A program made the position numbers and the translations under genes. DNA of 64,000 nucleotides from Promethearchaeota archaeon (GTDB lineage: Archaea; Asgardarchaeota; Lokiarchaeia; Sigyniarchaeales; SOKP01): NCBI GenBank assembly GCA_019058365.1, contig JAHPZE010000022.1, positions 8,750 to 72,749 of the forward strand, in the 5' to 3' direction. The notes under the pieces were generated by a model that had not been told where the DNA came from, made no database searches, and saw only the letters and a list, made by a program, of their open reading frames with translations. How positions within the stretch are numbered: the stretch's first letter is position 1; the number at the start of each line of letters is the position of its first letter. Of this stretch, positions 1 through 64,000 are shown one piece after another.

Positions 1-2
1 CG

Positions 3-1760
3 TCATTTAAATCCACAAATCAGTTTGCTGGTAACTTTGATTTTGCCTCATTACCACAAGATACCTACACTATCATTTTTGAGTTTTATGACATCTCTGG
101 AGTTACTTCTACATTTGAATTAAATGAGAGTATTTTTATTGATTTTGAAGGGCCTTATATCTACAATCAATTTCCAGGATCTTCTACTTCCATAAATCCT
201 GATTCTGATTCCATCTCATTCATTATAAATGATATGTCCCCTATTGTAGATTATTACTTTAATAATTCCATTAATGGATTTTGGCAAGTAATCGGAGATA
301 CTTACACCTTTTATTTCAATGATACTTCAATATCAGAGGGACTAAATTCAATTCTCTTTAATTGTGAAGATTCTCTTGGATATACATCTACAAGTTATTT
401 TACTTTACTTATTGATAGAACCGCTCCTGACATCACCTTACTCTCAAAGAACTTTGATGAAATCATTACTAAATTATGTTCCTTTGATGTTCTCATTGAT
501 GATAACTCCAATTATGACATATCCTTGAAGGTTGTAGATTCCAATACTAGTGTTGTGTTTAATAATTTAGAATTCATTACGATAGAGAATCCTTCAGATA
601 CATGGCAAATTCTTTTTGATACAGGACAACTCCCAGATGGTTATTATGACATTTACATATGTGTTACCGATTCTGTAGGGAATTATGCTGAATTACTTAT
701 TGATCCCTATTTTGATAACACTCCACCCATAATTGATACACTCATAGAACAAATCTCTGTGGATGATCAAAATATCTATAATAATACTATTACTGATTCT
801 CTCTATTTCAATGACGAAGAATATCTCTATTTATCCGCTTCTGATATTACTTCAGATGGTTTTGATTGGGGTAGCATTAGCCCGCTATTAGGAGACCAAA
901 GAGGTGTTCAAAATGTTACAATGTATTATACTATCCCATTAGAATGGTATCCCCTCTCAATCTCAGGGAGTTTGGATTATGAGACACTAATTTATGAAAT
1001 TACGGGTTATGGAGATCCATTGAAGGGCGATCTGACCAAAATCAAGTCCATTCAGAACTTGAAAATAGGAGGATATACTGTTGATAAATTCAATATTATT
1101 TTGGATGGTACTTCTTTATTGCTCTCTATTGATCCTCAATATCGATACTTATTATCCTCAGCTTTTACAGACCAGATTTACGCTCAGTTCTTTGAAGCGG
1201 TTGCTGATCCAATTAACTTATCATATAATAGTAATACTCAAAATTGGGAATTAATATCTTTAGAAAGAAATTACTTTAACATTTCAGATTATTTGTCTCT
1301 TACTGAGGGAAACCAATTTCTTCTTTGGTTCGAATTAAAAGATGGGTTAGAAAACGAGTTAATTTCTCGTAAATATAATGGCTTTTATGATAATTATATA
1401 GGACAAGATCCTCAAGGAGCAGAATCATTTTCATGGTATTTGGGGGCTAATTCGAGTGGAGCAGGAATTATTATTTTTGGCTCGGATAATTATCCTGATT
1501 CCACGATTCAATTCAATATCTCTTCCATAGAGCTAACTGCTTTAGGAGAACAAGATATCCATCGCATAATGATTTATGGTTCAGTTGATTCACAAAATTG
1601 GATCTATATTGGAAGAGCGTATTATTCTGGTGAGGAAAATTTATGGAATTACTTCTGGGACGGGGATCGATTGGATCCAGTACCACCTCAAAATTATAAC
1701 CTTAAAGGTCTTTTATTTGATATAGCGGGAAATTATCTTACCCAAACTCATTCAATTAAG
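3..1760 (+). other. Tandem Ig-like (Big-type) domains within the giant protein
   Basis: Recurrent Ig-like signatures: IDRTAPDI, DTGQLPDGYYDIYICVTDSVGN, FDNTPPII, NYNLKGLLFDIAGN. Confidence 0.65.
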
Positions 1761-4700
1761 ATTTATGATTATACCCAGATTAATTTGATTACAGATTTAG
1801 TGTTTGGGTCGGTATTTGAATTCAATTATACCGCCTATTCAAATATTCAAAATATCGGAGGTATGATTGAAAATTATTTTGGCTCCAATAATATATGGGA
1901 TGTAATTGCTCAGTTTTATTCACCATCGGAACACACATGGATCCCACTTTTTACAAATCCAACCACAATTCATACCAACGGTTCATATGAAATAACATGG
2001 GACATTTCCCAAGATCACGGTTTTCTAGATAATATGTACAACTTTTCTTATGGTTATTTGCCATTACAAGTCGCTTCTGCTACATCTTCTGATTTGTGGG
2101 GATCATGGGGCACTTTTGGAGATACAATCTGGAAGCCCATAATTATTTCAGATGCAAATGGTAATATCAATATTACTATATACCTATTTAATAATGAGAC
2201 AGGATGGACCGTTGATAGCTCTTTAAGTTCTGAAATAACGATTCCTAACCTTAGCAATCAGGTATTTAAATTATTTGATATCAATAAAGATAACTCTTAT
2301 GAAATTCTTAGAGTCTCTCCTGCTCAAATTGACGTGTTGTTCCTCAATCAGACCACTTCTCAATGGGAAGTACAATTAGATGTTACACACCTTTCAGGCT
2401 ATGAATACCAAGCATTTGATATCTCATACGATAGAAGTTCCTCAGATACGTTTTTATTCGTTACTCAAAAAGAGACCAGTTCAAATCATTTATCCCTCTG
2501 GAAATATCAATTTACTAATCAGTATAGCCTTACCCTCATAAAATCTGTGGAATGCCCCGAAAATTTCGAACCTTATGCTATAAAATACAGTAATTATTTC
2601 TCTGGTTCTGACCGAAAAGCTCTAATTGTAGGGGGCTTGATTACAGACTCATACTATTCACAACTCATCGAATTTGATTCGAATCTGAACGTGAAAAATA
2701 TCATTATTGATGCCATTCTGGGAAAGATATCTCTCATTGAATATGATGATATCGGAGGGCTTGATACGATTGTACTAGGAGTGAAGAGAGTGCTCATAGG
2801 GAAAATGGATGCGGTTATCACTCTACATAGGACATCCGGAACAGAAGAGTGGGTTGAATTTGAATTATCTAATTTCGATGAAGTTAGGTTTGAAATTTTT
2901 GATCTTTTAACAATTTCTGAAGATTGTATGAAAAAATTAATTATCTCATCTAATACAGGGCTTTTTGAGACGAAAATTACCTCATTTAAAGATGAATTAT
3001 CAATAACCAGTCCTATATGTTTTTATTCTGAAACATTTACTATAGGAGAGTTAGCCCCCAGTTATTATCCTGAAATTATACCAGAAAAGACTCCTTTAAG
3101 TGCCGTCAATAAAATTACCTATAAACTCTCAAGCAGTAGTGAATGGAAGGTATTAAGTCTTAATAAATATCTAGCTTCTCCATATAAGGTAAAGATGGAT
3201 TTAACTTCTATATGGACTAATTTAGAATATGTGAAAATCGCATACTCGTTCAAATCATTTGTCGCAACGGTTCGAACTTCCGTTGATCCTTCATTTAACA
3301 ATAAAACAGGAGCCTCAGATACGCAATACATATCAGCTTCGGGCACCTTTTTCGATAACCTCCCCTTAAACTTCCAATGGTTAAACCCGGCAACAAGATA
3401 TATCGACCCTTATGCCAACTGGATTACTTTACCAAGCTCACTTTCCTATCAGTATCAACCGGTAATTTCTGGATTAGGAAATACCGTATTTTATCCCGAA
3501 GTGTATTATGGAGCGGATAATGGATATCTCCTTGCTCCCGAATTAGAGAATTATTTAATAGATTATGGAGATTCGTATGATTCAGGACAGCTATCGCAAT
3601 ATCTAAGCGGACAAGACGATTATTATACTAATATGTTTGACGGTAATTTCGAAGGGAATTATATAGATTATGTAGCTATGTCCAATCCTTACATTTCAGA
3701 CAATTACAACTTTGCTGATATGTATTATCCTGAAATTCAAGGCTCCGAAGGGGTTTATAATTCTTATGGTGATGGTCAATACGTCCTTGTGCGTAATAAC
3801 CTTATAGACCTTGAACCATATAACTCTAGTGTCAGTATCATATATGATTCTGGAACTCTTCCTGTGGAACTCACAGCTCATTATTTACGAGAGTTAAAAG
3901 ATGATGAGCCAGACTCTGATTATACTTATGGAACAGAAGGTGTTGAAGATGAAGAAAATTCTCATACAGACAATATGAGCTATTATGAGATGCAAACGCT
4001 AGGAGAGTATTTCCATCAACTTGAAGAATATAGAGAGCTTTTGTATGTAAATCTAGAAACTGATATTGAATATGATGGAGGGGATTATTATATTTCTTGT
4101 CATATTGAAACTACTGACGGTGCAATAGGGAGGTTATATATAAATGATCAAGTTGTTGCTTCTGGGACAATTATTGATATTTATCAAAAATTTTATGAGG
4201 GAATAAACAAAATTAATTTTGGTATTAATGAGCCAAACCTTCCAGGACCGGAATGTTACATTGCTAAATTATATTATTTCCAAGTGGCAGAAATTGATTC
4301 TAATAATCCTTCCATACAAGGCGCTCCAATAGAAGAAATAGAGGAAGTCTTGCTTGACTGGGAGCAATATATTAGCACAGCTAAGGAAGAGGATGGAGAA
4401 TTTGGATTCGAATTTACATACCAATTACCCGTGGTAGGCAAAAATACCCTCGATTCAATTCAATTAGCGTATGATGCCTCAATATCATCTACTGGCTTTT
4501 CTACTGAATATCCTCTCTCCATTCAATTCTGGAACTTTAAATTGAACAGATGGGAGAGTGTTCCGATGGCTCCTCTTGACGGAAATGACGAGCTAACTAA
4601 TCTTGATTATGACTTCTGGAGATATGGCTCTGAGACCTCTGGATATACTGATCGGTTCCGGCCAACGTGGAGTACGCTAGATTTAAATTCTACTAACACA

Positions 4701-7700
4701 ATTTCATATGGTGATACCTTTCCTAATACTCAGAGTGATAAACTAGTAATTGACGATACTATAAAAGATGGCGCAAGTTTTCTTTATAACAGTGATACTG
4801 GTCGTACTCATAATAGTGAATACTCTGACGATTTTAAATTTTTGACCTTTGATCCTGATTTCAATACCAATAAATTTCAGTTTGAGAATCTAATATTTGA
4901 TGTAAACCATTTTTGTACATATACGGAATCATCATTTCCGGGATATCATTCAGATCAAGCTTTTACACCTGTTGATTTTTATGATTTTGTCAATGATTTG
5001 AGCGAAATAAAAATTCGTATCCTTACAGAAAGAGAGCAATCTCAAGAAGCGAAAGCGTACCTGTGTATAGGAAATTTCAATACCTATGTAAATACGACAA
5101 CTAATTATCTTAATTATGACGAGTTTGAGGCAACAGTGAACGGCGTAAGTGATAAGCTTGATTTTACAGAGGATGGACTCGAATTATACGGCAATAGTGG
5201 AATTAGCATGAAGGAACCAGAACAAGTAATGAAATTTCGAGATTATTTTGCGAGGTCTAAATGGGAACTTTCGGGAACAGATGAGTATACCTTCGCATTT
5301 TCAGAGGATCTTGAGGGGTCTGCGGTTGCTCGTTCTTTGTACCCTAGTAGCAACTTTCCAAACTCAGATTTAACAACATATAATATACAAGACTCAGTAG
5401 TAGATTGGGGTGCTTTTTATATTGCACAAATAGGATCATATAAATCAGGCTCAATGATGGATACCCATACTGATAATGGTAATTCAATAAAATTTGATAC
5501 ATCAACAACAGGTGAAGCAAAAGTACGTTTCTACCAATATTTCGGGGGCTTTGAACCGAGCGGAAAGATGTTTGATGTGTATTTTGATATTCATACGACT
5601 GGGTTCAGTTCGATAGAATTATATACTGATAATCAAATAATTGCCTCAGACCTTTGGTGTTCTTCCCTTTCCGGTTCTGTGCGTATCGAGAATCCTGGGG
5701 GTACCAATATTTATGTAGAGACCAATTCATGGTATCCTCAAACATTGGAAATTGATTGGCTTGAAGTTTGGAATGTTGGGGAGCAATATGAATCATTTAT
5801 AGAACTCAATGAATTAGAGACATATTTCGGCAATAATGAATCAGACACTCATGAACTTCAGATTACACGTGATGATGTTATTTATGGAGATCTAACTTAT
5901 CTTTATATATACTCTACAAGCAGTTTTAGTAGTGAAGAATTAACATGGAATAACAGACCGAATCAAAATGATCTTGTTTCTCAACAAAAAGTAGATTCTT
6001 ACACACCTTTTACATTTAGCCTTGATTTAGGATCTACAATTGATTCCAGTCAATGGTTTAAAATAGATACGTCTGCCGGAGGATTGGATTATTGGGATCC
6101 TTTAGTATTATACGAAGTTTCGAAGAAAGGTCAACAAGGCGGGCTTTTATATATGCAAACCAACGAGACAGAAGATCTTATGCTCAAAAGCTCTGTATAT
6201 GCCCAGAATACAACGATCTTGCCAAATGATCAGCTTATTATTGACTACAAAACCACGACCTCTCATGAAATAACTTTAACATTATATAGTGATGGGGAAA
6301 TTACTAAAACATTTACCGTAATTGATTCGGGAAATCAAGATTTTTCTAACCAAATTATAACATTAACAACAGAGGAAGAAGTACAGTTTGATCAATTATC
6401 ATTTTCAGGTACGCTGGATGGAGGTCAATATTTCTCCGTTAATGATATTTCTGTTCATGGGGGACCTGCAATTGTGGATACTAAACTTTCATCCTATAAC
6501 TTTAATATTGATGCTCACAAACCTTATCTCCAACCAAGTACTGCGCAAGCTCTTACTAGCCCTATTTTTGCCTATGCTACCGATGAAGATTATTATACAA
6601 TTTTCTCAGGGAGAGAAAATAATATACCAAAAATTGAAATAGAATTTGAATTTACTTTTCCCCTATCAGATTTGGAAAATATGGATGATATGGAAATTAA
6701 GTTAGTGGCTATAGGAGAAGACATTTCTTTAGCTGATGGCACGTTTGAGCTGAAGAATTTTTCAAATGATGGAACTATTCCACTCAGTTTTGTTCAAGAC
6801 GGTGATGAATATACATTTTCTATTTCAGAAGATATATGGGAATTTTTGGTAAATGAAAATAATAATGGTGAATTAGAGTACACCATCGCATTTCGAATTT
6901 TATTGAGTAATATTAATGATTTTGTTCTTCGTATTGATAGTGTTAATGTAAACACATATCAAGAGTGGTCGATAGAGCATGATATCTATCGTGCTGCGTT
7001 TACATTTGAAGTTATAGGAGATCCAACAACAGGGAATATTACATGCGCTGTAAATGATGAGATTTCTTTTATTATAAATGCAACCGATCCCAATCTAGAT
7101 AAAGGTCCTAATAATGAAAATTTTGTATCGTTTTATTATGATTATTCTGGTGAGCAATGGTATGGCTTCTTAAATGATGACACTACCAATCGAATAAACG
7201 TGACTACCACGGAAGTTTCTTCGCAATTGAAGATTGGCACCAATTTTACCAATACAGATGAAGGTATCATCCTTAAACTGATTGAATCACAATATTATAA
7301 ACGAGTTCGTGATGGTGTTGATTTTGAGAAGTATAAAGCACTAATTACATCATATGCATTAGAATATGCCCACGTGGACGAGTACAGCACAGATTTCTTG
7401 GATTCATTTCTTACTCCAGAGAACGTATTTAGGCAAGTCTCGGCTGATATTGATGTTATTTATTCATTCCACGACGAGATGGTGCCTGATAATATTTTTA
7501 GCGTAAGTTTAAATCCAACTCTCACTTCGGATTATAGCGATAATTTAAACACATTTATCTATAATGAGACAGGAATTATAGCCGATTTTATTTCTAATTA
7601 TAATGATAGTTATACTATTTCTTCCATTTATGGGGATAGTCAACTTATATCTGGATCTCTTGAGAATCTTAATGATGAAAATGCAAATTATGCAAATTTT

Positions 7701-10700
7701 AGAACAACGTGGACATCCGCGCGATATGATTATAGTGAATTTATTTTCCCTCTTGGCGGATCGCTCGACTATTCGAGTAATCCATCAGGCTGGGATAAAG
7801 ATGATGATGGTTCTAAAAAAGTTTATAGTGCTAGCAATGAAGGGCATGACGATTTATTGATCCAAAATCCTTATTACATTTTCGATAACCCCAGTGGAGA
7901 TGCTGAAGTTGAAATTAAATTAAAATGGACATATTCAGAACTGGTTATTTCTGGTAGCTGTAAATTATACATTATGGATTGGATCGGAACCGGCTCACCT
8001 GAGGATCCTGAACCCTTATATGAACAACTAGGAGATGCCTTTACGTATGGTCAGTGGCATTCGCAGACACTTCAGATTTCTTCTGAGCATACGTATTATC
8101 CTGGAGTAGGGAATCAAATACAGCTTATGATTGAAACGAATACAGGAGACCCCATAGATAAAGAGCCAGATGTTACTGTAGAAATTGAATATTTATATGT
8201 GGATTTTAAAGACAATTATGATACCTCGTTTGTAGGTTTTAACTTTTATGATAGTATTTTAAATGGGCAAAATACATTCATTTTAGAGTTTAACGGAAAG
8301 ACGGATTCTTCGAGTTTTACTTCTGAACTTTTAGTTGATGATGTATCTGTTCTTTCCTTCAGTAATACATTCTCTTCCCTTGATAAAATATGTTATAATG
8401 TTGATTCAATAAAGGTGTGGATTGCTGATGATGGAGATTTTTATCCTGAAGGCAGGCAATTAATATTGGATTATTTAGTGTTAAAATGGCTCGACCAAGA
8501 TGTGGATTATCATATCAAAAACGATAAGCAGATTGTCATTAATCAAACATTATCAAAAAATAATTATCGCCAAGATTCTACAGGATTTTACGATGATCCT
8601 TTCTTTTCCAAGAATACGCTTCATTACACTCTTAAGAATTCCCTTCAGACACCCATTTCTAACCGTTCTGATGTTCAATTCTCCGTAGATCTCGCCCTCA
8701 CCGATATAGATTTTGATTTTGAGGTGTATCCCGAAGTTGATCCTCAGAGTTTTGTTCTGGAAGACACTAATATTGAGGGAAAGAATTACAATTCAACACT
8801 GCTGCAAAACTATACGATATTCGCATCCAGCAGATTTAAAGATAGTGCTATAAAAAATATCCAGATTCCCTTAGTTTCTTTCTTTGACTTGGATTTTGAA
8901 GATATGAACTTTGATGATTTCGAGCAAATAGAATTAGAACTTGCATTAGATATGAACCTTTTGCTCAAAAATAGAAAAACTGATTCTGATTGGTCTTTAC
9001 GATTGAGATTAATATACTATAATTATACTTCTTTACAATGGGAAGATTTTAACGGTATGTTGAGAGCAGAGAATAAGGGGGTAGAGAACACGGTATGGAA
9101 CCCTGATTTACAAGATAATCATATTGTCTATTTGCAAAATCTAGCTGAGGATTATTTTATTCCAATATCAGATACGAATAATATTCATATTAAAAATCCG
9201 ATTACCATCAAAAGTATTAGTAACCATACCATTTACGATGGTATAATGAAATTTGCTTTAATTTCATACATCTTACCTTCAAATTATTCTATTGAACCTG
9301 ATGCTCCAGAAAATTATTTTACCTATGAACGAGAAAATCCACAAATCCCGATTGAAATTTCTCAAGACGTTACAGTGCTAGAGTCTATTATAATAGGTGA
9401 ATCGAGAGAAATTATGTTCCCTGAATCTTCCATAGTAGCAAATCTCCCATTAGATGCCAATTTTAGAGCTAATTTGACTCAAATTGAAGACCTTGGAGAG
9501 ATCATTGCTGTTCGAGGGATTTATGTCGATCCCTATGGTACTAAATACAAATATCCGATTGATTATTATTGGACTACGACATCTAATGAACTTGCGTTTA
9601 ATTCCCCCCAGAAATATACCTTTACCAGCGTTCAGATTGAATATATCCCCCAAATTGCCTTATCTTATAATGAATATGATGGATATTGGTACTTACCCGA
9701 ATTTTATTTTGCTCATGGAGATAATTTTACTCAGCCATTTTTTGTAAGTGATCTATACGTGGATGGCAGTCCCTATGGAACATTCATACATCCTGATGTA
9801 GATGTCGGATATACGTTAGATACAAATGAATACGGAACATATGTTAACTTTAATGAGACTATTACGCCCCCTTCTATTGTTTATGGATCAATTCATTTTG
9901 CTAAAATAAATGATACATATTTATATACTTTTGATTTAGGAGATGAACTTTTATATAAATACGATATATTGAATGATGGAACTGAATATGTTGGTGGAAC
10001 ACTTCATTTAGATCTCAATGTTGGATTTAAAGATGTTATTTATTCAGAATTAACCCAAGTGTTATGTGATAGTTATACCCTAGATATCGAGTTATTTAGA
10101 ATGTATACGGATAATGACGATGAGATTACCTTACATCGGATAGGGAAAACAACAATCCCGCTCGATACCACTCTTTTAGGATATCATGAATACACTTTTG
10201 ATATATCATTAAGCGATTTCTTCAATTATCCTGAAGATCAAGAAGAATTTATAAGAGCTATTACCCGAGGGACCTCAAATGACCTTTATGTAGTGATAAA
10301 TAGTTCAATCGTGAACTGTTATGTTGATGGGAACCTATTTAAAGGAATGTACGCCCATCAGCTTACTTCAGCAAATATGGAAATTCAAACTGCACAATCT
10401 CAATTAGTATTTAACGATGATGATGTTGATATACCTTACATTCCAATCTCCCAAAATGATGTTGTATTAACAAAAGTAGCTCCTGGAAGCTATTTATTCG
10501 ACTCAAGTGCTTTATCATATGATTTTAATTTTATCTTAGATGAACTTCACACCGATACTACTATATTGTGTAATAATACTGATTATACATTCGATTCTGA
10601 GTCAAAAACGATTACTTTACTCGGAATTTATCGTGATTATGCAGGATATTTGCTTGCAGATATTACATATAAAGCATTTGAATGGCAAAGTGGAAGTGTA

Positions 10701-13700
10701 TCCACTTTAGAACCAATAACGGTCTCGTTTTCCCATGACTATGTGAATAGTATCACGAAATATTTAGAATTATCGCTTCAATTTGATCAAGATGGCATTC
10801 CAGGAGTAGAACTTGAAAGAATTGATGAGAATTCGGGAAGAGTGGTATTGGCTTCTGAGAAAAAAGCCCCATCTCTTCTTAATATCTATATGTATAATTT
10901 TATTACTAATACGTGGGAATGTATTGATTTTGTTACCTACGACGATTACAGTGGAACTAATACCTTTTCTTATGTAGTTGATCGAAATTTCATTACATTT
11001 GAAAATTTTTTCAATTCAACTGTAACAGACGAGTTTGAAGCCAAATTTATGTTTTCTATAGATGAGGATATGGGAGAGAGCTTTACCTCTCATGCAACCT
11101 TTAATATAATTTCTATTGAAGCTAATCTCTATTATGATACTCCTGATTCTGAACACTCCATTAACCCTGCTGTTGAATTTGATGTAGATTTGACTGACTA
11201 TCTTACAAATAATGAGATTTATGTAGAAGAAATATCTTTGGATCTGAGTTATGAGAGCGATATTGAGTTTGATTGCGCCTTTTTATTTGCCCAATACCTT
11301 CTTTTGGAAGAAAACTATAATCTATACATTATGAATAAGTATCTTGAATTTGAGGAAATTGAGTTTGAAGACGACTCTATCACCCTTTCTCGAGAAGACA
11401 TTTATCAATATATATTCTTTGATATGGAAAATGAAAGATATTACCTTACACTAATGTTAGAATATGATTGGAATTGCATTCTTGAGATGAATTTAGGGAG
11501 TGATTCCAAGCTTGAAGTTATTTCCACCTTAAATTTACTCAAATATGACCTTTCTGTGTCATACACGCTATATGAAACTACGCGTATTTCTGCCTGTGAA
11601 ATTAATGTTCCATATCAACTTATGGCAATTTATGCTCCCAATTATATACAAGATGAAGATTCCATTTATGTATCACCTGACAATGATGAGATAATTGATA
11701 TTGGAATATTCGGAGGATTTTTACGAAATACCAATACAAAACAAAGGCTTATGCTCCGACAACAATTATTTTATAATTTTACAGAAAGCCAAACAGGATG
11801 GTCTAATATCCTTTTAGATCAAGAGTATTCCGATGTAATATTACGATTTACTGTACCATTTGGCTATTTACAGTCTCCTAATACCTATTTAACTAATACC
11901 ACTACATTTATATTTAAAACTGATCCGGATGTTGTTGCGGTGGAAATGTATTATAATAATGGTGAGCAATATATTAAAATTGGGGATATGGAAACAGATT
12001 CACTTGACTCTACTCTATTTTCTTATATATGGACCGATATTATTGGCGATACAGGAGCTTCAACATTAGATCCTATTTATATGATGTTTAATATAACTGA
12101 CTTATTTGGACAACATGCCAAGTATTATTATAGCAGAGTTGCCGAATTTGATATTCCCGCTCCTACGATTAGTATAGGCGATGGGACAAAAGATTATCAG
12201 AATCAATATATCGCCGATCCAGACACTCCTATTACTTTTAATCATAACGAGGAATATTTTCAATCCTATAACCCTCTCTATGTTTATCCGACTCAGCCTG
12301 GTGATTTTTATAATATTTATGGCTCAAGTAATTGGAATGGAAATCTCTACACTTACGATGACGATTCATTTACAACTTTTACTTCTGATGCTGTAACATT
12401 TGATTATGATTATGAAAGTGGAGATTCATACTATTATGAGAAATGGAATGAAGGCTTCTCCGCTGAAGACCATATGACTCATGAATATTATCCCGACGAT
12501 CATAGTTCTTCTTATTCGGTTGAAGGAAATTTATATATGGAGAATAATTTTCCTTACGAATATTACCAAGAAGACTACTCAGGGTGGAATTTAAATTATA
12601 ATTCAACTGATACAACTTCTTCTTTCAGTAATGGTGATCTAAGTTCTGAAATTAATAGTGATATCACTTCTAATACTCCTATTCAAGCACAGATTCCTAC
12701 TGGAGATTTCGATATGATTAATGGTACATCCAATTGGGCGGGAGATCTTGCTGTTGCAAATGGTGCTTCATATACTACATTTACTTCTGCATCTAATGTC
12801 ACCGAAGGGTGTTATCCCGCGACATATTCTTTTGAAGGCGAAATAGATGGAACAACTGGGACAGACATAGATTTCATAGACTATGTATCAACTTACGGTA
12901 CTTGTAGGATCGACGCTTCTTATGGTGGTCATAATAAGGTACTCTACGTAAAAGATTCATCATTTAGCGCAGGATTGCAATTTCACCATTATTTAGATAC
13001 TTCGAGAACAACTGGAACTGTGGAATATTGGTTCGCAATGACAGATTTATATTATGGTAACAATGATTATGTAACTTTCTATAGTTTGGATAATAATGGT
13101 CATGCTGGGTTTACTATAGCTGCAACAGATGGATTGTTTATTGATGCTCAGTCGAATACTGCTTCTATGGTATATAATACATGGTATCATATTCGAATAG
13201 ATTTTAATTGTACCGCGGGAACATACGGACAGTATGATTGGTACTTAAACGGAATTTTACAATATTCTAACGTTGAGATGGGTGATAGCTCTACAAATGT
13301 TGAGAAATTGGTTATTCGTGGGACTTCAGCGCCTCAATCTGAATCTTACTTTGATGCATTTGGATTTTCATGGGATGCTAACTATATTCGCGGTGATAAT
13401 TGCTATTGTTATAATTATGAAGACGTTACATCTGATTTTGAAAGCGAAGACACATATACAGTAGGTACTGATATCGGTTTTATAGATTCTAAGACTATTG
13501 GTATGCTTGCGGGAATAAAACCAAGTTTCGATGAACATAAAAAAGTCCTCCATCTTATAACTGCTCTCAATTTACATCAAGCAAATAATTATTTCTCTTC
13601 TGCCCAAACCTCAGGTACGGTCGAATTCTATATTAAGTTGGCAGGAACAGGCGTTAATAAATATATCGAAATATATCATGATATTAACAATAGACTTACG

Positions 13701-28700: not shown

Positions 28701-31700
28701 ATGCCCATATCTACAGGTGAAATAAACCCTCAATATGACGCAAAAGCAATTGTAACACCACCTGACAGCCTCAGAATCACTGGACGCATGGGCGATTCCA
28801 ATTTTACGTTCTTCGGTATTGAAGAAAAAGAACTAAACTGGTGGGATAAGTTTTGGATGAATGTATTTGAGGCTTTAGCTGGAGGTGGCGACGCAATGGC
28901 ACCAGGTTCTGGTATTAATTTCCCTGAATTTACTGATGCGGAGGAGGAAAACATTAGAGATATGCTAAGAGCTGCTTCACATGCCTATACAAATCTGGAC
29001 TACTTACTTATAACAAGCGAATTGCCATCATATAATATCATTGAATATTATGAGTTCGATCATGGAACGGAAGATTATCGCACTATTGCATATGATAATT
29101 ATAAAAGTAATACGTTAGGATTTTTAGAGCAAACCATGATTCCCGCTTCAAATGGAAAGTATAATGCAATAAGACCGATGTGTATTAATGGTCGCCCCGC
29201 ATACATGTATATTAACAGCAATGATGAGTTCAATCAGCGTATCCAACCACTTTCACCGTTATATCAACCCGTTGTCATTAGTAATGAGCGATATGGAGTG
29301 CTTTTTCCAGACGATACCATCCCAGACTCTACGATTTCAGTTGATATCCAAAGCGGATTGTTAAACGATTCCTATACTTCAGGTATTGACTCTAATAATC
29401 TTACAATTTATGAATATAAGCGAGGGTATAAAGCAAAAATTCCACTCTATAGCGATGAATTTAACTATCCAATTAGTTTGATCACGGTTGAAGTTATTAC
29501 TTCAGGTGTAAGTTCAGGTCTATTATCCAGTACTTATTTTGCCACCTATGTTTCGGAAATCGAGCTTACGTCCAGTCAATATACTCTCGAAGGAGGTAAT
29601 TTATACTTTTGCGAAACTTTTGATGAGATTATTCTTTCAGCTTTTAATTTTAAAGTATTGCAAGACGAGTTTCTAGAATTAACTCAGAATTGGGAGGAAG
29701 GGACCCTCTTTTATAAAGTTCATATCCACATTCCGCAAGTGATTGCAGATACATCTACGACCGCAGGAGTTATCGATACGATATCCAGTGATGCTGGCAG
29801 AAGTGCGTTAGCTCAGACCACTCAGTATTTAATTAGTGATTTCTTTAACGTATTCACCTTAGCAAAATCATTTGCCGAAGGTGAAGCACAAAAAGATTAT
29901 ACCGTACAAGTTACAGCAATTTCCACCCTGATATCTTCTTTAGCCCTTCTGCCCGTTGTTTTCGCCTCCGCTGGAGTATCGGGTTTTATTAAAGGTGCGG
30001 TTGGCAGGACTATAGGAACAACTGTAGCAAAATATGTTGCGTCGTTGCCAGTTCAGGTACTACAAGAAGTATATGAAGAGCTTTATATTGACTCATTTAT
30101 AGAAGAAACATTACAGCATTTGGGCGACTCTACCGGTATCTGGGGCGTTATTGTCACTTCATTACGGGAAGCTATACTCGGGCCAGCAGCCGAATTCCTA
30201 GGAAGCCTCAGAGGATCTTCAAACGTAGATGTAAATACCCAGATGACCGCTCAAGAAGTTCAATTACAACAAACAAGTAATATCTTACAATCATTTTTAT
30301 GGACTGGTCATCATGTTATGCAAGAGGCAACATTAGATAATGCCATCTCTTCGGACGTATCAACTGAAGCTCAATTATTAAGTAATAATATAAATAAGAT
30401 TCAAGCCCAACTTGCAGAACTGGGACTTACTCGACAGAAGAATAAAATAAAGGCAAAATCTATATTCGGCACGGAATTCATAATTCAAGGAATCTTCTCC
30501 CTTCCTGGACTCTTCTTTGGCGGGTTCAATTTAGGCGCGATGGGAACGCTTCTTGACCTGTCAATCGATTATATGTTTGATGTCCAATTATCTCGCCACA
30601 TGATCGACAATAAAATCCAAGCGGTAACTCAAACGAAGCACAGATTAGACCTTGAAGCAAAGTATTTAGGATTAGTACGCGATGCACAAACCGTTTCTAA
30701 TATCCCTCAAGTCAAGTTCGTACTTGCCATGGCACAAGGGATTGCCACCATCAACCCAAGCCAATACAGCGCCTCCGAATTCCAAACTCAAGTACAACTG
30801 CAAATAAATCAACTCGATGCATTCGGCACAATTATAAGGTCTGTGAAAGAGAAACAGCAAAAAATCAAAGAAAGGCAGAATCAATTGGAGGTTCTAGGTA
30901 GTTCTAAAGAAAATGTCGAGAGTATAGAGCAGAAATTTCAGAATAATCCTAATCCGATACAGCTACATCTCAATCTCGAATTTCTGCCTGGAATGATTGC
31001 GTTTGAGCCTCACAGGCAAGCTCTTCGCGTCTGGAGTGAGGAAAATCCAGAAGGCATCAACCTTAACCCCCCTTCCGATTTAACACTTCCCGAATTTGAG
31101 CTCTACATAAAGAATAAATTAGGATTAGATCGAAGCCAAGAAGTTTTTCTTGCGTTAACCCTAGTTGATGAGAGTACCAATGAGATAATCCAAATCAGAG
31201 TTGATGAGAAGATTGGTGATTTAGAGATTGACGATCAAACCACCATTGGTGAGATTTCCAATGCTATGAATGGATATAATTTATATATAATGCCTCTGAC
31301 TGCGGGCGCTTGGGGTGGTATTAATTATGATCCAAATTATATTGTACCTATTTATGATTGGTTGTTTGAACCCCCTTCTGTAAAGATTATAAGAGAAAAG
31401 ATGGGAACACTATTTGATTCTGAAATTATATCCAAATATTTTAGTGATCCTGTATTACAAGAGCAACTTATAAACATATATTACCAAGTTATCACCCCTA
31501 CAGCTAGAGCTTATTTGGATAAGATTTCTACAGGAACAGTAGGATCCGTTTTTGGAGCCAATTCTATATTTAGTGGGAAAAATTCGTTTGAATGGATTTC
31601 CAGAACTGCAGAATTTTATTATTTGTTACAGTTAGAAAATTCTCCTCAATATAAAAATATGAATCTAAAACTAAAGAATGCAAAAATTAAAGAATTCAAA

Positions 31701-34700
31701 GCATATATCAGTGAAATAATCGAATTTGTATTGAAGCCTCGATTCGAGAACACATTTGATGATGCTAATAAAGGCTTAGATTTTATTAAATCTTTATTAG
31801 AAGAGAGTGCCCGATATGCAATTATGGAAATGATTTTGTTACAAATTACAGATGGAGGTAAAACTAAATTAGAAGGATCTGAGTTAGCTTCCAAATTAGA
31901 AAACTTTTTAGCTAGTTATGACAAGAATAAGTTCATTAAAGAGTTTAATAAAAAAGGTACTAAATTTGTGCAACTCCGTTTCATGGAGAGCATGCTTACA
32001 GGTGAGTGGGATACACAGATGCGCTTTGATTACACTCCATATGAAATTGGCTGGTACCGTGAGACTTTTTCATTTATGTTCCTTATTAGTGATTCTCTTA
32101 TTAAATTGTTTTTTGATGATGAGTTTGACTTAATGGCGGGGTATGATAGTAGTGCAGATAAGCATACAAGAATTCAATTTTATCAGACAATTTCGTATAA
32201 TCCAAAATATGTTCACAAAGATTTTAAAGATTTTATTGATACCGATCTTGAAGCCGTTTATAAAAAGTTAAATAATGGGTTAGCTGAAACTTTTGGAAAT
32301 TTAAAGAAGCAGAATTTCAGAATCACTGACCTCTTCCAGATGTATATTAAGGGACTAGCATATATCAATTATGCCATCAAGAATTCTAGGACCTCTGATA
32401 ACGAACTAATGCTTAATAATATCGCAATGGATACTTTAAGCACTATTTTTGGTGCGTTCTTTAAAAAAATATCTGATAAAGGTACAGCAGCTGAGATTGA
32501 GAAACAAATAGAAGTATTAGTAGTTGCTAGTAAGGTTGGAGAGATTGCTCCTATTGGTAAGATTATTAATACTATAGTAGAGACGCATAAATTAAGTCAG
32601 CTCCATCAAGCGGGAAAAGAAGATGGTTTTTGGGTAGAGGGTGAAGGAACAGGTAAAGGTCCTGACCAAATGGAATTCTATATTACTATAGCAGATAAAA
32701 TAAATGAGAAGTTAAAATCAGAGTCTATTGATAGATCCGATATTAATAAAGTTGTAAAGAAAATTCAATCTTATTTAAAAGATGTGGATTTCAAAGATGA
32801 AATTAAAGATATAGCTAAAGATATTTTAGGAGCAGCCTATAAAGATATGGCGGTCAGTGAGATTTATAATATTGTTAATAAAGAGTTCATAGGGGGTAAT
32901 CTGAAGAGAATACTTAAACAAGATGATCAGGGTAACTATCAACTTGAGTGGGATATAACAATAAATGTATATAAACGTACTGATATTGATATTGACGAGG
33001 CAAAATTAGCGAATTCAGGACTTTTCTTTGTTATAAAAGATAGAAGTGGAAAATTAGCTAAGATGACTTATTCCCAAGTTAAGCAAATGTATCCTAAATT
33101 TGATTTTAAACAAGCATGGATAGCCGTAAAGGATAGGAATAGTGGCAATGGATTAATGTCAGCAACAGAGAAGATCAATGATTTACCAGATTCATTGGAG
33201 AATGATATTTCAGATAAGTTTGGGGATATTGAAGGAGTCTATATAACAGACCATAGTGGAAAACTCTTACTCGGAAGGATATTTCTTGACAAAGATTTCT
33301 ATGAATTTGCTGTTATGGAGGATGCAGAGATTTCTCAGCTCTTAAGAGAAAGTATAGAGCATATTAAGAATTATGATTTCCCCGGCGCTGATAGGATCAA
33401 TGAATTTTTCCATCTTACATATTTACGTTCGATTTCTTGGAAGACGGGAGGGAGAATTAGCTCAATTATTCAAGATGTTGATTCAGCAATCATCCCTACA
33501 GGACCTCATAAATCAATTTTTTCCATAGAGAGAGCAGCAGTTATTCTAGGGAAAGAACATGTGATACTCAATCCAGACCGAAATAAAATTACTGAATTGA
33601 AAGGGGAATTATCTGCATTATTGAATGTTATTAATCAACTAGGTGGACTGTATACTTCCCACGAATTATATAAAGAGAGTGAAATAACTCCTAAGATATT
33701 TCCAACTAAAGATTTTGCCAATTTACATTCAAAAGAGAAGATATTTGGAATTAATGAATTTAGAACAATGTTAGAAAAAGTGGTGCCAAAGCAAGGAGGG
33801 TGGCTGCACAATAAAGATCCTTCCAACCCGTTACTTTCAGATTATTGGTATGAACATCTTGCACGATTTTCTGAATATTCTTATAATAATAAGCTAACAA
33901 AGGAACAATTTTATAAGAATTGGCTTTTAATAATTCAGAATGATTTAGAGAGAGGCTCGCCTAGTGGTTATTTCAAGGGTTTTGAAGATTTAAAAGGGAA
34001 GACCTTTACAAGTAATTTTGAGGATAAAGTTAATGATGATTTAATCCATAAAATCGATGAAGCGGTAAGTAATGCCATCGGGTATCCTTACTACATCAGC
34101 CTCCTTTCGGGAATCCTTACCATATATCATCCATTAGGATCATTAGGCTCGGGACTAATAGAGATAGGATTTCTATTACATACAGACGAAAAACAAGCTG
34201 AACTTTTGAATGATTGGAATCTAAGGGCGCTTCAAAGTGGAAGCTATAAATCGGAGGGTAGAGCTTATTTGAAGGGTTATACAGAAAACAAAGGTATCTC
34301 ATACGATAAATCTGCTTTAGTATTTGCTTCACTATTTCTATACGGATTTTATCATCATATTTCCGATAGAAAATTATCATTTGAGCTTAGCCGCGATAAG
34401 AGCTCGATTTTATCACATTATTATAGTAGATTTTTGCCGCAGAAAATTACGGATTATAAGACTGCGCTTTTTAATTTTATTTCCACAGAATTCAAATCTT
34501 ATATGGATGCTGAATACATTGATAAGCGTAATACCATTGAGAGGGGTATAATTAAAGAGTTCTTTCTTAAGGCGCTAGATAAAGCTTTAGAGATCAAGTT
34601 TAAAAAAGAACCCTGTTCTATCTATAAGCAAGAGCGTATAACAAAATTGTATAGGACTTACTTAATCAATTTTATTGATGAACCATTTCATTCACTGAAG

Positions 34701-35657
34701 CACTCGGGTAAAAAAGATTCCCTTCATGATTTTGTAAGATATCTACGGGATATAGCCCATTCAGGTAATGATGGGCTCATTACTCTGGATCCTGGGATTG
34801 CTCGACATGGAATTGCTGATCCTATCGACATTTTCATTGAATATGATAAGCTTTCAAAGATTTTGCCGGAGATAAGTCAAACCTTTAATTTTTATTACGA
34901 CTCACATAAAGAATTGGGGCATAGCACTAAGAGTCCGAATTATAGGATAGTATATGATCTTTTCTCGGGAGAGTTAAATAAGAAGATTGAAAACACATAT
35001 AATAAGCTCCTAGAAATGTTTTATAAAGTCGACGAGAATGGCAAGCTAACTACTGAGTTAAAAGATGAGCTAAATGTTAAAGAGTTTACAGGAACAGAAT
35101 GGACTTTAAACTTTTACACTGAAACAGATAAAGGTGTTAAGAAGTCGCCGACGCATCTAGGATTATCTCCTACCGGATATTCATTTAATATAAACGATCC
35201 AAAACAAGTTCATAAAGCAATTGTCACCTTACTGTTTTGTACCTTATTGGAAGATCGATGTTTTGGTGTAATCTTTGTTGCCGGAGATGATAAGAATCAA
35301 TTCTTCTATTATGATAAGTACGGGCTTTATTCGGAAGAATATTTTATGGAATCAGAACATGCGAAGAGTGTGAGATTTACAGGTTCCCACTTCTGGAATC
35401 GATATGCACCAAGTTCTTCGTTCACTAAGGCGGAGTACCAGAAGTACATCGACGAGTTAAAGGATAATCCAGATGAATATCTTAGCGTCAAGGATATTAG
35501 GAATTTTCTTGAAATGCAGCCATCTCGTCAGAACGGTGATGCTGACATTAGATATTATATTATGAATAAATTTATTAAATTCTTTTCAGAATTTTACAAT
35601 GCTGATTTCCATAAGATTGGAAACGTATATGATATAATCGAAGATCTTTTTATATAA
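3..35657 (+). CDS. Giant (>=11,884 aa, 5'-truncated) multidomain cell-surface/membrane protein: acidic ectodomain, hydrophobic segments, Ubl-like domain and Lys-rich C-terminal region
   Basis: The ORF track starts at ATG 234, but the frame is stop-free back to base 3 ([33 protein letters not shown]...), so the true start lies upstream of the window. D/E/Y/N/T-rich with many N-x-S/T sequons up to ~29.5 kb. Hydrophobic segments at ~28.4-30.6 kb. Stop TAA at 35655-35657. Confidence 0.93.
   Translation, partial: [11884 protein letters not shown]
12807..13400 (+). repeat. LamG/concanavalin-A-like protein repeat, copy 1
   Basis: YPATYSF...GHNKVL...TTGTVEYWF...[10 protein letters not shown]...[18 protein letters not shown]; aligns by eye with copies 2 and 3. 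Confidence 0.7.
13419..13988 (+). repeat. LamG/concanavalin-A-like protein repeat, copy 2
   Basis: EHKKVL...[10 protein letters not shown]...[11 protein letters not shown]...[18 protein letters not shown]. Confidence 0.7.
16857..17495 (+). repeat. LamG/concanavalin-A-like protein repeat, copy 3
   Basis: YLATYSF...DGHKKVL...STGTIEFWV...[10 protein letters not shown]...[18 protein letters not shown]. Confidence 0.7.
30954..31319 (+). other. Putative ubiquitin/SAMP-like beta-grasp domain inside the giant protein
   Basis: [35 protein letters not shown]...[12 protein letters not shown]...[14 protein letters not shown] parallels ubiquitin ([24 protein letters not shown]...[10 protein letters not shown]...LHLVLRLRGG) and the SAMP/MoaD-type tail (hydrophobic-P-x-x-x-GG). 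Eye alignment only. Confidence 0.5.
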
Positions 35658-35674
35658 TTCTTTCTTTTTTATTC
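35658..35674. terminator. Short T-rich spacer between convergent genes; probable archaeal oligo-T terminator for the giant gene
   Basis: ttctttcttttttattc lies between TAA (35657) and the LRR stop (35675). Confidence 0.4.
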
Positions 35675-37297
35675 TTATCCATATTTACTTGTGTGAACCG
35701 TCCATTTGCCAAACTTTGTTTTTAGCCACTCAATTTCGGATTCACTAATTTCTGTTCCTTCTATATAAAGGCTTTGTAGAGATTTAAGGTTAATAGTTGT
35801 TGGCGGTAAACTTCGTATAGGATTATCACTAATGGAAATTATTTCCAGCTTATCTAATTCTCCAATACAAGGAGGTAATTCTGAAATATTATTATTTCGA
35901 ATTCTTAAATCTTTCAATGTTTTTAGTTTACATATTGATTCAGGCAATCTTTCTATTTGATTTTCTCCACATTCGAGATTTACTAGTGAAGTCAATTTAC
36001 CAATAGAAGAAGGAAGTGTTGATATTTTATTACTGTCTACATCAAGCCATGTAAGAGTTTTAAGATCTCCTATTGATATAGGTATTTCTTCTAGAAGGTT
36101 TTTACTTAGAGTGAGAGTTTGTATCGATTTAAGGTTCCCAATAGAATCCGGAAGTTGCTTTATCTGATTATTATAAAGGTCTGCATATCTGAGAGAATTT
36201 AAATTCCCAAAAGATTTTGGAAGAGTCATTAATTTATTATCGCGTAAATCTAGTCTCTTTAAAGAAAGAAGATTTCCGAATGATTCTGGTAAAGTTTCAA
36301 GTTCATTATCAAATAAATTTAAGTTTTCTAATCTTTTCAAATTCCCAAATGATTCAGGTAATTTTATTAGTTTATTGTTGCTAAGATTTAACTTTTTTAG
36401 AGAAGTCAATTTTCCAAACGATTCAGGAAGCATCCTTAATTGATTCGAAGAAATTCTTAATTCTTCTAATGATTTAAGATTTCCAAATGATTCAGGTAAT
36501 TTTTCCAAATTTACAAATATCCTAAGTTTTTTTACAGATTTCAATTCCCCAATCCAATCGGGAAGACTTTTCAATTGGTCGCTTGAAATACGTAATATAA
36601 CTAAGTTTTTCAAGTTTTTTATTATTTCAGGTAATTCTTCTATATAACACCTTGCAAGATTAAGTTCCTTCACTATTCCTTCTTCCAATAGAAAGCTCTG
36701 ATCATAGCGAGAGTCTTTCGAATCTAAATAGAATTCTTTTTCTGTTAATCTTTCTAGTTCCTTTATAGCGTTCTCTTCTTCTACTAATTTGAACAGGCTA
36801 TATTTTTCTTCTCCTGTTATCAACTTCATATATTTTTCTTGGAGCAAGAATTTTTGGACGTTCTTCGTCCCGTTAAAGAATCGAGAAATTATTTCTTCTT
36901 TAAATCTTTGTTTTGCTTTTAAATCTCCGACTTCAGTCAGTCTTTTTAATAAGGGGAATGAAAGGTTGCTGTGAAGGAGTCGGGTATCATAATTATGTTC
37001 TGCCCATGCTTGAATATTTGAGCAATGAACCAAGAATCTCACATGAGGTGGAATATCTATTACTTCCACTTCAAAATTATCCTCATACATATGGTAAGGA
37101 GCATTAGCCACTTCATCTACAGACAATTCTGTTAATTCATCAATAGAATCAATTTGTTGAAGCTCTTTTAATCTGTCAGCTTGTCTATTTAGTAAAATGA
37201 TTGAGCAATGTTCGAACAATTCTCCATTTACATAAAGATTTGTCTTCTCATCTTCAAGTTTCAAAGTAATAAATTCATTTATTTTATATTCAACCAT
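35675..37297 (-). CDS. Leucine-rich repeat protein with Lokiarchaeia-type N-terminal domain
   Basis: About 13 LRRs of 23 aa (LPESFGNLKSLEELRISSNQL). N-terminal domain EYKINEFITLKLE...HCSNIQAWAEHNYDTRLLHSNLSFPLLKRL...KEEIISRF resembles a family I recall from Lokiarchaeal LRR proteins. Confidence 0.92.
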   Translation of the reverse strand: MVEYKINEFITLKLEDEKTNLYVNGELFEHCSIILLNRQADRLKELQQIDSIDELTELSVDEVANAPYHMYEDNFEVEVIDIPPHVRFLVHCSNIQAWAEHNYDTRLLHSNLSFPLLKRLTEVGDLKAKQRFKEEIISRFFNGTKNVQKFLLQEKYMKLITGEEKYSLFKLVEEENAIKELERLTEKEFYLDSKDSRYDQSFLLEEGIVKELNLARCYIEELPEIIKNLKNLVILRISSDQLKSLPDWIGELKSVKKLRIFVNLEKLPESFGNLKSLEELRISSNQLRMLPESFGKLTSLKKLNLSNNKLIKLPESFGNLKRLENLNLFDNELETLPESFGNLLSLKRLDLRDNKLMTLPKSFGNLNSLRYADLYNNQIKQLPDSIGNLKSIQTLTLSKNLLEEIPISIGDLKTLTWLDVDSNKISTLPSSIGKLTSLVNLECGENQIERLPESICKLKTLKDLRIRNNNISELPPCIGELDKLEIISISDNPIRSLPPTTINLKSLQSLYIEGTEISESEIEWLKTKFGKWTVHTSKYG

Positions 37298-37825
37298 CTG
37301 AATAAAACATATTTTCTTTTTATTTCAAGTTAAATAGTTTATTTTTAAATATGAAGGGAAAATGTGAGTTATTTAATAGAATAAAAGAAAGCAAAAATAT
37401 TTAAATTTTAAGAGATAGTTTAATTTCTGACTTTAAAAGTTATCATCACATACCTTTCTTTTTGAATCTGGGTTAATATTTTCATAGTATAGATTGTAAC
37501 CCTCTTGATTCTTGAAATAAGGCATAAGAGCTAGGAACTTATAAAATTCTATATTTTTTGTAATAAAAGATTCCAAAAATACTTTTCTAAATTAAAAAAT
37601 CTGTAGTTATATTAATTATAGGTATAAAATTTTACACTTTTAACAATGACAAAAGCAGAAATTATTGAACTTTTTTCATTTTAATTTATTTTAATGAAAA
37701 AGAGATTGACTATTTTGTAAAAAGATTTAATATATATATTGAAATTAATAAAAAGTTTCACAAAATCTATAGTTAAAACAAAAGATCCCTTGCAATTCAC
37801 TTTTGAAAGTAATTAAAAAAAAATA

Positions 37826-39283
37826 TTATAAATCTTTAGTTACTCGCTTTTTATCATACATTTCAAGTAGAGCTGGCATGAAAATTCTACTTAACTTTTT
37901 ATAAACTTTTAAATTTTCTTTCTGTGGAACCTTAGTATCAAAAAATCTAACCATATTTTCAATAGCTTTTTCAAAATTAGAAAATCTTTTGCATCCATAA
38001 AATCCTAAGATTGCTGCTCCTAAAGCGGCTCCATCTTTTTCTTCTGGAATTAAAATTGTTTTATTTGTAATATCAGCAAAAATTTGAGCCCAAAAAGAAC
38101 TGTTCATCCCGCCTCCATCAACTCTAATTTCACCTAATTTATAGCGAGCCATTCCTTCTAAGATATTTATGTACATTTGAGCACTTAAAGCAGCACATTC
38201 CATTATTGCTCGAATCATATGACCTCGAGTATGATTCCAACTTAATCCATGAATTGTTCCTTTTCTAAACATCTGTAATGGAAGAAATAGAACTCCTTCA
38301 CTCCCGGGTGTAATAAGTTGCGCTTCAGTAGTTAGAACTTCATAAACGTTAAGATTTTTTTCTTCACACTCTTTAATTTGCATTTGTGAAAAATTATCTT
38401 TAAACCATTTCAAAACACTACCTGTTCCTGGTACCGCACCCTCAATCATCCATTTTCCTTTAATAACATGCGGTAGCGAAAAAATAGGAAAATCTCCAGC
38501 TGGGGGGATTGGCTCGTCTACAATATAATCAACAAAGGTACCTGTACCTGTTGTTATTTTTGCCTGTCCCTTTTTTATCACACCTAAACCTAAAGCAGCA
38601 CACTGTTGATCCGCTCCGCCTTGAACAACTGGAATATTTTTTTTTAGTCCTAATGCTTCTGCCGCATCGGAAGTTAATTCACCAATAATATCACCTGGAG
38701 TATGTATTTCCGGCCAAAGATTCAATGGTATCTCTGCTTGTCTAGACAACTCTTCATCCCAATTTAGGGTTTTCATATTAAGTATTCCCCAAATTCCGTT
38801 TGTAGGATCTGTGACATGTCGATTGCATAATTTAAAATTTATATAAGAATCTGGTGTGATAATTTTATATGCTTTATTAAACAGTTCTGGTTTATTATTT
38901 TTAAGCCATAACAATTTAGCGATTAATCTCCTTAATCCACCTTCTTCTAACATTGCCCGACCACTACTAAGTTCTCTTTCATCTAACCAAGTTAACGCGG
39001 GGTGTAGAATATTACCATTTTGATCAATAATTGTTGTAGTAGATCGGAAGAATGAACTTGATATTCCAATTATATTATCAGGATTAATACGTTTTATAGC
39101 ATTATTACATGTATTTTTAATTGCATTCCACCACATAATAGGATCATGTTCTGAGATACCTGCTGGTTGTTTAACAAGAGGATACTCTTCATAGGCTTTA
39201 GCAATTTCTTTACCGTTTATGTCAAAAAATATTGTTCTTGCCCCTGTAGTTCCAACATCAAATACACACATCAAATCGCTCAT
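37826..39283 (-). CDS. FGGY-family carbohydrate kinase (xylulokinase/glycerol-kinase-like)
   Basis: DVGTTGAR, GGADQQCAALGLG, TTGTG, DGGG...WAQIFADI, GAALGAA motifs. Confidence 0.92.
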   Translation of the reverse strand: MSDLMCVFDVGTTGARTIFFDINGKEIAKAYEEYPLVKQPAGISEHDPIMWWNAIKNTCNNAIKRINPDNIIGISSSFFRSTTTIIDQNGNILHPALTWLDERELSSGRAMLEEGGLRRLIAKLLWLKNNKPELFNKAYKIITPDSYINFKLCNRHVTDPTNGIWGILNMKTLNWDEELSRQAEIPLNLWPEIHTPGDIIGELTSDAAEALGLKKNIPVVQGGADQQCAALGLGVIKKGQAKITTGTGTFVDYIVDEPIPPAGDFPIFSLPHVIKGKWMIEGAVPGTGSVLKWFKDNFSQMQIKECEEKNLNVYEVLTTEAQLITPGSEGVLFLPLQMFRKGTIHGLSWNHTRGHMIRAIMECAALSAQMYINILEGMARYKLGEIRVDGGGMNSSFWAQIFADITNKTILIPEEKDGAALGAAILGFYGCKRFSNFEKAIENMVRFFDTKVPQKENLKVYKKLSRIFMPALLEMYDKKRVTKDL

Positions 39284-39335
39284 ATAATCACATCTCTTTT
39301 TCTCATTTAATTAAATTTAAAATTTAAAAATTTAT

Positions 39336-40610
39336 TTAGATTACTTTTATTATTAATTCAGATATATCTAGTATTTTATATTTTTCTTTTTCAGTTTCTT
39401 CAATTCCATATGCTAATCCTAGTTCACAAAGAGGACAAGCAGAAATGAAGATCTTTACTCCTGTTTCCTTTAATTCACTAATTCTATTCCGGGCTTCCCT
39501 AACTGCTAAATCTTTATCTGCCCAGTGAGCGGTACCACTCCAACCGCAACAATGTACATATTCTTTGTTATAAATTGGTTCAATCACTTCTAAATCTGGA
39601 ATCTTGTTAAGAATTTCTCGAATAGATTCAATATCATTTAGATTTCTTGCAATTAAACAAGGATCATGAACTGTAATTTTTTTATAATCTTTAGGAATGT
39701 TATTTGTAAGATGCAATTTTCCATCATTTATTAATTTCTTAAAATATTGAGTAGTATGTAGGATTTTTCTTTCAAGCTTGATTCCCGCCTTTTCATACCT
39801 ATTAGTTAGAGTTAAAACACAACCAGGACAGTCTGATATAACGATGTTAGCACCAGTTGATTCAATAAGTACTTTATTTTTCTCAGCAAATTCTTTAGCT
39901 GTTTTCAAATCCCTTATATTAAATGCTGGACCTCCACAGCATACTTTTTTATCAAGATTGGTTGAAAATTTGATACCCGCTTTTTTTAAAATTTGAATAT
40001 TCGCTTTTATTACTTCAGGAAATTTCATTGATTCGCATCCTATATAGTAGAAAACTTCATCATTGCCATCAGTTTCTATATTTTCTATTCCTTTTTCTTT
40101 ATAAGTTTCATATATATTGTATTCTTCTATAGTATTAGTCTTGTTCAACTTATCAATCTGCTGTTTACAGTAATCTGGCATCATTCCTTTATCATTTAAA
40201 TCATCTCTGACAGTTTCTAAAAGTGATACGACAGAAAATTCAAAAGGGCACCAAACCTTACAGTTTTCCTCATTTGTGCATTTGTACATCAAATCGATAA
40301 AAGCCTTATTTTCTTTTTTCATTGGATCTATCTTACCTGTTGTTAAATAATATCCAATTCTAGCTTTATAAGCAGGACTCATTGTTTCGGTTAGTGATGC
40401 TTGTAGAGTTCCACAATCAAACCTACACATATTTGGACAAAGCATGCATTTAATTAAATTCTCTACATCAGCTTTATATTCTCCTTCTGGAAAAAAATTA
40501 GCCTTTTTTTGCCTAAAGTTTTTCATTATCAATGATCTTGTTACTCTATCAGCGTTTTGAATAAGCGGTAAAATCCAACTGTACTTGTTTAATGTTTCTT
40601 CGACACCCAT
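39336..40610 (-). CDS. Fe-S oxidoreductase, GlpC/HdrD-like (ferredoxin-like Cys motifs plus two CCG domains)
   Basis: CMLCPNMCRFDC, CTNEENCKVWCP, YIGC, CCGG, DCPGC, HDPC, CCG, ACPLC. Confidence 0.9.
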   Translation of the reverse strand: MGVEETLNKYSWILPLIQNADRVTRSLIMKNFRQKKANFFPEGEYKADVENLIKCMLCPNMCRFDCGTLQASLTETMSPAYKARIGYYLTTGKIDPMKKENKAFIDLMYKCTNEENCKVWCPFEFSVVSLLETVRDDLNDKGMMPDYCKQQIDKLNKTNTIEEYNIYETYKEKGIENIETDGNDEVFYYIGCESMKFPEVIKANIQILKKAGIKFSTNLDKKVCCGGPAFNIRDLKTAKEFAEKNKVLIESTGANIVISDCPGCVLTLTNRYEKAGIKLERKILHTTQYFKKLINDGKLHLTNNIPKDYKKITVHDPCLIARNLNDIESIREILNKIPDLEVIEPIYNKEYVHCCGWSGTAHWADKDLAVREARNRISELKETGVKIFISACPLCELGLAYGIEETEKEKYKILDISELIIKVI

Positions 40611-42089
40611 TTATTTTTCACCTCCTTTCCAGATATCTACATAAACTTTCCCAGGATTAAGAATATCATTTGGATCAAGCAATTTTTTGATTCTTCTTAA
40701 TGTATTCATAGATCTGCCCAATTCAGTTTCCATCCAATGAGCTCTATTAATTCCTATTCCATGATGATGAGCAATTGAGCCATTAGCATCTATTACTGCC
40801 TTAATTATTGTATCCCAACATTTTTGGTAATATTCCAAATCTGTTTGTCCTTTTCCGGGGGCTCCACCAAAAGTGAAATAAATTCCTACACCATTTGGAT
40901 AAAAATGTGAGACATGAGCAGTAATCATTATAACACCCTGCAATTTCTTCATTGATTCCAAAACAGAATAATAAACTCTTGATGCATCTTCCCATAGAGA
41001 TGCAACTTCAATAGTATCAAATACTATTTTGTACGGAGGCATTGCTGAAGTTTCTGTTACTCTAAATCTAGTCTCAAACCAATGTTCTACTGGATGCACT
41101 CCACAGTCTACGCCTGAATTTTTCTCAGATTTTTCTTTAGTGATCAATTCTTCTAATTCAACTAGCTTTGAATTACCTTCGCAGACAAAAACAACCATTA
41201 CTTTATCTTTCGCTTTCTCAATATCTGGAAAATGCCTTGAAGTCTCAAAAGAGTCATATATTCTAATCACTGCTGGATAAATCTGCTCTCTTAAGATTTG
41301 TCTAACTGCCTTAAATGAGTCTTCGATTGAAGGAAATGCATATGATATTAAAGTTCTTTTAGCGGGATAAGGCCAAATTTTTAGTGTTGCTTTAGTGACA
41401 ATTCCGAGAGTACCCCCTCCTCCTATAAATAATTTATCAAGTTGAGGCCCTGTTGAAGCTCTTGGAATGGTTTTAAAATTAATAATTTCACCTTGAGGTA
41501 ATACCGCTTCCATCCCTAATAAAATATCCTCAATTTTCCCATATTTAGTGCTAAATTGTCCTGCGGCTCTGTGGGCAATCCATCCACCTAAAGAAGATAT
41601 GTAAAGGGATTGTGGTATATGTCCAGTAGTATATCCTTTAGAGTTTAAATGACGTTCTAAATTCATTCCATTTATACCAGTCTGAGCTGTAACTGTTAAA
41701 TTTTTGTCATTAATTTCAAGAACTTTATTAAATTTTTTCATATCAATAATAATTCCCCCCTGAACGGGTATTGCTCCACCAACAACTCCAGATCCTTCAC
41801 CATAAGGTATAACTGGAACTTTCTCTTGATTTGCAAACTTTAAAATGTTGGAAATTTGTTCTACATTTTCCGGCCATGTAACAAAATCTGGTAATCCAGC
41901 TATTTGACCCTGAAGTGTCCAATTGAACCCTATAAGCGATGTGTCCTTTGTATACGCTAAAATATCAATGTCTTTTGTTGAAACATTATTATCGCCTACA
42001 ATTTCTTTTAATTTCGATTCTATCTTCTGTTTATCTTTAATTTCACAGCGATTTTCTTTATAAATTAATTCAAAGTCTTTAAAGTCCAT
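40611..42089 (-). CDS. FAD-linked oxidoreductase (VAO/GlcD superfamily), alkyl-DHAP synthase (AGPS)-like subfamily
   Basis: PYGEGSGVVGG, GHIPQSLYISSLGGWIAHRAAGQFSTKYGKIED, PRASTGP, AHVSHFY, HHHGIG, DPNDILNPGK. Confidence 0.88.
   Translation of the reverse strand: MDFKDFELIYKENRCEIKDKQKIESKLKEIVGDNNVSTKDIDILAYTKDTSLIGFNWTLQGQIAGLPDFVTWPENVEQISNILKFANQEKVPVIPYGEGSGVVGGAIPVQGGIIIDMKKFNKVLEINDKNLTVTAQTGINGMNLERHLNSKGYTTGHIPQSLYISSLGGWIAHRAAGQFSTKYGKIEDILLGMEAVLPQGEIINFKTIPRASTGPQLDKLFIGGGGTLGIVTKATLKIWPYPAKRTLISYAFPSIEDSFKAVRQILREQIYPAVIRIYDSFETSRHFPDIEKAKDKVMVVFVCEGNSKLVELEELITKEKSEKNSGVDCGVHPVEHWFETRFRVTETSAMPPYKIVFDTIEVASLWEDASRVYYSVLESMKKLQGVIMITAHVSHFYPNGVGIYFTFGGAPGKGQTDLEYYQKCWDTIIKAVIDANGSIAHHHGIGINRAHWMETELGRSMNTLRRIKKLLDPNDILNPGKVYVDIWKGGEK
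40618..40625 (-). promoter_or_regulatory. Shine-Dalgarno GGAGGTGA for the Fe-S gene, embedded in the 3' end of the oxidoreductase gene
   Basis: Minus strand reads GGAGGTGAaaaaTAA-ATG, with the stop directly abutting the next start. Confidence 0.75.
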
Positions 42090-42712
42090 AAGTACCAGTA
42101 GGTTTTTTTATTAACTTATTAAAATGATTACGATTAATTTATAATTTTAGTCAATATATTGATAAATAATAAATTCCTTAAAAGAGAGACGGAATAAGAT
42201 AATCTGATTTAATAAATTGTTTCTCCTGTAATCTTATTCACTTTTAAATGCCTAAATTTTGCTTTTTTTCTAATAGGCTCTCTGCTAGCTGAAATTATTT
42301 AATAAATTTTCTGTGGTAAAAGATACTTTGCTGATTATTTTATCATTTCCTTCGTTTCTATAGAATTAAATAGTTTTAAGTTTTCAATTGAATAAAATAA
42401 TTAGCTCATTAAATCATATTTGTATCAACAGAAAAATCAAGAAATTCTAACTTTCTATAAATTCGAGATATTGTATTTTTTTAAAAAATCAAAATCCTTT
42501 AGGTTATCAACGGAATTATTTCTCTTAAAACAAGTAAAACAAATATATATACAACTAAATTTAATTTGTTCATAGACTTTCCTTAAATTTTATTATATCT
42601 AATTGTCGCGAATTCCATAAATTAAATATAAAAAGTAAAAAACCTTCTAAATCTCATAACTAGATTCTGTTGCATTCATTAAAAAACAAAAATTATACAT
42701 AAAAAAGAAATA

Positions 42713-44131
42713 ATGCCAAATTCAATCTTTGGAACATCGGGTATTAGGAGGGTATTTAAAAACTATTCTGAATCAGATCTTATGTTCACTCCTGTCATGA
42801 GTCTTGAAGTTGGTTTAGCATTGGGCACTTATTTAAAAGGTGGTATTGTAGTTATTGGAAAAGATATTCGTATTTCCGCTCTACCAATAGAATATGCCTT
42901 AATTTCTGGACTTGTTAGTTGTGGATGCAATGTTAAAACATTAGGAATCGTTACTACACCTACTCTTGCAGCATCATTGCACTCTTTAGATGCAGATGCT
43001 GGTGTTGCTATTACCGCTTCGCATAATACTCCAGAATATATTGGATTGAAATTATGGAATCAGTCGGGTGTAGGATTTTCACCAGAACAAGAAGAAGAGA
43101 TATCACGTATTTATGATGAAAAGGATTTTATTAAAATTGAATATGACCAAATAGGGAAAGTAACAGAAATTAATGATATAAATGATATTCATATTTCAAA
43201 TGTAACAGATCGAATTAAATTTGATGGACGTGAATTAAATGTCATTGTTGATCCAGGTAATGGTTCTGCCTGTGATATTGTACCCAAGCTTCTCTCAACT
43301 TATAATGTTAATATTATGACTATAAATAGTCAAATGGATGGAAAATTCCCAGGACGTCATTCAGAACCAAGTAAAGAAAACTTAATTCAAATTTCTAAGT
43401 TTTTAAAAATCTCCCAGCAAAAAGATATTGGTATTGCTCTTGATGGAGATGCTGATAGAGTTATTTTTTTAGACGAAATTGGTGAGATTATTGATCCAAT
43501 TCGATTATTGGCCTTGATGGCAAAAAATTGTATTAAAGAGAATACATTATCTAAAAATGAAATGAAAGTTGTTACTCCAATTAATTCATCAAGCTTAATA
43601 GAAGATGTTTTACATCCTCTTGGTTGTGAAGTTATAAGAACTGAAGTTGGAGATATTAAGGTAGCACTTGCTTTACAAAAATATGGAGGTTTCTTAGGAG
43701 GTGAGACCTCAGGTACATATATTTGGCCCAAATTTCATTATGGTCCAGATTCAATTGTAACAATTGCCACCATTCTCCAAATGATAACAAAATCTAAGAA
43801 AAGCTTGATAGAATTATTAAAAAATATTCCAAAATACCCATACTATGCAGAGAGATTTAAATTATTAGAAGATATTCCATTTACCGAAGAAATTCATCAA
43901 AATATTATAAATATAATGAAAGTTTGTTTTGACAATTTAGGAAAAGAAAAGGTGAGTATCAATAGAATGGATGGATGTAGATTCGATTTTGAAGATGGGT
44001 GGCTTTTGATTAGACGATCTGGAACAAGTCCGTTTCTAAGGATATCAGGTGAATCTACAATAGATATAAATCATTCAATAGAATTAAATAATATTGCAAT
44101 GAAAAAAATGCAAGAATTGAATTTAATTTGA
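42713..44131 (+). CDS. glmM: Phosphoglucosamine mutase / phosphohexomutase
   Basis: FGTSGIR, ITASHN (catalytic Ser), DGDADR, GGETSG, RRSGTSP. Located next to glmS and glmU. Confidence 0.85.
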   Translation: MPNSIFGTSGIRRVFKNYSESDLMFTPVMSLEVGLALGTYLKGGIVVIGKDIRISALPIEYALISGLVSCGCNVKTLGIVTTPTLAASLHSLDADAGVAITASHNTPEYIGLKLWNQSGVGFSPEQEEEISRIYDEKDFIKIEYDQIGKVTEINDINDIHISNVTDRIKFDGRELNVIVDPGNGSACDIVPKLLSTYNVNIMTINSQMDGKFPGRHSEPSKENLIQISKFLKISQQKDIGIALDGDADRVIFLDEIGEIIDPIRLLALMAKNCIKENTLSKNEMKVVTPINSSSLIEDVLHPLGCEVIRTEVGDIKVALALQKYGGFLGGETSGTYIWPKFHYGPDSIVTIATILQMITKSKKSLIELLKNIPKYPYYAERFKLLEDIPFTEEIHQNIINIMKVCFDNLGKEKVSINRMDGCRFDFEDGWLLIRRSGTSPFLRISGESTIDINHSIELNNIAMKKMQELNLI

Positions 44132-44157
44132 ATTTTTTTTTAATATTAATCTTCTTG

Positions 44158-45270
44158 TTAAATTCCCATTACTTTTGATAAAAATTTTGGTGTATCGCAA
44201 TTTATACCATATACTCGAGATATTTCTAAAGTTAATAATTGGATTGCTAAAATCATTAAGATAGGTTGTAAATCTGAAACTGTGTTTGGAACTTCAATTC
44301 CATAAGATATTGGCTCTGGAGTATTTTCATTATCAATAAATTCATATATTCCTAAGATAAAAGCTTGTCTTTCTTTTAAACGTTTTAGGAGGTTGAGCAA
44401 ATTTTGTTTTCTTTGATCATTTTCATACGGTATTATAGCTAAAATGCCAGTATTTGAATCCGCGAGAGTTATGGGACCATGGGGAAACTCTGCGGTAGAA
44501 TACGCTTGTCCGAATATTCTAGCTCCTTCTTTTAATTTTAACGCAGCTTCCATTGCTGTAGCATATTCGGGACCACTACCAAGAATAAAGCAATAATTAA
44601 TTTTTTTGAAATATATAGAATAACTCTTTATTTTATCATGGAGTAAGGGTAGTATTGAATAAATTCTATCCGGAATTCTTACTAGCTCAACCCAAATTTC
44701 ATTATATTCTTCATTTATAATCGTCTTGTTCTCTATCGCGATCTCAAGCGAAAGCATAGCTAATATAGCTAAACTTGCTACGTATGTTTTAGTAGCTAAT
44801 ACAGATTGTTCTTCTTTACACTTTAACCCAAGATTGAAATCACATAATTTTGCCAGATCCGAATGTAAATTATTAGTTATACCAATTGTTAAGCAACCAT
44901 TTTTTTTTGAGATCTGTATTGAATTAATAGTATCCTTTGTTGCTCCACTTTGAGAAATAGCTATAACACAATCTTCTCTTTTTAGTATTGGTTTAATCAA
45001 ATACAAGAATTCCATTGAAAATTCTGTAAAAGTAGGAATTTTAGTTAGTCTATTAAACATATACGACATTGCATATCCAGCATGATAAGAACTACCCGCT
45101 CCAATAAGATAAATATGATGTGTTTTTCTTTTAATAATTTCTATAGCTACTTTAGAAATTAAATCCTTCTGTTGGAGAACTCTCTTTAGGCACTGAGGGA
45201 TTTCAAATATTTCACTTTGAGTATATTTTCCTAAATTTTCATTATTTATTTTAGATTTCTCTTGGTTCAT
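44158..45270 (-). CDS. Double-SIS-domain protein lacking a glutaminase domain; GlmD-like glucosamine-6-phosphate deaminase/isomerase
   Basis: GAGSSYHA, SQSGAT, ATKTY, ALKLKE, EFPHGP, C-terminal PKFLSKV. No N-terminal Cys-GATase domain. Confidence 0.8.
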   Translation of the reverse strand: MNQEKSKINNENLGKYTQSEIFEIPQCLKRVLQQKDLISKVAIEIIKRKTHHIYLIGAGSSYHAGYAMSYMFNRLTKIPTFTEFSMEFLYLIKPILKREDCVIAISQSGATKDTINSIQISKKNGCLTIGITNNLHSDLAKLCDFNLGLKCKEEQSVLATKTYVASLAILAMLSLEIAIENKTIINEEYNEIWVELVRIPDRIYSILPLLHDKIKSYSIYFKKINYCFILGSGPEYATAMEAALKLKEGARIFGQAYSTAEFPHGPITLADSNTGILAIIPYENDQRKQNLLNLLKRLKERQAFILGIYEFIDNENTPEPISYGIEVPNTVSDLQPILMILAIQLLTLEISRVYGINCDTPKFLSKVMGI

Positions 45271-45384
45271 TTAAAATTAACACCTTATATTATATTATAT
45301 TAACAATATTATCCTAAATTCAATAATCTTAAAATACTTTTTAAAATATCTTTATCATGATAACACAGAATTTAAAACGGTAAA

Positions 45385-47241
45385 ATGTGTGGTATATTTG
45401 GAATAGTCTCAAATCAAAAAAGTATTAATATTGGTAAAATAGCTTTAGAAAGTATTAGACGTTTAGAGTATCGTGGTTATGATTCATGCGGGATTCTCTC
45501 TCAATATAATTCAAAACTGTTTGTGAAGAAGGACGCGGGAAAAATTGATGATATTCATAAAAAATTAAAGCTAGATGAGTTTCCAAATGGTTCTAAGCTA
45601 GCATTAGCTCACACTCGATGGGCGACTCATGGGTCTCCGACAAAAATAAATAGTCATCCTCATTTGGATTGCGAGGATAAAATAGCAGTTATTCATAACG
45701 GAATTATTGAAAATTTTATTGAACTTAAAAAAGAATTGTTATCTAAAGGTCATTTTTTTAAATCAGAAACTGATACGGAAATTATACCTCATTTAATTGA
45801 GGAAAACATGAAAACTAATAAAAATTTAAAAGAAGCAGTGGCAAATGCCATAAAAAAGTGTAAAGGTGCATATGGGTTAGCAATTTGCCATGCGGATTAC
45901 CCAGATACCATAATTGTTGTTCGAAGGGAATCACCCCTCATAGTTGGAATAGAAGAAGGAAAAACAACTTATTGTGCTTCGGATATTCCCGCATTTCTTC
46001 CATATACACGCAATTGCTACATTCTAGAAGATAATGAGATGGCAATTCTGAAAGCTGGGACAGCAGAATTTTATGATATTAATGATTGTGATAATCCTAA
46101 ACAAAAAGAAATTCAGCTCATTAAATGGAGTATTGATGCTGCAGAAAAGGGGGGTTATGAGCATTTCATGCTAAAAGAAATCTATGAAGAACCCTCTGCT
46201 TTAAGAAGAACATTAAAAATCCCTAATGATTCTTTAAATAAGTTTGCCGAAATCATATTATCAGCAGAAAGAATATATATTACTGCTGCTGGAACATCAT
46301 TTTATGCAGCTCTAGCTGGAAAGTTTATAATTACTAAGTTTTTGGGAAAATATATTGAGGCTATAGAATGTTCTGAATTTAAAACACAGTTAATAAATTC
46401 ATTAGAAGAAAATTCAATAATTATTGCAATATCTCAATCTGGAGAAACTATCGATTTAATTGAAGCAGTTCGATGGGCAAAAGAATATCGACCAAGTGCA
46501 AAAATTATCTCAATAACAAATATAGTAGGATCTACTCTTACTAGACATTCTGATAATATAATAATAACACAAGCAGGTCCCGAAATTGGTGTTGCAGCAA
46601 CAAAAACATATGTTACTCAAGTATTAACTTTTGCTTTAATTGCACTGGAGATTGCAAAGTTAACTAAAAATGAATCACAAGAAGAAATCCAGAAATATTA
46701 TAATGCACTGTATTCTACACCTGAAATTATTGAAAAATTCTTTGAAAAAAATGTTGAATTGATTAAATACATTGTAAGAAACTTAGAAAAAAACTTAAAT
46801 TTTTTCTTTCTTGCACGTGGAATATCAATCGCAACTGCTAAAGAAGGGGGTTTAAAGTTAAAGGAAGTTGCTTGCAGATTTGTAGAGGGATATTCAGCCG
46901 CACATGCGAAACATGGGCCAATATCATTAATAAGAGAAGGATACCCAATTATATTCATTGCACCTCCTGATGAGACTTATGAACGATTGATTGGAAATTT
47001 AATGGAATTCAAGTCGAGAGGTGGTACAATTATCTCATTAGTAGTAGAAGATGATGATAAAATTACTAATTTAAGTGATACAACAATTCGAATTCCACAA
47101 CCGGGAGATAAATATCATAACCTGTTTAGTCCAATAACCTTTATTCCCGCTCTTCAGCTTTTAGCATATTATGCTGCATTAGAACATAATCTTGATCCTG
47201 ATAAACCGCTAAATCTAGCTAAAACAGTTACAGTTCATTAA
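45385..47241 (+). CDS. glmS: Glutamine--fructose-6-phosphate aminotransferase
   Basis: MCGIFG, LEYRGYDS, HTRWATHG, HNGIIENF, SETDTE, SQSGET, ATKTY, LKLKE, NLAKTVTV. Confidence 0.96.
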   Translation: MCGIFGIVSNQKSINIGKIALESIRRLEYRGYDSCGILSQYNSKLFVKKDAGKIDDIHKKLKLDEFPNGSKLALAHTRWATHGSPTKINSHPHLDCEDKIAVIHNGIIENFIELKKELLSKGHFFKSETDTEIIPHLIEENMKTNKNLKEAVANAIKKCKGAYGLAICHADYPDTIIVVRRESPLIVGIEEGKTTYCASDIPAFLPYTRNCYILEDNEMAILKAGTAEFYDINDCDNPKQKEIQLIKWSIDAAEKGGYEHFMLKEIYEEPSALRRTLKIPNDSLNKFAEIILSAERIYITAAGTSFYAALAGKFIITKFLGKYIEAIECSEFKTQLINSLEENSIIIAISQSGETIDLIEAVRWAKEYRPSAKIISITNIVGSTLTRHSDNIIITQAGPEIGVAATKTYVTQVLTFALIALEIAKLTKNESQEEIQKYYNALYSTPEIIEKFFEKNVELIKYIVRNLEKNLNFFFLARGISIATAKEGGLKLKEVACRFVEGYSAAHAKHGPISLIREGYPIIFIAPPDETYERLIGNLMEFKSRGGTIISLVVEDDDKITNLSDTTIRIPQPGDKYHNLFSPITFIPALQLLAYYAALEHNLDPDKPLNLAKTVTVH

Positions 47242-47244
47242 TTT

Positions 47245-48540
47245 TTAATAAAAAGGGTTAATCTTCTTTTTAATACCTTTAAACGGATCATAATAATAGA
47301 GTGTATTGGGAGGTACATCTTCCACAACTAATGTATGTGCTCCTATTACAGAATTTTCATTTATTTTCTTACCACACATTATACTTGTATTAATACCTGT
47401 TTGAACATTAGGACCGATTATTGATCCTAATTTTCTACGACCCGAGTCTATCTGTTCACCTTTTATAGATACCCATATGCTCTTATTATCAAAACGTAAA
47501 TTTGAAACTTTTGAACCTGCACCTAAATTTACATTTTCACATATGACTGAATCTCCAATATAATTAAAATGTGGAATATTTGAATCAGAAAATATAATTG
47601 AATTCTTGATTTCACTGATACCTATGTGGCAATTATCTCCGATAGAACTATATGGCCTTATAAAAGCATTTGGACCAATTAAAGTATTTTCTCCAATATA
47701 GCATGGTCCTTGAATATATGAACCAGATTTAATGGTGCTTCCTTCCCCGATATATACATTACCTGAAATTTGAACATTTGCTTCAATCTTGCCCAATATA
47801 TTCTTCTCAATTTTATTTAATATATGTTTATTGGCATCTAATAATTGCCAAGGTAATCCTATATCACTCCAGAAATAATTTTTTATTTTATAACCTAAAA
47901 TCTTACCTTCAAATAGGTTTATTAGGATTTCCATAGAATCTGTAAATTCATATTCCCCCCGAATTGATTTTTCAGTCTTTTCAATTGCTTTAAAAATAAA
48001 AGAATCGAATATGAAAACTCCTGCATTTGCTAGATTTCCTACATTCATCTCTGGTGTGGGTTTTTCGATAATTTTTTGAACGAAACCATTAGTATTTAAC
48101 GAGACAATGCCAAATTCTTCGGGATTATTCACTTCCATTAACAAAATTATACCTTCTACTTTATTATCTTTAAATTGTTGAATAATTTCTTGATAAACCT
48201 TAGGATCGATTAATAGATCACCATACATAAATAGTACAGGTTCATTGTTCGCGAAAGTTTTACCATATCCAAAAGCATGAGCTGTTCCCAATTGCTCCGT
48301 TTGTGTGATATATTCAATTTTTAAATTAAATTTCTTTTTTCCATCCCCAAAATATTCTTTAATTAAATTTTCTTTATATCCAACAACAAGTAAAATCTCA
48401 TTTATTCCTGATTTTTTTAATCCTAATATTATATGCTCTAATAATGGCTTTCCAGCAATTGGAATTAAAGTTTTTGGCCGTGTAGAAGTAATTGGTCTTA
48501 ATCTTTTTCCTTCACCCGCGGCAATGATAATAGCTTTCAT
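47245..48540 (-). CDS. glmU: Archaeal bifunctional sugar-1-phosphate nucleotidylyltransferase/acetyltransferase (GlmU-type)
   Basis: MKAIIIAAGEGKRLRPIT..RPK, QLGTAHA, EKP, C-terminal hexapeptide repeats with PHFNYIGDS and GRRKLG. Start placed at the MKAII Met (48540) rather than 48549. Confidence 0.88.
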   Translation of the reverse strand: MKAIIIAAGEGKRLRPITSTRPKTLIPIAGKPLLEHIILGLKKSGINEILLVVGYKENLIKEYFGDGKKKFNLKIEYITQTEQLGTAHAFGYGKTFANNEPVLFMYGDLLIDPKVYQEIIQQFKDNKVEGIILLMEVNNPEEFGIVSLNTNGFVQKIIEKPTPEMNVGNLANAGVFIFDSFIFKAIEKTEKSIRGEYEFTDSMEILINLFEGKILGYKIKNYFWSDIGLPWQLLDANKHILNKIEKNILGKIEANVQISGNVYIGEGSTIKSGSYIQGPCYIGENTLIGPNAFIRPYSSIGDNCHIGISEIKNSIIFSDSNIPHFNYIGDSVICENVNLGAGSKVSNLRFDNKSIWVSIKGEQIDSGRRKLGSIIGPNVQTGINTSIMCGKKINENSVIGAHTLVVEDVPPNTLYYYDPFKGIKKKINPFY

Positions 48541-48595
48541 ATAAAGCATTAGGTTATTATTCTATTAAAAATTTCTTACAAATTTAAAAAAATAT

Positions 48596-50086
48596 CTAAT
48601 CATTTTTCTTAATGTTAAAAATATAACCGTTCCATGCATTTAGTTCTATATACAATCCATACTTATACAAATCTTTTCCATTATAACTATAGGATTTCTG
48701 AGAAAGTAAATCTGTGAAAGTCCATTCATGTGTATCAAAATGGAAGGGTTTTATTCTTACATGAGCTTTTGAGGGAATTGGACTATAATTAACCACAATA
48801 AGTCTATAATTATTATTTATCCACCATAAATATGAAAGAATGTTCGAAAATGAAGTATCACTAGAATTGAATGGTTCTATTTCACAAAGCGCCCAACTAG
48901 CACTCCCAAATTCTCGTCCTGGTATTGATTTTAATAAATTTTTATAGAAATCAATGAGTAATTTGTTGTCTTCTTCAAATGGGTTTCTTCCTAATTGAAC
49001 TGGTATTTTGATTTTATGACCTCGAGTTTGACCCTCATAAATTAACCTCGCACCGGGTAAAGTTAGTGCTATAAACGCTGCTGCTTGTGATTTTTCTACT
49101 CCAAACTTTTCTACGGCTCTTAATTCATCATGATTCTCAATAAATCTTACAAGCTTGCTTTGATAAGACCAATCCGCTTTTAGATGGTCTCTAATTGGAC
49201 TTGCATTCCCATAGGCTAATCTTTCATATAACCTTTTATCATAGCAGAAATCAAAACCCTGCTGTTGAAGCTCCCATTCCATATCCCAATATACTTCTGC
49301 TATAAATAAAAAATTTGGATATATTTCTTTGACAGCTGATATTATTTCTTCCCAGAATTCTTTATCAGGAATAGATCCTGCTTTTTCACCCCAAGTTCTA
49401 TTAAAAACTTTATTAGTCATCAACATTGCCATATCACAACGAACTCCATCACAGATTTCAGCAATAGCTAAAAGAGTCTTGATAGCTTTTTCACGAGCTT
49501 TAGGTGAAAAAGCATTAATCTGAATCACATCAGTCCATGGAGGAAAGTTAGGATCTCGACCGTAAGCATAAATAGATTCGTCAATAGAAAAGTAATCATA
49601 AGGATGAGCCATTAAATCATCCAAAGTCCCTTCAATAAATAAATCTGATTCAAATGTCCATAAAGAATCGACTGAGACGTGGTTAGGAACGTAATCTAAT
49701 ATTAATCGAACATCTCTCTCAGCTAATCTTTTTCTGATATTTTTTAAACCATCAATGCCTCCAATATGGTTGTCTACATGATAGTAATACACGGCATATG
49801 GGGATCCTACAACGTCTTCATCCTTAAAATCATATAATGCTTTATGGTATTCACTTTGTAATCCAGGATGCTCAAGGGCAATTTTTTTACTTGCAGGACT
49901 TCTTTCCCACACTCCCATAAACCACACAGCATCAAAAAATCTTATCTCTCCATTAAGAATTTTATCAGGAATACTGTTCAAAGTAATAGGGTTATTGAAA
50001 GATTCAGATAATGTATTAAGCCAAGGCCATGTATTGATCTCATAGATTTTAGGATTTTTAGGCCATTCCTTATTTCCAAATGACAT
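48596..50086 (-). CDS. GH13 alpha-amylase-family glycoside hydrolase
   Basis: LDYVPNH, DGVRCDMA, AEVYW, FIENHDE conserved regions. Confidence 0.9.
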   Translation of the reverse strand: MSFGNKEWPKNPKIYEINTWPWLNTLSESFNNPITLNSIPDKILNGEIRFFDAVWFMGVWERSPASKKIALEHPGLQSEYHKALYDFKDEDVVGSPYAVYYYHVDNHIGGIDGLKNIRKRLAERDVRLILDYVPNHVSVDSLWTFESDLFIEGTLDDLMAHPYDYFSIDESIYAYGRDPNFPPWTDVIQINAFSPKAREKAIKTLLAIAEICDGVRCDMAMLMTNKVFNRTWGEKAGSIPDKEFWEEIISAVKEIYPNFLFIAEVYWDMEWELQQQGFDFCYDKRLYERLAYGNASPIRDHLKADWSYQSKLVRFIENHDELRAVEKFGVEKSQAAAFIALTLPGARLIYEGQTRGHKIKIPVQLGRNPFEEDNKLLIDFYKNLLKSIPGREFGSASWALCEIEPFNSSDTSFSNILSYLWWINNNYRLIVVNYSPIPSKAHVRIKPFHFDTHEWTFTDLLSQKSYSYNGKDLYKYGLYIELNAWNGYIFNIKKND

Positions 50087-50396
50087 TATTATACCAAATT
50101 TTCAATTTTATAATTGAAATGATAAATTAAATTTGGATTTCTTTGCTTATAAAATAAATACCTTTTAAAATATCTCATTAGACCCTCGATTTATTCAACC
50201 TTAATAATTACTCACTTAGAAATATATGCATGGTATTAGCTTAGGCAAAAAAAAGGGAAGATAATAAGTTTGTAGGTGTTTTAAATACTTAATAGAAGAG
50301 ATTGCTTTCTTATCAAGCTTTTTAAGATAGAATAGCATAAATATAAATTAGTAAAGAATTATAATTATTATTAGAAAAAACATAATGTGAATATTA

Positions 50397-50972
50397 ATGA
50401 GTGAAGAGAAAGAAGCGTTACGTAAATTAATTATGCTAATTTCAGACTTAAGAGCTAAGGATGAAGAACGTTATGAAGCTCATGTTAATTTTATGAACGA
50501 AACAATCAAAATGATTAGTGCAATTGAATCTCAGATGAATAAACATTGGAGTACTGTATTAGATTCTTTAAAAGAATTAAATGACAGCATAAGCGCCAAT
50601 TTAGATTCATTATTAACAGGAATTAATCCTAAGGGATTACGAGAAACATCAAAATCGCTAAAAGAAATAATGGATACAATGAATAAAAGTGTGCAATCTA
50701 TGAATCTGGAGAAAGTATTAAGCGAATTAAAAGTTTTAAAAGCGGGAGGCATTACTTATGTACCAGCAGCACCAGTAGCAGTGGGGCAACAACCAGAATC
50801 AATATCAGCTGGTATTAATTTAAAACCAACCGGTTTAAAGACTCCTGTAGGAGCTGCTGCGAAAGCATCAAGTGGAGAACCAGAATGGGTAGATCCCCAT
50901 GAAAAAGCAAAAAAGGAGAAAGAAGAAGAAGATCAACATTTACTTAAACCATCTGACTTTTTTGGTATGTAA
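50397..50972 (+). CDS. Hypothetical coiled-coil protein with low-complexity C-terminal tail
   Basis: 191-aa ORF with heptad-like N-terminal two thirds, P/A-rich linker and C-terminal LKPSDFFGM. Confidence 0.75.
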   Translation: MSEEKEALRKLIMLISDLRAKDEERYEAHVNFMNETIKMISAIESQMNKHWSTVLDSLKELNDSISANLDSLLTGINPKGLRETSKSLKEIMDTMNKSVQSMNLEKVLSELKVLKAGGITYVPAAPVAVGQQPESISAGINLKPTGLKTPVGAAAKASSGEPEWVDPHEKAKKEKEEEDQHLLKPSDFFGM

Positions 50973-50983
50973 AATTTCTTAAT

Positions 50984-52339
50984 TTATCCAAATAATTCCA
51001 TAAAGGGTACTAATTTAGATTTTACCGTTTCAATATTATCTCCTATTTTCTTAAAATTGATTCCAATTGATGGGATTTTAAGTTCAGTTCTAATTTTATT
51101 TTTCAATAAATCATAACAACTAAAATTTATATTACAGTCAGCTAGTTGGTTAATAATCAGACCATCCACTTTTACTTTTTTTACATACTTTAGATAAGAA
51201 TTGGTTAATGTCACACATTCATCTAAGCATGATAATCCTTTTTTTGAGGAATTCAAAAGGAAACGGGCATATTCTTCAATTGGATTAGAATCTTTCGAAA
51301 CGGGAATTTCTTCTAATAATCCTAGTATATCCCAATCTGAATAAACAACTTTCCCTCCTAATTCATAAATGATTTCTTGAGTTGCTGGTTCCCAACCATT
51401 AAATATCGGAGTCAATAATATTCTCGGCCGATTAGAAACATCCATCCCAACACCTCTTTTTATACGTTCTCTCATTTCATTTACCAATTGGCTAATATTT
51501 TCTAAATATCTCTGTGGATTGGAATTGTAATCTTGGAATGATATTGTTAATAACGCCAAGATTTCTGCAAATGTAGCAGGATTGCATGGATAGAAATCTG
51601 AGGTGCTTATATCATATAAAATTGTTTTATAATATCTTTTAACTTGATTTCCAATACGAAATTGTTTTTTCAAACTATTATCGGTAACAATATTACCTGT
51701 ATTATGTTCTAATTCTTTAATCGCATTTTGTAGGTTGTCAATCATAATTTCTAAGGCATTAACCTCATTTTGTTTATCAACAGGAGGAATATCTACCCAT
51801 ATTTGGTTTGGAATTATTGCTCTTAGTGATTTCAGATAATCATTATATTTTTTACATCTTATTGTAAAATTTAAACTACAATCACAATTATTAGATTCTG
51901 ATATATGCATTCCATAAAGAGATTTAACACCGAAACAAAAATTTGGCGACACATTCTTTTGAATAGCTAAATCGTACAATAAATTATATCTTGCATTAAT
52001 ATTGCTAATAACGTCATTTAAAACATTATCTACAATTTTTAAAAAATCTATTTGTCGCGCTATTCCTAATAATTTAGTAGTAAGATCCCAACCAAATAAA
52101 CTTGTAGCTGAGTTTAAAGCAAGTAAATATAAATTAAGTTTAAATTTTTCCATACGAATAGGAAATACAGGAATAGAATCTGCGGCAAATACTAAATCAG
52201 GAAAACCAGAGGCTATAGAAACTAAGGTTTTTCGTTCTTTTGATTTCTTTTTTTGTAAATAATCTCTACCAGTTAAAAAATTGTAAGCAATTTTTAGAAC
52301 AGATGTAAAGTTTACGACATCATCAGCATATATACTCAT
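50984..52339 (-). CDS. 2-hydroxyacyl-CoA dehydratase subunit (HgdB/FldB/BcrC-like), divergent
   Basis: Family-like layout: CFGVKSLYG, TIRC, WVDIPP, LEHNTGNIVTDNSLK, RPRILLT, VDGLIINQLADC, LKIPSIGI. Confidence 0.7.
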   Translation of the reverse strand: MSIYADDVVNFTSVLKIAYNFLTGRDYLQKKKSKERKTLVSIASGFPDLVFAADSIPVFPIRMEKFKLNLYLLALNSATSLFGWDLTTKLLGIARQIDFLKIVDNVLNDVISNINARYNLLYDLAIQKNVSPNFCFGVKSLYGMHISESNNCDCSLNFTIRCKKYNDYLKSLRAIIPNQIWVDIPPVDKQNEVNALEIMIDNLQNAIKELEHNTGNIVTDNSLKKQFRIGNQVKRYYKTILYDISTSDFYPCNPATFAEILALLTISFQDYNSNPQRYLENISQLVNEMRERIKRGVGMDVSNRPRILLTPIFNGWEPATQEIIYELGGKVVYSDWDILGLLEEIPVSKDSNPIEEYARFLLNSSKKGLSCLDECVTLTNSYLKYVKKVKVDGLIINQLADCNINFSCYDLLKNKIRTELKIPSIGINFKKIGDNIETVKSKLVPFMELFG

Positions 52340-52467
52340 TTTATTATAACTCTTTTAAATTAAATGTGATCTTGATTTTTCAGAATCTACATTTTAAATT
52401 TAATCATAAGACTATTTTAAGATTTATGAGGTAATCCTTATAAACTTAGAATCATAAAAAAGTTGAT

Positions 52468-52947
52468 ATGAAATTAAAGAAAAAAAAAAAAAAGATAGAG
52501 TGGAAAGAAAGTGCTGTTAAAAGTGTAATTTATAGATCAATATCATTGGTTTTAGGAACTCTAACGGTATATTTAATTACAGGAAGCATTGCTATAGCTA
52601 CTGGAGCCGCTCTTTTAACTGAAGCTGTTCAATCTGTGAATTATTTCGTATATGAATTAACATGGAGTAATATTTCTAGAAGAAAATTGGAGAAAAAAAT
52701 AATTGACCGAATTAAACGAAGGGAAATTAACTTAAAATTAGATTTTTCTTCAATCAAAGAACTCGCTTATCAATTGTCTCAAATAGATACATTTGTTCCT
52801 AAATTATACATATCCACAAAAAGAATTTTTAATAATATGTTGGAAAATGAAGAATTAAAAGAAATTCATGATGATATCAAAACTTATAAAGAATCTTTTG
52901 AAGCAGCTCATTCAGGAAGAAAATTATTTTTTCCAAAAGAAAAATAA
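52468..52947 (+). CDS. DUF2061-like small membrane protein with C-terminal helical extension
   Basis: ESAVKSVIYR..S...T...YLITG......A.......YFVYE..W pattern. Confidence 0.7.
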   Translation: MKLKKKKKKIEWKESAVKSVIYRSISLVLGTLTVYLITGSIAIATGAALLTEAVQSVNYFVYELTWSNISRRKLEKKIIDRIKRREINLKLDFSSIKELAYQLSQIDTFVPKLYISTKRIFNNMLENEELKEIHDDIKTYKESFEAAHSGRKLFFPKEK

Positions 52948-53421
52948 TCTAGGATTAAGAAAAATATTATTAATTTTCAAGCGATTTGTAGATACTATTT
53001 AGAAAAATTATCAGAATTAATAAAGCTCTCTATTTGTGAATATTATAATGTTATATACCGTTTTTTATGATATCGAACAAAGTACACTGTTACACTTTTT
53101 TTTAACTACAATTTTCTCACTAAAACTTGTTTTGATGCATGAATTTCCCATTATCTCAGGCATTATAAATTGATATCTAAACCTTATAGAAATAGAAATT
53201 ACAAATACCTTCAAAAATTTTTATTTTTGTGGTACTTTACTAATAGTTTTACAGTACCATTCTTTACTGTTTAATGCTTGAAAAATTACAGTTAAGCTTA
53301 ACGTAAGTAATATGCTTCATGGCAATAAGTCGAATTGTAATTCTAACGTTATTATAATTATGGAATTATCTTTCTGATAGATTCAGTAATAAATCTGTAT
53401 TAAGTATTTTATATTTAAAAA

Positions 53422-53865
53422 TTATTGATTTATTTGAATTTTATTATCTTCCAAGATGCTTTCAATGACATCTTCTGCCTCTTCTTCACCAATTTCTTCA
53501 ATTTCGTCTTGAAATTCAGCTTCTTCCTCTCTTTTAATGCTTCCATCAATTTCTGAGAAAGATATATCATTTTCTAAAATTCCTAGTTCACCATGAGATC
53601 CAATTATATAGATTATAAATCCAATAAAACTAGTCAATAAAATTAAAAAAAATACGATACGGCGTTCTAAATTTCTTTTTTTCATATCTTTTTTAACCCA
53701 ATATGCTAAAATTAATCCAATGCTAAACCAAATCAGAAGTGAGATTAGGGCTATAATAACTTCCGTTTGAGGTGAACTTCTATTTTGTAGTGTTGAAATT
53801 GCAACTTCTGATGTATATTCATGGATTAATCTTCTATCGAAAACAATTAATATAAATTTCCACAT
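53422..53865 (-). CDS. Hypothetical two-TM membrane protein with acidic C-terminal tail
   Basis: Two hydrophobic segments flanking WVKKDMKKR, followed by an E/D-rich tail. Confidence 0.65.
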   Translation of the reverse strand: MWKFILIVFDRRLIHEYTSEVAISTLQNRSSPQTEVIIALISLLIWFSIGLILAYWVKKDMKKRNLERRIVFFLILLTSFIGFIIYIIGSHGELGILENDISFSEIDGSIKREEEAEFQDEIEEIGEEEAEDVIESILEDNKIQINQ

Positions 53866-54020
53866 AGTTATTGTTAGTTTTAAATTGATAATTTTATTGT
53901 AAAATCAGGCAATTCTATATATATTCCTTACTCTAATAAATTAAAAAAATTTTAACGTGGCTTTATTATTTTTTTAGTTAAATTATCAATAATGACTTTA
54001 AATTAGAAGATTAATTTTTC

Positions 54021-55136
54021 CTAAATATCATTTTTAAGAAACTTCAAAGACGTTGAAATATCCTCTTCTCCTATATAACCAATGATATTATTTTGATTAC
54101 TATCAATGACAACTACTATATGTGGTCTATCTCTCATTTGAGCTAATTTCATTAATACATCTTTTCCTGTGTTGTTTTCGTTCACTATTGGAAATTGTGA
54201 TATTTTTTTCATTAAATATCCAACAATAATATCATTCCTCTTATTGATTGGAACTTTTTTTATATCTTCAAGATGTATAATTCCAACTACATTTCTTCCT
54301 TGTATAACCGGAAAATATACTTTTTTATAGACAATAAAATAATTCGAAATGGCTTCACTTACTGTTTTATTAAATGGAATTGCAACATTTGCAATTCTTG
54401 TTAATTCTTTAGCACTTAGTTTAGATAAAGTAAGTTCGTTTAAAGTTTGAAAATATGCATGTCTTGACTGGTTATTTAAAAATGAAGCAATTATTATCAA
54501 CCATAAACTATTAAAAAATCCGAGAAAAAACATCGAGATAAATCCATAAGCCATTAATCCATAAGCAATATAACTTCCAACTTTGGATGCTGTTTTTGTA
54601 GCAGAAAGCATATCATGTCTTTTATTCCACAATAATGCTCTGAGGGCTCTTCCACCATCAATAGGATATGCAGGAATTAAATTAAATATTCCTAATCCAA
54701 CATTAGATATTCCAGAATAGAAAAGAGTAACACTAAGAATAGGAGGAATACTGAAGGGAACTAAATATAAAACAGCTAAAAAAATAGCACCAATCAATAA
54801 GCTAGAGATCGGGCCAAAAATAGAAATTATTAACTCACTTCTTGGATTATTAGGCTCTTGTTCTATTTTAGAAACTCCACCAAAGAGATATAACTCAATT
54901 TCTGAAACTTTTAAACCATATCTTTGAGCAATTAAAGAATGAGTCAACTCATGAATTAAAACTGAAAATAATATGATTAGACCATTAATTAAACCAACTA
55001 TAAATAAATCAAAAATACTACTTCCGGGAACTAGATTGGCATAAAGATCAGCAGCATAAAAACCTACTAATCCTATAATAAGTAATGTGCTAATATGTAA
55101 AGAAATTACAATTCCTTTTATCTTACCAATTTTCAT
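54021..55136 (-). CDS. Site-2 (M50) intramembrane metalloprotease with CBS domains (SpoIVFB-like)
   Basis: HELTH, LFGGV, GPISS, FNLIPAYPIDGGR, C-terminal CBS pair. Upstream GGTGA RBS. Confidence 0.93.
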   Translation of the reverse strand: MKIGKIKGIVISLHISTLLIIGLVGFYAADLYANLVPGSSIFDLFIVGLINGLIILFSVLIHELTHSLIAQRYGLKVSEIELYLFGGVSKIEQEPNNPRSELIISIFGPISSLLIGAIFLAVLYLVPFSIPPILSVTLFYSGISNVGLGIFNLIPAYPIDGGRALRALLWNKRHDMLSATKTASKVGSYIAYGLMAYGFISMFFLGFFNSLWLIIIASFLNNQSRHAYFQTLNELTLSKLSAKELTRIANVAIPFNKTVSEAISNYFIVYKKVYFPVIQGRNVVGIIHLEDIKKVPINKRNDIIVGYLMKKISQFPIVNENNTGKDVLMKLAQMRDRPHIVVVIDSNQNNIIGYIGEEDISTSLKFLKNDI

Positions 55137-55238
55137 TTAAAATCACCATTCGATTAAGGATTAATTATTCGAATTTAGGTAAATATTAGAAATATAAATT
55201 TTACTTTTTCAATTATATTAATCCTTCAATTATGAAAT

Positions 55239-55694
55239 TTATCTTACAATTAATACATCACAGGTAGCGCTATTAATTGTTCCGTCTGGAATTGTTTCTA
55301 AAAATACTTGTCTTAATTTTGAATGTTTTCCCTTAAATCCTAATATTACCAAATCGAAGTATTCTTCTGCTGTCGCTTTTTTAATAAAATCTTCTGGAGG
55401 AATATCCAAAATTAACTTTGTCTCAACTTTCTTATCGTTTTTTTTAAATAGATTTTCAACTTTTTTTAAAAGTTTCTTTCCAAGATTAACACAATCTTCA
55501 TGAATCAATAATGACATTGAAGTACCTGTGGATGGAGTGAGTGAAAAACCTGGACTAATTTCAGTTAAATGATGAATTACAGAATGAAATACAATCACTT
55601 CACTATTATCTTTTTTTCCAAGTTCTATTGCCTTTTTAACAGCATCCATAGATTCTGGAGATTCATCAATACCAACTAAAATTTTATTATACAT
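55239..55694 (-). CDS. Universal stress protein
   Basis: MYNKILVGID.S..S, DLVILGFKG, CDVLIVR. Confidence 0.92.
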   Translation of the reverse strand: MYNKILVGIDESPESMDAVKKAIELGKKDNSEVIVFHSVIHHLTEISPGFSLTPSTGTSMSLLIHEDCVNLGKKLLKKVENLFKKNDKKVETKLILDIPPEDFIKKATAEEYFDLVILGFKGKHSKLRQVFLETIPDGTINSATCDVLIVR

Positions 55695-56094
55695 TTTAAT
55701 TCACATTAATTTAGTTTACTAATATTTTATTTTAAAGTGATTAGATAAGTCTATGCTTTAAAAATTATAAAAAAAACTTTAGTAGAAATTTAAAATTATT
55801 AATTTAAATTGGAATTTTATTTAGATTCTAAAATTCAAATCAAAGCTTTAAAAATAGATAATAAAAATTATTAAAAATTTGTTGAATTCTTTACTTTAAA
55901 AATAAAATTCAATAAAAATGATAGAATCTAATCAGGAATTTCTTAAAGTTATAAAGAGAATAAATTTAATTTCAATAATGTTAACCTTTTTTTAGCTTTA
56001 ATTATTATTTTTTAAATATTTAAAGTGTGATTATCAGAATTTATGTTGAAGATATGTAATAAAAAGAAACAATTTTTCCAAATGAAATAATTCT

Positions 56095-57834
56095 ATGCAA
56101 AAAATAAAAAGAAAATGGAAACATCACTGGTTTTTAATATCTTCAATTATATTTTTTATAATTTCTGTAAGTTCATTATATATTTTTAGATCTGAAAGCT
56201 ACTTAATTTATGAGAGGGTTGTTTTTAAATCATCAAATGCGACTCTTTATGCAAATCTGTATTATCCGATTAAAAAATTGGATTTTCAACAAAAAGCTCC
56301 ATTAATTATATTTGCCCACGGATTAGGGAGTCAAAGAGATTTGGATCCAAGAGTACCAAATGAATTTACTAAAAGAGGTTTCTATGTAGCAAGTATTGAC
56401 TATAGAGGAGATGGAGAGAGTGGAGGACATCTTTTAGATATAAATCCAAATCCATACATGAACCGAACAAATATTCCTGCTATAGCTCAAGATTGTTCTA
56501 GGTTATTAGATAGATTATCTCATATGTCTTTTTTTGCAAATATAAATATATCCCAAATTGGGTTAATTGGACATTCATTAGGGGGTATGGTGACTTTAAT
56601 GAATGGTGCTTTAGATGATAGATTTAAGGTGACTGTAACTTGGGCAGGGTTAGTTAACTTTTCTGCCAGTTTTTTTGGAATCACTGAGGATCATCCATTT
56701 ATGAATTTTGTTCCAGCTAAAATTATTAATGAAACTAATCCAGCAAATTTAATGGTTATTCAATCTATTTATGATACAACAGTTCCATTTGAAAGTAATG
56801 CTTTAGTTGCAAAAAATCTAACAAATTGTAAACTATTTGAAATTAAAACGCATTTATTCGGAGGGCCTCATTATCTATTTTCAGATGAAGTACTTTCTGA
56901 AACAATTAATTGGATTGAATTAAAATTCTTCAATTCAGAAACAATTAATGGTCCTATTAGATTATCTTATGTTATAAATTACATTTTACTCGGATTAAGC
57001 TTTATAGGATTATTTTTAACGACTTTATCAATCATGAAATATTCATTCAAATATTTTTCAATTAAAGATTATTCTAAAAGGGATAATATAGTAAAAGAAG
57101 GTGATAAAACAAAAAAAATCACAAATATAAGGAATTTTCTTATAGTCTGTTTATGCTTTATAGGCTTTCTAATGCTTTGGATACTAATGTTGAAATTTAT
57201 TGGAATATTTGGTTTACTTTTTACTCCTTTAATTTTCCTCCTTTTTTATTTTCTATATATCTTAATAAAATATATAATAACTGCTGAAGTTAAAGGTGAA
57301 AAAATAAGTCTATATATAGAATTAAGGTTGAAAGACGAAATTAAGTCTCAGTTTCGAAAAAATGTTATTTTGTATTCTTTATTTTCTTCTGGCGTATTTT
57401 TATCATTCTATATTATTTTTTCTCTTTCCTATCCATTTGCATTTTTTTCTCCAATAAATTTATTATCATATATTTTAACACTCGGAATTTATCCCTTTTA
57501 TTTAGCCATGGAAATTTTCTATAGAAAGATTATATATCCTAGACTCAAATTCATAATATCCCCTTCGCGTAAAACAATAATTACATCATTAATGGAAATG
57601 ATTAATATTGGTATTTTAGTATATTTTTCTAATCCATTATTTCTTATCAGTGGGATGCTAGTTACCTATTTGATATTTTTAGCAGTTATGGTAATGAACT
57701 CAATCATTTACGAAAGAACTAATAAATTCAGCTCTGTTATGATAAGTTCTTTTATAATTATACAAATATTTTTTGGTTCAGTTATCTCAACAATATTGGG
57801 ATTCGGTTCAATTGTAAGGTTGCTTCACATTTAA
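56095..57834 (+). CDS. Membrane-anchored alpha/beta hydrolase with C-terminal multi-TM domain
   Basis: N-terminal TM, AHGLG, DYRGDGESGG, GHSLGG nucleophile elbow, D.TVP and PH; about 7 C-terminal TMs. Confidence 0.85.
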   Translation: MQKIKRKWKHHWFLISSIIFFIISVSSLYIFRSESYLIYERVVFKSSNATLYANLYYPIKKLDFQQKAPLIIFAHGLGSQRDLDPRVPNEFTKRGFYVASIDYRGDGESGGHLLDINPNPYMNRTNIPAIAQDCSRLLDRLSHMSFFANINISQIGLIGHSLGGMVTLMNGALDDRFKVTVTWAGLVNFSASFFGITEDHPFMNFVPAKIINETNPANLMVIQSIYDTTVPFESNALVAKNLTNCKLFEIKTHLFGGPHYLFSDEVLSETINWIELKFFNSETINGPIRLSYVINYILLGLSFIGLFLTTLSIMKYSFKYFSIKDYSKRDNIVKEGDKTKKITNIRNFLIVCLCFIGFLMLWILMLKFIGIFGLLFTPLIFLLFYFLYILIKYIITAEVKGEKISLYIELRLKDEIKSQFRKNVILYSLFSSGVFLSFYIIFSLSYPFAFFSPINLLSYILTLGIYPFYLAMEIFYRKIIYPRLKFIISPSRKTIITSLMEMINIGILVYFSNPLFLISGMLVTYLIFLAVMVMNSIIYERTNKFSSVMISSFIIIQIFFGSVISTILGFGSIVRLLHI

Positions 57835-59108
57835 TTTGAGCTAGCTAAATTTTTAAAATTTTTATCGAGTAAAGTTATTAATAATCGAGTAACCTTGCAA
57901 ACTTCGAGAAGAATTTGGGGATCTACTTTATCAGGAGTGTCCTCAACACTATGAGTATAATTAGCAGCACTCCTAGTAGTTATATCAATAGAATCAAAAT
58001 TACGTAAATGAAAGGGAATTGAATCGGTGTGAGCCCCAAGTGATACATTAAATCCTTTCAAATTTATTTTTTCAATATTTGCAGCTTTCTTAAAATACTC
58101 ACTTAAAATTGGCGAAATTTTCTTTCTAGGGATAATACCATAAGATTTAATATATTCTATAATATTTTTTTTATGATTTTTATCTGAAACCATATCAAAA
58201 TTAATTTGAAAAGTAAAATCTTTAGCAAATTCATCTTCATAAACATCTAAAAATTCTCGGGAACCCATAGTTCCTATTTCTTCAGCTGAAAATTGGCAAA
58301 ACCATATATTGAAATTATCTAAGGGATGATTTTTAAAAAAAGTACTCAATTCGAATACAATTGACATACCTGTAGCATTATCCAAGGATCCTCTAGAATT
58401 ATTTCCTATCCTAAGAAGGAATAGAAGAAAATTTGAGAGCACAGTTAAAATAGTCATTATTAAAATAAATATTTCGAATAAAAGAACTAATTGCCTTACA
58501 TGTTCAGTAAGAAAATGATAATCTATTAAAAATAAGGTATAAAATAAAAATAAGAGAATTTCACTAAACAACCATACCCTAGCGAATATAATTCTCCAAA
58601 ATGTTTTGAAAGTTTGCGATTTTGAATCTAGATGAGCTGAAACAATAATATTTCCAACTTTTTTAGTTGAGTCCTTAATTACAGGTATCTTCACAAAAAC
58701 GTTTGTTGCATTAATGAATTTACCAAAGTATTTTTCCCAAAATCCTTTAAGTTCGGGGTGTTTTAATGCTTTAAACATTGAAAAAAAAATTAATAATAAA
58801 ATCAAAATGGTAAAAAAAGTAAGAAAACGATACAAGAATTTTATTAGAAGTATTATTAAGACAAATATTAAATTCAGCAGTATAATTATTTTAATCATTC
58901 CTTTTGAATAAAAAGATGAGAATTGAAAATTTTGAGTATTAATTTTATTTTCCTCAAAACCAATCTCTTTAAAAGTCGTGATAGTCAAATTGACTGCTTT
59001 TTTCTCCCCTTTTGTGCCAGCTAGTCTAGGAAAACTAAAATTCTCAACATAATTATACAACCGTTCTTTATTAAATGGAAGATCCTCTTGAGGTTTTATA
59101 TTTATCAA
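57831..59108 (-). CDS. M28-family peptidase with inserted TM hairpins
   Basis: PRLAGT.GE, SAHLDSK, GSLDNATG, SAEEIGTMGS, NFDMV, HTDSIPF, THSVEDTPDKV. Start codon uncertain (TTG). Confidence 0.85.
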   Translation of the reverse strand: MINIKPQEDLPFNKERLYNYVENFSFPRLAGTKGEKKAVNLTITTFKEIGFEENKINTQNFQFSSFYSKGMIKIIILLNLIFVLIILLIKFLYRFLTFFTILILLLIFFSMFKALKHPELKGFWEKYFGKFINATNVFVKIPVIKDSTKKVGNIIVSAHLDSKSQTFKTFWRIIFARVWLFSEILLFLFYTLFLIDYHFLTEHVRQLVLLFEIFILIMTILTVLSNFLLFLLRIGNNSRGSLDNATGMSIVFELSTFFKNHPLDNFNIWFCQFSAEEIGTMGSREFLDVYEDEFAKDFTFQINFDMVSDKNHKKNIIEYIKSYGIIPRKKISPILSEYFKKAANIEKINLKGFNVSLGAHTDSIPFHLRNFDSIDITTRSAANYTHSVEDTPDKVDPQILLEVCKVTRLLITLLDKNFKNLASSN

Positions 59109-59435
59109 GTTCGTTTTAATTTTTATTGATGTTAAAGATCTGTTTTATTTAATAAATAAAATATATTTTATGAAATTCAAATGTTTTGAGAAATGGTCCT
59201 TTTTATTTTTTTATTAGAATTGTTATATATTGAATAATATCAATAACATTAAACTATAAAATATTAATCTGTGATGAGATCATCAACAAAATAAAAGTTG
59301 AATTTGAATTATTTTAAAAAAAACTTGTTTTTCTTGTCTAAATACACTTAATATTTTCATCTAATAAATATAGTCAATATATTTTAATAGATAATTATTA
59401 TTTTTAGTTATAAAAGTTCAAAAAGGTGATTTAAT

Positions 59436-59912
59436 ATTTATAAGAAAATATTAATTGGGATTGACGGATCAGAACATTCATATAAAGCTATATTAAAAGC
59501 ACTAAAGTTTCAGAAATTGAGTGAAAGTGAAATAATTCTGTTTCATTCTGTAGAGCATCATGCTGAACCAACAGGTGGTATGTTACCATCACCGTTGTAT
59601 GGTATTCATCATATCTATAGTATTTCAGATCCAGAATTACAGAGAATAAAATTAGTATATGAAAAAAATGCCCAATCAATTATAGATAAAGCTAAGGAAA
59701 TCTTTAGAGAAGAAGGAATAGAAGTAGACGCGCGTTTAGTTTATAGAAATGATCCCGTTACATACATCAAAGAAACAGTAAAGACAGAAAACGTTGATCT
59801 GGTTATAATTGGCAGTAAAGGCACTCATTCTCTTCTTGAAGAAGTTTTACTAGGCTCTGTTGCAGAGAAAGTCTTAAGACATGTTCCTTGTGATATTTTA
59901 ATAATTAGATAA
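59436..59912 (+). CDS. Universal stress protein (N-terminally extended; probable ATT start)
   Basis: The frame extends upstream of TTG 59517 as (I)YKKILIGIDGSEHSYKAILKA, the canonical USP beta1-alpha1. C-terminal GSKG...LLGSVAEKVLRHVPCDILIIR. Confidence 0.85.
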   Translation: MYKKILIGIDGSEHSYKAILKALKFQKLSESEIILFHSVEHHAEPTGGMLPSPLYGIHHIYSISDPELQRIKLVYEKNAQSIIDKAKEIFREEGIEVDARLVYRNDPVTYIKETVKTENVDLVIIGSKGTHSLLEEVLLGSVAEKVLRHVPCDILIIR

Positions 59913-60098
59913 TGAGTTCTTAATTCTTTTTTTTTTAAATTTCCAGACATACTCTATATAGATATTATTTTAACTACAATTTATTACTATAGAAACTAAA
60001 ACATTTGATTTATTACCCTAAATTTTAAAAAGGATTGAGATTTAATAATTTTTTTTGAAAAAAAAAGTTTTATTGTAAAAAAAATAGGAAGTTATTTA

Positions 60099-62561
60099 TT
60101 AGAATTCATTTGTTAATTTTTTTGCATCTCTTCTGTTTAACCACTTTATTACTGCTGTCTTTAAGAAATTATTACCAACAAATACAAGCAAAGCAAATAG
60201 CCAAATAAAGCCTGCATATACCCAACCAATTGGGGGCATAAAAATCCCCACGGCAGCAAAAATGGTTGCTATTAATTGAGTTGATTCACAGGTTATAAAA
60301 AGTATTTTTGATGGGAAAGGTCTTTTCCAAAAGTTATCTCCTTCTGTTCGAGTAAGATATATTGTCATATGACCGGCAACTGCTAATTTTAAAAATATAA
60401 AAGTCTGAAGTGTTGCAATACCTAGTTGAAAAATGAATTTTCCAATTAAAAATACGGAAAAGCTAAAAAGAACTCCAGCTATGCCTAAAATGGAGGAAAT
60501 AATCAGAATTCTTTGCATTTTCCATCTAACTGGTTTTATAGCAACCCTTGTATTATCAAAAGCAATTGTCATTATTGGTAAATCATTTAAAAGAGCTAAT
60601 ATGACGATCATTATAGCAGTTATAGGGTATAATGCAAAAATTGTGATAGAAAGGACTAAGAAAATAAGAATTCGAACAGTTTCTGCAATTCTATATATAG
60701 CATAACTTTTCATTCTTTCAAAGATTTTTCGACTTTCTTGTGTAGCATTAATAATCACTGAGATACCAGGATCCGTCAATACTATATCAGCTGCGGATTT
60801 TGCTGCATCTGTTGCATTAGAAACTGCAATTCCAATATCTGCTTTTTTTAAGGCAGGAGCATCATTTACTCCGTCTCCTGTCATTCCAACAACATGGTCT
60901 TTATCTTGTAGAAGTTCTACGATGTGATATTTATGTTCTGGATACACCTCTGCAAATCCATCAGCATTCTCAACCAACCTAATAGTTTCAGGGTCATCTT
61001 TTCCAATAATTCCAGAAGATAATACAATATTTGATCCTATTCCTAGTTTTCCTGCTATTTGTTTTGCAATTTCTATATGATCACCGGTTACCATTTTTAC
61101 ATTTACTCCTAATGACTTGGCTGTTTTTATTGTATCCAAAGAATCTTCTCTTGGAGGATCATGAAGAGCAATAATTCCAATATACTCCCATGTATTTTGA
61201 TTATTAGATTTAGCTACTCCTAGAGCTCTAAATCCTGCTGATGCAAAATCCTTTCCTTGATTATTAACGATATTTTGAAGATCTTGATCATTTTTTACTA
61301 AGGATAAAATTACTTGAATAGCACCCTTAGAGACTTGAAATTCTTTATCATTTTCATCTTTTACTTTTGCTTCAGTCCTTTTCACAATAGGATCGAAAGG
61401 TTTGAATGATATTAATTGATATTTTGAAAATACTGAATTGATTTGTGTACTCTCCTTTATTTTATCAAAAAATGCATCATCAATTGGGTCTCTACTTTCT
61501 ACTTTTGATGCTAATCCTCCATAAAGAATTACATCTTCTTCTGTATAATTTCCAAAAGGTATAACTTTTGCTACAGAAATTTGATTTTTCGTAAGAGTTC
61601 CTGTTTTATCACAACATAGAACATCCATACTAGCTGCTTCTTCAATGGAAAGCAATTTACTAACGATTGCTTTTTTCTTAGCTAATTCTACTGCACCTAC
61701 TGCCATTGAAACCATCATAACAGCAGGTAATGCTACTGGGATTGCAGCTACCATTAAAACTAAAGCAAATTGGAGTAACTTGAAAAAACTTTCAGCTCTA
61801 ACAAGTCCAACGACTATGACTATTGCTACAAGTGCAATTGCTATAATGATAAGATAATTACCAATCTTAACAGTCGCTTTTTGAAAGTGGCTCCTAGTTT
61901 TTGCCTCTTCAACTAATTGTGTTGTCTTTCCAAAAAATGTATTTAATCCTGTTCCAACAACAACTCCGTCCATTTCACCTTGACGAATAATAGCACCTTC
62001 ATATCCGATATCTGAAATCTTTTTATCAACTGGTAATGATTCACCAGTTAATACAGATTCATCAACTGTGAGATATTCCCCACTGATTAATTTTACATCT
62101 GCTGGAATAATATCTCCTAATCTAAGATGCACAATATCTCCAGGAACTATTTCTCTCGCTTCTAGTTCAATCCAATTTCCATCTCGAAGAACCTCAGCTT
62201 TTAGTGCGAGTTTTTCTTTTAACAATTCTATCGCATTATCTGCTTTATTTTCTTCCCAAAACCGAACAATACCATTTATAAAAAGCATAGCAATAATTAT
62301 AGCAAAATCATCCCAATGCTGTATGATTATAGATAAAATAGCAGCAATCTCAATCATCAAAGGAATAGGACCCCAAAAATTTTTTAGAAATTTTACTAAT
62401 GGGCTAACTTTTTTCTCAGGAATTTCATTATAACCATATCTTTCTAATCTGGTTTTAGCCTCATTCTCACTTAACCCTTTATTGTTTGTTGAGAGGTTTG
62501 AATATATCTCATCTATACTTATATTTTTTGCTTGTTCAGAAGTTAAAATATTATTGACCAT
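60099..62561 (-). CDS. P-type IIIA plasma-membrane proton-efflux ATPase
   Basis: LTGESLPV, AIPVALP, CCDKTGTLT, KGA, DPPR, MVTGD, GFAEVYPEHK, GDGVNDAPALKKADIG, LLNDLPIMTIAFD. Confidence 0.93.
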   Translation of the reverse strand: MVNNILTSEQAKNISIDEIYSNLSTNNKGLSENEAKTRLERYGYNEIPEKKVSPLVKFLKNFWGPIPLMIEIAAILSIIIQHWDDFAIIIAMLFINGIVRFWEENKADNAIELLKEKLALKAEVLRDGNWIELEAREIVPGDIVHLRLGDIIPADVKLISGEYLTVDESVLTGESLPVDKKISDIGYEGAIIRQGEMDGVVVGTGLNTFFGKTTQLVEEAKTRSHFQKATVKIGNYLIIIAIALVAIVIVVGLVRAESFFKLLQFALVLMVAAIPVALPAVMMVSMAVGAVELAKKKAIVSKLLSIEEAASMDVLCCDKTGTLTKNQISVAKVIPFGNYTEEDVILYGGLASKVESRDPIDDAFFDKIKESTQINSVFSKYQLISFKPFDPIVKRTEAKVKDENDKEFQVSKGAIQVILSLVKNDQDLQNIVNNQGKDFASAGFRALGVAKSNNQNTWEYIGIIALHDPPREDSLDTIKTAKSLGVNVKMVTGDHIEIAKQIAGKLGIGSNIVLSSGIIGKDDPETIRLVENADGFAEVYPEHKYHIVELLQDKDHVVGMTGDGVNDAPALKKADIGIAVSNATDAAKSAADIVLTDPGISVIINATQESRKIFERMKSYAIYRIAETVRILIFLVLSITIFALYPITAIMIVILALLNDLPIMTIAFDNTRVAIKPVRWKMQRILIISSILGIAGVLFSFSVFLIGKFIFQLGIATLQTFIFLKLAVAGHMTIYLTRTEGDNFWKRPFPSKILFITCESTQLIATIFAAVGIFMPPIGWVYAGFIWLFALLVFVGNNFLKTAVIKWLNRRDAKKLTNEF

Positions 62562-62790
62562 CTATTGCACCTAATTAAGTTATAATCCGTAATTTTCAAT
62601 TTTTTAAGATAAATTTTTAAAAGTATCATTTTTGAAAGAGAAGAATTTCTTTATAAATATTTTATATAAATTTTATAAGTAGATTTTAAAGAAAAATCTT
62701 CTTGCATTTTCTTGCATTGAATTACTTGATGTATAATTCAAGTAAATTTATTAAAAAAATTTTAAATATTGATTCAAATATAGTGGAATT

Positions 62791-64000
62791 TTAATAAATA
62801 CTGCTTTTCCATATAGATTGTTTTACTAATTTATAAGATTTCAAAGAATATTCTTCCATCATACGATTTGTATTAAAATAAGCACCTAACTTAATTGCAT
62901 ATTTCATTCTTTCTTGCCATTCACTCTTATTTTGGTAAAATAGAGGGATAATTTCTTTTTCTAATTTATAATATAAATCTTCAGCATCAAAAGAATCATC
63001 TACAGTTAGTGCTTTCGGATCAGAAGGTTCAGGGCCAATCGCCCATCCTGCTTTTTTATCAGACATATAATAACCCTCTATCCACCATCCATCTAATGTG
63101 GATAAATTAAGAACTCCATTAATAGCAGCTTTCATCCCACTTGTCCCACTTGCCTCTAAGTATCTTCTAGGATTATTTAACCACAAATCTACTCCACTCA
63201 CTAACAATTTTGCTAATGTAATTTCATAATTTTCTAAAAATACAAGTCCTATACCGTATGAATTCCATAAATAATCACTATATTCATAAATCTTTTTTAT
63301 ATAAGATTTAGATTGCAAATCAGCAGGATGAGCTTTTCCAGAAAAAACTAATTGTGCTTTTTTCTGGATAATTTTGGTTAATCGCTCAAGATCAGTGAAA
63401 AGCAAGAGTGGTCGTTTATATTCAGCTATTCTCCGACCAAATCCTATTGTTAATAAAGTTTTATCAAACAAAATCCATGAATGTGAATTTTCATATTCAA
63501 TAAGACGATTTTTTGCTTTATTATGTGCTCTCCACAACTCATAACTATCTAAATTTAAAGCTCTTTCAAAAAGATCTAAATTATGATGCCAATCTCGTGA
63601 TAATTCCTCATTAAAAAAGTCTCTCATATATGGTGATAACCAATATCCGACATGAACTCCATTTGTTATAGGATTAATTTTATGGTTCGGAAACATTTTA
63701 TTTGAGACTTCAGCATGTTTTTTTGAAACTGCATTAATATAACTACTTGCATTTAACGCCAAAATAGTCATGTTGAGTATATTTTTTCCCCCAAATTCAT
63801 GGATGTTACCTGGTAGGCGATTTCGAAAGACATCGTATACTAAGTTATAATCAAATTCTTCAAGTCCTGCTCTTACAGGAGTGTGAGTCGTAAATACGCA
63901 GTGTTTTTTCACTTCCTCTAAATTTTTATATTTTTTTAAGAGTTCGATAATTTTTAATTTCCCTTCATCGACAAAAATATTTATAGCTTGTGGGTTTTGA
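62791..64000 (-). CDS. glgP: Alpha-glucan (glycogen/maltodextrin) phosphorylase, 5'-partial
   Basis: CVFTTHTP, NAVSKKH, ITNGVH, GFGRRIAEYKR, GKAHP, EASGTSGMKAAING, LDGWW.EG. Frame open to the window edge. Confidence 0.88.
   Translation of the reverse strand, partial: QNPQAINIFVDEGKLKIIELLKKYKNLEEVKKHCVFTTHTPVRAGLEEFDYNLVYDVFRNRLPGNIHEFGGKNILNMTILALNASSYINAVSKKHAEVSNKMFPNHKINPITNGVHVGYWLSPYMRDFFNEELSRDWHHNLDLFERALNLDSYELWRAHNKAKNRLIEYENSHSWILFDKTLLTIGFGRRIAEYKRPLLLFTDLERLTKIIQKKAQLVFSGKAHPADLQSKSYIKKIYEYSDYLWNSYGIGLVFLENYEITLAKLLVSGVDLWLNNPRRYLEASGTSGMKAAINGVLNLSTLDGWWIEGYYMSDKKAGWAIGPEPSDPKALTVDDSFDAEDLYYKLEKEIIPLFYQNKSEWQERMKYAIKLGAYFNTNRMMEEYSLKSYKLVKQSIWKSSIY

Follow-up and report, generated by a model that had tools for sequence, protein, structure and literature searches.

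A family of giant, membrane-anchored surface proteins restricted to Lokiarchaeia is, with a probability that we put at roughly 0.55, arranged genetically like a polymorphic effector (toxin-like) system. Its members carry polymorphic C-terminal tails that join the rest of the protein at defined breakpoints, recur as spare cassettes elsewhere in the genomes and are linked to partner genes; after the third membrane segment (TM3), the proteins almost entirely lack the sequon N-x(not P)-S/T. The member analysed here lies in a window of 64,000 nucleotides (contig JAHPZE010000022.1, positions 8,750 to 72,749, forward strand), and its features are listed in Table 1.

Architecture of the giant protein

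The giant ORF is real and encodes a surface protein, anchored in the membrane, from a Loki-type Asgard archaeon. Within the window it forms a single, stop-free frame of 11,884 aa, and on the contig the same frame extends beyond the window to 14,557 codons from stop to stop (G000:C47 733-44406), and the protein is 14,544 aa long from the first ATG. A preliminary description, made from the window alone, had given a length of at least 11,884 aa and an Asgard-type host; the gene proves to be longer still, and the source organism belongs to Lokiarchaeia. The features named there (acidic stalk, DxDxDG motifs, hydrophobic segments, Gln-rich coil, AGAWGG and Lys-rich tail) were all found.

Table 1. 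Features of the giant gene and its neighbour; nucleotide positions refer to the window.
Feature	Position (nt)	Strand	Remarks
Giant gene, 3' 11,884 codons + stop	3..35657	+	gene start G000:C47:772, 7,978 nt upstream of window
Acidic extracellular body, Tyr/Asp/Ser-rich	3..28412	+	without Pfam match
Five D.D.DG motifs	7794, 16710, 26844, 27141, 28014	+	motif count in body
Hydrophobic block 1, aa 9471-9513	28413..28541	+	probable helical hairpin around Ser-Asn-Pro; conserved across family
~450-aa conserved domain between hairpin and TM3	28560..29897	+	best conserved part of family
TM3, aa 9970-9995	29910..29987	+	start of sequon-free zone
Sequon desert, no N-x(not P)-S/T from TM3 to C-terminus	29910..35654	+	motif count
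Gly-rich hydrophobic block 3, aa 10147-10185	30441..30557	+	preceded by Lys/Arg cluster; below hydropathy threshold
Gln-rich segment, probably coiled coil	30570..30902	+	breakpoint vs closest homologue at aa ~10298
Beta-grasp (Ubl-like) linker ending AGAWGG	30960..31319	+	structure model; GG = nt 31314-31319
Tail sub-module 1, aa 10450-11190	31350..33572	+	confident AF2 model, without known structural relative
Tail sub-module 2, aa 11191-11884	33573..35654	+	common to four other giants; other type instead in at least 5
LRR partner gene, 540 aa	35675..37297	-	family-specific N-domain (~200 aa) + leucine-rich repeats; no signal peptide

Upstream of the window, the protein begins with ~200 cytoplasmic-looking residues, followed by ~9-10 membrane helices. 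The body is acidic (D+E 16%, K+R 5%) and contains five D.D.DG motifs where 0.5 would be expected, while sequons in the whole ectodomain are near expectation (145 observed vs. 128.5 expected). Block 1 and TM3 have a hydropathy of 2.1-2.2, and the domain between them has few sequons, at conserved sites, from which it is probably extracellular and glycosylated. Block 3 may either re-enter the membrane as a hairpin or cross it as a fourth segment. Gln makes up 11.6% of aa 10060-10310 vs. 3.2% overall, and the 1,445-aa tail that follows AGAWGG (end at aa 10439) has a K+R content of 12.8%. In G+C content (0.33) the tail equals most of the gene, and higher values (0.37-0.39) are confined to the membrane/coiled-coil part.

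Structure prediction renders the tail as a large, well-folded, multi-domain body (pTM 0.82). Pfam gives zero families over all 11,884 aa, and Pfam, NCBIfam and PADLOC give zero matches to a toxin, nuclease, peptidase or any known domain on the giant, its tails and the spare cassette on contig C40 of the same genome (see below). Over the final 250 aa of ten other tails, Pfam gives no nuclease or RNase match even with E values up to 1. Tail sub-module 1 finds no structural relative in PDB or Atlas, profiles A3 and A4 find nothing in PDB at E <0.1, and an ESM Atlas feature search yields no usable match. A search for homologous proteins returns only 2 matches for the tail plus Ubl region, and none for the tail among proteins of 794-2,529 aa.

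Recombining tails, spare cassettes and partner genes

The C-terminal membrane module is found in 44 of the 135 genomes of the GTDB family, many of the frames that carry it being 11,000-20,619 aa long. Identity to the closest homologue is 60% as far as aa 10298 and drops to 24% beyond. Among the tails there are three families of 12, 5 and 5 members, unrelated to one another, plus 10 singletons, and the sub-modules are distributed as a mosaic among the giants. Similarity between tails is uncorrelated with similarity between the modules that precede them (rho -0.01).

Breakpoints are also seen in the spare cassettes. The one at G224:C21 is 73% identical to the giant over aa 10287-10439, the homology stopping exactly at AWGG and the sequences being unrelated beyond; two cassettes at G185:C64 share 83% identity as far as the Gly motif, then continue into tails from different families, diverging at most 5 residues from AGG/AGA. 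In the giant's own genome, a spare tail (C40:30978-33155) is 44% identical to the tail of a G227 giant and is followed by an LRR gene. Spare cassettes with their own partner gene are G000:C40:30978-34258, G224:C21 and cassette 2 of G185:C64; free-standing tail + LRR cassettes occur without any membrane module. A conserved membrane module, unrelated C-termini and a break at the Gly motif are what the preliminary description had expected of a polymorphic system; this is largely what the comparison gives, with the spare cassettes in addition.

The gene next to the giant was described as an LRR gene that follows it 17 bp away. The distance holds, but the gene is on the minus strand, and is therefore convergent with the giant gene. 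An LRR gene lies directly downstream at 20 of 28 tail loci, in either orientation, and these genes share the conserved N-domain; the giant's own genome has only 9 paralogues of this partner family among ~22 LRR genes overall. Each spare cassette has an LRR gene of its own, while tails of family C are accompanied by a small zinc-ribbon ORF in its place. The neighbour is thus one conserved family rather than the variable gene that had been anticipated. Its N-domain is constant across tail types, without co-variation, and co-variation of the full-length LRR protein with the tail is weak (rho 0.25, from pairs that are not independent). Complex prediction for the spare tail on C40 and the adjacent LRR protein gave no verdict either way (score 0.00). 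Elsewhere in the window, 17 kb off, a gene for an M50 (site-2) protease is located at 54021-55136; Notch-like regulated intramembrane proteolysis would call for a linked protease of the intramembrane type to release a cytoplasmic tail.

Sequon avoidance after TM3 and readings of the C-terminal region

The strongest result concerns sequons: in 29-31 homologues, the whole region after the third membrane segment contains 1 where 331 are expected. The single sequon falls in the loop from TM3 to block 3 (18.9 expected); the coiled coil and linker have 0 (48 expected) and the tails 0 (264 expected). In the same tails the reverse motif occurs 248 times vs. 264 expected, and N-P-S/T occurs 20 times vs. 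8.2. Among 110 independent metagenome representatives, 52 sequons are observed vs. 785 expected, 34 of the 52 being in upstream ectodomain parts. A genome-wide scan turned up no comparable ORF, and when the marker was applied blind to the giant's own genome it picked out the spare cassette. The genome has an STT3/AglB gene. From these counts we infer that the region after TM3 is exposed to the oligosaccharyltransferase, at the outer face of the membrane; they suggest that a stretch of >1,900 residues is moved through the membrane, past the glycosylation enzyme, and has to remain unmodified. The literature that we searched holds neither sequon-free exported domains in archaea nor a precedent linking sequon avoidance to oligosaccharyltransferase exposure.

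The foremost alternative, which we consider somewhat unlikely, is that the protein is a giant adhesin or receptor with a C-terminal region retained in the cytoplasm of the producing cell for anchoring or signalling (Notch-like or cytoskeleton-linked), with the LRR protein as cytoplasmic adaptor, and that tail diversity reflects an arms race with viruses or partners and not delivery. Block 1 and TM3 are strongly hydrophobic, and a Lys/Arg cluster lies ahead of block 3; the hydropathy of block 1 and TM3 would enable them to act as stop-transfer segments, so that the tail would remain in the producer's cytoplasm. The LRR partner without a signal peptide, the sameness of its N-domain across tail families, and the predicted fold of a large tail without a toxin domain are consistent with such a placement as well. 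A cytoplasmic location, however, fails to explain the sequon deficit: the N-terminal cytoplasmic heads of 8 giants have 23 sequons vs. 22.1 expected, the genome's non-membrane ORFs have a ratio of 0.90, and in other membrane proteins of this genome the C-terminal tails (133) give a ratio of 1.28, the basic subset (66) having 1.04 with none sequon-free. Free-standing tail + LRR cassettes also fit an anchoring role poorly. The sequon data argue against a purely cytoplasmic tail. Between the two possibilities raised in the preliminary description, a contact-dependent effector or a Notch-like receptor, the polymorphic layout agrees with the former, while a sequon-free tail next to neutral cytoplasmic controls fits the latter poorly.

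Under the polymorphic effector-like reading, the protein consists of a constant scaffold, i.e. a cytoplasmic head, ~10 helices, an ~11,500-aa acidic ectodomain, the hairpin and the ~450-aa glycosylated domain, ending in two more hydrophobic segments and the Gln-rich coiled coil, and of a recombining C-terminal cassette made up of a small linker domain (here a putative beta-grasp ending in GG) and a 700-1,850-aa tail. The tails are assembled from exchangeable sub-modules, an adjacent partner gene, usually of one specific LRR family, travels with each cassette, and spare cassette-partner pairs lie elsewhere in the genomes. The region after TM3 may be kept free of glycans for a later passage through a narrow channel or another membrane, and such a passage would make it a delivered payload. 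The LRR protein may bind the tail as antidote, holdase or adaptor, and the payload may kill, mark kin, or signal to a partner cell. Against this reading stand the stop-transfer potential of block 1 and TM3, tails that have no toxin or other known domain and are far larger than classical toxin tips, a sub-module 1 without structural relative, and an LRR partner that lacks a signal peptide, has ordinary sequons and co-varies with the tail weakly at full length and not at all in its N-domain.

A more specific version, in which the giants are a cell-to-cell delivery machine, we judge distinctly unlikely. After contact, the hydrophobic segments, coiled coil, beta-grasp and payload would pass the producer's membrane and oligosaccharyltransferase; the region after TM3 would insert in the neighbour, and the ~1,450-aa payload would reach its cytoplasm, where a ubiquitin-type protease might cut the Gly-ended beta-grasp and LRR proteins might act as intracellular receptors or antidotes.

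The preliminary description had further proposed that a ubiquitin-system protease frees the payload. In this scheme the beta-grasp is a ubiquitin-like pro-domain, and JAMM or another deubiquitinase cleaves after GG. The fold itself agrees: the linker is modelled as a beta-grasp, as in Ubl modifiers, and all top-50 structural matches from two independent searches are ubiquitin-superfold domains. Furthermore, spare-cassette homology stops at the Gly motif, and the genome contains six genes with a JAB domain and three of the ubiquitin family, all on other contigs. Nevertheless, release by such a protease is very unlikely. The Ubl type of linker is confined to 6 of the 135 genomes, and the C-terminal di-glycine, conserved in Ubl modifiers and linear Ub fusions, is kept in only 3 of the 6 copies, the rest reading AGA, SGV or nothing. 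Comparison of Ubl profile A1 with the corresponding linkers of other giants is negative (probability 0.1% and 0.4%). No E1, JAMM or other deubiquitinase occurs among the window genes, and no protease gene is linked to the locus; if the region is outside the cell, it would be beyond the reach of cytoplasmic deubiquitinases in the producer. Structurally, the linker comes closest to built-in RA, FERM and USP7-type Ubl domains rather than to ubiquitin or SAMP; with such built-in domains (RA, FERM F1, USP7 Ubl, TBCE Ubl) the linker shares no sequence similarity, and, unlike them, it has a Gly-rich end at a recombination junction. Nor does the Ubl belong to the constant side, as had been supposed, since the closest full homologue exchanges it along with the tail. 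A positive linker-profile comparison between giants was discarded as circular, one sequence being common to both alignments.

An assembly chimera in the ORF or at the junction is a negligible prospect: the genome, a metagenome bin, comprises 54 contigs and shows 6.6% contamination, and nt 30840-31760 are covered by no independent sample (runs X2 and X3 miss the junction), but a 48.9-kb Logan contig at 77x, probably from the source sample, covers nt 29500-33500 across the junction with zero differences, and dozens of genomes carry colinear homologues of the same architecture.

Relation to known systems and significance

Polymorphic toxin systems (CdiA-CT/CdiI, Rhs, MafB; Zhang et al. 2012, PMC3482391) share with the giant a huge conserved surface scaffold, a C-terminal cassette that is sharply bounded and recombines, a partner gene immediately downstream (in the giant family at most loci), and spare cassette-partner pairs elsewhere in the genome. 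The giant differs from them in having no FHA, RHS, VENN, PT-TG, HINT or known toxin domain, in tails of 700-1,850 aa vs. 100-300, in a partner from a conserved LRR family that is often convergent, in the ~10 N-terminal helices that serve as anchor together with a second membrane module, and in its archaeal host, which has a single membrane and N-glycosylates proteins. The hallmarks of CdiA and two-partner secretion (TPS domain, FHA repeats, VENN pre-toxin motif, CdiB) are likewise missing from a protein with zero Pfam families, whose archaeal host has no outer membrane.

In archaea, the hypervariable Ig-domain gene module of Thermococcales also combines a large surface protein gene with variable downstream genes, and has been proposed to function in conflict or self/non-self recognition; as far as the accessible portion of that source goes, it concerns another protein family and taxon, with no sequence relation to the giant seen (PMC8416519). 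Proteins above 3,000-10,000 aa are numerous in Asgard genomes (Wu et al. 2022, PMC8813620; West-Roberts et al. 2023, bioRxiv 10.1101/2023.11.21.568195). The available text of these two studies deals with aloposon-linked Otus/Ephialtes giants or length counts only, and the cassette exchange, LRR partner and sequon-free tail of the present family are not found in it. Our wider literature search gave no description of the giant family.

No closer relatives of eukaryotes are known than the Asgard archaea, which live in tight partnerships; to our knowledge, almost nothing is known about cell contact, recognition and attack among them. The proteins described here constitute a large, lineage-specific family that bears the genetic hallmarks of a contact-dependent polymorphic system, yet is put together from domains without a described counterpart. 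The sequon-free zone provides a marker that can be read from sequence only (1 vs. 331, with neutral controls), and the conserved LRR partner hints at an intracellular LRR-based recognition pair in a lineage ancestral to eukaryotes. If cell-to-cell delivery were true, the family would represent an Asgard-specific route for large proteins between cells.

The giant gene and its surroundings

The giant gene is a single open frame with an acidic body (D+E 16%, K+R 5%) that contains five D.D.DG motifs where 0.5 would be expected. This body, the hydrophobic, Gly-rich and Gln-rich segments, the AGAWGG motif and a 1,445-aa tail of differing composition (K+R 12.8%) are as given in the preliminary description. 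Upstream of the window, the protein begins with a Lys/Arg-rich head of ~200 aa followed by ~9-10 strongly hydrophobic helices, and the ectodomain base near the N-terminus (aa ~430-950) is conserved among homologues at 31-50% identity. The tail junction is covered with zero differences by a 77x contig of 48.9 kb from an independent assembler; the sample behind this contig is probably the one that yielded the genome.

The C-terminal membrane module is found in 44 of the 135 genomes of the GTDB family, many copies lying within frames of 11,000-20,619 aa. Of 400 genomes examined across the phylum, just 10 gave a match to the tail query, and each of these belongs to the same family. Many giant genes are on record in Asgard genomes, as passages of two reports indicate (PMC8813620; bioRxiv 10.1101/2023.11.21.568195); a description of this giant family was not found in our literature search. 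The own genome has one other ORF above 3,000 aa (3,289 aa), on contig C43, which also has LRR genes.

The LRR gene noted earlier as following the giant does lie 17 bp away, but is convergent. In 20 of 28 loci such a gene, in either convergent or co-directional orientation, is immediately 3′ of the giant, and the tail-adjacent LRR proteins have a common characteristic N-domain of ~200 aa. The own genome encodes nine paralogues with this N-domain among ~22 LRR genes, just two of the nine adjoining tails. LRR and tail type co-vary weakly. Next to family C tails, the LRR gene is replaced by a small zinc-ribbon ORF. In addition, a very sequon-rich secreted protein of ~600 aa, with no Pfam match, is encoded beside the 5′ end of five of seven giants, in either orientation; its counterpart in the own genome is on a short contig (C42, 10.8 kb), which may adjoin the start of the giant's contig, C47.

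Coordinates of the giant, its parts and other genes (C, contigs of the own genome, G000; L, loci)
Feature	Location	Coordinates	Remarks
Giant frame	window	3-35657	11,884 codons
Giant frame	C47	733-44406	14,544 aa from first ATG
Hydrophobic block 1 (hairpin)	giant	aa 9471-9513
450-aa domain	window	28560-29897
Hydrophobic block TM3	giant	aa 9970-9995
Gln-rich segment	giant	aa 10060-10310	11.6% Gln
Gly-rich block 3	giant	aa 10147-10185
AGAWGG, last residue	giant	aa 10439
Tail sub-module 1	giant	aa 10450-11190
Tail sub-module 2	giant	aa 11191-11884
FGGY sugar kinase, then FAD-linked oxidase and CCG/4Fe-4S subunit (glycolate-oxidase-like)	window	37826-42089 (-)	528 bp from LRR gene; look like ordinary metabolic genes
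UDP-GlcNAc supply cluster: phosphoglucosamine mutase-like, SIS-domain protein, GlmS-like, GlmU-like	window	42713-48549	5 kb past giant gene; may be coincidence
Site-2-protease-type gene (Peptidase_M50 and CBS domain)	window	54021-55136 (-)	17 kb from giant's end
Spare tail	C40	30978-33155	726 codons
Spare tail with LRR gene	C40 (L086)	30978-34258
LRR genes	C43	3012-3731, 41278-41445
Secreted ~600-aa protein	C42 (L087)	8350-9942	own genome
Secreted ~600-aa protein	L080	7211-9013
Secreted ~600-aa protein	L082	5095-6918
Secreted ~600-aa protein	L083	4772-6625
Secreted ~600-aa protein	L084	5199-6941
Secreted ~600-aa protein	L085	6179-7942
Zinc-ribbon-like ORFs downstream of giants	L040, L041, L045, L048 (two copies), L068		113-186 aa, conserved basic N-terminus, four-Cys motif
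Phase change	L059 (contig C64 of relative G185)	8892-9099	giant frame stops; coiled coil/Ubl/tail frame begins 200 nt earlier in another phase; frameshift, sequencing error or pseudogene

Recombination of the C-terminal cassette

The swappable C-terminus postulated in the preliminary description is borne out by the last 1,600-3,000 aa of 28 further loci, in which a kept module is followed by unrelated tail families (12, 5 and 5 sequences, and 10 singletons). Loci with similar modules do not tend to have similar tails (rho -0.01). The tails are themselves mosaic: sub-module 1 of the window tail is common to nine others and sub-module 2 to four, while at least five have another type in the latter place. 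The model of sub-module 1, folded with 31 sequences, is confident (pLDDT 79.6, pTM 0.82); no credible relative was found in the PDB or ESM Atlas, and sequence libraries recognised none of the tails.

In the closest homologue (G224:C54), identity is 60% until aa 10298 and 24% beyond. The same relative carries a spare cassette (G224:C21), a 1,582-aa frame without a giant upstream, which is 73% identical to window aa 10287-10439 and whose relatedness ends precisely after AWGG. G185:C64 has, besides the tail of the giant itself, a second cassette that is partial. Between these two copies, coiled coil and linker are 83% identical; within 5 residues of AGG/AGA the sequences part, and the tails that follow belong to different families. 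Thus, the linker has junctions on both sides.

In the own genome, two queries found no paralogue of the giant's last 2,445 aa; a shorter spare tail on C40 surfaced later, as the top-ranked other ORF in a blind genome-wide sequon scan (0 sequons, 6.3 expected). This ORF is a sub-module of a tail, matches the end of a giant's tail in relative G227 at 44% identity, and has a co-directional partner-family LRR gene after it. Each of the three spare cassettes is accompanied by an LRR gene of its own.

Near-absence of sequons beyond TM3

The window tail contains no N-x(not P)-S/T sequon, against 9.3 expected, and across 31 tails (33,987 aa) there are none, against 264 expected. In these tails the reverse motif occurs 248 times (264 expected) and the non-acceptor N-P-S/T 20 times (8.2 expected). 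Family-wide, 1 sequon is observed in the TM3-to-block-3 loop (18.9 expected), 0 in coiled coil and linker (48.3) and 32 in the 450-aa domain before TM3 (93). The desert begins at TM3, the last sequon lying before aa 9926 in all homologues except one. An independent set of 96,454 aa, from 110 representatives of metagenome clusters, has 52 sequons where 785 are expected; 34 of the 52 come from two long fragments, in their upstream ectodomain parts.

The sequons of the 450-aa domain are mostly at conserved positions, with sites kept across genera at aa 9738, 9796-9799, 9817-9823 and 9856; two more conserved sites are directly before the hairpin (aa 9135 and 9214). This pattern suggests specific, conserved N-glycans on the domain and just ahead of the hairpin.

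One alternative is that the tail stays resident in the producer's cytoplasm, which agrees with the stop-transfer-like hydrophobic segments and with an LRR partner that has no signal. However, the sequon ratio is 0.90 in non-membrane ORFs of the own genome; 133 other membrane proteins give a ratio of 1.28 for their C-terminal tails (basic subset, 1.04; zero-sequon cases, 0 of 39 informative), and in eight giants the cytoplasmic heads at the N-terminus have 23 sequons (22.1 expected). These controls being neutral, cytoplasmic location does not explain the desert. A resident tail also leaves the free-standing cassettes unexplained, and we consider it rather unlikely. The own genome has an STT3/AglB gene, and we infer from sequence that the region after TM3 would meet oligosaccharyltransferase and have to stay unmodified.

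The linker and the fate of the tail

The preliminary description had the payload freed by a ubiquitin-system protease. The window's Ubl-like domain type is found in just 6 of the 135 genomes, with GG retained in three of the six copies, and profiles built from the corresponding segments of other giants do not match this domain. The top matches to it are Ubl domains that are built in and uncleaved, and the JAB and ubiquitin genes of the own genome are on other contigs than the giant. We therefore read the segment as one among several interchangeable linker domains; a cut at the GG is possible but unsupported, and ubiquitin-type release is improbable.

At the level of genes, the giants share with polymorphic toxin systems a scaffold, a demarcated variable tip, an adjacent partner and spare cassettes, although none of their parts match those of such systems. 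The sequon desert favours the reading in which the region after TM3 would be an exported, polymorphic payload (probability about 0.55), which would later have to traverse a pore or another membrane.

Follow-up and report, generated by a model that had tools for sequence, protein, structure and literature searches.

A 14,544-residue surface protein of a Loki-type Asgard archaeon pairs a predicted extracellular stalk with a C-terminal region depleted of N-glycosylation sequons

Introduction

Few archaeal proteins exceed 10,000 aa, and these are mostly from Asgard archaea, according to one survey (West-Roberts 2023, bioRxiv 10.1101/2023.11.21.568195). Another lists huge archaeal proteins with an N-terminal Laminin_G_3 domain, the function of which is stated as not understood (PMC11573180). 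Such giants appear in published surveys with no function assigned, and PMC11573180, West-Roberts 2023, and Wu 2022 catalogue length and Pfam content only. At 14,544 aa, the protein described here fits the archaeal Laminin_G_3 group of huge proteins (at least 5,000 aa, N-terminal Laminin_G_3, few other domains). With the members described there (PMC11573180), it has in common its archaeal origin, a length above 5,000 aa, one confident N-terminal Laminin_G_3 domain, and few other domains, and it is Lokiarchaeial, as are giant Asgard proteins in other surveys (West-Roberts 2023; Wu 2022, PMC8813620, Extended Data Fig. 7). Its arrangement as a single giant differs from that of the 'aloposon' giants of Heimdallarchaeia, which are tandem genes of 3,000 to 6,000 aa in mobile elements.

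A second group of systems that invites comparison is bacterial. The polymorphic-toxin systems CdiA/CdiI, Rhs, WapA, and MafB are built on very large surface proteins, in which an N-terminal anchoring or trafficking part is followed by a long stalk, a conserved region, and a C-terminal part that varies between strains; a partner gene, small or of repeat type, lies next to the 3' end, orphan C-terminal cassettes occur with their own partners, and LRR proteins are a recognized immunity class, 'Imm-LRR' (Zhang 2012, PMC3482391). The giant is likewise laid out, with orphan cassettes in its relatives. We propose, at a probability of roughly 45%, that it may be an archaeal counterpart of these contact-dependent systems.

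Results

The window, meaning the entire 64,000-nt stretch of DNA that was analyzed, opens inside a giant gene whose frame is free of stops from window position 3 to 35657 on the + strand (11,884 codons, open at the 5' edge) and closes with a TAA at 35655-35657 in the ORF listing. The first-pass annotation, which assigned no function, had held that this frame runs past the left edge and encodes more than 11,884 aa, with the N-terminus outside the window, and the contig bears this out. On contig C47, which contains no Ns, the frame extends from C47:733 to 44406 (14,557 codons), and its first ATG lies on that same contig at C47:772, 7,978 nt before window base 1. From this ATG the product is 14,544 aa (1.67 MDa), of which window 1..35657, the 3' 82% of the gene, encodes residues 2,661-14,544; the expectation that the protein would rank among very large archaeal ones holds, few being listed above 10,000 aa by West-Roberts 2023. 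The gene makes up 0.9% of the 4.74-Mb genome, in which the runner-up open frame has 3,293 codons and an archaeal SSU rRNA was also found. Under a chance model based on local base composition, with a random codon being a stop at p = 0.074, the probability of a stop-free run is ~1e-398 for 11,884 codons and ~1e-487 for 14,557.

Colinear relatives at 39-62% identity are present as 16 further open frames (9,130 to 20,619 codons) in 13 related genomes; those that align at this identity over more than 10,000 residues have intact frames of 11,800 to 20,619 codons. The homologues are colinear up to residue ~12,800 and divergent after that point. The earlier suggestion of an old, maintained gene holds, with maintenance judged by intact-frame conservation, as synonymous sites are saturated at 39-62% amino acid identity. 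A search of genome contigs for related loci with a single sequence as query gave no match. The distribution is patchy, the giant being present in 49 of 134 genomes of one family; since the gene occupies 0.9% of the genome and is kept in about a third of the family's genomes, it must be of consequence to the cell. A frame of this kind could also result from a mis-assembly, from a pseudogene in decay, or from separate genes being read together, and one low-coverage metagenome contig (L034) does carry stalk and module in different reading frames. Such an artefact is hardly credible here: the contig has no Ns, zero stops occur over the full 14,557 codons at the chance probability given above, the colinear architecture is intact in the 16 other frames from the 13 independently assembled genomes, and some of these frames sit inside contigs of 200 to 400 kb. 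What the window shows is the last four-fifths of a single, real surface protein, anchored in the membrane of a Loki-type Asgard archaeon.

From its N-terminus, the protein consists of a 215-aa cytoplasmic region, 11 TM helices, stalk, module, and tail. The first pass noted neither an N-terminus nor a signal peptide in this part of the frame; at the N-terminus upstream of the window, too, no cleavable signal peptide is found. Charge distribution predicts a polytopic protein with the N-terminus inside and the C-terminus outside: Lys/Arg counts of successive TM loops alternate 10/0/3/1/7/0/4/0/4, and four homologues have a Lys/Arg-rich loop before their last TM helix and acidic sequence after it.

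The acidic stalk (residues 561-11,999; its part in the window is 1..28019, + strand) is predicted to be extracellular. It is ~11,400 aa long, with a pI of 4.05, and is rich in Tyr, Ser, Thr, Asn, and Asp. For ~90% of it no Pfam, PDB, or Atlas match was obtained, an ESM Atlas feature search of 2,000 aa gave no usable match, and a PDB sequence and profile search of the N-terminal 2,660 aa returned nothing significant. Laminin_G_3 is found at residues 1481-1641 (55.7 bits versus a cutoff of 27.6), and an iterated profile recovers six ConA-like units in the protein, 1,150 aa in all. Two of these are tandem Laminin_G_3-type beta-sandwich units also seen by self-BLAST (12813..13988, + strand; residues 6931-7126 and 7133-7322), and a further unit overlaps a weak Pfam Laminin_G_3 match (16863..17495, + strand; residues 8281-8491). 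Self-BLAST reveals only a few repeats at ~30% identity, and the description of the gene as mostly nonrepetitive at the DNA level holds for the protein too; with six ConA-like units only, a stalk made as a string of one repeated domain was ruled out.

A cultured Lokiarchaeon has been shown to glycosylate N-X-S/T sites (PMC11284389). AglB is encoded in the source genome, and the stalk carries 145 N-X-S/T sequons versus 129 expected. A stalk of this size and acidity, open to glycosylation and equipped with ConA-like lectin domains, would suit a protein with a passive role in the envelope or matrix, such as a protective coat or spacer of the halomucin kind, the C-terminal part of which has to fold or pack without glycans, and Laminin_G_3 archaeal giants are listed without known function in PMC11573180. 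This explanation is distinctly improbable, as it leaves unaccounted for the conserved module with its hydrophobic hairpins, the partner genes that covary with tail type, the orphan cassettes, and the patchy distribution among the 134 genomes.

The type 1 tail (30423..35654, + strand; residues 12,801-14,544) has 1,744 residues (201 kDa), is Lys-richer, and has a pI of 5.6. Its center (window 31620-33572) is common to most type 1 tails, but only 4 of 31 such tails match its last ~700 aa (33573-35654). Across relatives, tails cluster into at least four types of 650 to 1,870 aa. PDB searches with the last 2,884 aa, a tail profile, and a tail-end profile gave nothing significant, and an ESM Atlas feature search of the tail gave no usable match. 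Among members, matches to LAGLIDADG_3, Peptidase_S24, ThiS, MarR, and ubiquitin were seen, the ubiquitin-like ones being ubiquitin at E = 1.1e-7, ThiS, and a weak Atg8.

The tail of this giant contains no sequons (11.5 expected), and neither do the tails of five homologues (47.5 expected). In 76 diverse tails (~62,000 residues), representatives at most 50% identical to one another, 4 sequons are seen versus 461 expected, a ratio of 0.009, and 20 further complete tails from genomes have 0 versus ~174. The stalk pieces that precede the module in the same representatives carry 289 sequons (292 expected), and the modules carry 94 (427 expected). Control motifs in the tails are near expectation, with observed/expected values of 0.84 for S/T-x-N, 1.03 for Q-x-S/T, and 1.00 for N-x-D/E. 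N-x-C is absent (10.9 expected), and the nonglycosylatable N-P-S/T is enriched 2.9-fold (43 versus 14.9 expected). Genome-wide, the sequon ratio is 1.05, and each of the 107 ORFs for which 7 or more sequons are expected carries 2 or more. Along the HMM of the module, sequons are absent from positions 1-280 and 560-815 and tolerated at positions 320-555. These counts show strong and specific selection against glycosylatable sequons in the tail and in the module apart from its alpha/beta island.

The junction module (28020..30602, + strand; residues ~12,000-12,860; ~800 aa), for which there is a confident AF2 model, has members in 256 clusters formed at 50% identity. An initial model from 8 sequences (pLDDT 44) was discarded; the one used, built from 135 sequences over 712 residues, has a pLDDT of 81.9 and predicts a long helical hairpin with a hydrophobic tip and a helical bundle. 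A fold search with this model (Foldseek PDB, VIA-align wide, Atlas) found nothing beyond generic helical hairpins, and a PDB search with the module profile found nothing significant; weak rows to haloarchaeal pleomorphic-virus VP5 appeared at E values of 0.35 to 2.2. The Gly/Ala-rich tip of the predicted hairpin (model helices 12-60 and 65-102, pLDDT ~90) falls at 28413..28541 on the + strand (residues 12131-12173). The alpha/beta island follows (28992..29786, + strand; residues ~12,324-12,588, from alignment and model), with the motifs NLDYLL-TSELPSYN, NTLGFLE, IRPMCINGRP-Y, AKIPL, and GGNLYF; it is the sole part of the module that tolerates sequons, and the protein's final sequon lies there, at window 29397-29405. 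Alignment and model then place a second hydrophobic helix (residues 12630-12660) and an acidic ladder (residues 12682-12694) at 29910..30104 on the + strand. The ladder, E-x3-E-x3-D-x3-E, is invariant in an 8-sequence alignment (A1) and lies within the bundle of long helices. In total, the module holds two or three Gly/Ala-rich hydrophobic helical elements. A fixed cassette boundary in the module is not claimed, as the starts of N-terminally truncated matches are nearly flat, with modest peaks only.

The hydrophobic helices could also be ordinary TM segments that lead the chain back into the membrane of the cell that made it, giving an integrin-like loop anchored at both ends, with a cytoplasmic tail that binds LRR proteins, actin, or small GTPases and ties the loop to the cytoskeleton. 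A conserved Lys/Arg cluster after the first hydrophobic segment speaks for this arrangement, as do the Lys-richer, helical- and cytoplasmic-looking composition of the tail and neighboring genes for cytoplasmic Asgard signature proteins, namely, LRR genes at 16 of 25 loci, a lokiactin gene after one giant (G003), and Arf/Ras-like GTPase genes after another (G024). We nevertheless consider it improbable. AglB has no access to cytoplasmic domains, which should for that reason be sequon neutral, as the genome (1.05) and the LRR partners (0.8) are, whereas the tails stand at 0.009. A simple in/out topology fails as well, because the sequon-free zone begins ~130 residues before the first hydrophobic hairpin and flanks the hydrophobic elements on both sides, and the Gly/Ala/Ser-rich stretches of the module are unlike the Ile/Leu/Phe-rich TM helices of the N-terminus.

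A convergent gene for a 540-aa LRR protein (35675..37297, - strand) stops 18 nt past the giant's TAA, and its product has no signal peptide by eye. Across loci, the 16 of 25 cases just mentioned have an LRR-family gene no more than 4.5 kb from the giant's stop (binomial P of ~7e-19 at p = 0.03), small-ORF families hold the partner position at other loci, and the partners are near neutral in sequons (46 versus 57.5 expected). Eight LRR copies near type 1 tails have an N-terminal domain in common that is absent from all copies near type 2 tails, and the N-terminal domain of the 540-aa protein is likewise confined to neighbors of type 1 tails. Genomic position and domain content show that an LRR-family gene is genetically linked to the giant's 3' end and covaries with tail type. 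The family numbers 15 to 32 copies per genome and may have other roles. A complex prediction for the LRR protein and tail residues 13,395-13,849 scored 0.00, with the fold of the partner itself uncertain, and speaks neither for nor against binding.

Orphan cassettes with partner genes are seen in relatives and not at the present locus. At one locus (G269, L043), the order is giant, 156-aa gene, tail-end fragment, paralogue of the 156-aa gene, orphan module plus type 2 tail, and LRR gene, the fragment being 39% identical to the tail end of its own giant. A second partial module lies downstream of another giant (G045), and in Loki_b32 module plus tail form a stand-alone gene.

Discussion

Diphtheria toxin T domain and colicin pore-forming domain have hydrophobic helical hairpins among long amphipathic helices, with acidic residues adjacent and cargo following. 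The module resembles such membrane-inserting translocation domains in its predicted hydrophobic hairpins among long helices, its conserved acidic residues, and its position just before the tail. In the mechanism that we propose, the glycosylated stalk would hold module and tail a few hundred nanometers off the cell; upon touching a neighbor, the hydrophobic hairpins would insert into its membrane, and the tail, or the variable C-terminal part, would pass through it as a threaded chain. Any glycan attached to that chain would halt it on the way, and this is the proposed reason why AglB acceptor sites have been purged from module and tail. The LRR protein would be a cytoplasmic, immunity-like binding partner that neutralizes tails arriving from sister cells. 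A fuller version of this reading, in which Lokiarchaeia invented a translocation weapon or probe with a glycosylated 1.2- to 2.4-MDa stalk, an insertion module of new fold, a glycan-free cargo of 70 to 210 kDa that enters a neighboring cell, and cytoplasmic LRR antidotes, is possible but doubtful.

The resemblance to polymorphic toxins covers a C-terminal region that varies among colinear homologues (divergence after residue ~12,800), a 3' partner gene that appears, by linkage and covariation only, to change with C-terminal type, and orphan C-terminal cassettes with partners downstream in relatives (G269, G045). It stops at the toxin itself, as ~100 tails contain no recognizable C-terminal toxin domain: Pfam scans of these tails, of tips, and of small partner ORFs gave no toxin or immunity family above threshold, in a search limited to folds already in Pfam. 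A toxin deaminase in the tails was dropped as a candidate when promising alignment-scan counts came down to only 16.6 bits in a direct scan (P0139 tail, HxE...CxxC motif, cutoff of 29.6). The appended end of L042 has a nonsignificant CdiA-CT match (E = 0.31). Delivery is also disfavored by tails far above usual toxin-domain size and by few large tail families, compared with the many small toxin types of bacterial systems.

Other differences concern the scaffold. Haemagg_act, Fil_haemagg, and RHS_repeat have no match anywhere in the 14,544 aa, and unlike CdiA/CdiB and Rhs/YD proteins, the giant is without TPS, FHA, VENN, RHS/YD repeats, or PxxxxDPxGL. A whole-protein scan found no HINT or PrsW processing domain; the N-terminal intramembrane peptidase domain of PrsW-type toxins has no match, at a cutoff as loose as E <= 5, when the N-terminal TM regions of four giants are scanned. 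In contrast to the bacterial systems, the giant is held by an N-terminal bundle of 11 TM helices in the one membrane of an archaeal cell, its variable part has 650 to 1,870 aa in few families, and its junction module is without known fold. For the exclusion of glycosylation sites, we know of no bacterial counterpart.

The protein could also be a contact organ that is not antagonistic. Its glycan-free tip would attach to, or enter, the membrane of a sister cell or of a partner in syntrophy, and it could serve to recognize kin, to adhere, to fuse membranes, or to form bridges; the LRR protein would be an intracellular adaptor and the tail either a tight glycan-free interface or a harmless entrant into the partner. 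In favor of this, the anatomy is the one that delivery assumes, the ~100 tails hold no toxin domain, the few tail families are conserved and have a conserved center, and some tails have the ubiquitin-like matches given above; cultured Lokiarchaeia, moreover, live in obligate syntrophy. We regard this as rather unlikely, since adhesion alone does not require the removal of all ~460 expected sequons from 62,000 residues, ordinary archaeal surface proteins are glycosylated, and orphan tail fragments with paralogous small genes and tail-type-specific partners are hallmarks of conflict systems.

Should the tail indeed be delivered into neighboring cells, the giant would represent an effector system that depends on contact, with an archaeal scaffold and a membrane-active fold that is new, and the large expansion of LRR genes in Lokiarchaeia would in part gain a functional context. 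A strict lack of N-X-S/T sequons in exported domains would then be a general, sequence-only sign of crossing a second membrane in N-glycosylating organisms. The exclusion signature, unusually clean with its matched controls, may predict which parts of the protein meet the glycosylation machinery yet need to stay bare. Even if delivery is the wrong reading, the module, with its 256 clusters, confident model, and no known fold, is a well-defined target for structural work and membrane biochemistry. In the accessible portions of PMC11573180, West-Roberts 2023, and Wu 2022, neither the module nor the sequon-free tail is described, and LRR linkage and orphan cassettes are not mentioned. The informative parts of the locus are the 3' end of the frame, which encodes the sequon-free module and tail, and the DNA just beyond it, where the LRR partner gene lies.

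A giant gene maintained among relatives

The first-pass annotation had described a frame stop-free from window base 3, encoding more than 11,884 aa with an N-terminus outside the window. Both points hold: the frame runs for 11,884 codons to a TAA at 35655-35657, and its start was traced upstream on the same contig, C47 of the source genome G000. The contig is without Ns and the frame is open there from C47:733 to 44406 (14,557 codons), with the first ATG at C47:772 giving a protein of 14,544 aa and a computed 1,665 kDa and pI 4.23. At the local composition of ~34% GC a stop should fall every 13-14 codons, which excludes a chance origin (P ~1e-398 for the window part alone). The gene takes up 0.92% of a 4.74-Mb genome (29.5% GC) that also contains an archaeal SSU rRNA and in which the runner-up open frame has 3,293 codons.

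The suggestion that the gene is old and maintained is supported by six-frame searches of related genomes. Intact frames colinear with it have 12,745 codons in G003 and, within a 329-kb contig, 20,619 codons in G024; that of G014 has at least 11,803 and is cut by the contig end. Over long blocks these are 39-62% identical to the G000 protein, and entire modules have been gained or lost between them. The LCGC14 marine sediment metagenome also contains a partial protein of 6,917 aa that aligns colinearly to residues 6271-12758 (~46% identity). The giant is one real gene, and an artefact is very improbable. Its length also agrees with the claim that it ranks among very large archaeal proteins, placing it in the survey class of >10,000 aa, most archaeal members of which sit in Asgard archaea (bioRxiv 10.1101/2023.11.21.568195); giant Asgard proteins are also listed in Wu 2022 (PMC8813620, Extended Data Fig. 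7).

Membrane anchor and extracellular stalk

Residues 1-215 are rich in Lys/Arg and Asp/Glu and contain no Pfam domain. They are followed by 11 hydrophobic helices (residues 216-560), in which neither PrsW nor another known membrane domain was detectable. The Lys/Arg content of the connecting loops alternates perfectly (10, 0, 3, 1, 7, 0, 4, 0, 4), which places the N-terminus inside and everything past residue 560 outside, and all four complete homologues have a Lys/Arg-rich loop, then the last helix, then acidic sequence. The protein therefore has an N-terminal membrane anchor, with its bulk extracellular.

The stalk (residues 561-11,999) is acidic (pI 4.05) and enriched in Tyr, Ser, Thr, Asn and Asp. 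Its only confident Pfam domain is a Laminin_G_3 at residues 1481-1641 (55.7 bits), next to a second, weaker Laminin_G_3 and a marginal GH114_assoc. According to PMC11573180, one N-terminal Laminin_G_3, "whose function is not understood," is the commonest architecture of archaeal proteins of at least 5,000 aa, and Lokiarchaeota contribute 12 of these. Self-comparison and an iterated profile revealed six ConA-like units totaling ~1,150 aa; the other ~90% of the stalk lacks repeats, as the description of the gene as mostly non-repetitive had anticipated, and is unmatched in Pfam, the PDB and the ESM Atlas. That such a protein serves only as a passive coat is quite unlikely.

Junction module and tails

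Residues ~12,000-12,860, between stalk and tail, are the best-conserved part of the giant across all relatives. Hydrophobic helical hairpins occur in this distal module, whose fold matches none known. Its motifs are NLDYLL-TSELPSYN, NTLGFLE, IRPMCINGRP-Y, AKIPL, GGNLYF, ALAQTT-Y-I-DYFNQYT, TFWSTLIS and VTS-REA, together with E-x3-E-x3-D-x3-E, an acidic ladder that is invariant. When 1.84 billion representatives were searched exhaustively with its profile, 256 clusters matched, 113 of them at E<=1e-30; most are fragments from metagenomes in which a long tail follows the module. Within the phylum, the module profile detects it in 53 of 400 genomes: 49 of 134 in the window's own family, across several genera, and a single genome in each of three others (1 of 14, 1 of 22 and 1 genome). 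Among the matches are another 16 open frames, 9,130-20,619 codons long, from 13 genomes. Two giants apiece occur in G060 (C135, C95) and G253 (C24, C23), each with the module and 12,456-13,906 codons long, and tail types differ within each genome (type 2, type 1). On one low-coverage metagenome contig (L034, 4.6x) the stalk end (3-983) and the module start (925-8523) lie in different overlapping frames, changing at the equivalent of G000 residue ~12,005; either a frameshift from sequencing or a true separation of stalk from module plus tail could account for this.

The tails form two large families and a few singletons, such as that of G024. Type 1, which includes G000, spans ~1,450-1,870 aa, and type 2, which includes G003, ~650-1,090 aa. 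The centre of the G000 tail (~13,200-13,850) is common to most type 1 tails, its final ~700 aa are matched in only 4 of 31, and a close relative of the tail is annotated "Promethearchaeota archaeon Loki_b32." A Pfam scan of ~100 tails gave nothing above the curated cutoff. Weaker matches comprise a deaminase-like end in one tail, P0139 (HxE...CxxC; 16.6 bits, cutoff 29.6), LAGLIDADG_3 in three tails (best E ~1e-6), Peptidase_S24 in two, MarR, and ThiS and ubiquitin (E=1.1e-7) in one tail each. A ~140-aa domain appended to L042 has a toxin domain of CdiA as its best PDB match, which at E=0.31 is not significant. The LAGLIDADG_3 and Peptidase_S24 matches fall among type 2 and singleton tails (alignment A4) and could represent nuclease tips, inteins or self-cleaving elements. 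Weak ubiquitin-like signals recur, with a tail profile matching Atg8 at E=0.0076; the stretch concerned (window 30825-31070, tail residues ~12,935-13,016) is 75% identical to P0003 and is also found in separate ORFs of G005 and G001.

Exclusion of glycosylation sites

The giant has 155 N-X-S/T sequons, about as many as composition predicts, with the final one at residue 12459. The 2,086 residues beyond it contain none, a sequon-free stretch twice as long as any other in the genome. Every relative shows the pattern. Tails of five homologous giants have 0 sequons against 47.5 expected, with their stalks at 1.1-1.45x expectation, and three more tail relatives have 0 against 51.7. Among 150 representatives of at most 50% mutual identity, stalk pieces upstream of the module are neutral (289 observed, 292 expected), modules have 94 against 427, and 76 tails totaling 62,207 aa have 4 against 461; a further 20 complete tails from genome assemblies, some of which may overlap the representatives, have 0 against ~174. 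Control motifs in tails show that the exclusion is specific to glycosylatable sites: S/T-x-N, Q-x-S/T, D-x-S/T and N-x-D/E stand at 0.84, 1.03, 0.91 and 1.00 of expectation, the minor acceptor N-x-C is absent (0 against 10.9), and N-P-S/T, which is not an acceptor, is 2.9-fold overrepresented (43 against 14.9).

Within the module, the purge covers HMM positions 1-280 (3 sequons in ~19,000 residues), beginning ~130 residues ahead of the first hairpin, and positions 560-815 (2 in ~23,000); the intervening alpha/beta island (320-555) has 88. Acceptor sites have thus been strictly and specifically removed from the tail and from the module except its island. In G000 ORFs of at least 250 aa, sequons stand at 1.05x expectation, and none of 107 ORFs with at least seven expected has fewer than two. 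AglB/STT3 is encoded in G000, and glycoproteomics has documented N-glycosylation at N-X-S/T in a cultured Lokiarchaeon, P. syntrophicum (PMC11284389). Because cytoplasmic proteins are sequon-neutral here, the near-completeness of the purge implies that the purged parts are exposed to oligosaccharyltransferase but have to stay free of glycans. A loop anchored at both ends, with a cytoplasmic tail, is hard to reconcile with this purge and is unlikely.

Linked LRR genes and a possible delivery function

A convergent gene for a 540-aa LRR protein (window 35675-37297, minus strand), without a signal peptide by eye, lies 18 nt from the giant's stop. Homologues adjoin the stops of related tails in Loki_b32, two metagenome contigs and G005, and a member of the LRR family lies within 4.5 kb downstream in 16 of 25 loci, whichever the tail type or strand. 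The family was taken to comprise all copies joined through BLAST single linkage to that of G000, itself confirmed by Pfam. The family is strongly expanded, from 15 copies in G000 (E<=1e-20) to 32 in a relative; the resulting chance of ~1.4-3% per locus gives a binomial P of ~7e-19 for the linkage. Eight copies beside type 1 tails share an N-terminal domain (M-E-F-K-x-N-E-F-I-x-L-K-L-E...) found in no type 2-linked copy, so that the LRR gene co-varies with tail type. Residues C31, H91 and C92 of this domain are invariant and may form a metal site, and these copies are near sequon-neutral (46 against 57.5 expected).

Orphan cassettes exist in relatives. Downstream of the G269 giant stands a 156-aa gene, and behind it a fragment of 117 aa with 39% identity to that giant's tail end. 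Next come a 165-aa gene paralogous to the 156-aa one, an orphan of 1,263 aa composed of island, long-helix bundle and type 2 tail, and, 70 nt beyond, an LRR gene. Loki_b32 has a stand-alone 2,244-aa gene for island, bundle and tail behind an unrelated ORF.

The reading that best fits all findings, to which we assign a probability of roughly 45%, is contact-dependent delivery akin to that of polymorphic toxins. In this model the stalk would present the tip, the hydrophobic hairpins would enter the membrane of a neighbouring cell, and the tail, whole or in part, would be threaded across while the island stays outside, which would explain why the tail tolerates no glycan and the island does. The LRR protein would neutralise tails entering sister cells; in bacterial polymorphic toxin systems, LRR proteins form one of the recognised classes of immunity protein. 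Such classical systems are rare in archaea (both points, Zhang 2012, PMC3482391), and archaeal contact-dependent antagonism is reported only for a haloarchaeal contractile injection system (PMC11566945). Our literature search found no paper tying Asgard giants to contact-dependent or polymorphic-toxin systems, and none describing sequon exclusion. The delivery reading is weakened by the lack of a recognised toxin domain, by the large size and few families of the tails, and by the lack of a detected processing domain. An organ for peaceful contact or fusion is a possible but rather doubtful alternative.

Neighbouring and other genes

The AglB/STT3 match (G000:C52:45422-46558, plus strand) lies inside an open frame that, at 1,301 codons, is unusually long. 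Window 37826-52339 is a sugar-metabolism neighbourhood encoding an FGGY kinase, a GlcD/GlcF-like FAD oxidase with a CCG protein, a phosphoglucomutase, two SIS/GlmS-type proteins, a GlmU-like nucleotidyltransferase, an alpha-amylase-family protein and an HGD-D protein, and could be a source of UDP-GlcNAc for glycans. At other loci, small co-directional ORFs of two families begin 50-90 nt past the giant's stop. In G003 (C7) a convergent lokiactin gene (L030:1273-2418, minus strand; Pfam Actin, E=1.5e-132) lies ~0.8 kb past the stop, and the 148-aa ORF between them is one of a small family whose members also follow two more type 2 tails. In G024 (C13), two co-directional small-GTPase genes (L027:4365-6289, plus strand; Arf-like, E=1.4e-12, and Ras-like, E=1.4e-7) lie downstream of the 20,615-aa giant, the first 61 nt past its stop.

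Follow-up and report, generated by a model that had tools for sequence, protein, structure and literature searches.

Large clostridial toxins and MARTX proteins are self-translocating multi-domain toxins. Lokiarchaeia are close prokaryotic relatives of the eukaryotes, and the cell contacts of Asgard archaea are central to models of eukaryote origin; to our knowledge, almost nothing is known about the physical interaction of Asgard archaea with other cells. In the bacterial polymorphic toxin systems (CdiA-CT/CdiI, Rhs; Zhang et al. 2012, PMC3482391, via PMC6393860) a very large surface carrier ends in one of several alternative C-terminal cassettes and is accompanied by an adjoining partner gene. 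Many unrelated genes of more than 3,000 aa occur across Asgard genomes (Wu et al. 2022, PMC8813620, Extended Data Fig. 7), and the giants of aloposons are tandem genes of 3,000-6,000 aa in mobile elements (PMC8813620). The giant family analysed here, with its tails, sequon avoidance and leucine-rich repeat (LRR) partner, is not described in PMC8813620.

The window, which is the whole 64,000-nucleotide stretch of DNA analysed, belongs to a 4.7-Mb genome of Lokiarchaeia type with 29.5% GC. A giant gene occupies 3..35657 of the forward strand with its 5' end outside the window, at contig position C47:772, where the likely ATG is found. The gene is a single unbroken open frame of 14,557 codons, or 14,544 aa from this start, and positions 31320-35657 hold its final 1,445 codons and the stop, here called the tail. 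The order in the protein is a cytoplasmic head, 10-11 transmembrane (TM) helices near the N-terminus (aa 215-560), an ectodomain of about 11,600 aa, a membrane module, a ubiquitin-like (Ubl) domain and the tail. The ectodomain is acidic, carries sequons and contains one ConA-like lectin match, Laminin_G_3, which is the sole Pfam match across the full 14,544 aa. An N-terminal anchor part followed by a long predicted extracellular stalk is what marks a carrier in polymorphic toxin systems, although the giant belongs to none of the secretion types known from bacteria. Upstream of the tail are three hydrophobic blocks on the forward strand: a Gly/Ala-rich hairpin with NP at its centre (28419..28541), a second block (29910..30002) and a Gly-rich block of marginal hydrophobicity (30462..30566). 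To judge by sequence comparison, the tail fits the description of an exchangeable cassette at the C-terminus of a giant Lokiarchaeial surface protein that is anchored in the membrane.

The gene and its closest relative, G102, are 60-95% identical upstream and 15-25% identical from about 140 aa before the GG of the sequence TAGAWGG (31299-31319, after the Ubl domain) to the end. Overall identity is 64% for the module and 24% for the tail. The step is abrupt, at tail coordinate about -135 (window about 30,900), and the upstream junction of the cassette falls at 30900..30990 (+), where identity to G102 drops from about 47% to 15-25%. The original prediction had the cassette begin at the GG; the actual border is about 140 aa further upstream, which places the Ubl domain inside the cassette. 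The upstream module was found in 41 of the 134 family genomes and this type of tail in about 14 of the 134. Several tail families follow one upstream module, and the homology of other tails stops at several nested junctions. Such C-terminal polymorphism with a sharp junction between related carriers is the pattern that defines polymorphic toxins. The predicted unit of exchange is the stretch from about 140 aa before the GG through the stop, comprising the Ubl domain, a 730-aa N-half and a 715-aa C-half.

The N-half (tail aa 1-730, 31320..33509, +) is 24-35% identical to the tails of G039 and G105, which have a different C-half. Homology of these two is limited to tail positions 23-758, ending at a conserved junction motif, YLRS...IQ...IIPTGPH (tail 701-730, 33420..33509, +). 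The C-half (tail aa 731-1445, 33510..35654, +) is predicted to be one compact lobe, alpha/beta plus helical, and is colinear at 21-43% identity with sequences from G102, G047, G126, G108, G042 and metagenomic fragments. The tail as a whole, with at least 8 sub-domains, is colinear across genera at 21-27% identity. The alignments indicate that the C-half comes in alternative types and that the N-half is common to several tail types. An alternative C-half is also present as an orphan elsewhere in the same genome (G000:C40:30978-33155), as a 726-codon frame that opens at the junction motif (YLRS...PTGxH), is 44% identical to the C-half of G105 and contains 0 sequons vs 6.3 expected. It is followed by an LRR paralog (C40, 33245-34258), so that the C40 locus has the orphan tip-plus-partner arrangement known from polymorphic toxin systems. 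The idea of a recombined multi-domain cassette is upheld as to recombination and several domains, by comparison with relatives, but not as to the compositional evidence that was offered for it.

Closed short forms without anchor or ectodomain occur in G126 (2,318 aa) and G105 (1,954 aa), and tail domains are also found as soluble stand-alone homologues with ATG starts. No export route is explained for these short and stand-alone forms, which weighs against reading the tail as a delivered cargo.

The AlphaFold models of the two lobes, 746 and 850 residues long, are confident (pLDDT 78.0/pTM 0.77 and pLDDT 80.9/pTM 0.79). The predicted structures agree with several domains in the tail but not with its description as helical-looking, the models showing mixed alpha/beta. 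Within the N-half the predicted parts are helical (about 16-266), alpha/beta (about 285-440), helical (about 449-531) and beta-rich (about 532-730). The tail has no recognisable family, as originally stated, with no match in Pfam, PADLOC, PDB sequences or the ESM Atlas. The Pfam search took in the tail, each member of both alignments and nine other tails, and PDB sequences gave no match with the single sequence or with both profiles; a word-based homologue search at 'near' lengths was also without a match. HMMER against 1.84 billion representatives gave 37 matches only, all of them unnamed or 'hypothetical'. Whole-lobe queries of the tail proper (746/850 residues) found no credible fold match (Foldseek PDB, VIA-align), and neither did the C-half, the only part searched there, in Foldseek BFVD. 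The nuclease, peptidase or other enzyme or toxin fold that had been envisaged was not found in these searches with the 746- and 850-residue queries. A known fold was matched only by the Ubl domain ahead of the tail. The C-half has conserved D/E/K/R/N positions and no conserved His or Cys.

The His motifs HSLKHSG to HKELGHS (34689..34925, +), regarded originally as a possible metal site, are not conserved; they are part of an insertion specific to this protein (HSLKHSG...LH) or fall in variable columns. In the alignments of 19 and 22 sequences, conservation reaches 80% at no His or Cys column. With the motifs not conserved, a metal-dependent enzyme based on them was rejected.

The domain at 31038..31304 (+) is predicted to have the ubiquitin-like beta-grasp fold, from a fold match to its modelled structure. 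It was compared with integrated Ubl domains, namely the USP7 Ubl, FERM F1, RA/PB1 and Atg8/GABARAP. The GG is present in this copy only and absent from all five aligned homologues. A processed precursor of the Ubiquitin/Atg8 type, with cleavage after the GG, was rejected, as the GG is not conserved.

At the protein level a switch is found where it was proposed, with K+R of 0.128 and net charge of -0.018 in the tail vs 0.050 and -0.109 in the ectodomain. Among the 1,301 non-membrane ORFs of the same genome the tail is at the 46th (K+R) and 26th (net charge) percentile, the ectodomain at the 0.2 and 0.1 percentile. The amino acid make-up of the tail is cytoplasm-like. The hand counts of 31, 31, 18 and 13 G+C of 60, on which a change of DNA composition had been based, are exact as figures but are not a foreign-composition signal; the mean per 60-base line over the whole gene is 20.7 +/- 3.8. 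GC is 0.341 in the ectodomain, 0.395 in 28101-31319 and 0.329 in the tail, and the corresponding GC3 values are 0.268, 0.339 and 0.280. Since GC and GC3 of the tail are at the gene baseline, the apparent drop is a return after a local GC-rich, Gly/Ala-rich module. The anomaly is thus the membrane module directly upstream, which is GC-richer than the rest of the gene. Synonymous codon usage in the tail is barely beyond the range of ectodomain chunks (0.053 vs a maximum of 0.047). A tail of different DNA composition is not borne out by the GC, GC3 and RSCU profiles, and foreign DNA composition was rejected. The original prediction would have been given up if there were no GC3 break and all homologues were colinear; the GC3 break is absent, while colinear conservation is found in a subset of homologues only.

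The tail, said to be nearly devoid of sequons, has an N-x-S/T count of 0 where 9.3 are expected (2,000 shuffles, minimum 1). The final sequons of the giant protein are at 29364 and 29397, and the zone that follows (29403..35654, +; 2,083 aa) has 0 vs 14.2 expected (shuffle minimum 5). These last 2,083 aa are the longest stretch without sequons in the genome and take in the hydrophobic module as well as the tail. In about 25 relatives, with any type of tail, the sequon-free zone begins at the same module position. Six long-tail relatives have 0 sequons each vs 14-19.5 expected each, and 63 homologues pooled have 10 vs 383 expected (ratio 0.03). Control motifs are normal in the same 63 sequences (S/T-x-N 0.92, D-x-S/T 0.96, Q-x-S/T 0.92). 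The sequon ratio is 0.91 in the non-membrane proteome of the same genome, and its exported proteins are enriched (1.39); the LRR partners have 30 sequons vs 35.3 expected and the N-terminal cytoplasmic head has 5 within 214 aa. The loss of N-glycosylation sequons is family-wide and motif-specific. An STT3/AglB enzyme is encoded in the genome, and avoidance that is complete and motif-specific suggests that outside the cell the tail encounters the glycosylation enzyme.

The partner gene (35675..37297, -) encodes 540 aa with a conserved N-domain and about 13 leucine-rich repeats, and is convergent to the giant gene, the stops being 17 bp apart. The protein lacks a signal peptide and carries sequons at the usual frequency, and no family was found for the N-domain in the ESM Atlas. 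An LRR gene is directly downstream in 13 examined loci of giants or tail genes, mostly in convergent orientation. Partner relatedness tracks the type of C-half and not the genome for G105/orphan and for G110/G127. The LRR partner of the orphan groups with that of G105 (47% identity, support 99/94), and the partners of G110 and G127 group together (support 100/100). The partners of C-halves of the present type are mutual best matches, yet they do not form a resolved clade. The LRR family is large, with members in 135 of 161 genomes, up to 20 copies in each and 9 in this genome, and most members are not beside giants. The closest relative of the partner (G068, 69% identity) is distant from any tail, its neighbourhood having no tail and no shared synteny, and the other LRR paralogs of this genome have no adjoining tail-like genes except at C40. 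The partner is convergent and not co-transcribed; this arrangement, the size of the LRR family, the place of the closest relative and the lack of a resolved clade all weigh against reading the tail as a delivered cargo.

The preferred reading, tentative and given slightly less than an even chance, is that the tail is a cargo delivered by cell contact, with an LRR protein as its binding partner. The tail would leave the cell with the remainder of the giant, meet the glycosylating enzyme and then be threaded across a membrane, most likely into a contacted cell, with the Gly/Ala-rich hydrophobic module just upstream as its passage; it would have to remain glycan-free because it is threaded. The N-half may serve entry or processing and the C-half may act as the effector; the cytoplasmic LRR protein encoded next to it would be its putative cognate binder, in the role of immunity factor or chaperone. 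The tail is far larger than typical toxin tips and more conserved in architecture, which weighs against a delivered cargo, as does the lack of any toxin or enzyme fold match in the whole-lobe searches. If the hydrophobic blocks were ordinary stop-transfer helices, the tail would stay in the cytoplasm of the producer. Blocks 2 and 3 would then be true TM anchors, and the tail a large cytoplasmic scaffold or hub for signalling, linking the giant adhesin with partners inside the cell, the LRR protein among them, for outside-in signalling or anchoring. The position of the blocks upstream of the tail, its composition typical of the cytoplasmic proteome, its compact architecture that is colinear across genera, the soluble stand-alone homologues, a Ubl of the non-cleaved interaction type (the GG not being conserved) and a cytoplasmic LRR partner from a large general family all agree with this. 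Sequons should however be neutral in such a protein, as they are in the non-membrane proteome (0.91), the head and the LRR partners, whereas the tails are at 0.03 with normal controls; the step from 64% to 24% identity, the alternative C-halves and the orphan cassette would also be unusual for a housekeeping scaffold. A scaffold in the producer is for these reasons considered unlikely.

The sequon avoidance, as a sign of exposure to the glycosylation enzyme, would also suit an extracellular distal head with a binding or enzymatic role, kept glycan-free for assembly or ligand contact, with nothing entering cells. A C-terminal position distal to the N-terminal anchor and a lectin-like domain in an ectodomain built for contact point the same way. 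The K-rich, near-neutral tail is nevertheless unlike the ectodomain or the exported proteins of the genome, which are enriched in sequons (1.39) and not depleted; the sequon-free zone extends over the hydrophobic module too, and such a head offers no easy explanation for a dedicated cytoplasmic partner gene. This makes an extracellular head quite improbable. The chance is slight that the tail is a horizontally acquired cassette of foreign composition, with a metal enzyme based on the His motifs and released after the GG. The G+C hand counts are numerically right and the domain before the GG is predicted to be ubiquitin-like, but GC and GC3 of the tail equal the gene baseline, the His motifs are in insertions specific to this protein with no conserved His/Cys column, the GG is missing in all five aligned homologues and the identity break is about 140 aa upstream of it, so that this origin is largely refuted.

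A broader proposal, rather doubtful as it stands, extends the delivered-cargo reading to a contact-dependent delivery system owned by Lokiarchaeia, in which a tethered, micrometre-scale fibre pushes its distal end into neighbours and the cargo halves are swapped between strains and LRR-matched. The distal end would consist of a self-inserting Gly/Ala-rich module, the Ubl domain and 700-1,400 aa of cytoplasm-type cargo with new folds, and each alternative cargo half would be matched by a cytoplasmic LRR binder or antidote. Were delivery true, no polymorphic effector system would have been described in Asgard archaea before this one, 'eukaryote-like' building blocks (Ubl and LRR domains) would be tied to conflict or communication between cells, and orphan LRR copies across the genome could be a record of past encounters. 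If the tail is cytoplasmic, the sequon avoidance itself would need a new explanation. Complete motif-specific sequon avoidance together with cytoplasm-like composition may serve as a sequence-only marker of topology and fate. Cognate C-half/LRR protein pairs are predicted from the exchange junctions and the orphan cassette, and the two lobes of about 750 aa, modelled with confidence but without a known fold, are targets for structural and functional work.

The giant is similar to MARTX and the large clostridial toxins in neither sequence nor fold; fold searches turned up no cysteine-protease autoprocessing domain, and the protein is tethered by its N-terminal anchor and not released. It does resemble them in the hydrophobic Gly/Ala-rich region beside a large multi-domain cargo for the cytoplasm, and in a cargo of hundreds of residues instead of a small tip. 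The giant does not match a CdiA-type two-partner secretion toxin, as no TPS domain, FHA repeats or VENN/PT demarcation came up in the Pfam scan of the whole 14,544 aa. The differences from polymorphic toxins are the archaeal host, an N-terminal multi-TM anchor in place of T5SS, T6SS or T7SS, a multi-domain tail of 1,445 aa that is colinear across genera and has no recognisable toxin fold or catalytic motif, a convergent partner from a huge LRR paralog family, and a giant without visible VENN, PT or peptidase demarcation. The likeness lies in the very large surface carrier, in a conserved region that ends in an abrupt identity break with alternative C-terminal cassettes, in a tip of two parts, shared proximal and variable distal, like the entry and toxin domains of CdiA-CT, in an adjoining partner gene, whose relatedness tracks the tip for G105/orphan and G110/G127, and in an orphan tip-plus-partner copy that opens at a short conserved junction motif.

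The window covers positions 8750-72749 of contig C47. Within it, the region at 31320-35657 is not a separate gene. It comprises the last 1,445 codons and the stop of one 14,557-codon open frame that begins upstream of the window, with a likely ATG at C47:772 giving a protein of 14,544 amino acids, in a 4.74-Mb genome (54 contigs, 29.5% GC) in which archaeal SSU rRNA is present. The giant protein opens with an N-terminal, cytoplasmic head of 214 amino acids followed by 10-11 strongly hydrophobic helices (residues 215-560) and an ectodomain of about 11,600 amino acids. The only Pfam domain in the whole protein is a ConA-like lectin domain of the ectodomain, Laminin_G_3 (E 8e-15), at residues 1481-1641 (C47:5212-5694, locus L051, upstream of the window). 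Next comes a module with three Gly/Ala-rich hydrophobic blocks (28419-28541, 29910-30002 and 30462-30566), and then a small domain at 31038-31319, ending in TAGAWGG, after which the tail begins. The small domain is ubiquitin-like, with a beta-grasp fold and structural matches including Atg8/GABARAP at 19-25% identity; the GG of its AWGG end is found in this copy alone among the aligned homologues. A convergent leucine-rich-repeat (LRR) gene of 540 amino acids (35675-37297, minus strand) ends 17 bp past the stop of the giant gene. Beyond it lie ordinary metabolic genes. The spacer between the LRR gene and an FGGY kinase gene (37298-37825, 528 bp) has a very low GC of about 0.21-0.23.

The switch in protein composition that had been proposed at the start of the tail is real. 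The content of K+R is 0.128 and the net charge -0.018 in the tail, compared with 0.050 and -0.109 for the ectodomain. Set against 1,301 non-membrane ORFs of the same genome, the tail is average (46th percentile for K+R, 26th for net charge) and the ectodomain extreme (0.2 and 0.1 percentile). The accompanying drop in GC holds only as a local reading: the four G+C line counts in the original prediction are exact, but over the whole gene a 60-base line averages 20.7 +/- 3.8. Ectodomain, 28101-31319 and tail have a GC of 0.341, 0.395 and 0.329 and a GC3 of 0.268, 0.339 and 0.280, respectively. What looks like a drop is thus the point where a local GC-rich stretch, which encodes the Gly/Ala-rich module, comes to an end. 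This hump at 28100-31100 (GC 0.39-0.43, GC3 up to 0.415) covers the module and not the tail; apart from it, the giant gene shows no clear anomaly of composition. A foreign DNA composition of the tail was rejected, since GC and GC3 are near the ectodomain values and the GC-rich stretch lies upstream. Synonymous codon usage in the tail is marginally beyond the range of equal-size ectodomain chunks (0.053 vs a maximum of 0.047).

The tail contains no N-x-S/T sequon, compared with 9.3 expected by shuffling, which bears out the earlier remark that it is sequon-poor. The sequon-free zone opens 638 amino acids before the tail, the last sequons being at 29364 and 29397, and no stretch of this kind in the genome exceeds its 2,083 amino acids (14.2 expected, minimum 5 across 2,000 shuffles). 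Avoidance is present in every relative examined, and in about 25 giants the loss begins at the same module position whatever the tail type. Six long-tail homologues have 0 sequons each (14-19.5 expected), and 41 metagenomic homologues have 12 together (256 expected). In 63 sequences with 51,264 amino acids the observed number is 10 and the expected 383, a ratio of 0.03, while the control motifs S/T-x-N, D-x-S/T and Q-x-S/T give 0.92, 0.96 and 0.92. The N-terminal head is not depleted (5 sequons in 214 amino acids), nor are the neighbouring LRR proteins (30 vs 35.3 expected); genome-wide ratios are 0.91 for non-membrane and 1.39 for membrane ORFs. An STT3/AglB oligosaccharyltransferase is encoded in the genome, the match (C52:45422-46558) lying within an open frame that, at 1,301 amino acids, is unusually long. 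A purely cytoplasmic site would keep sequons at neutral frequency. Selection against the motif argues that the sequon-free part would come into contact with the glycosylation enzyme outside the cell, where it must escape modification.

The last 2,884 amino acids of the giant were searched in 161 genomes of the class. In one family 41 of the 134 genomes contain the module, and in other families 0 of 26; the tail was found in far fewer genomes, and this tail type, whole or partial, in about 14 (local BLAST). Alignment with the closest relative, G102, gives 60-95% identity in the module and 27-55% between tail coordinates -400 and -140; identity then steps down to 15-25% near -135 (window ~30,900) and is 15-38% from there to the end. 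The two modules are 64% identical and the tails 24%, which is the background between any two such tails (21-27%). The abrupt step and the existence of alternative tails agree with the recombined cassette of the original prediction, but the border lies upstream of the GG where it had been placed, and the exchanged unit therefore takes in the small domain. Other giants lose homology at nested points (~1060, ~1180, ~1300 and ~1420 in P0001 coordinates of the present protein), past which they bear unrelated tails that measure between about 370 and about 2,000 amino acids. A second junction is found inside the tail: proteins of G039 and G105 share residues 23-758 (24-35% identity) and then have different C-halves. 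It falls together with the motif that is best conserved in the tail, YLRS...IQ...PTGxH, at 701-730.

An alternative C-half is found as an orphan in the same genome (C40:30978-33155), a 726-codon open frame with 704 amino acids from the first ATG. It opens at a shortened copy of the junction motif (..FRSIYSFIVPTGAH..), shares 44% identity with the G105 C-half, and has no hydrophobic segment and 0 sequons (6.3 expected). A paralog of the LRR gene is next in the same direction, the pair spanning C40:30978-34258 (L048:15045-18262). Three further stand-alone genes of this genome, soluble and with proper start codons, are homologous to portions of the tails of other giants (G039b and G116/G119 types): 624 amino acids at C40:21636-23510 (L048:5637-7511, minus strand; 1 sequon vs 4.4 expected), 573 at C43:7113-8834 (L050:5114-6835, minus; 1 vs 4.4) and 513 at C52:29168-30709 (L049:5169-6710, plus; 0 vs 3.2), in total 2 vs 12. 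Closed mini forms in G126 (C64, L019 3419-10372; 2,318 amino acids) and G105 (C8, L016 6143-12004; 1,954 amino acids) have their start within the membrane module and possess neither anchor nor ectodomain; they carry almost no sequons or none at all, and beside each lies an LRR gene.

Thirteen of the examined loci with a giant or tail gene have an LRR gene directly after it, and the long-tail partners have in common a conserved N-domain of about 200 amino acids with no Pfam model. Partner identity tracks that of the tail and not that of the module, the values for module, tail and partner being 64, 24 and 41% (present genome-G102), 69, 40 and 63% (G127-G110) and 47, 0 and 35% (G127-G126). In the maximum-likelihood tree the partner of the orphan is sister to that of G105 (99/94), the G110 partner to that of G127 (100/100), and two more paralogs from the present genome to partners of tail types absent here (96/92, 88/91). 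Partners of the present C-half type are mutual best hits (39-43%) yet form no resolved clade. Most partner genes run convergently to the giant gene and are therefore not co-transcribed with it. The family to which the N-domain belongs is very large: 135 of 161 genomes carry it, with as many as 20 copies per genome, the present one has nine (35675-37297, minus strand, and contigs C35, C49, C48, C16, C40, C30, C11 and C39), and the closest relative of the partner (69% identity, G068) is nowhere near any tail; both count against a simple immunity gene. The N-domain and LRR are sometimes fused into ORFs of 1,300-1,600 amino acids.

The tail has no recognisable family; among 1.84 billion representative proteins HMMER gave only 37 relatives, all unnamed or 'hypothetical' and all from Asgard MAGs. 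AlphaFold2, run on alignments of 19 and 22 homologues, gave confident models, with pLDDT 78.0 and pTM 0.77 for tail 700-1445 and pLDDT 80.9 and pTM 0.79 for -110 to 740; pTM values as high as these suggest a pair of compact lobes and not beads on a string. Fold searches used whole lobes and brought no credible match for the tail proper, but a single sub-domain may still have a known fold. The conserved polar residues are D, E, K, R and N (among them N332, R334, D337, K354, D371, N874, D875, R878, D913, R1075, D1137, R1143 and K1222). The His motifs proposed as a metal site lie within an insertion specific to this protein, and no His or Cys column is conserved in the tail alignments.

The tail may be a cargo that leaves the cell with the fibre, is kept free of glycans and then crosses a membrane, a tentative reading to which we give a little under an even chance. 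It is suggested because a cytoplasm-type composition is combined with strict, motif-specific sequon avoidance, because the tail sits behind a conserved Gly/Ala-rich hydrophobic module, and because of the nested exchange junctions, the orphan C-half with its own partner, and partner relatedness that follows the C-half. The main rival, a cytoplasmic scaffold on the producer side bound by LRR adaptors, accounts for the size and colinearity of the tail and for the large LRR family but leaves sequon avoidance without explanation, and appears rather unlikely. The loss of sequons would be accounted for by a glycan-free extracellular head, which fails on composition and on the cytoplasmic partner and is quite improbable.

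The literature contains predictions of polymorphic toxins for archaea and mentions giant genes of Asgard genomes; on this giant family nothing was found. If the tail is cargo, it would most simply pass into a contacted cell, as in polymorphic toxin systems.
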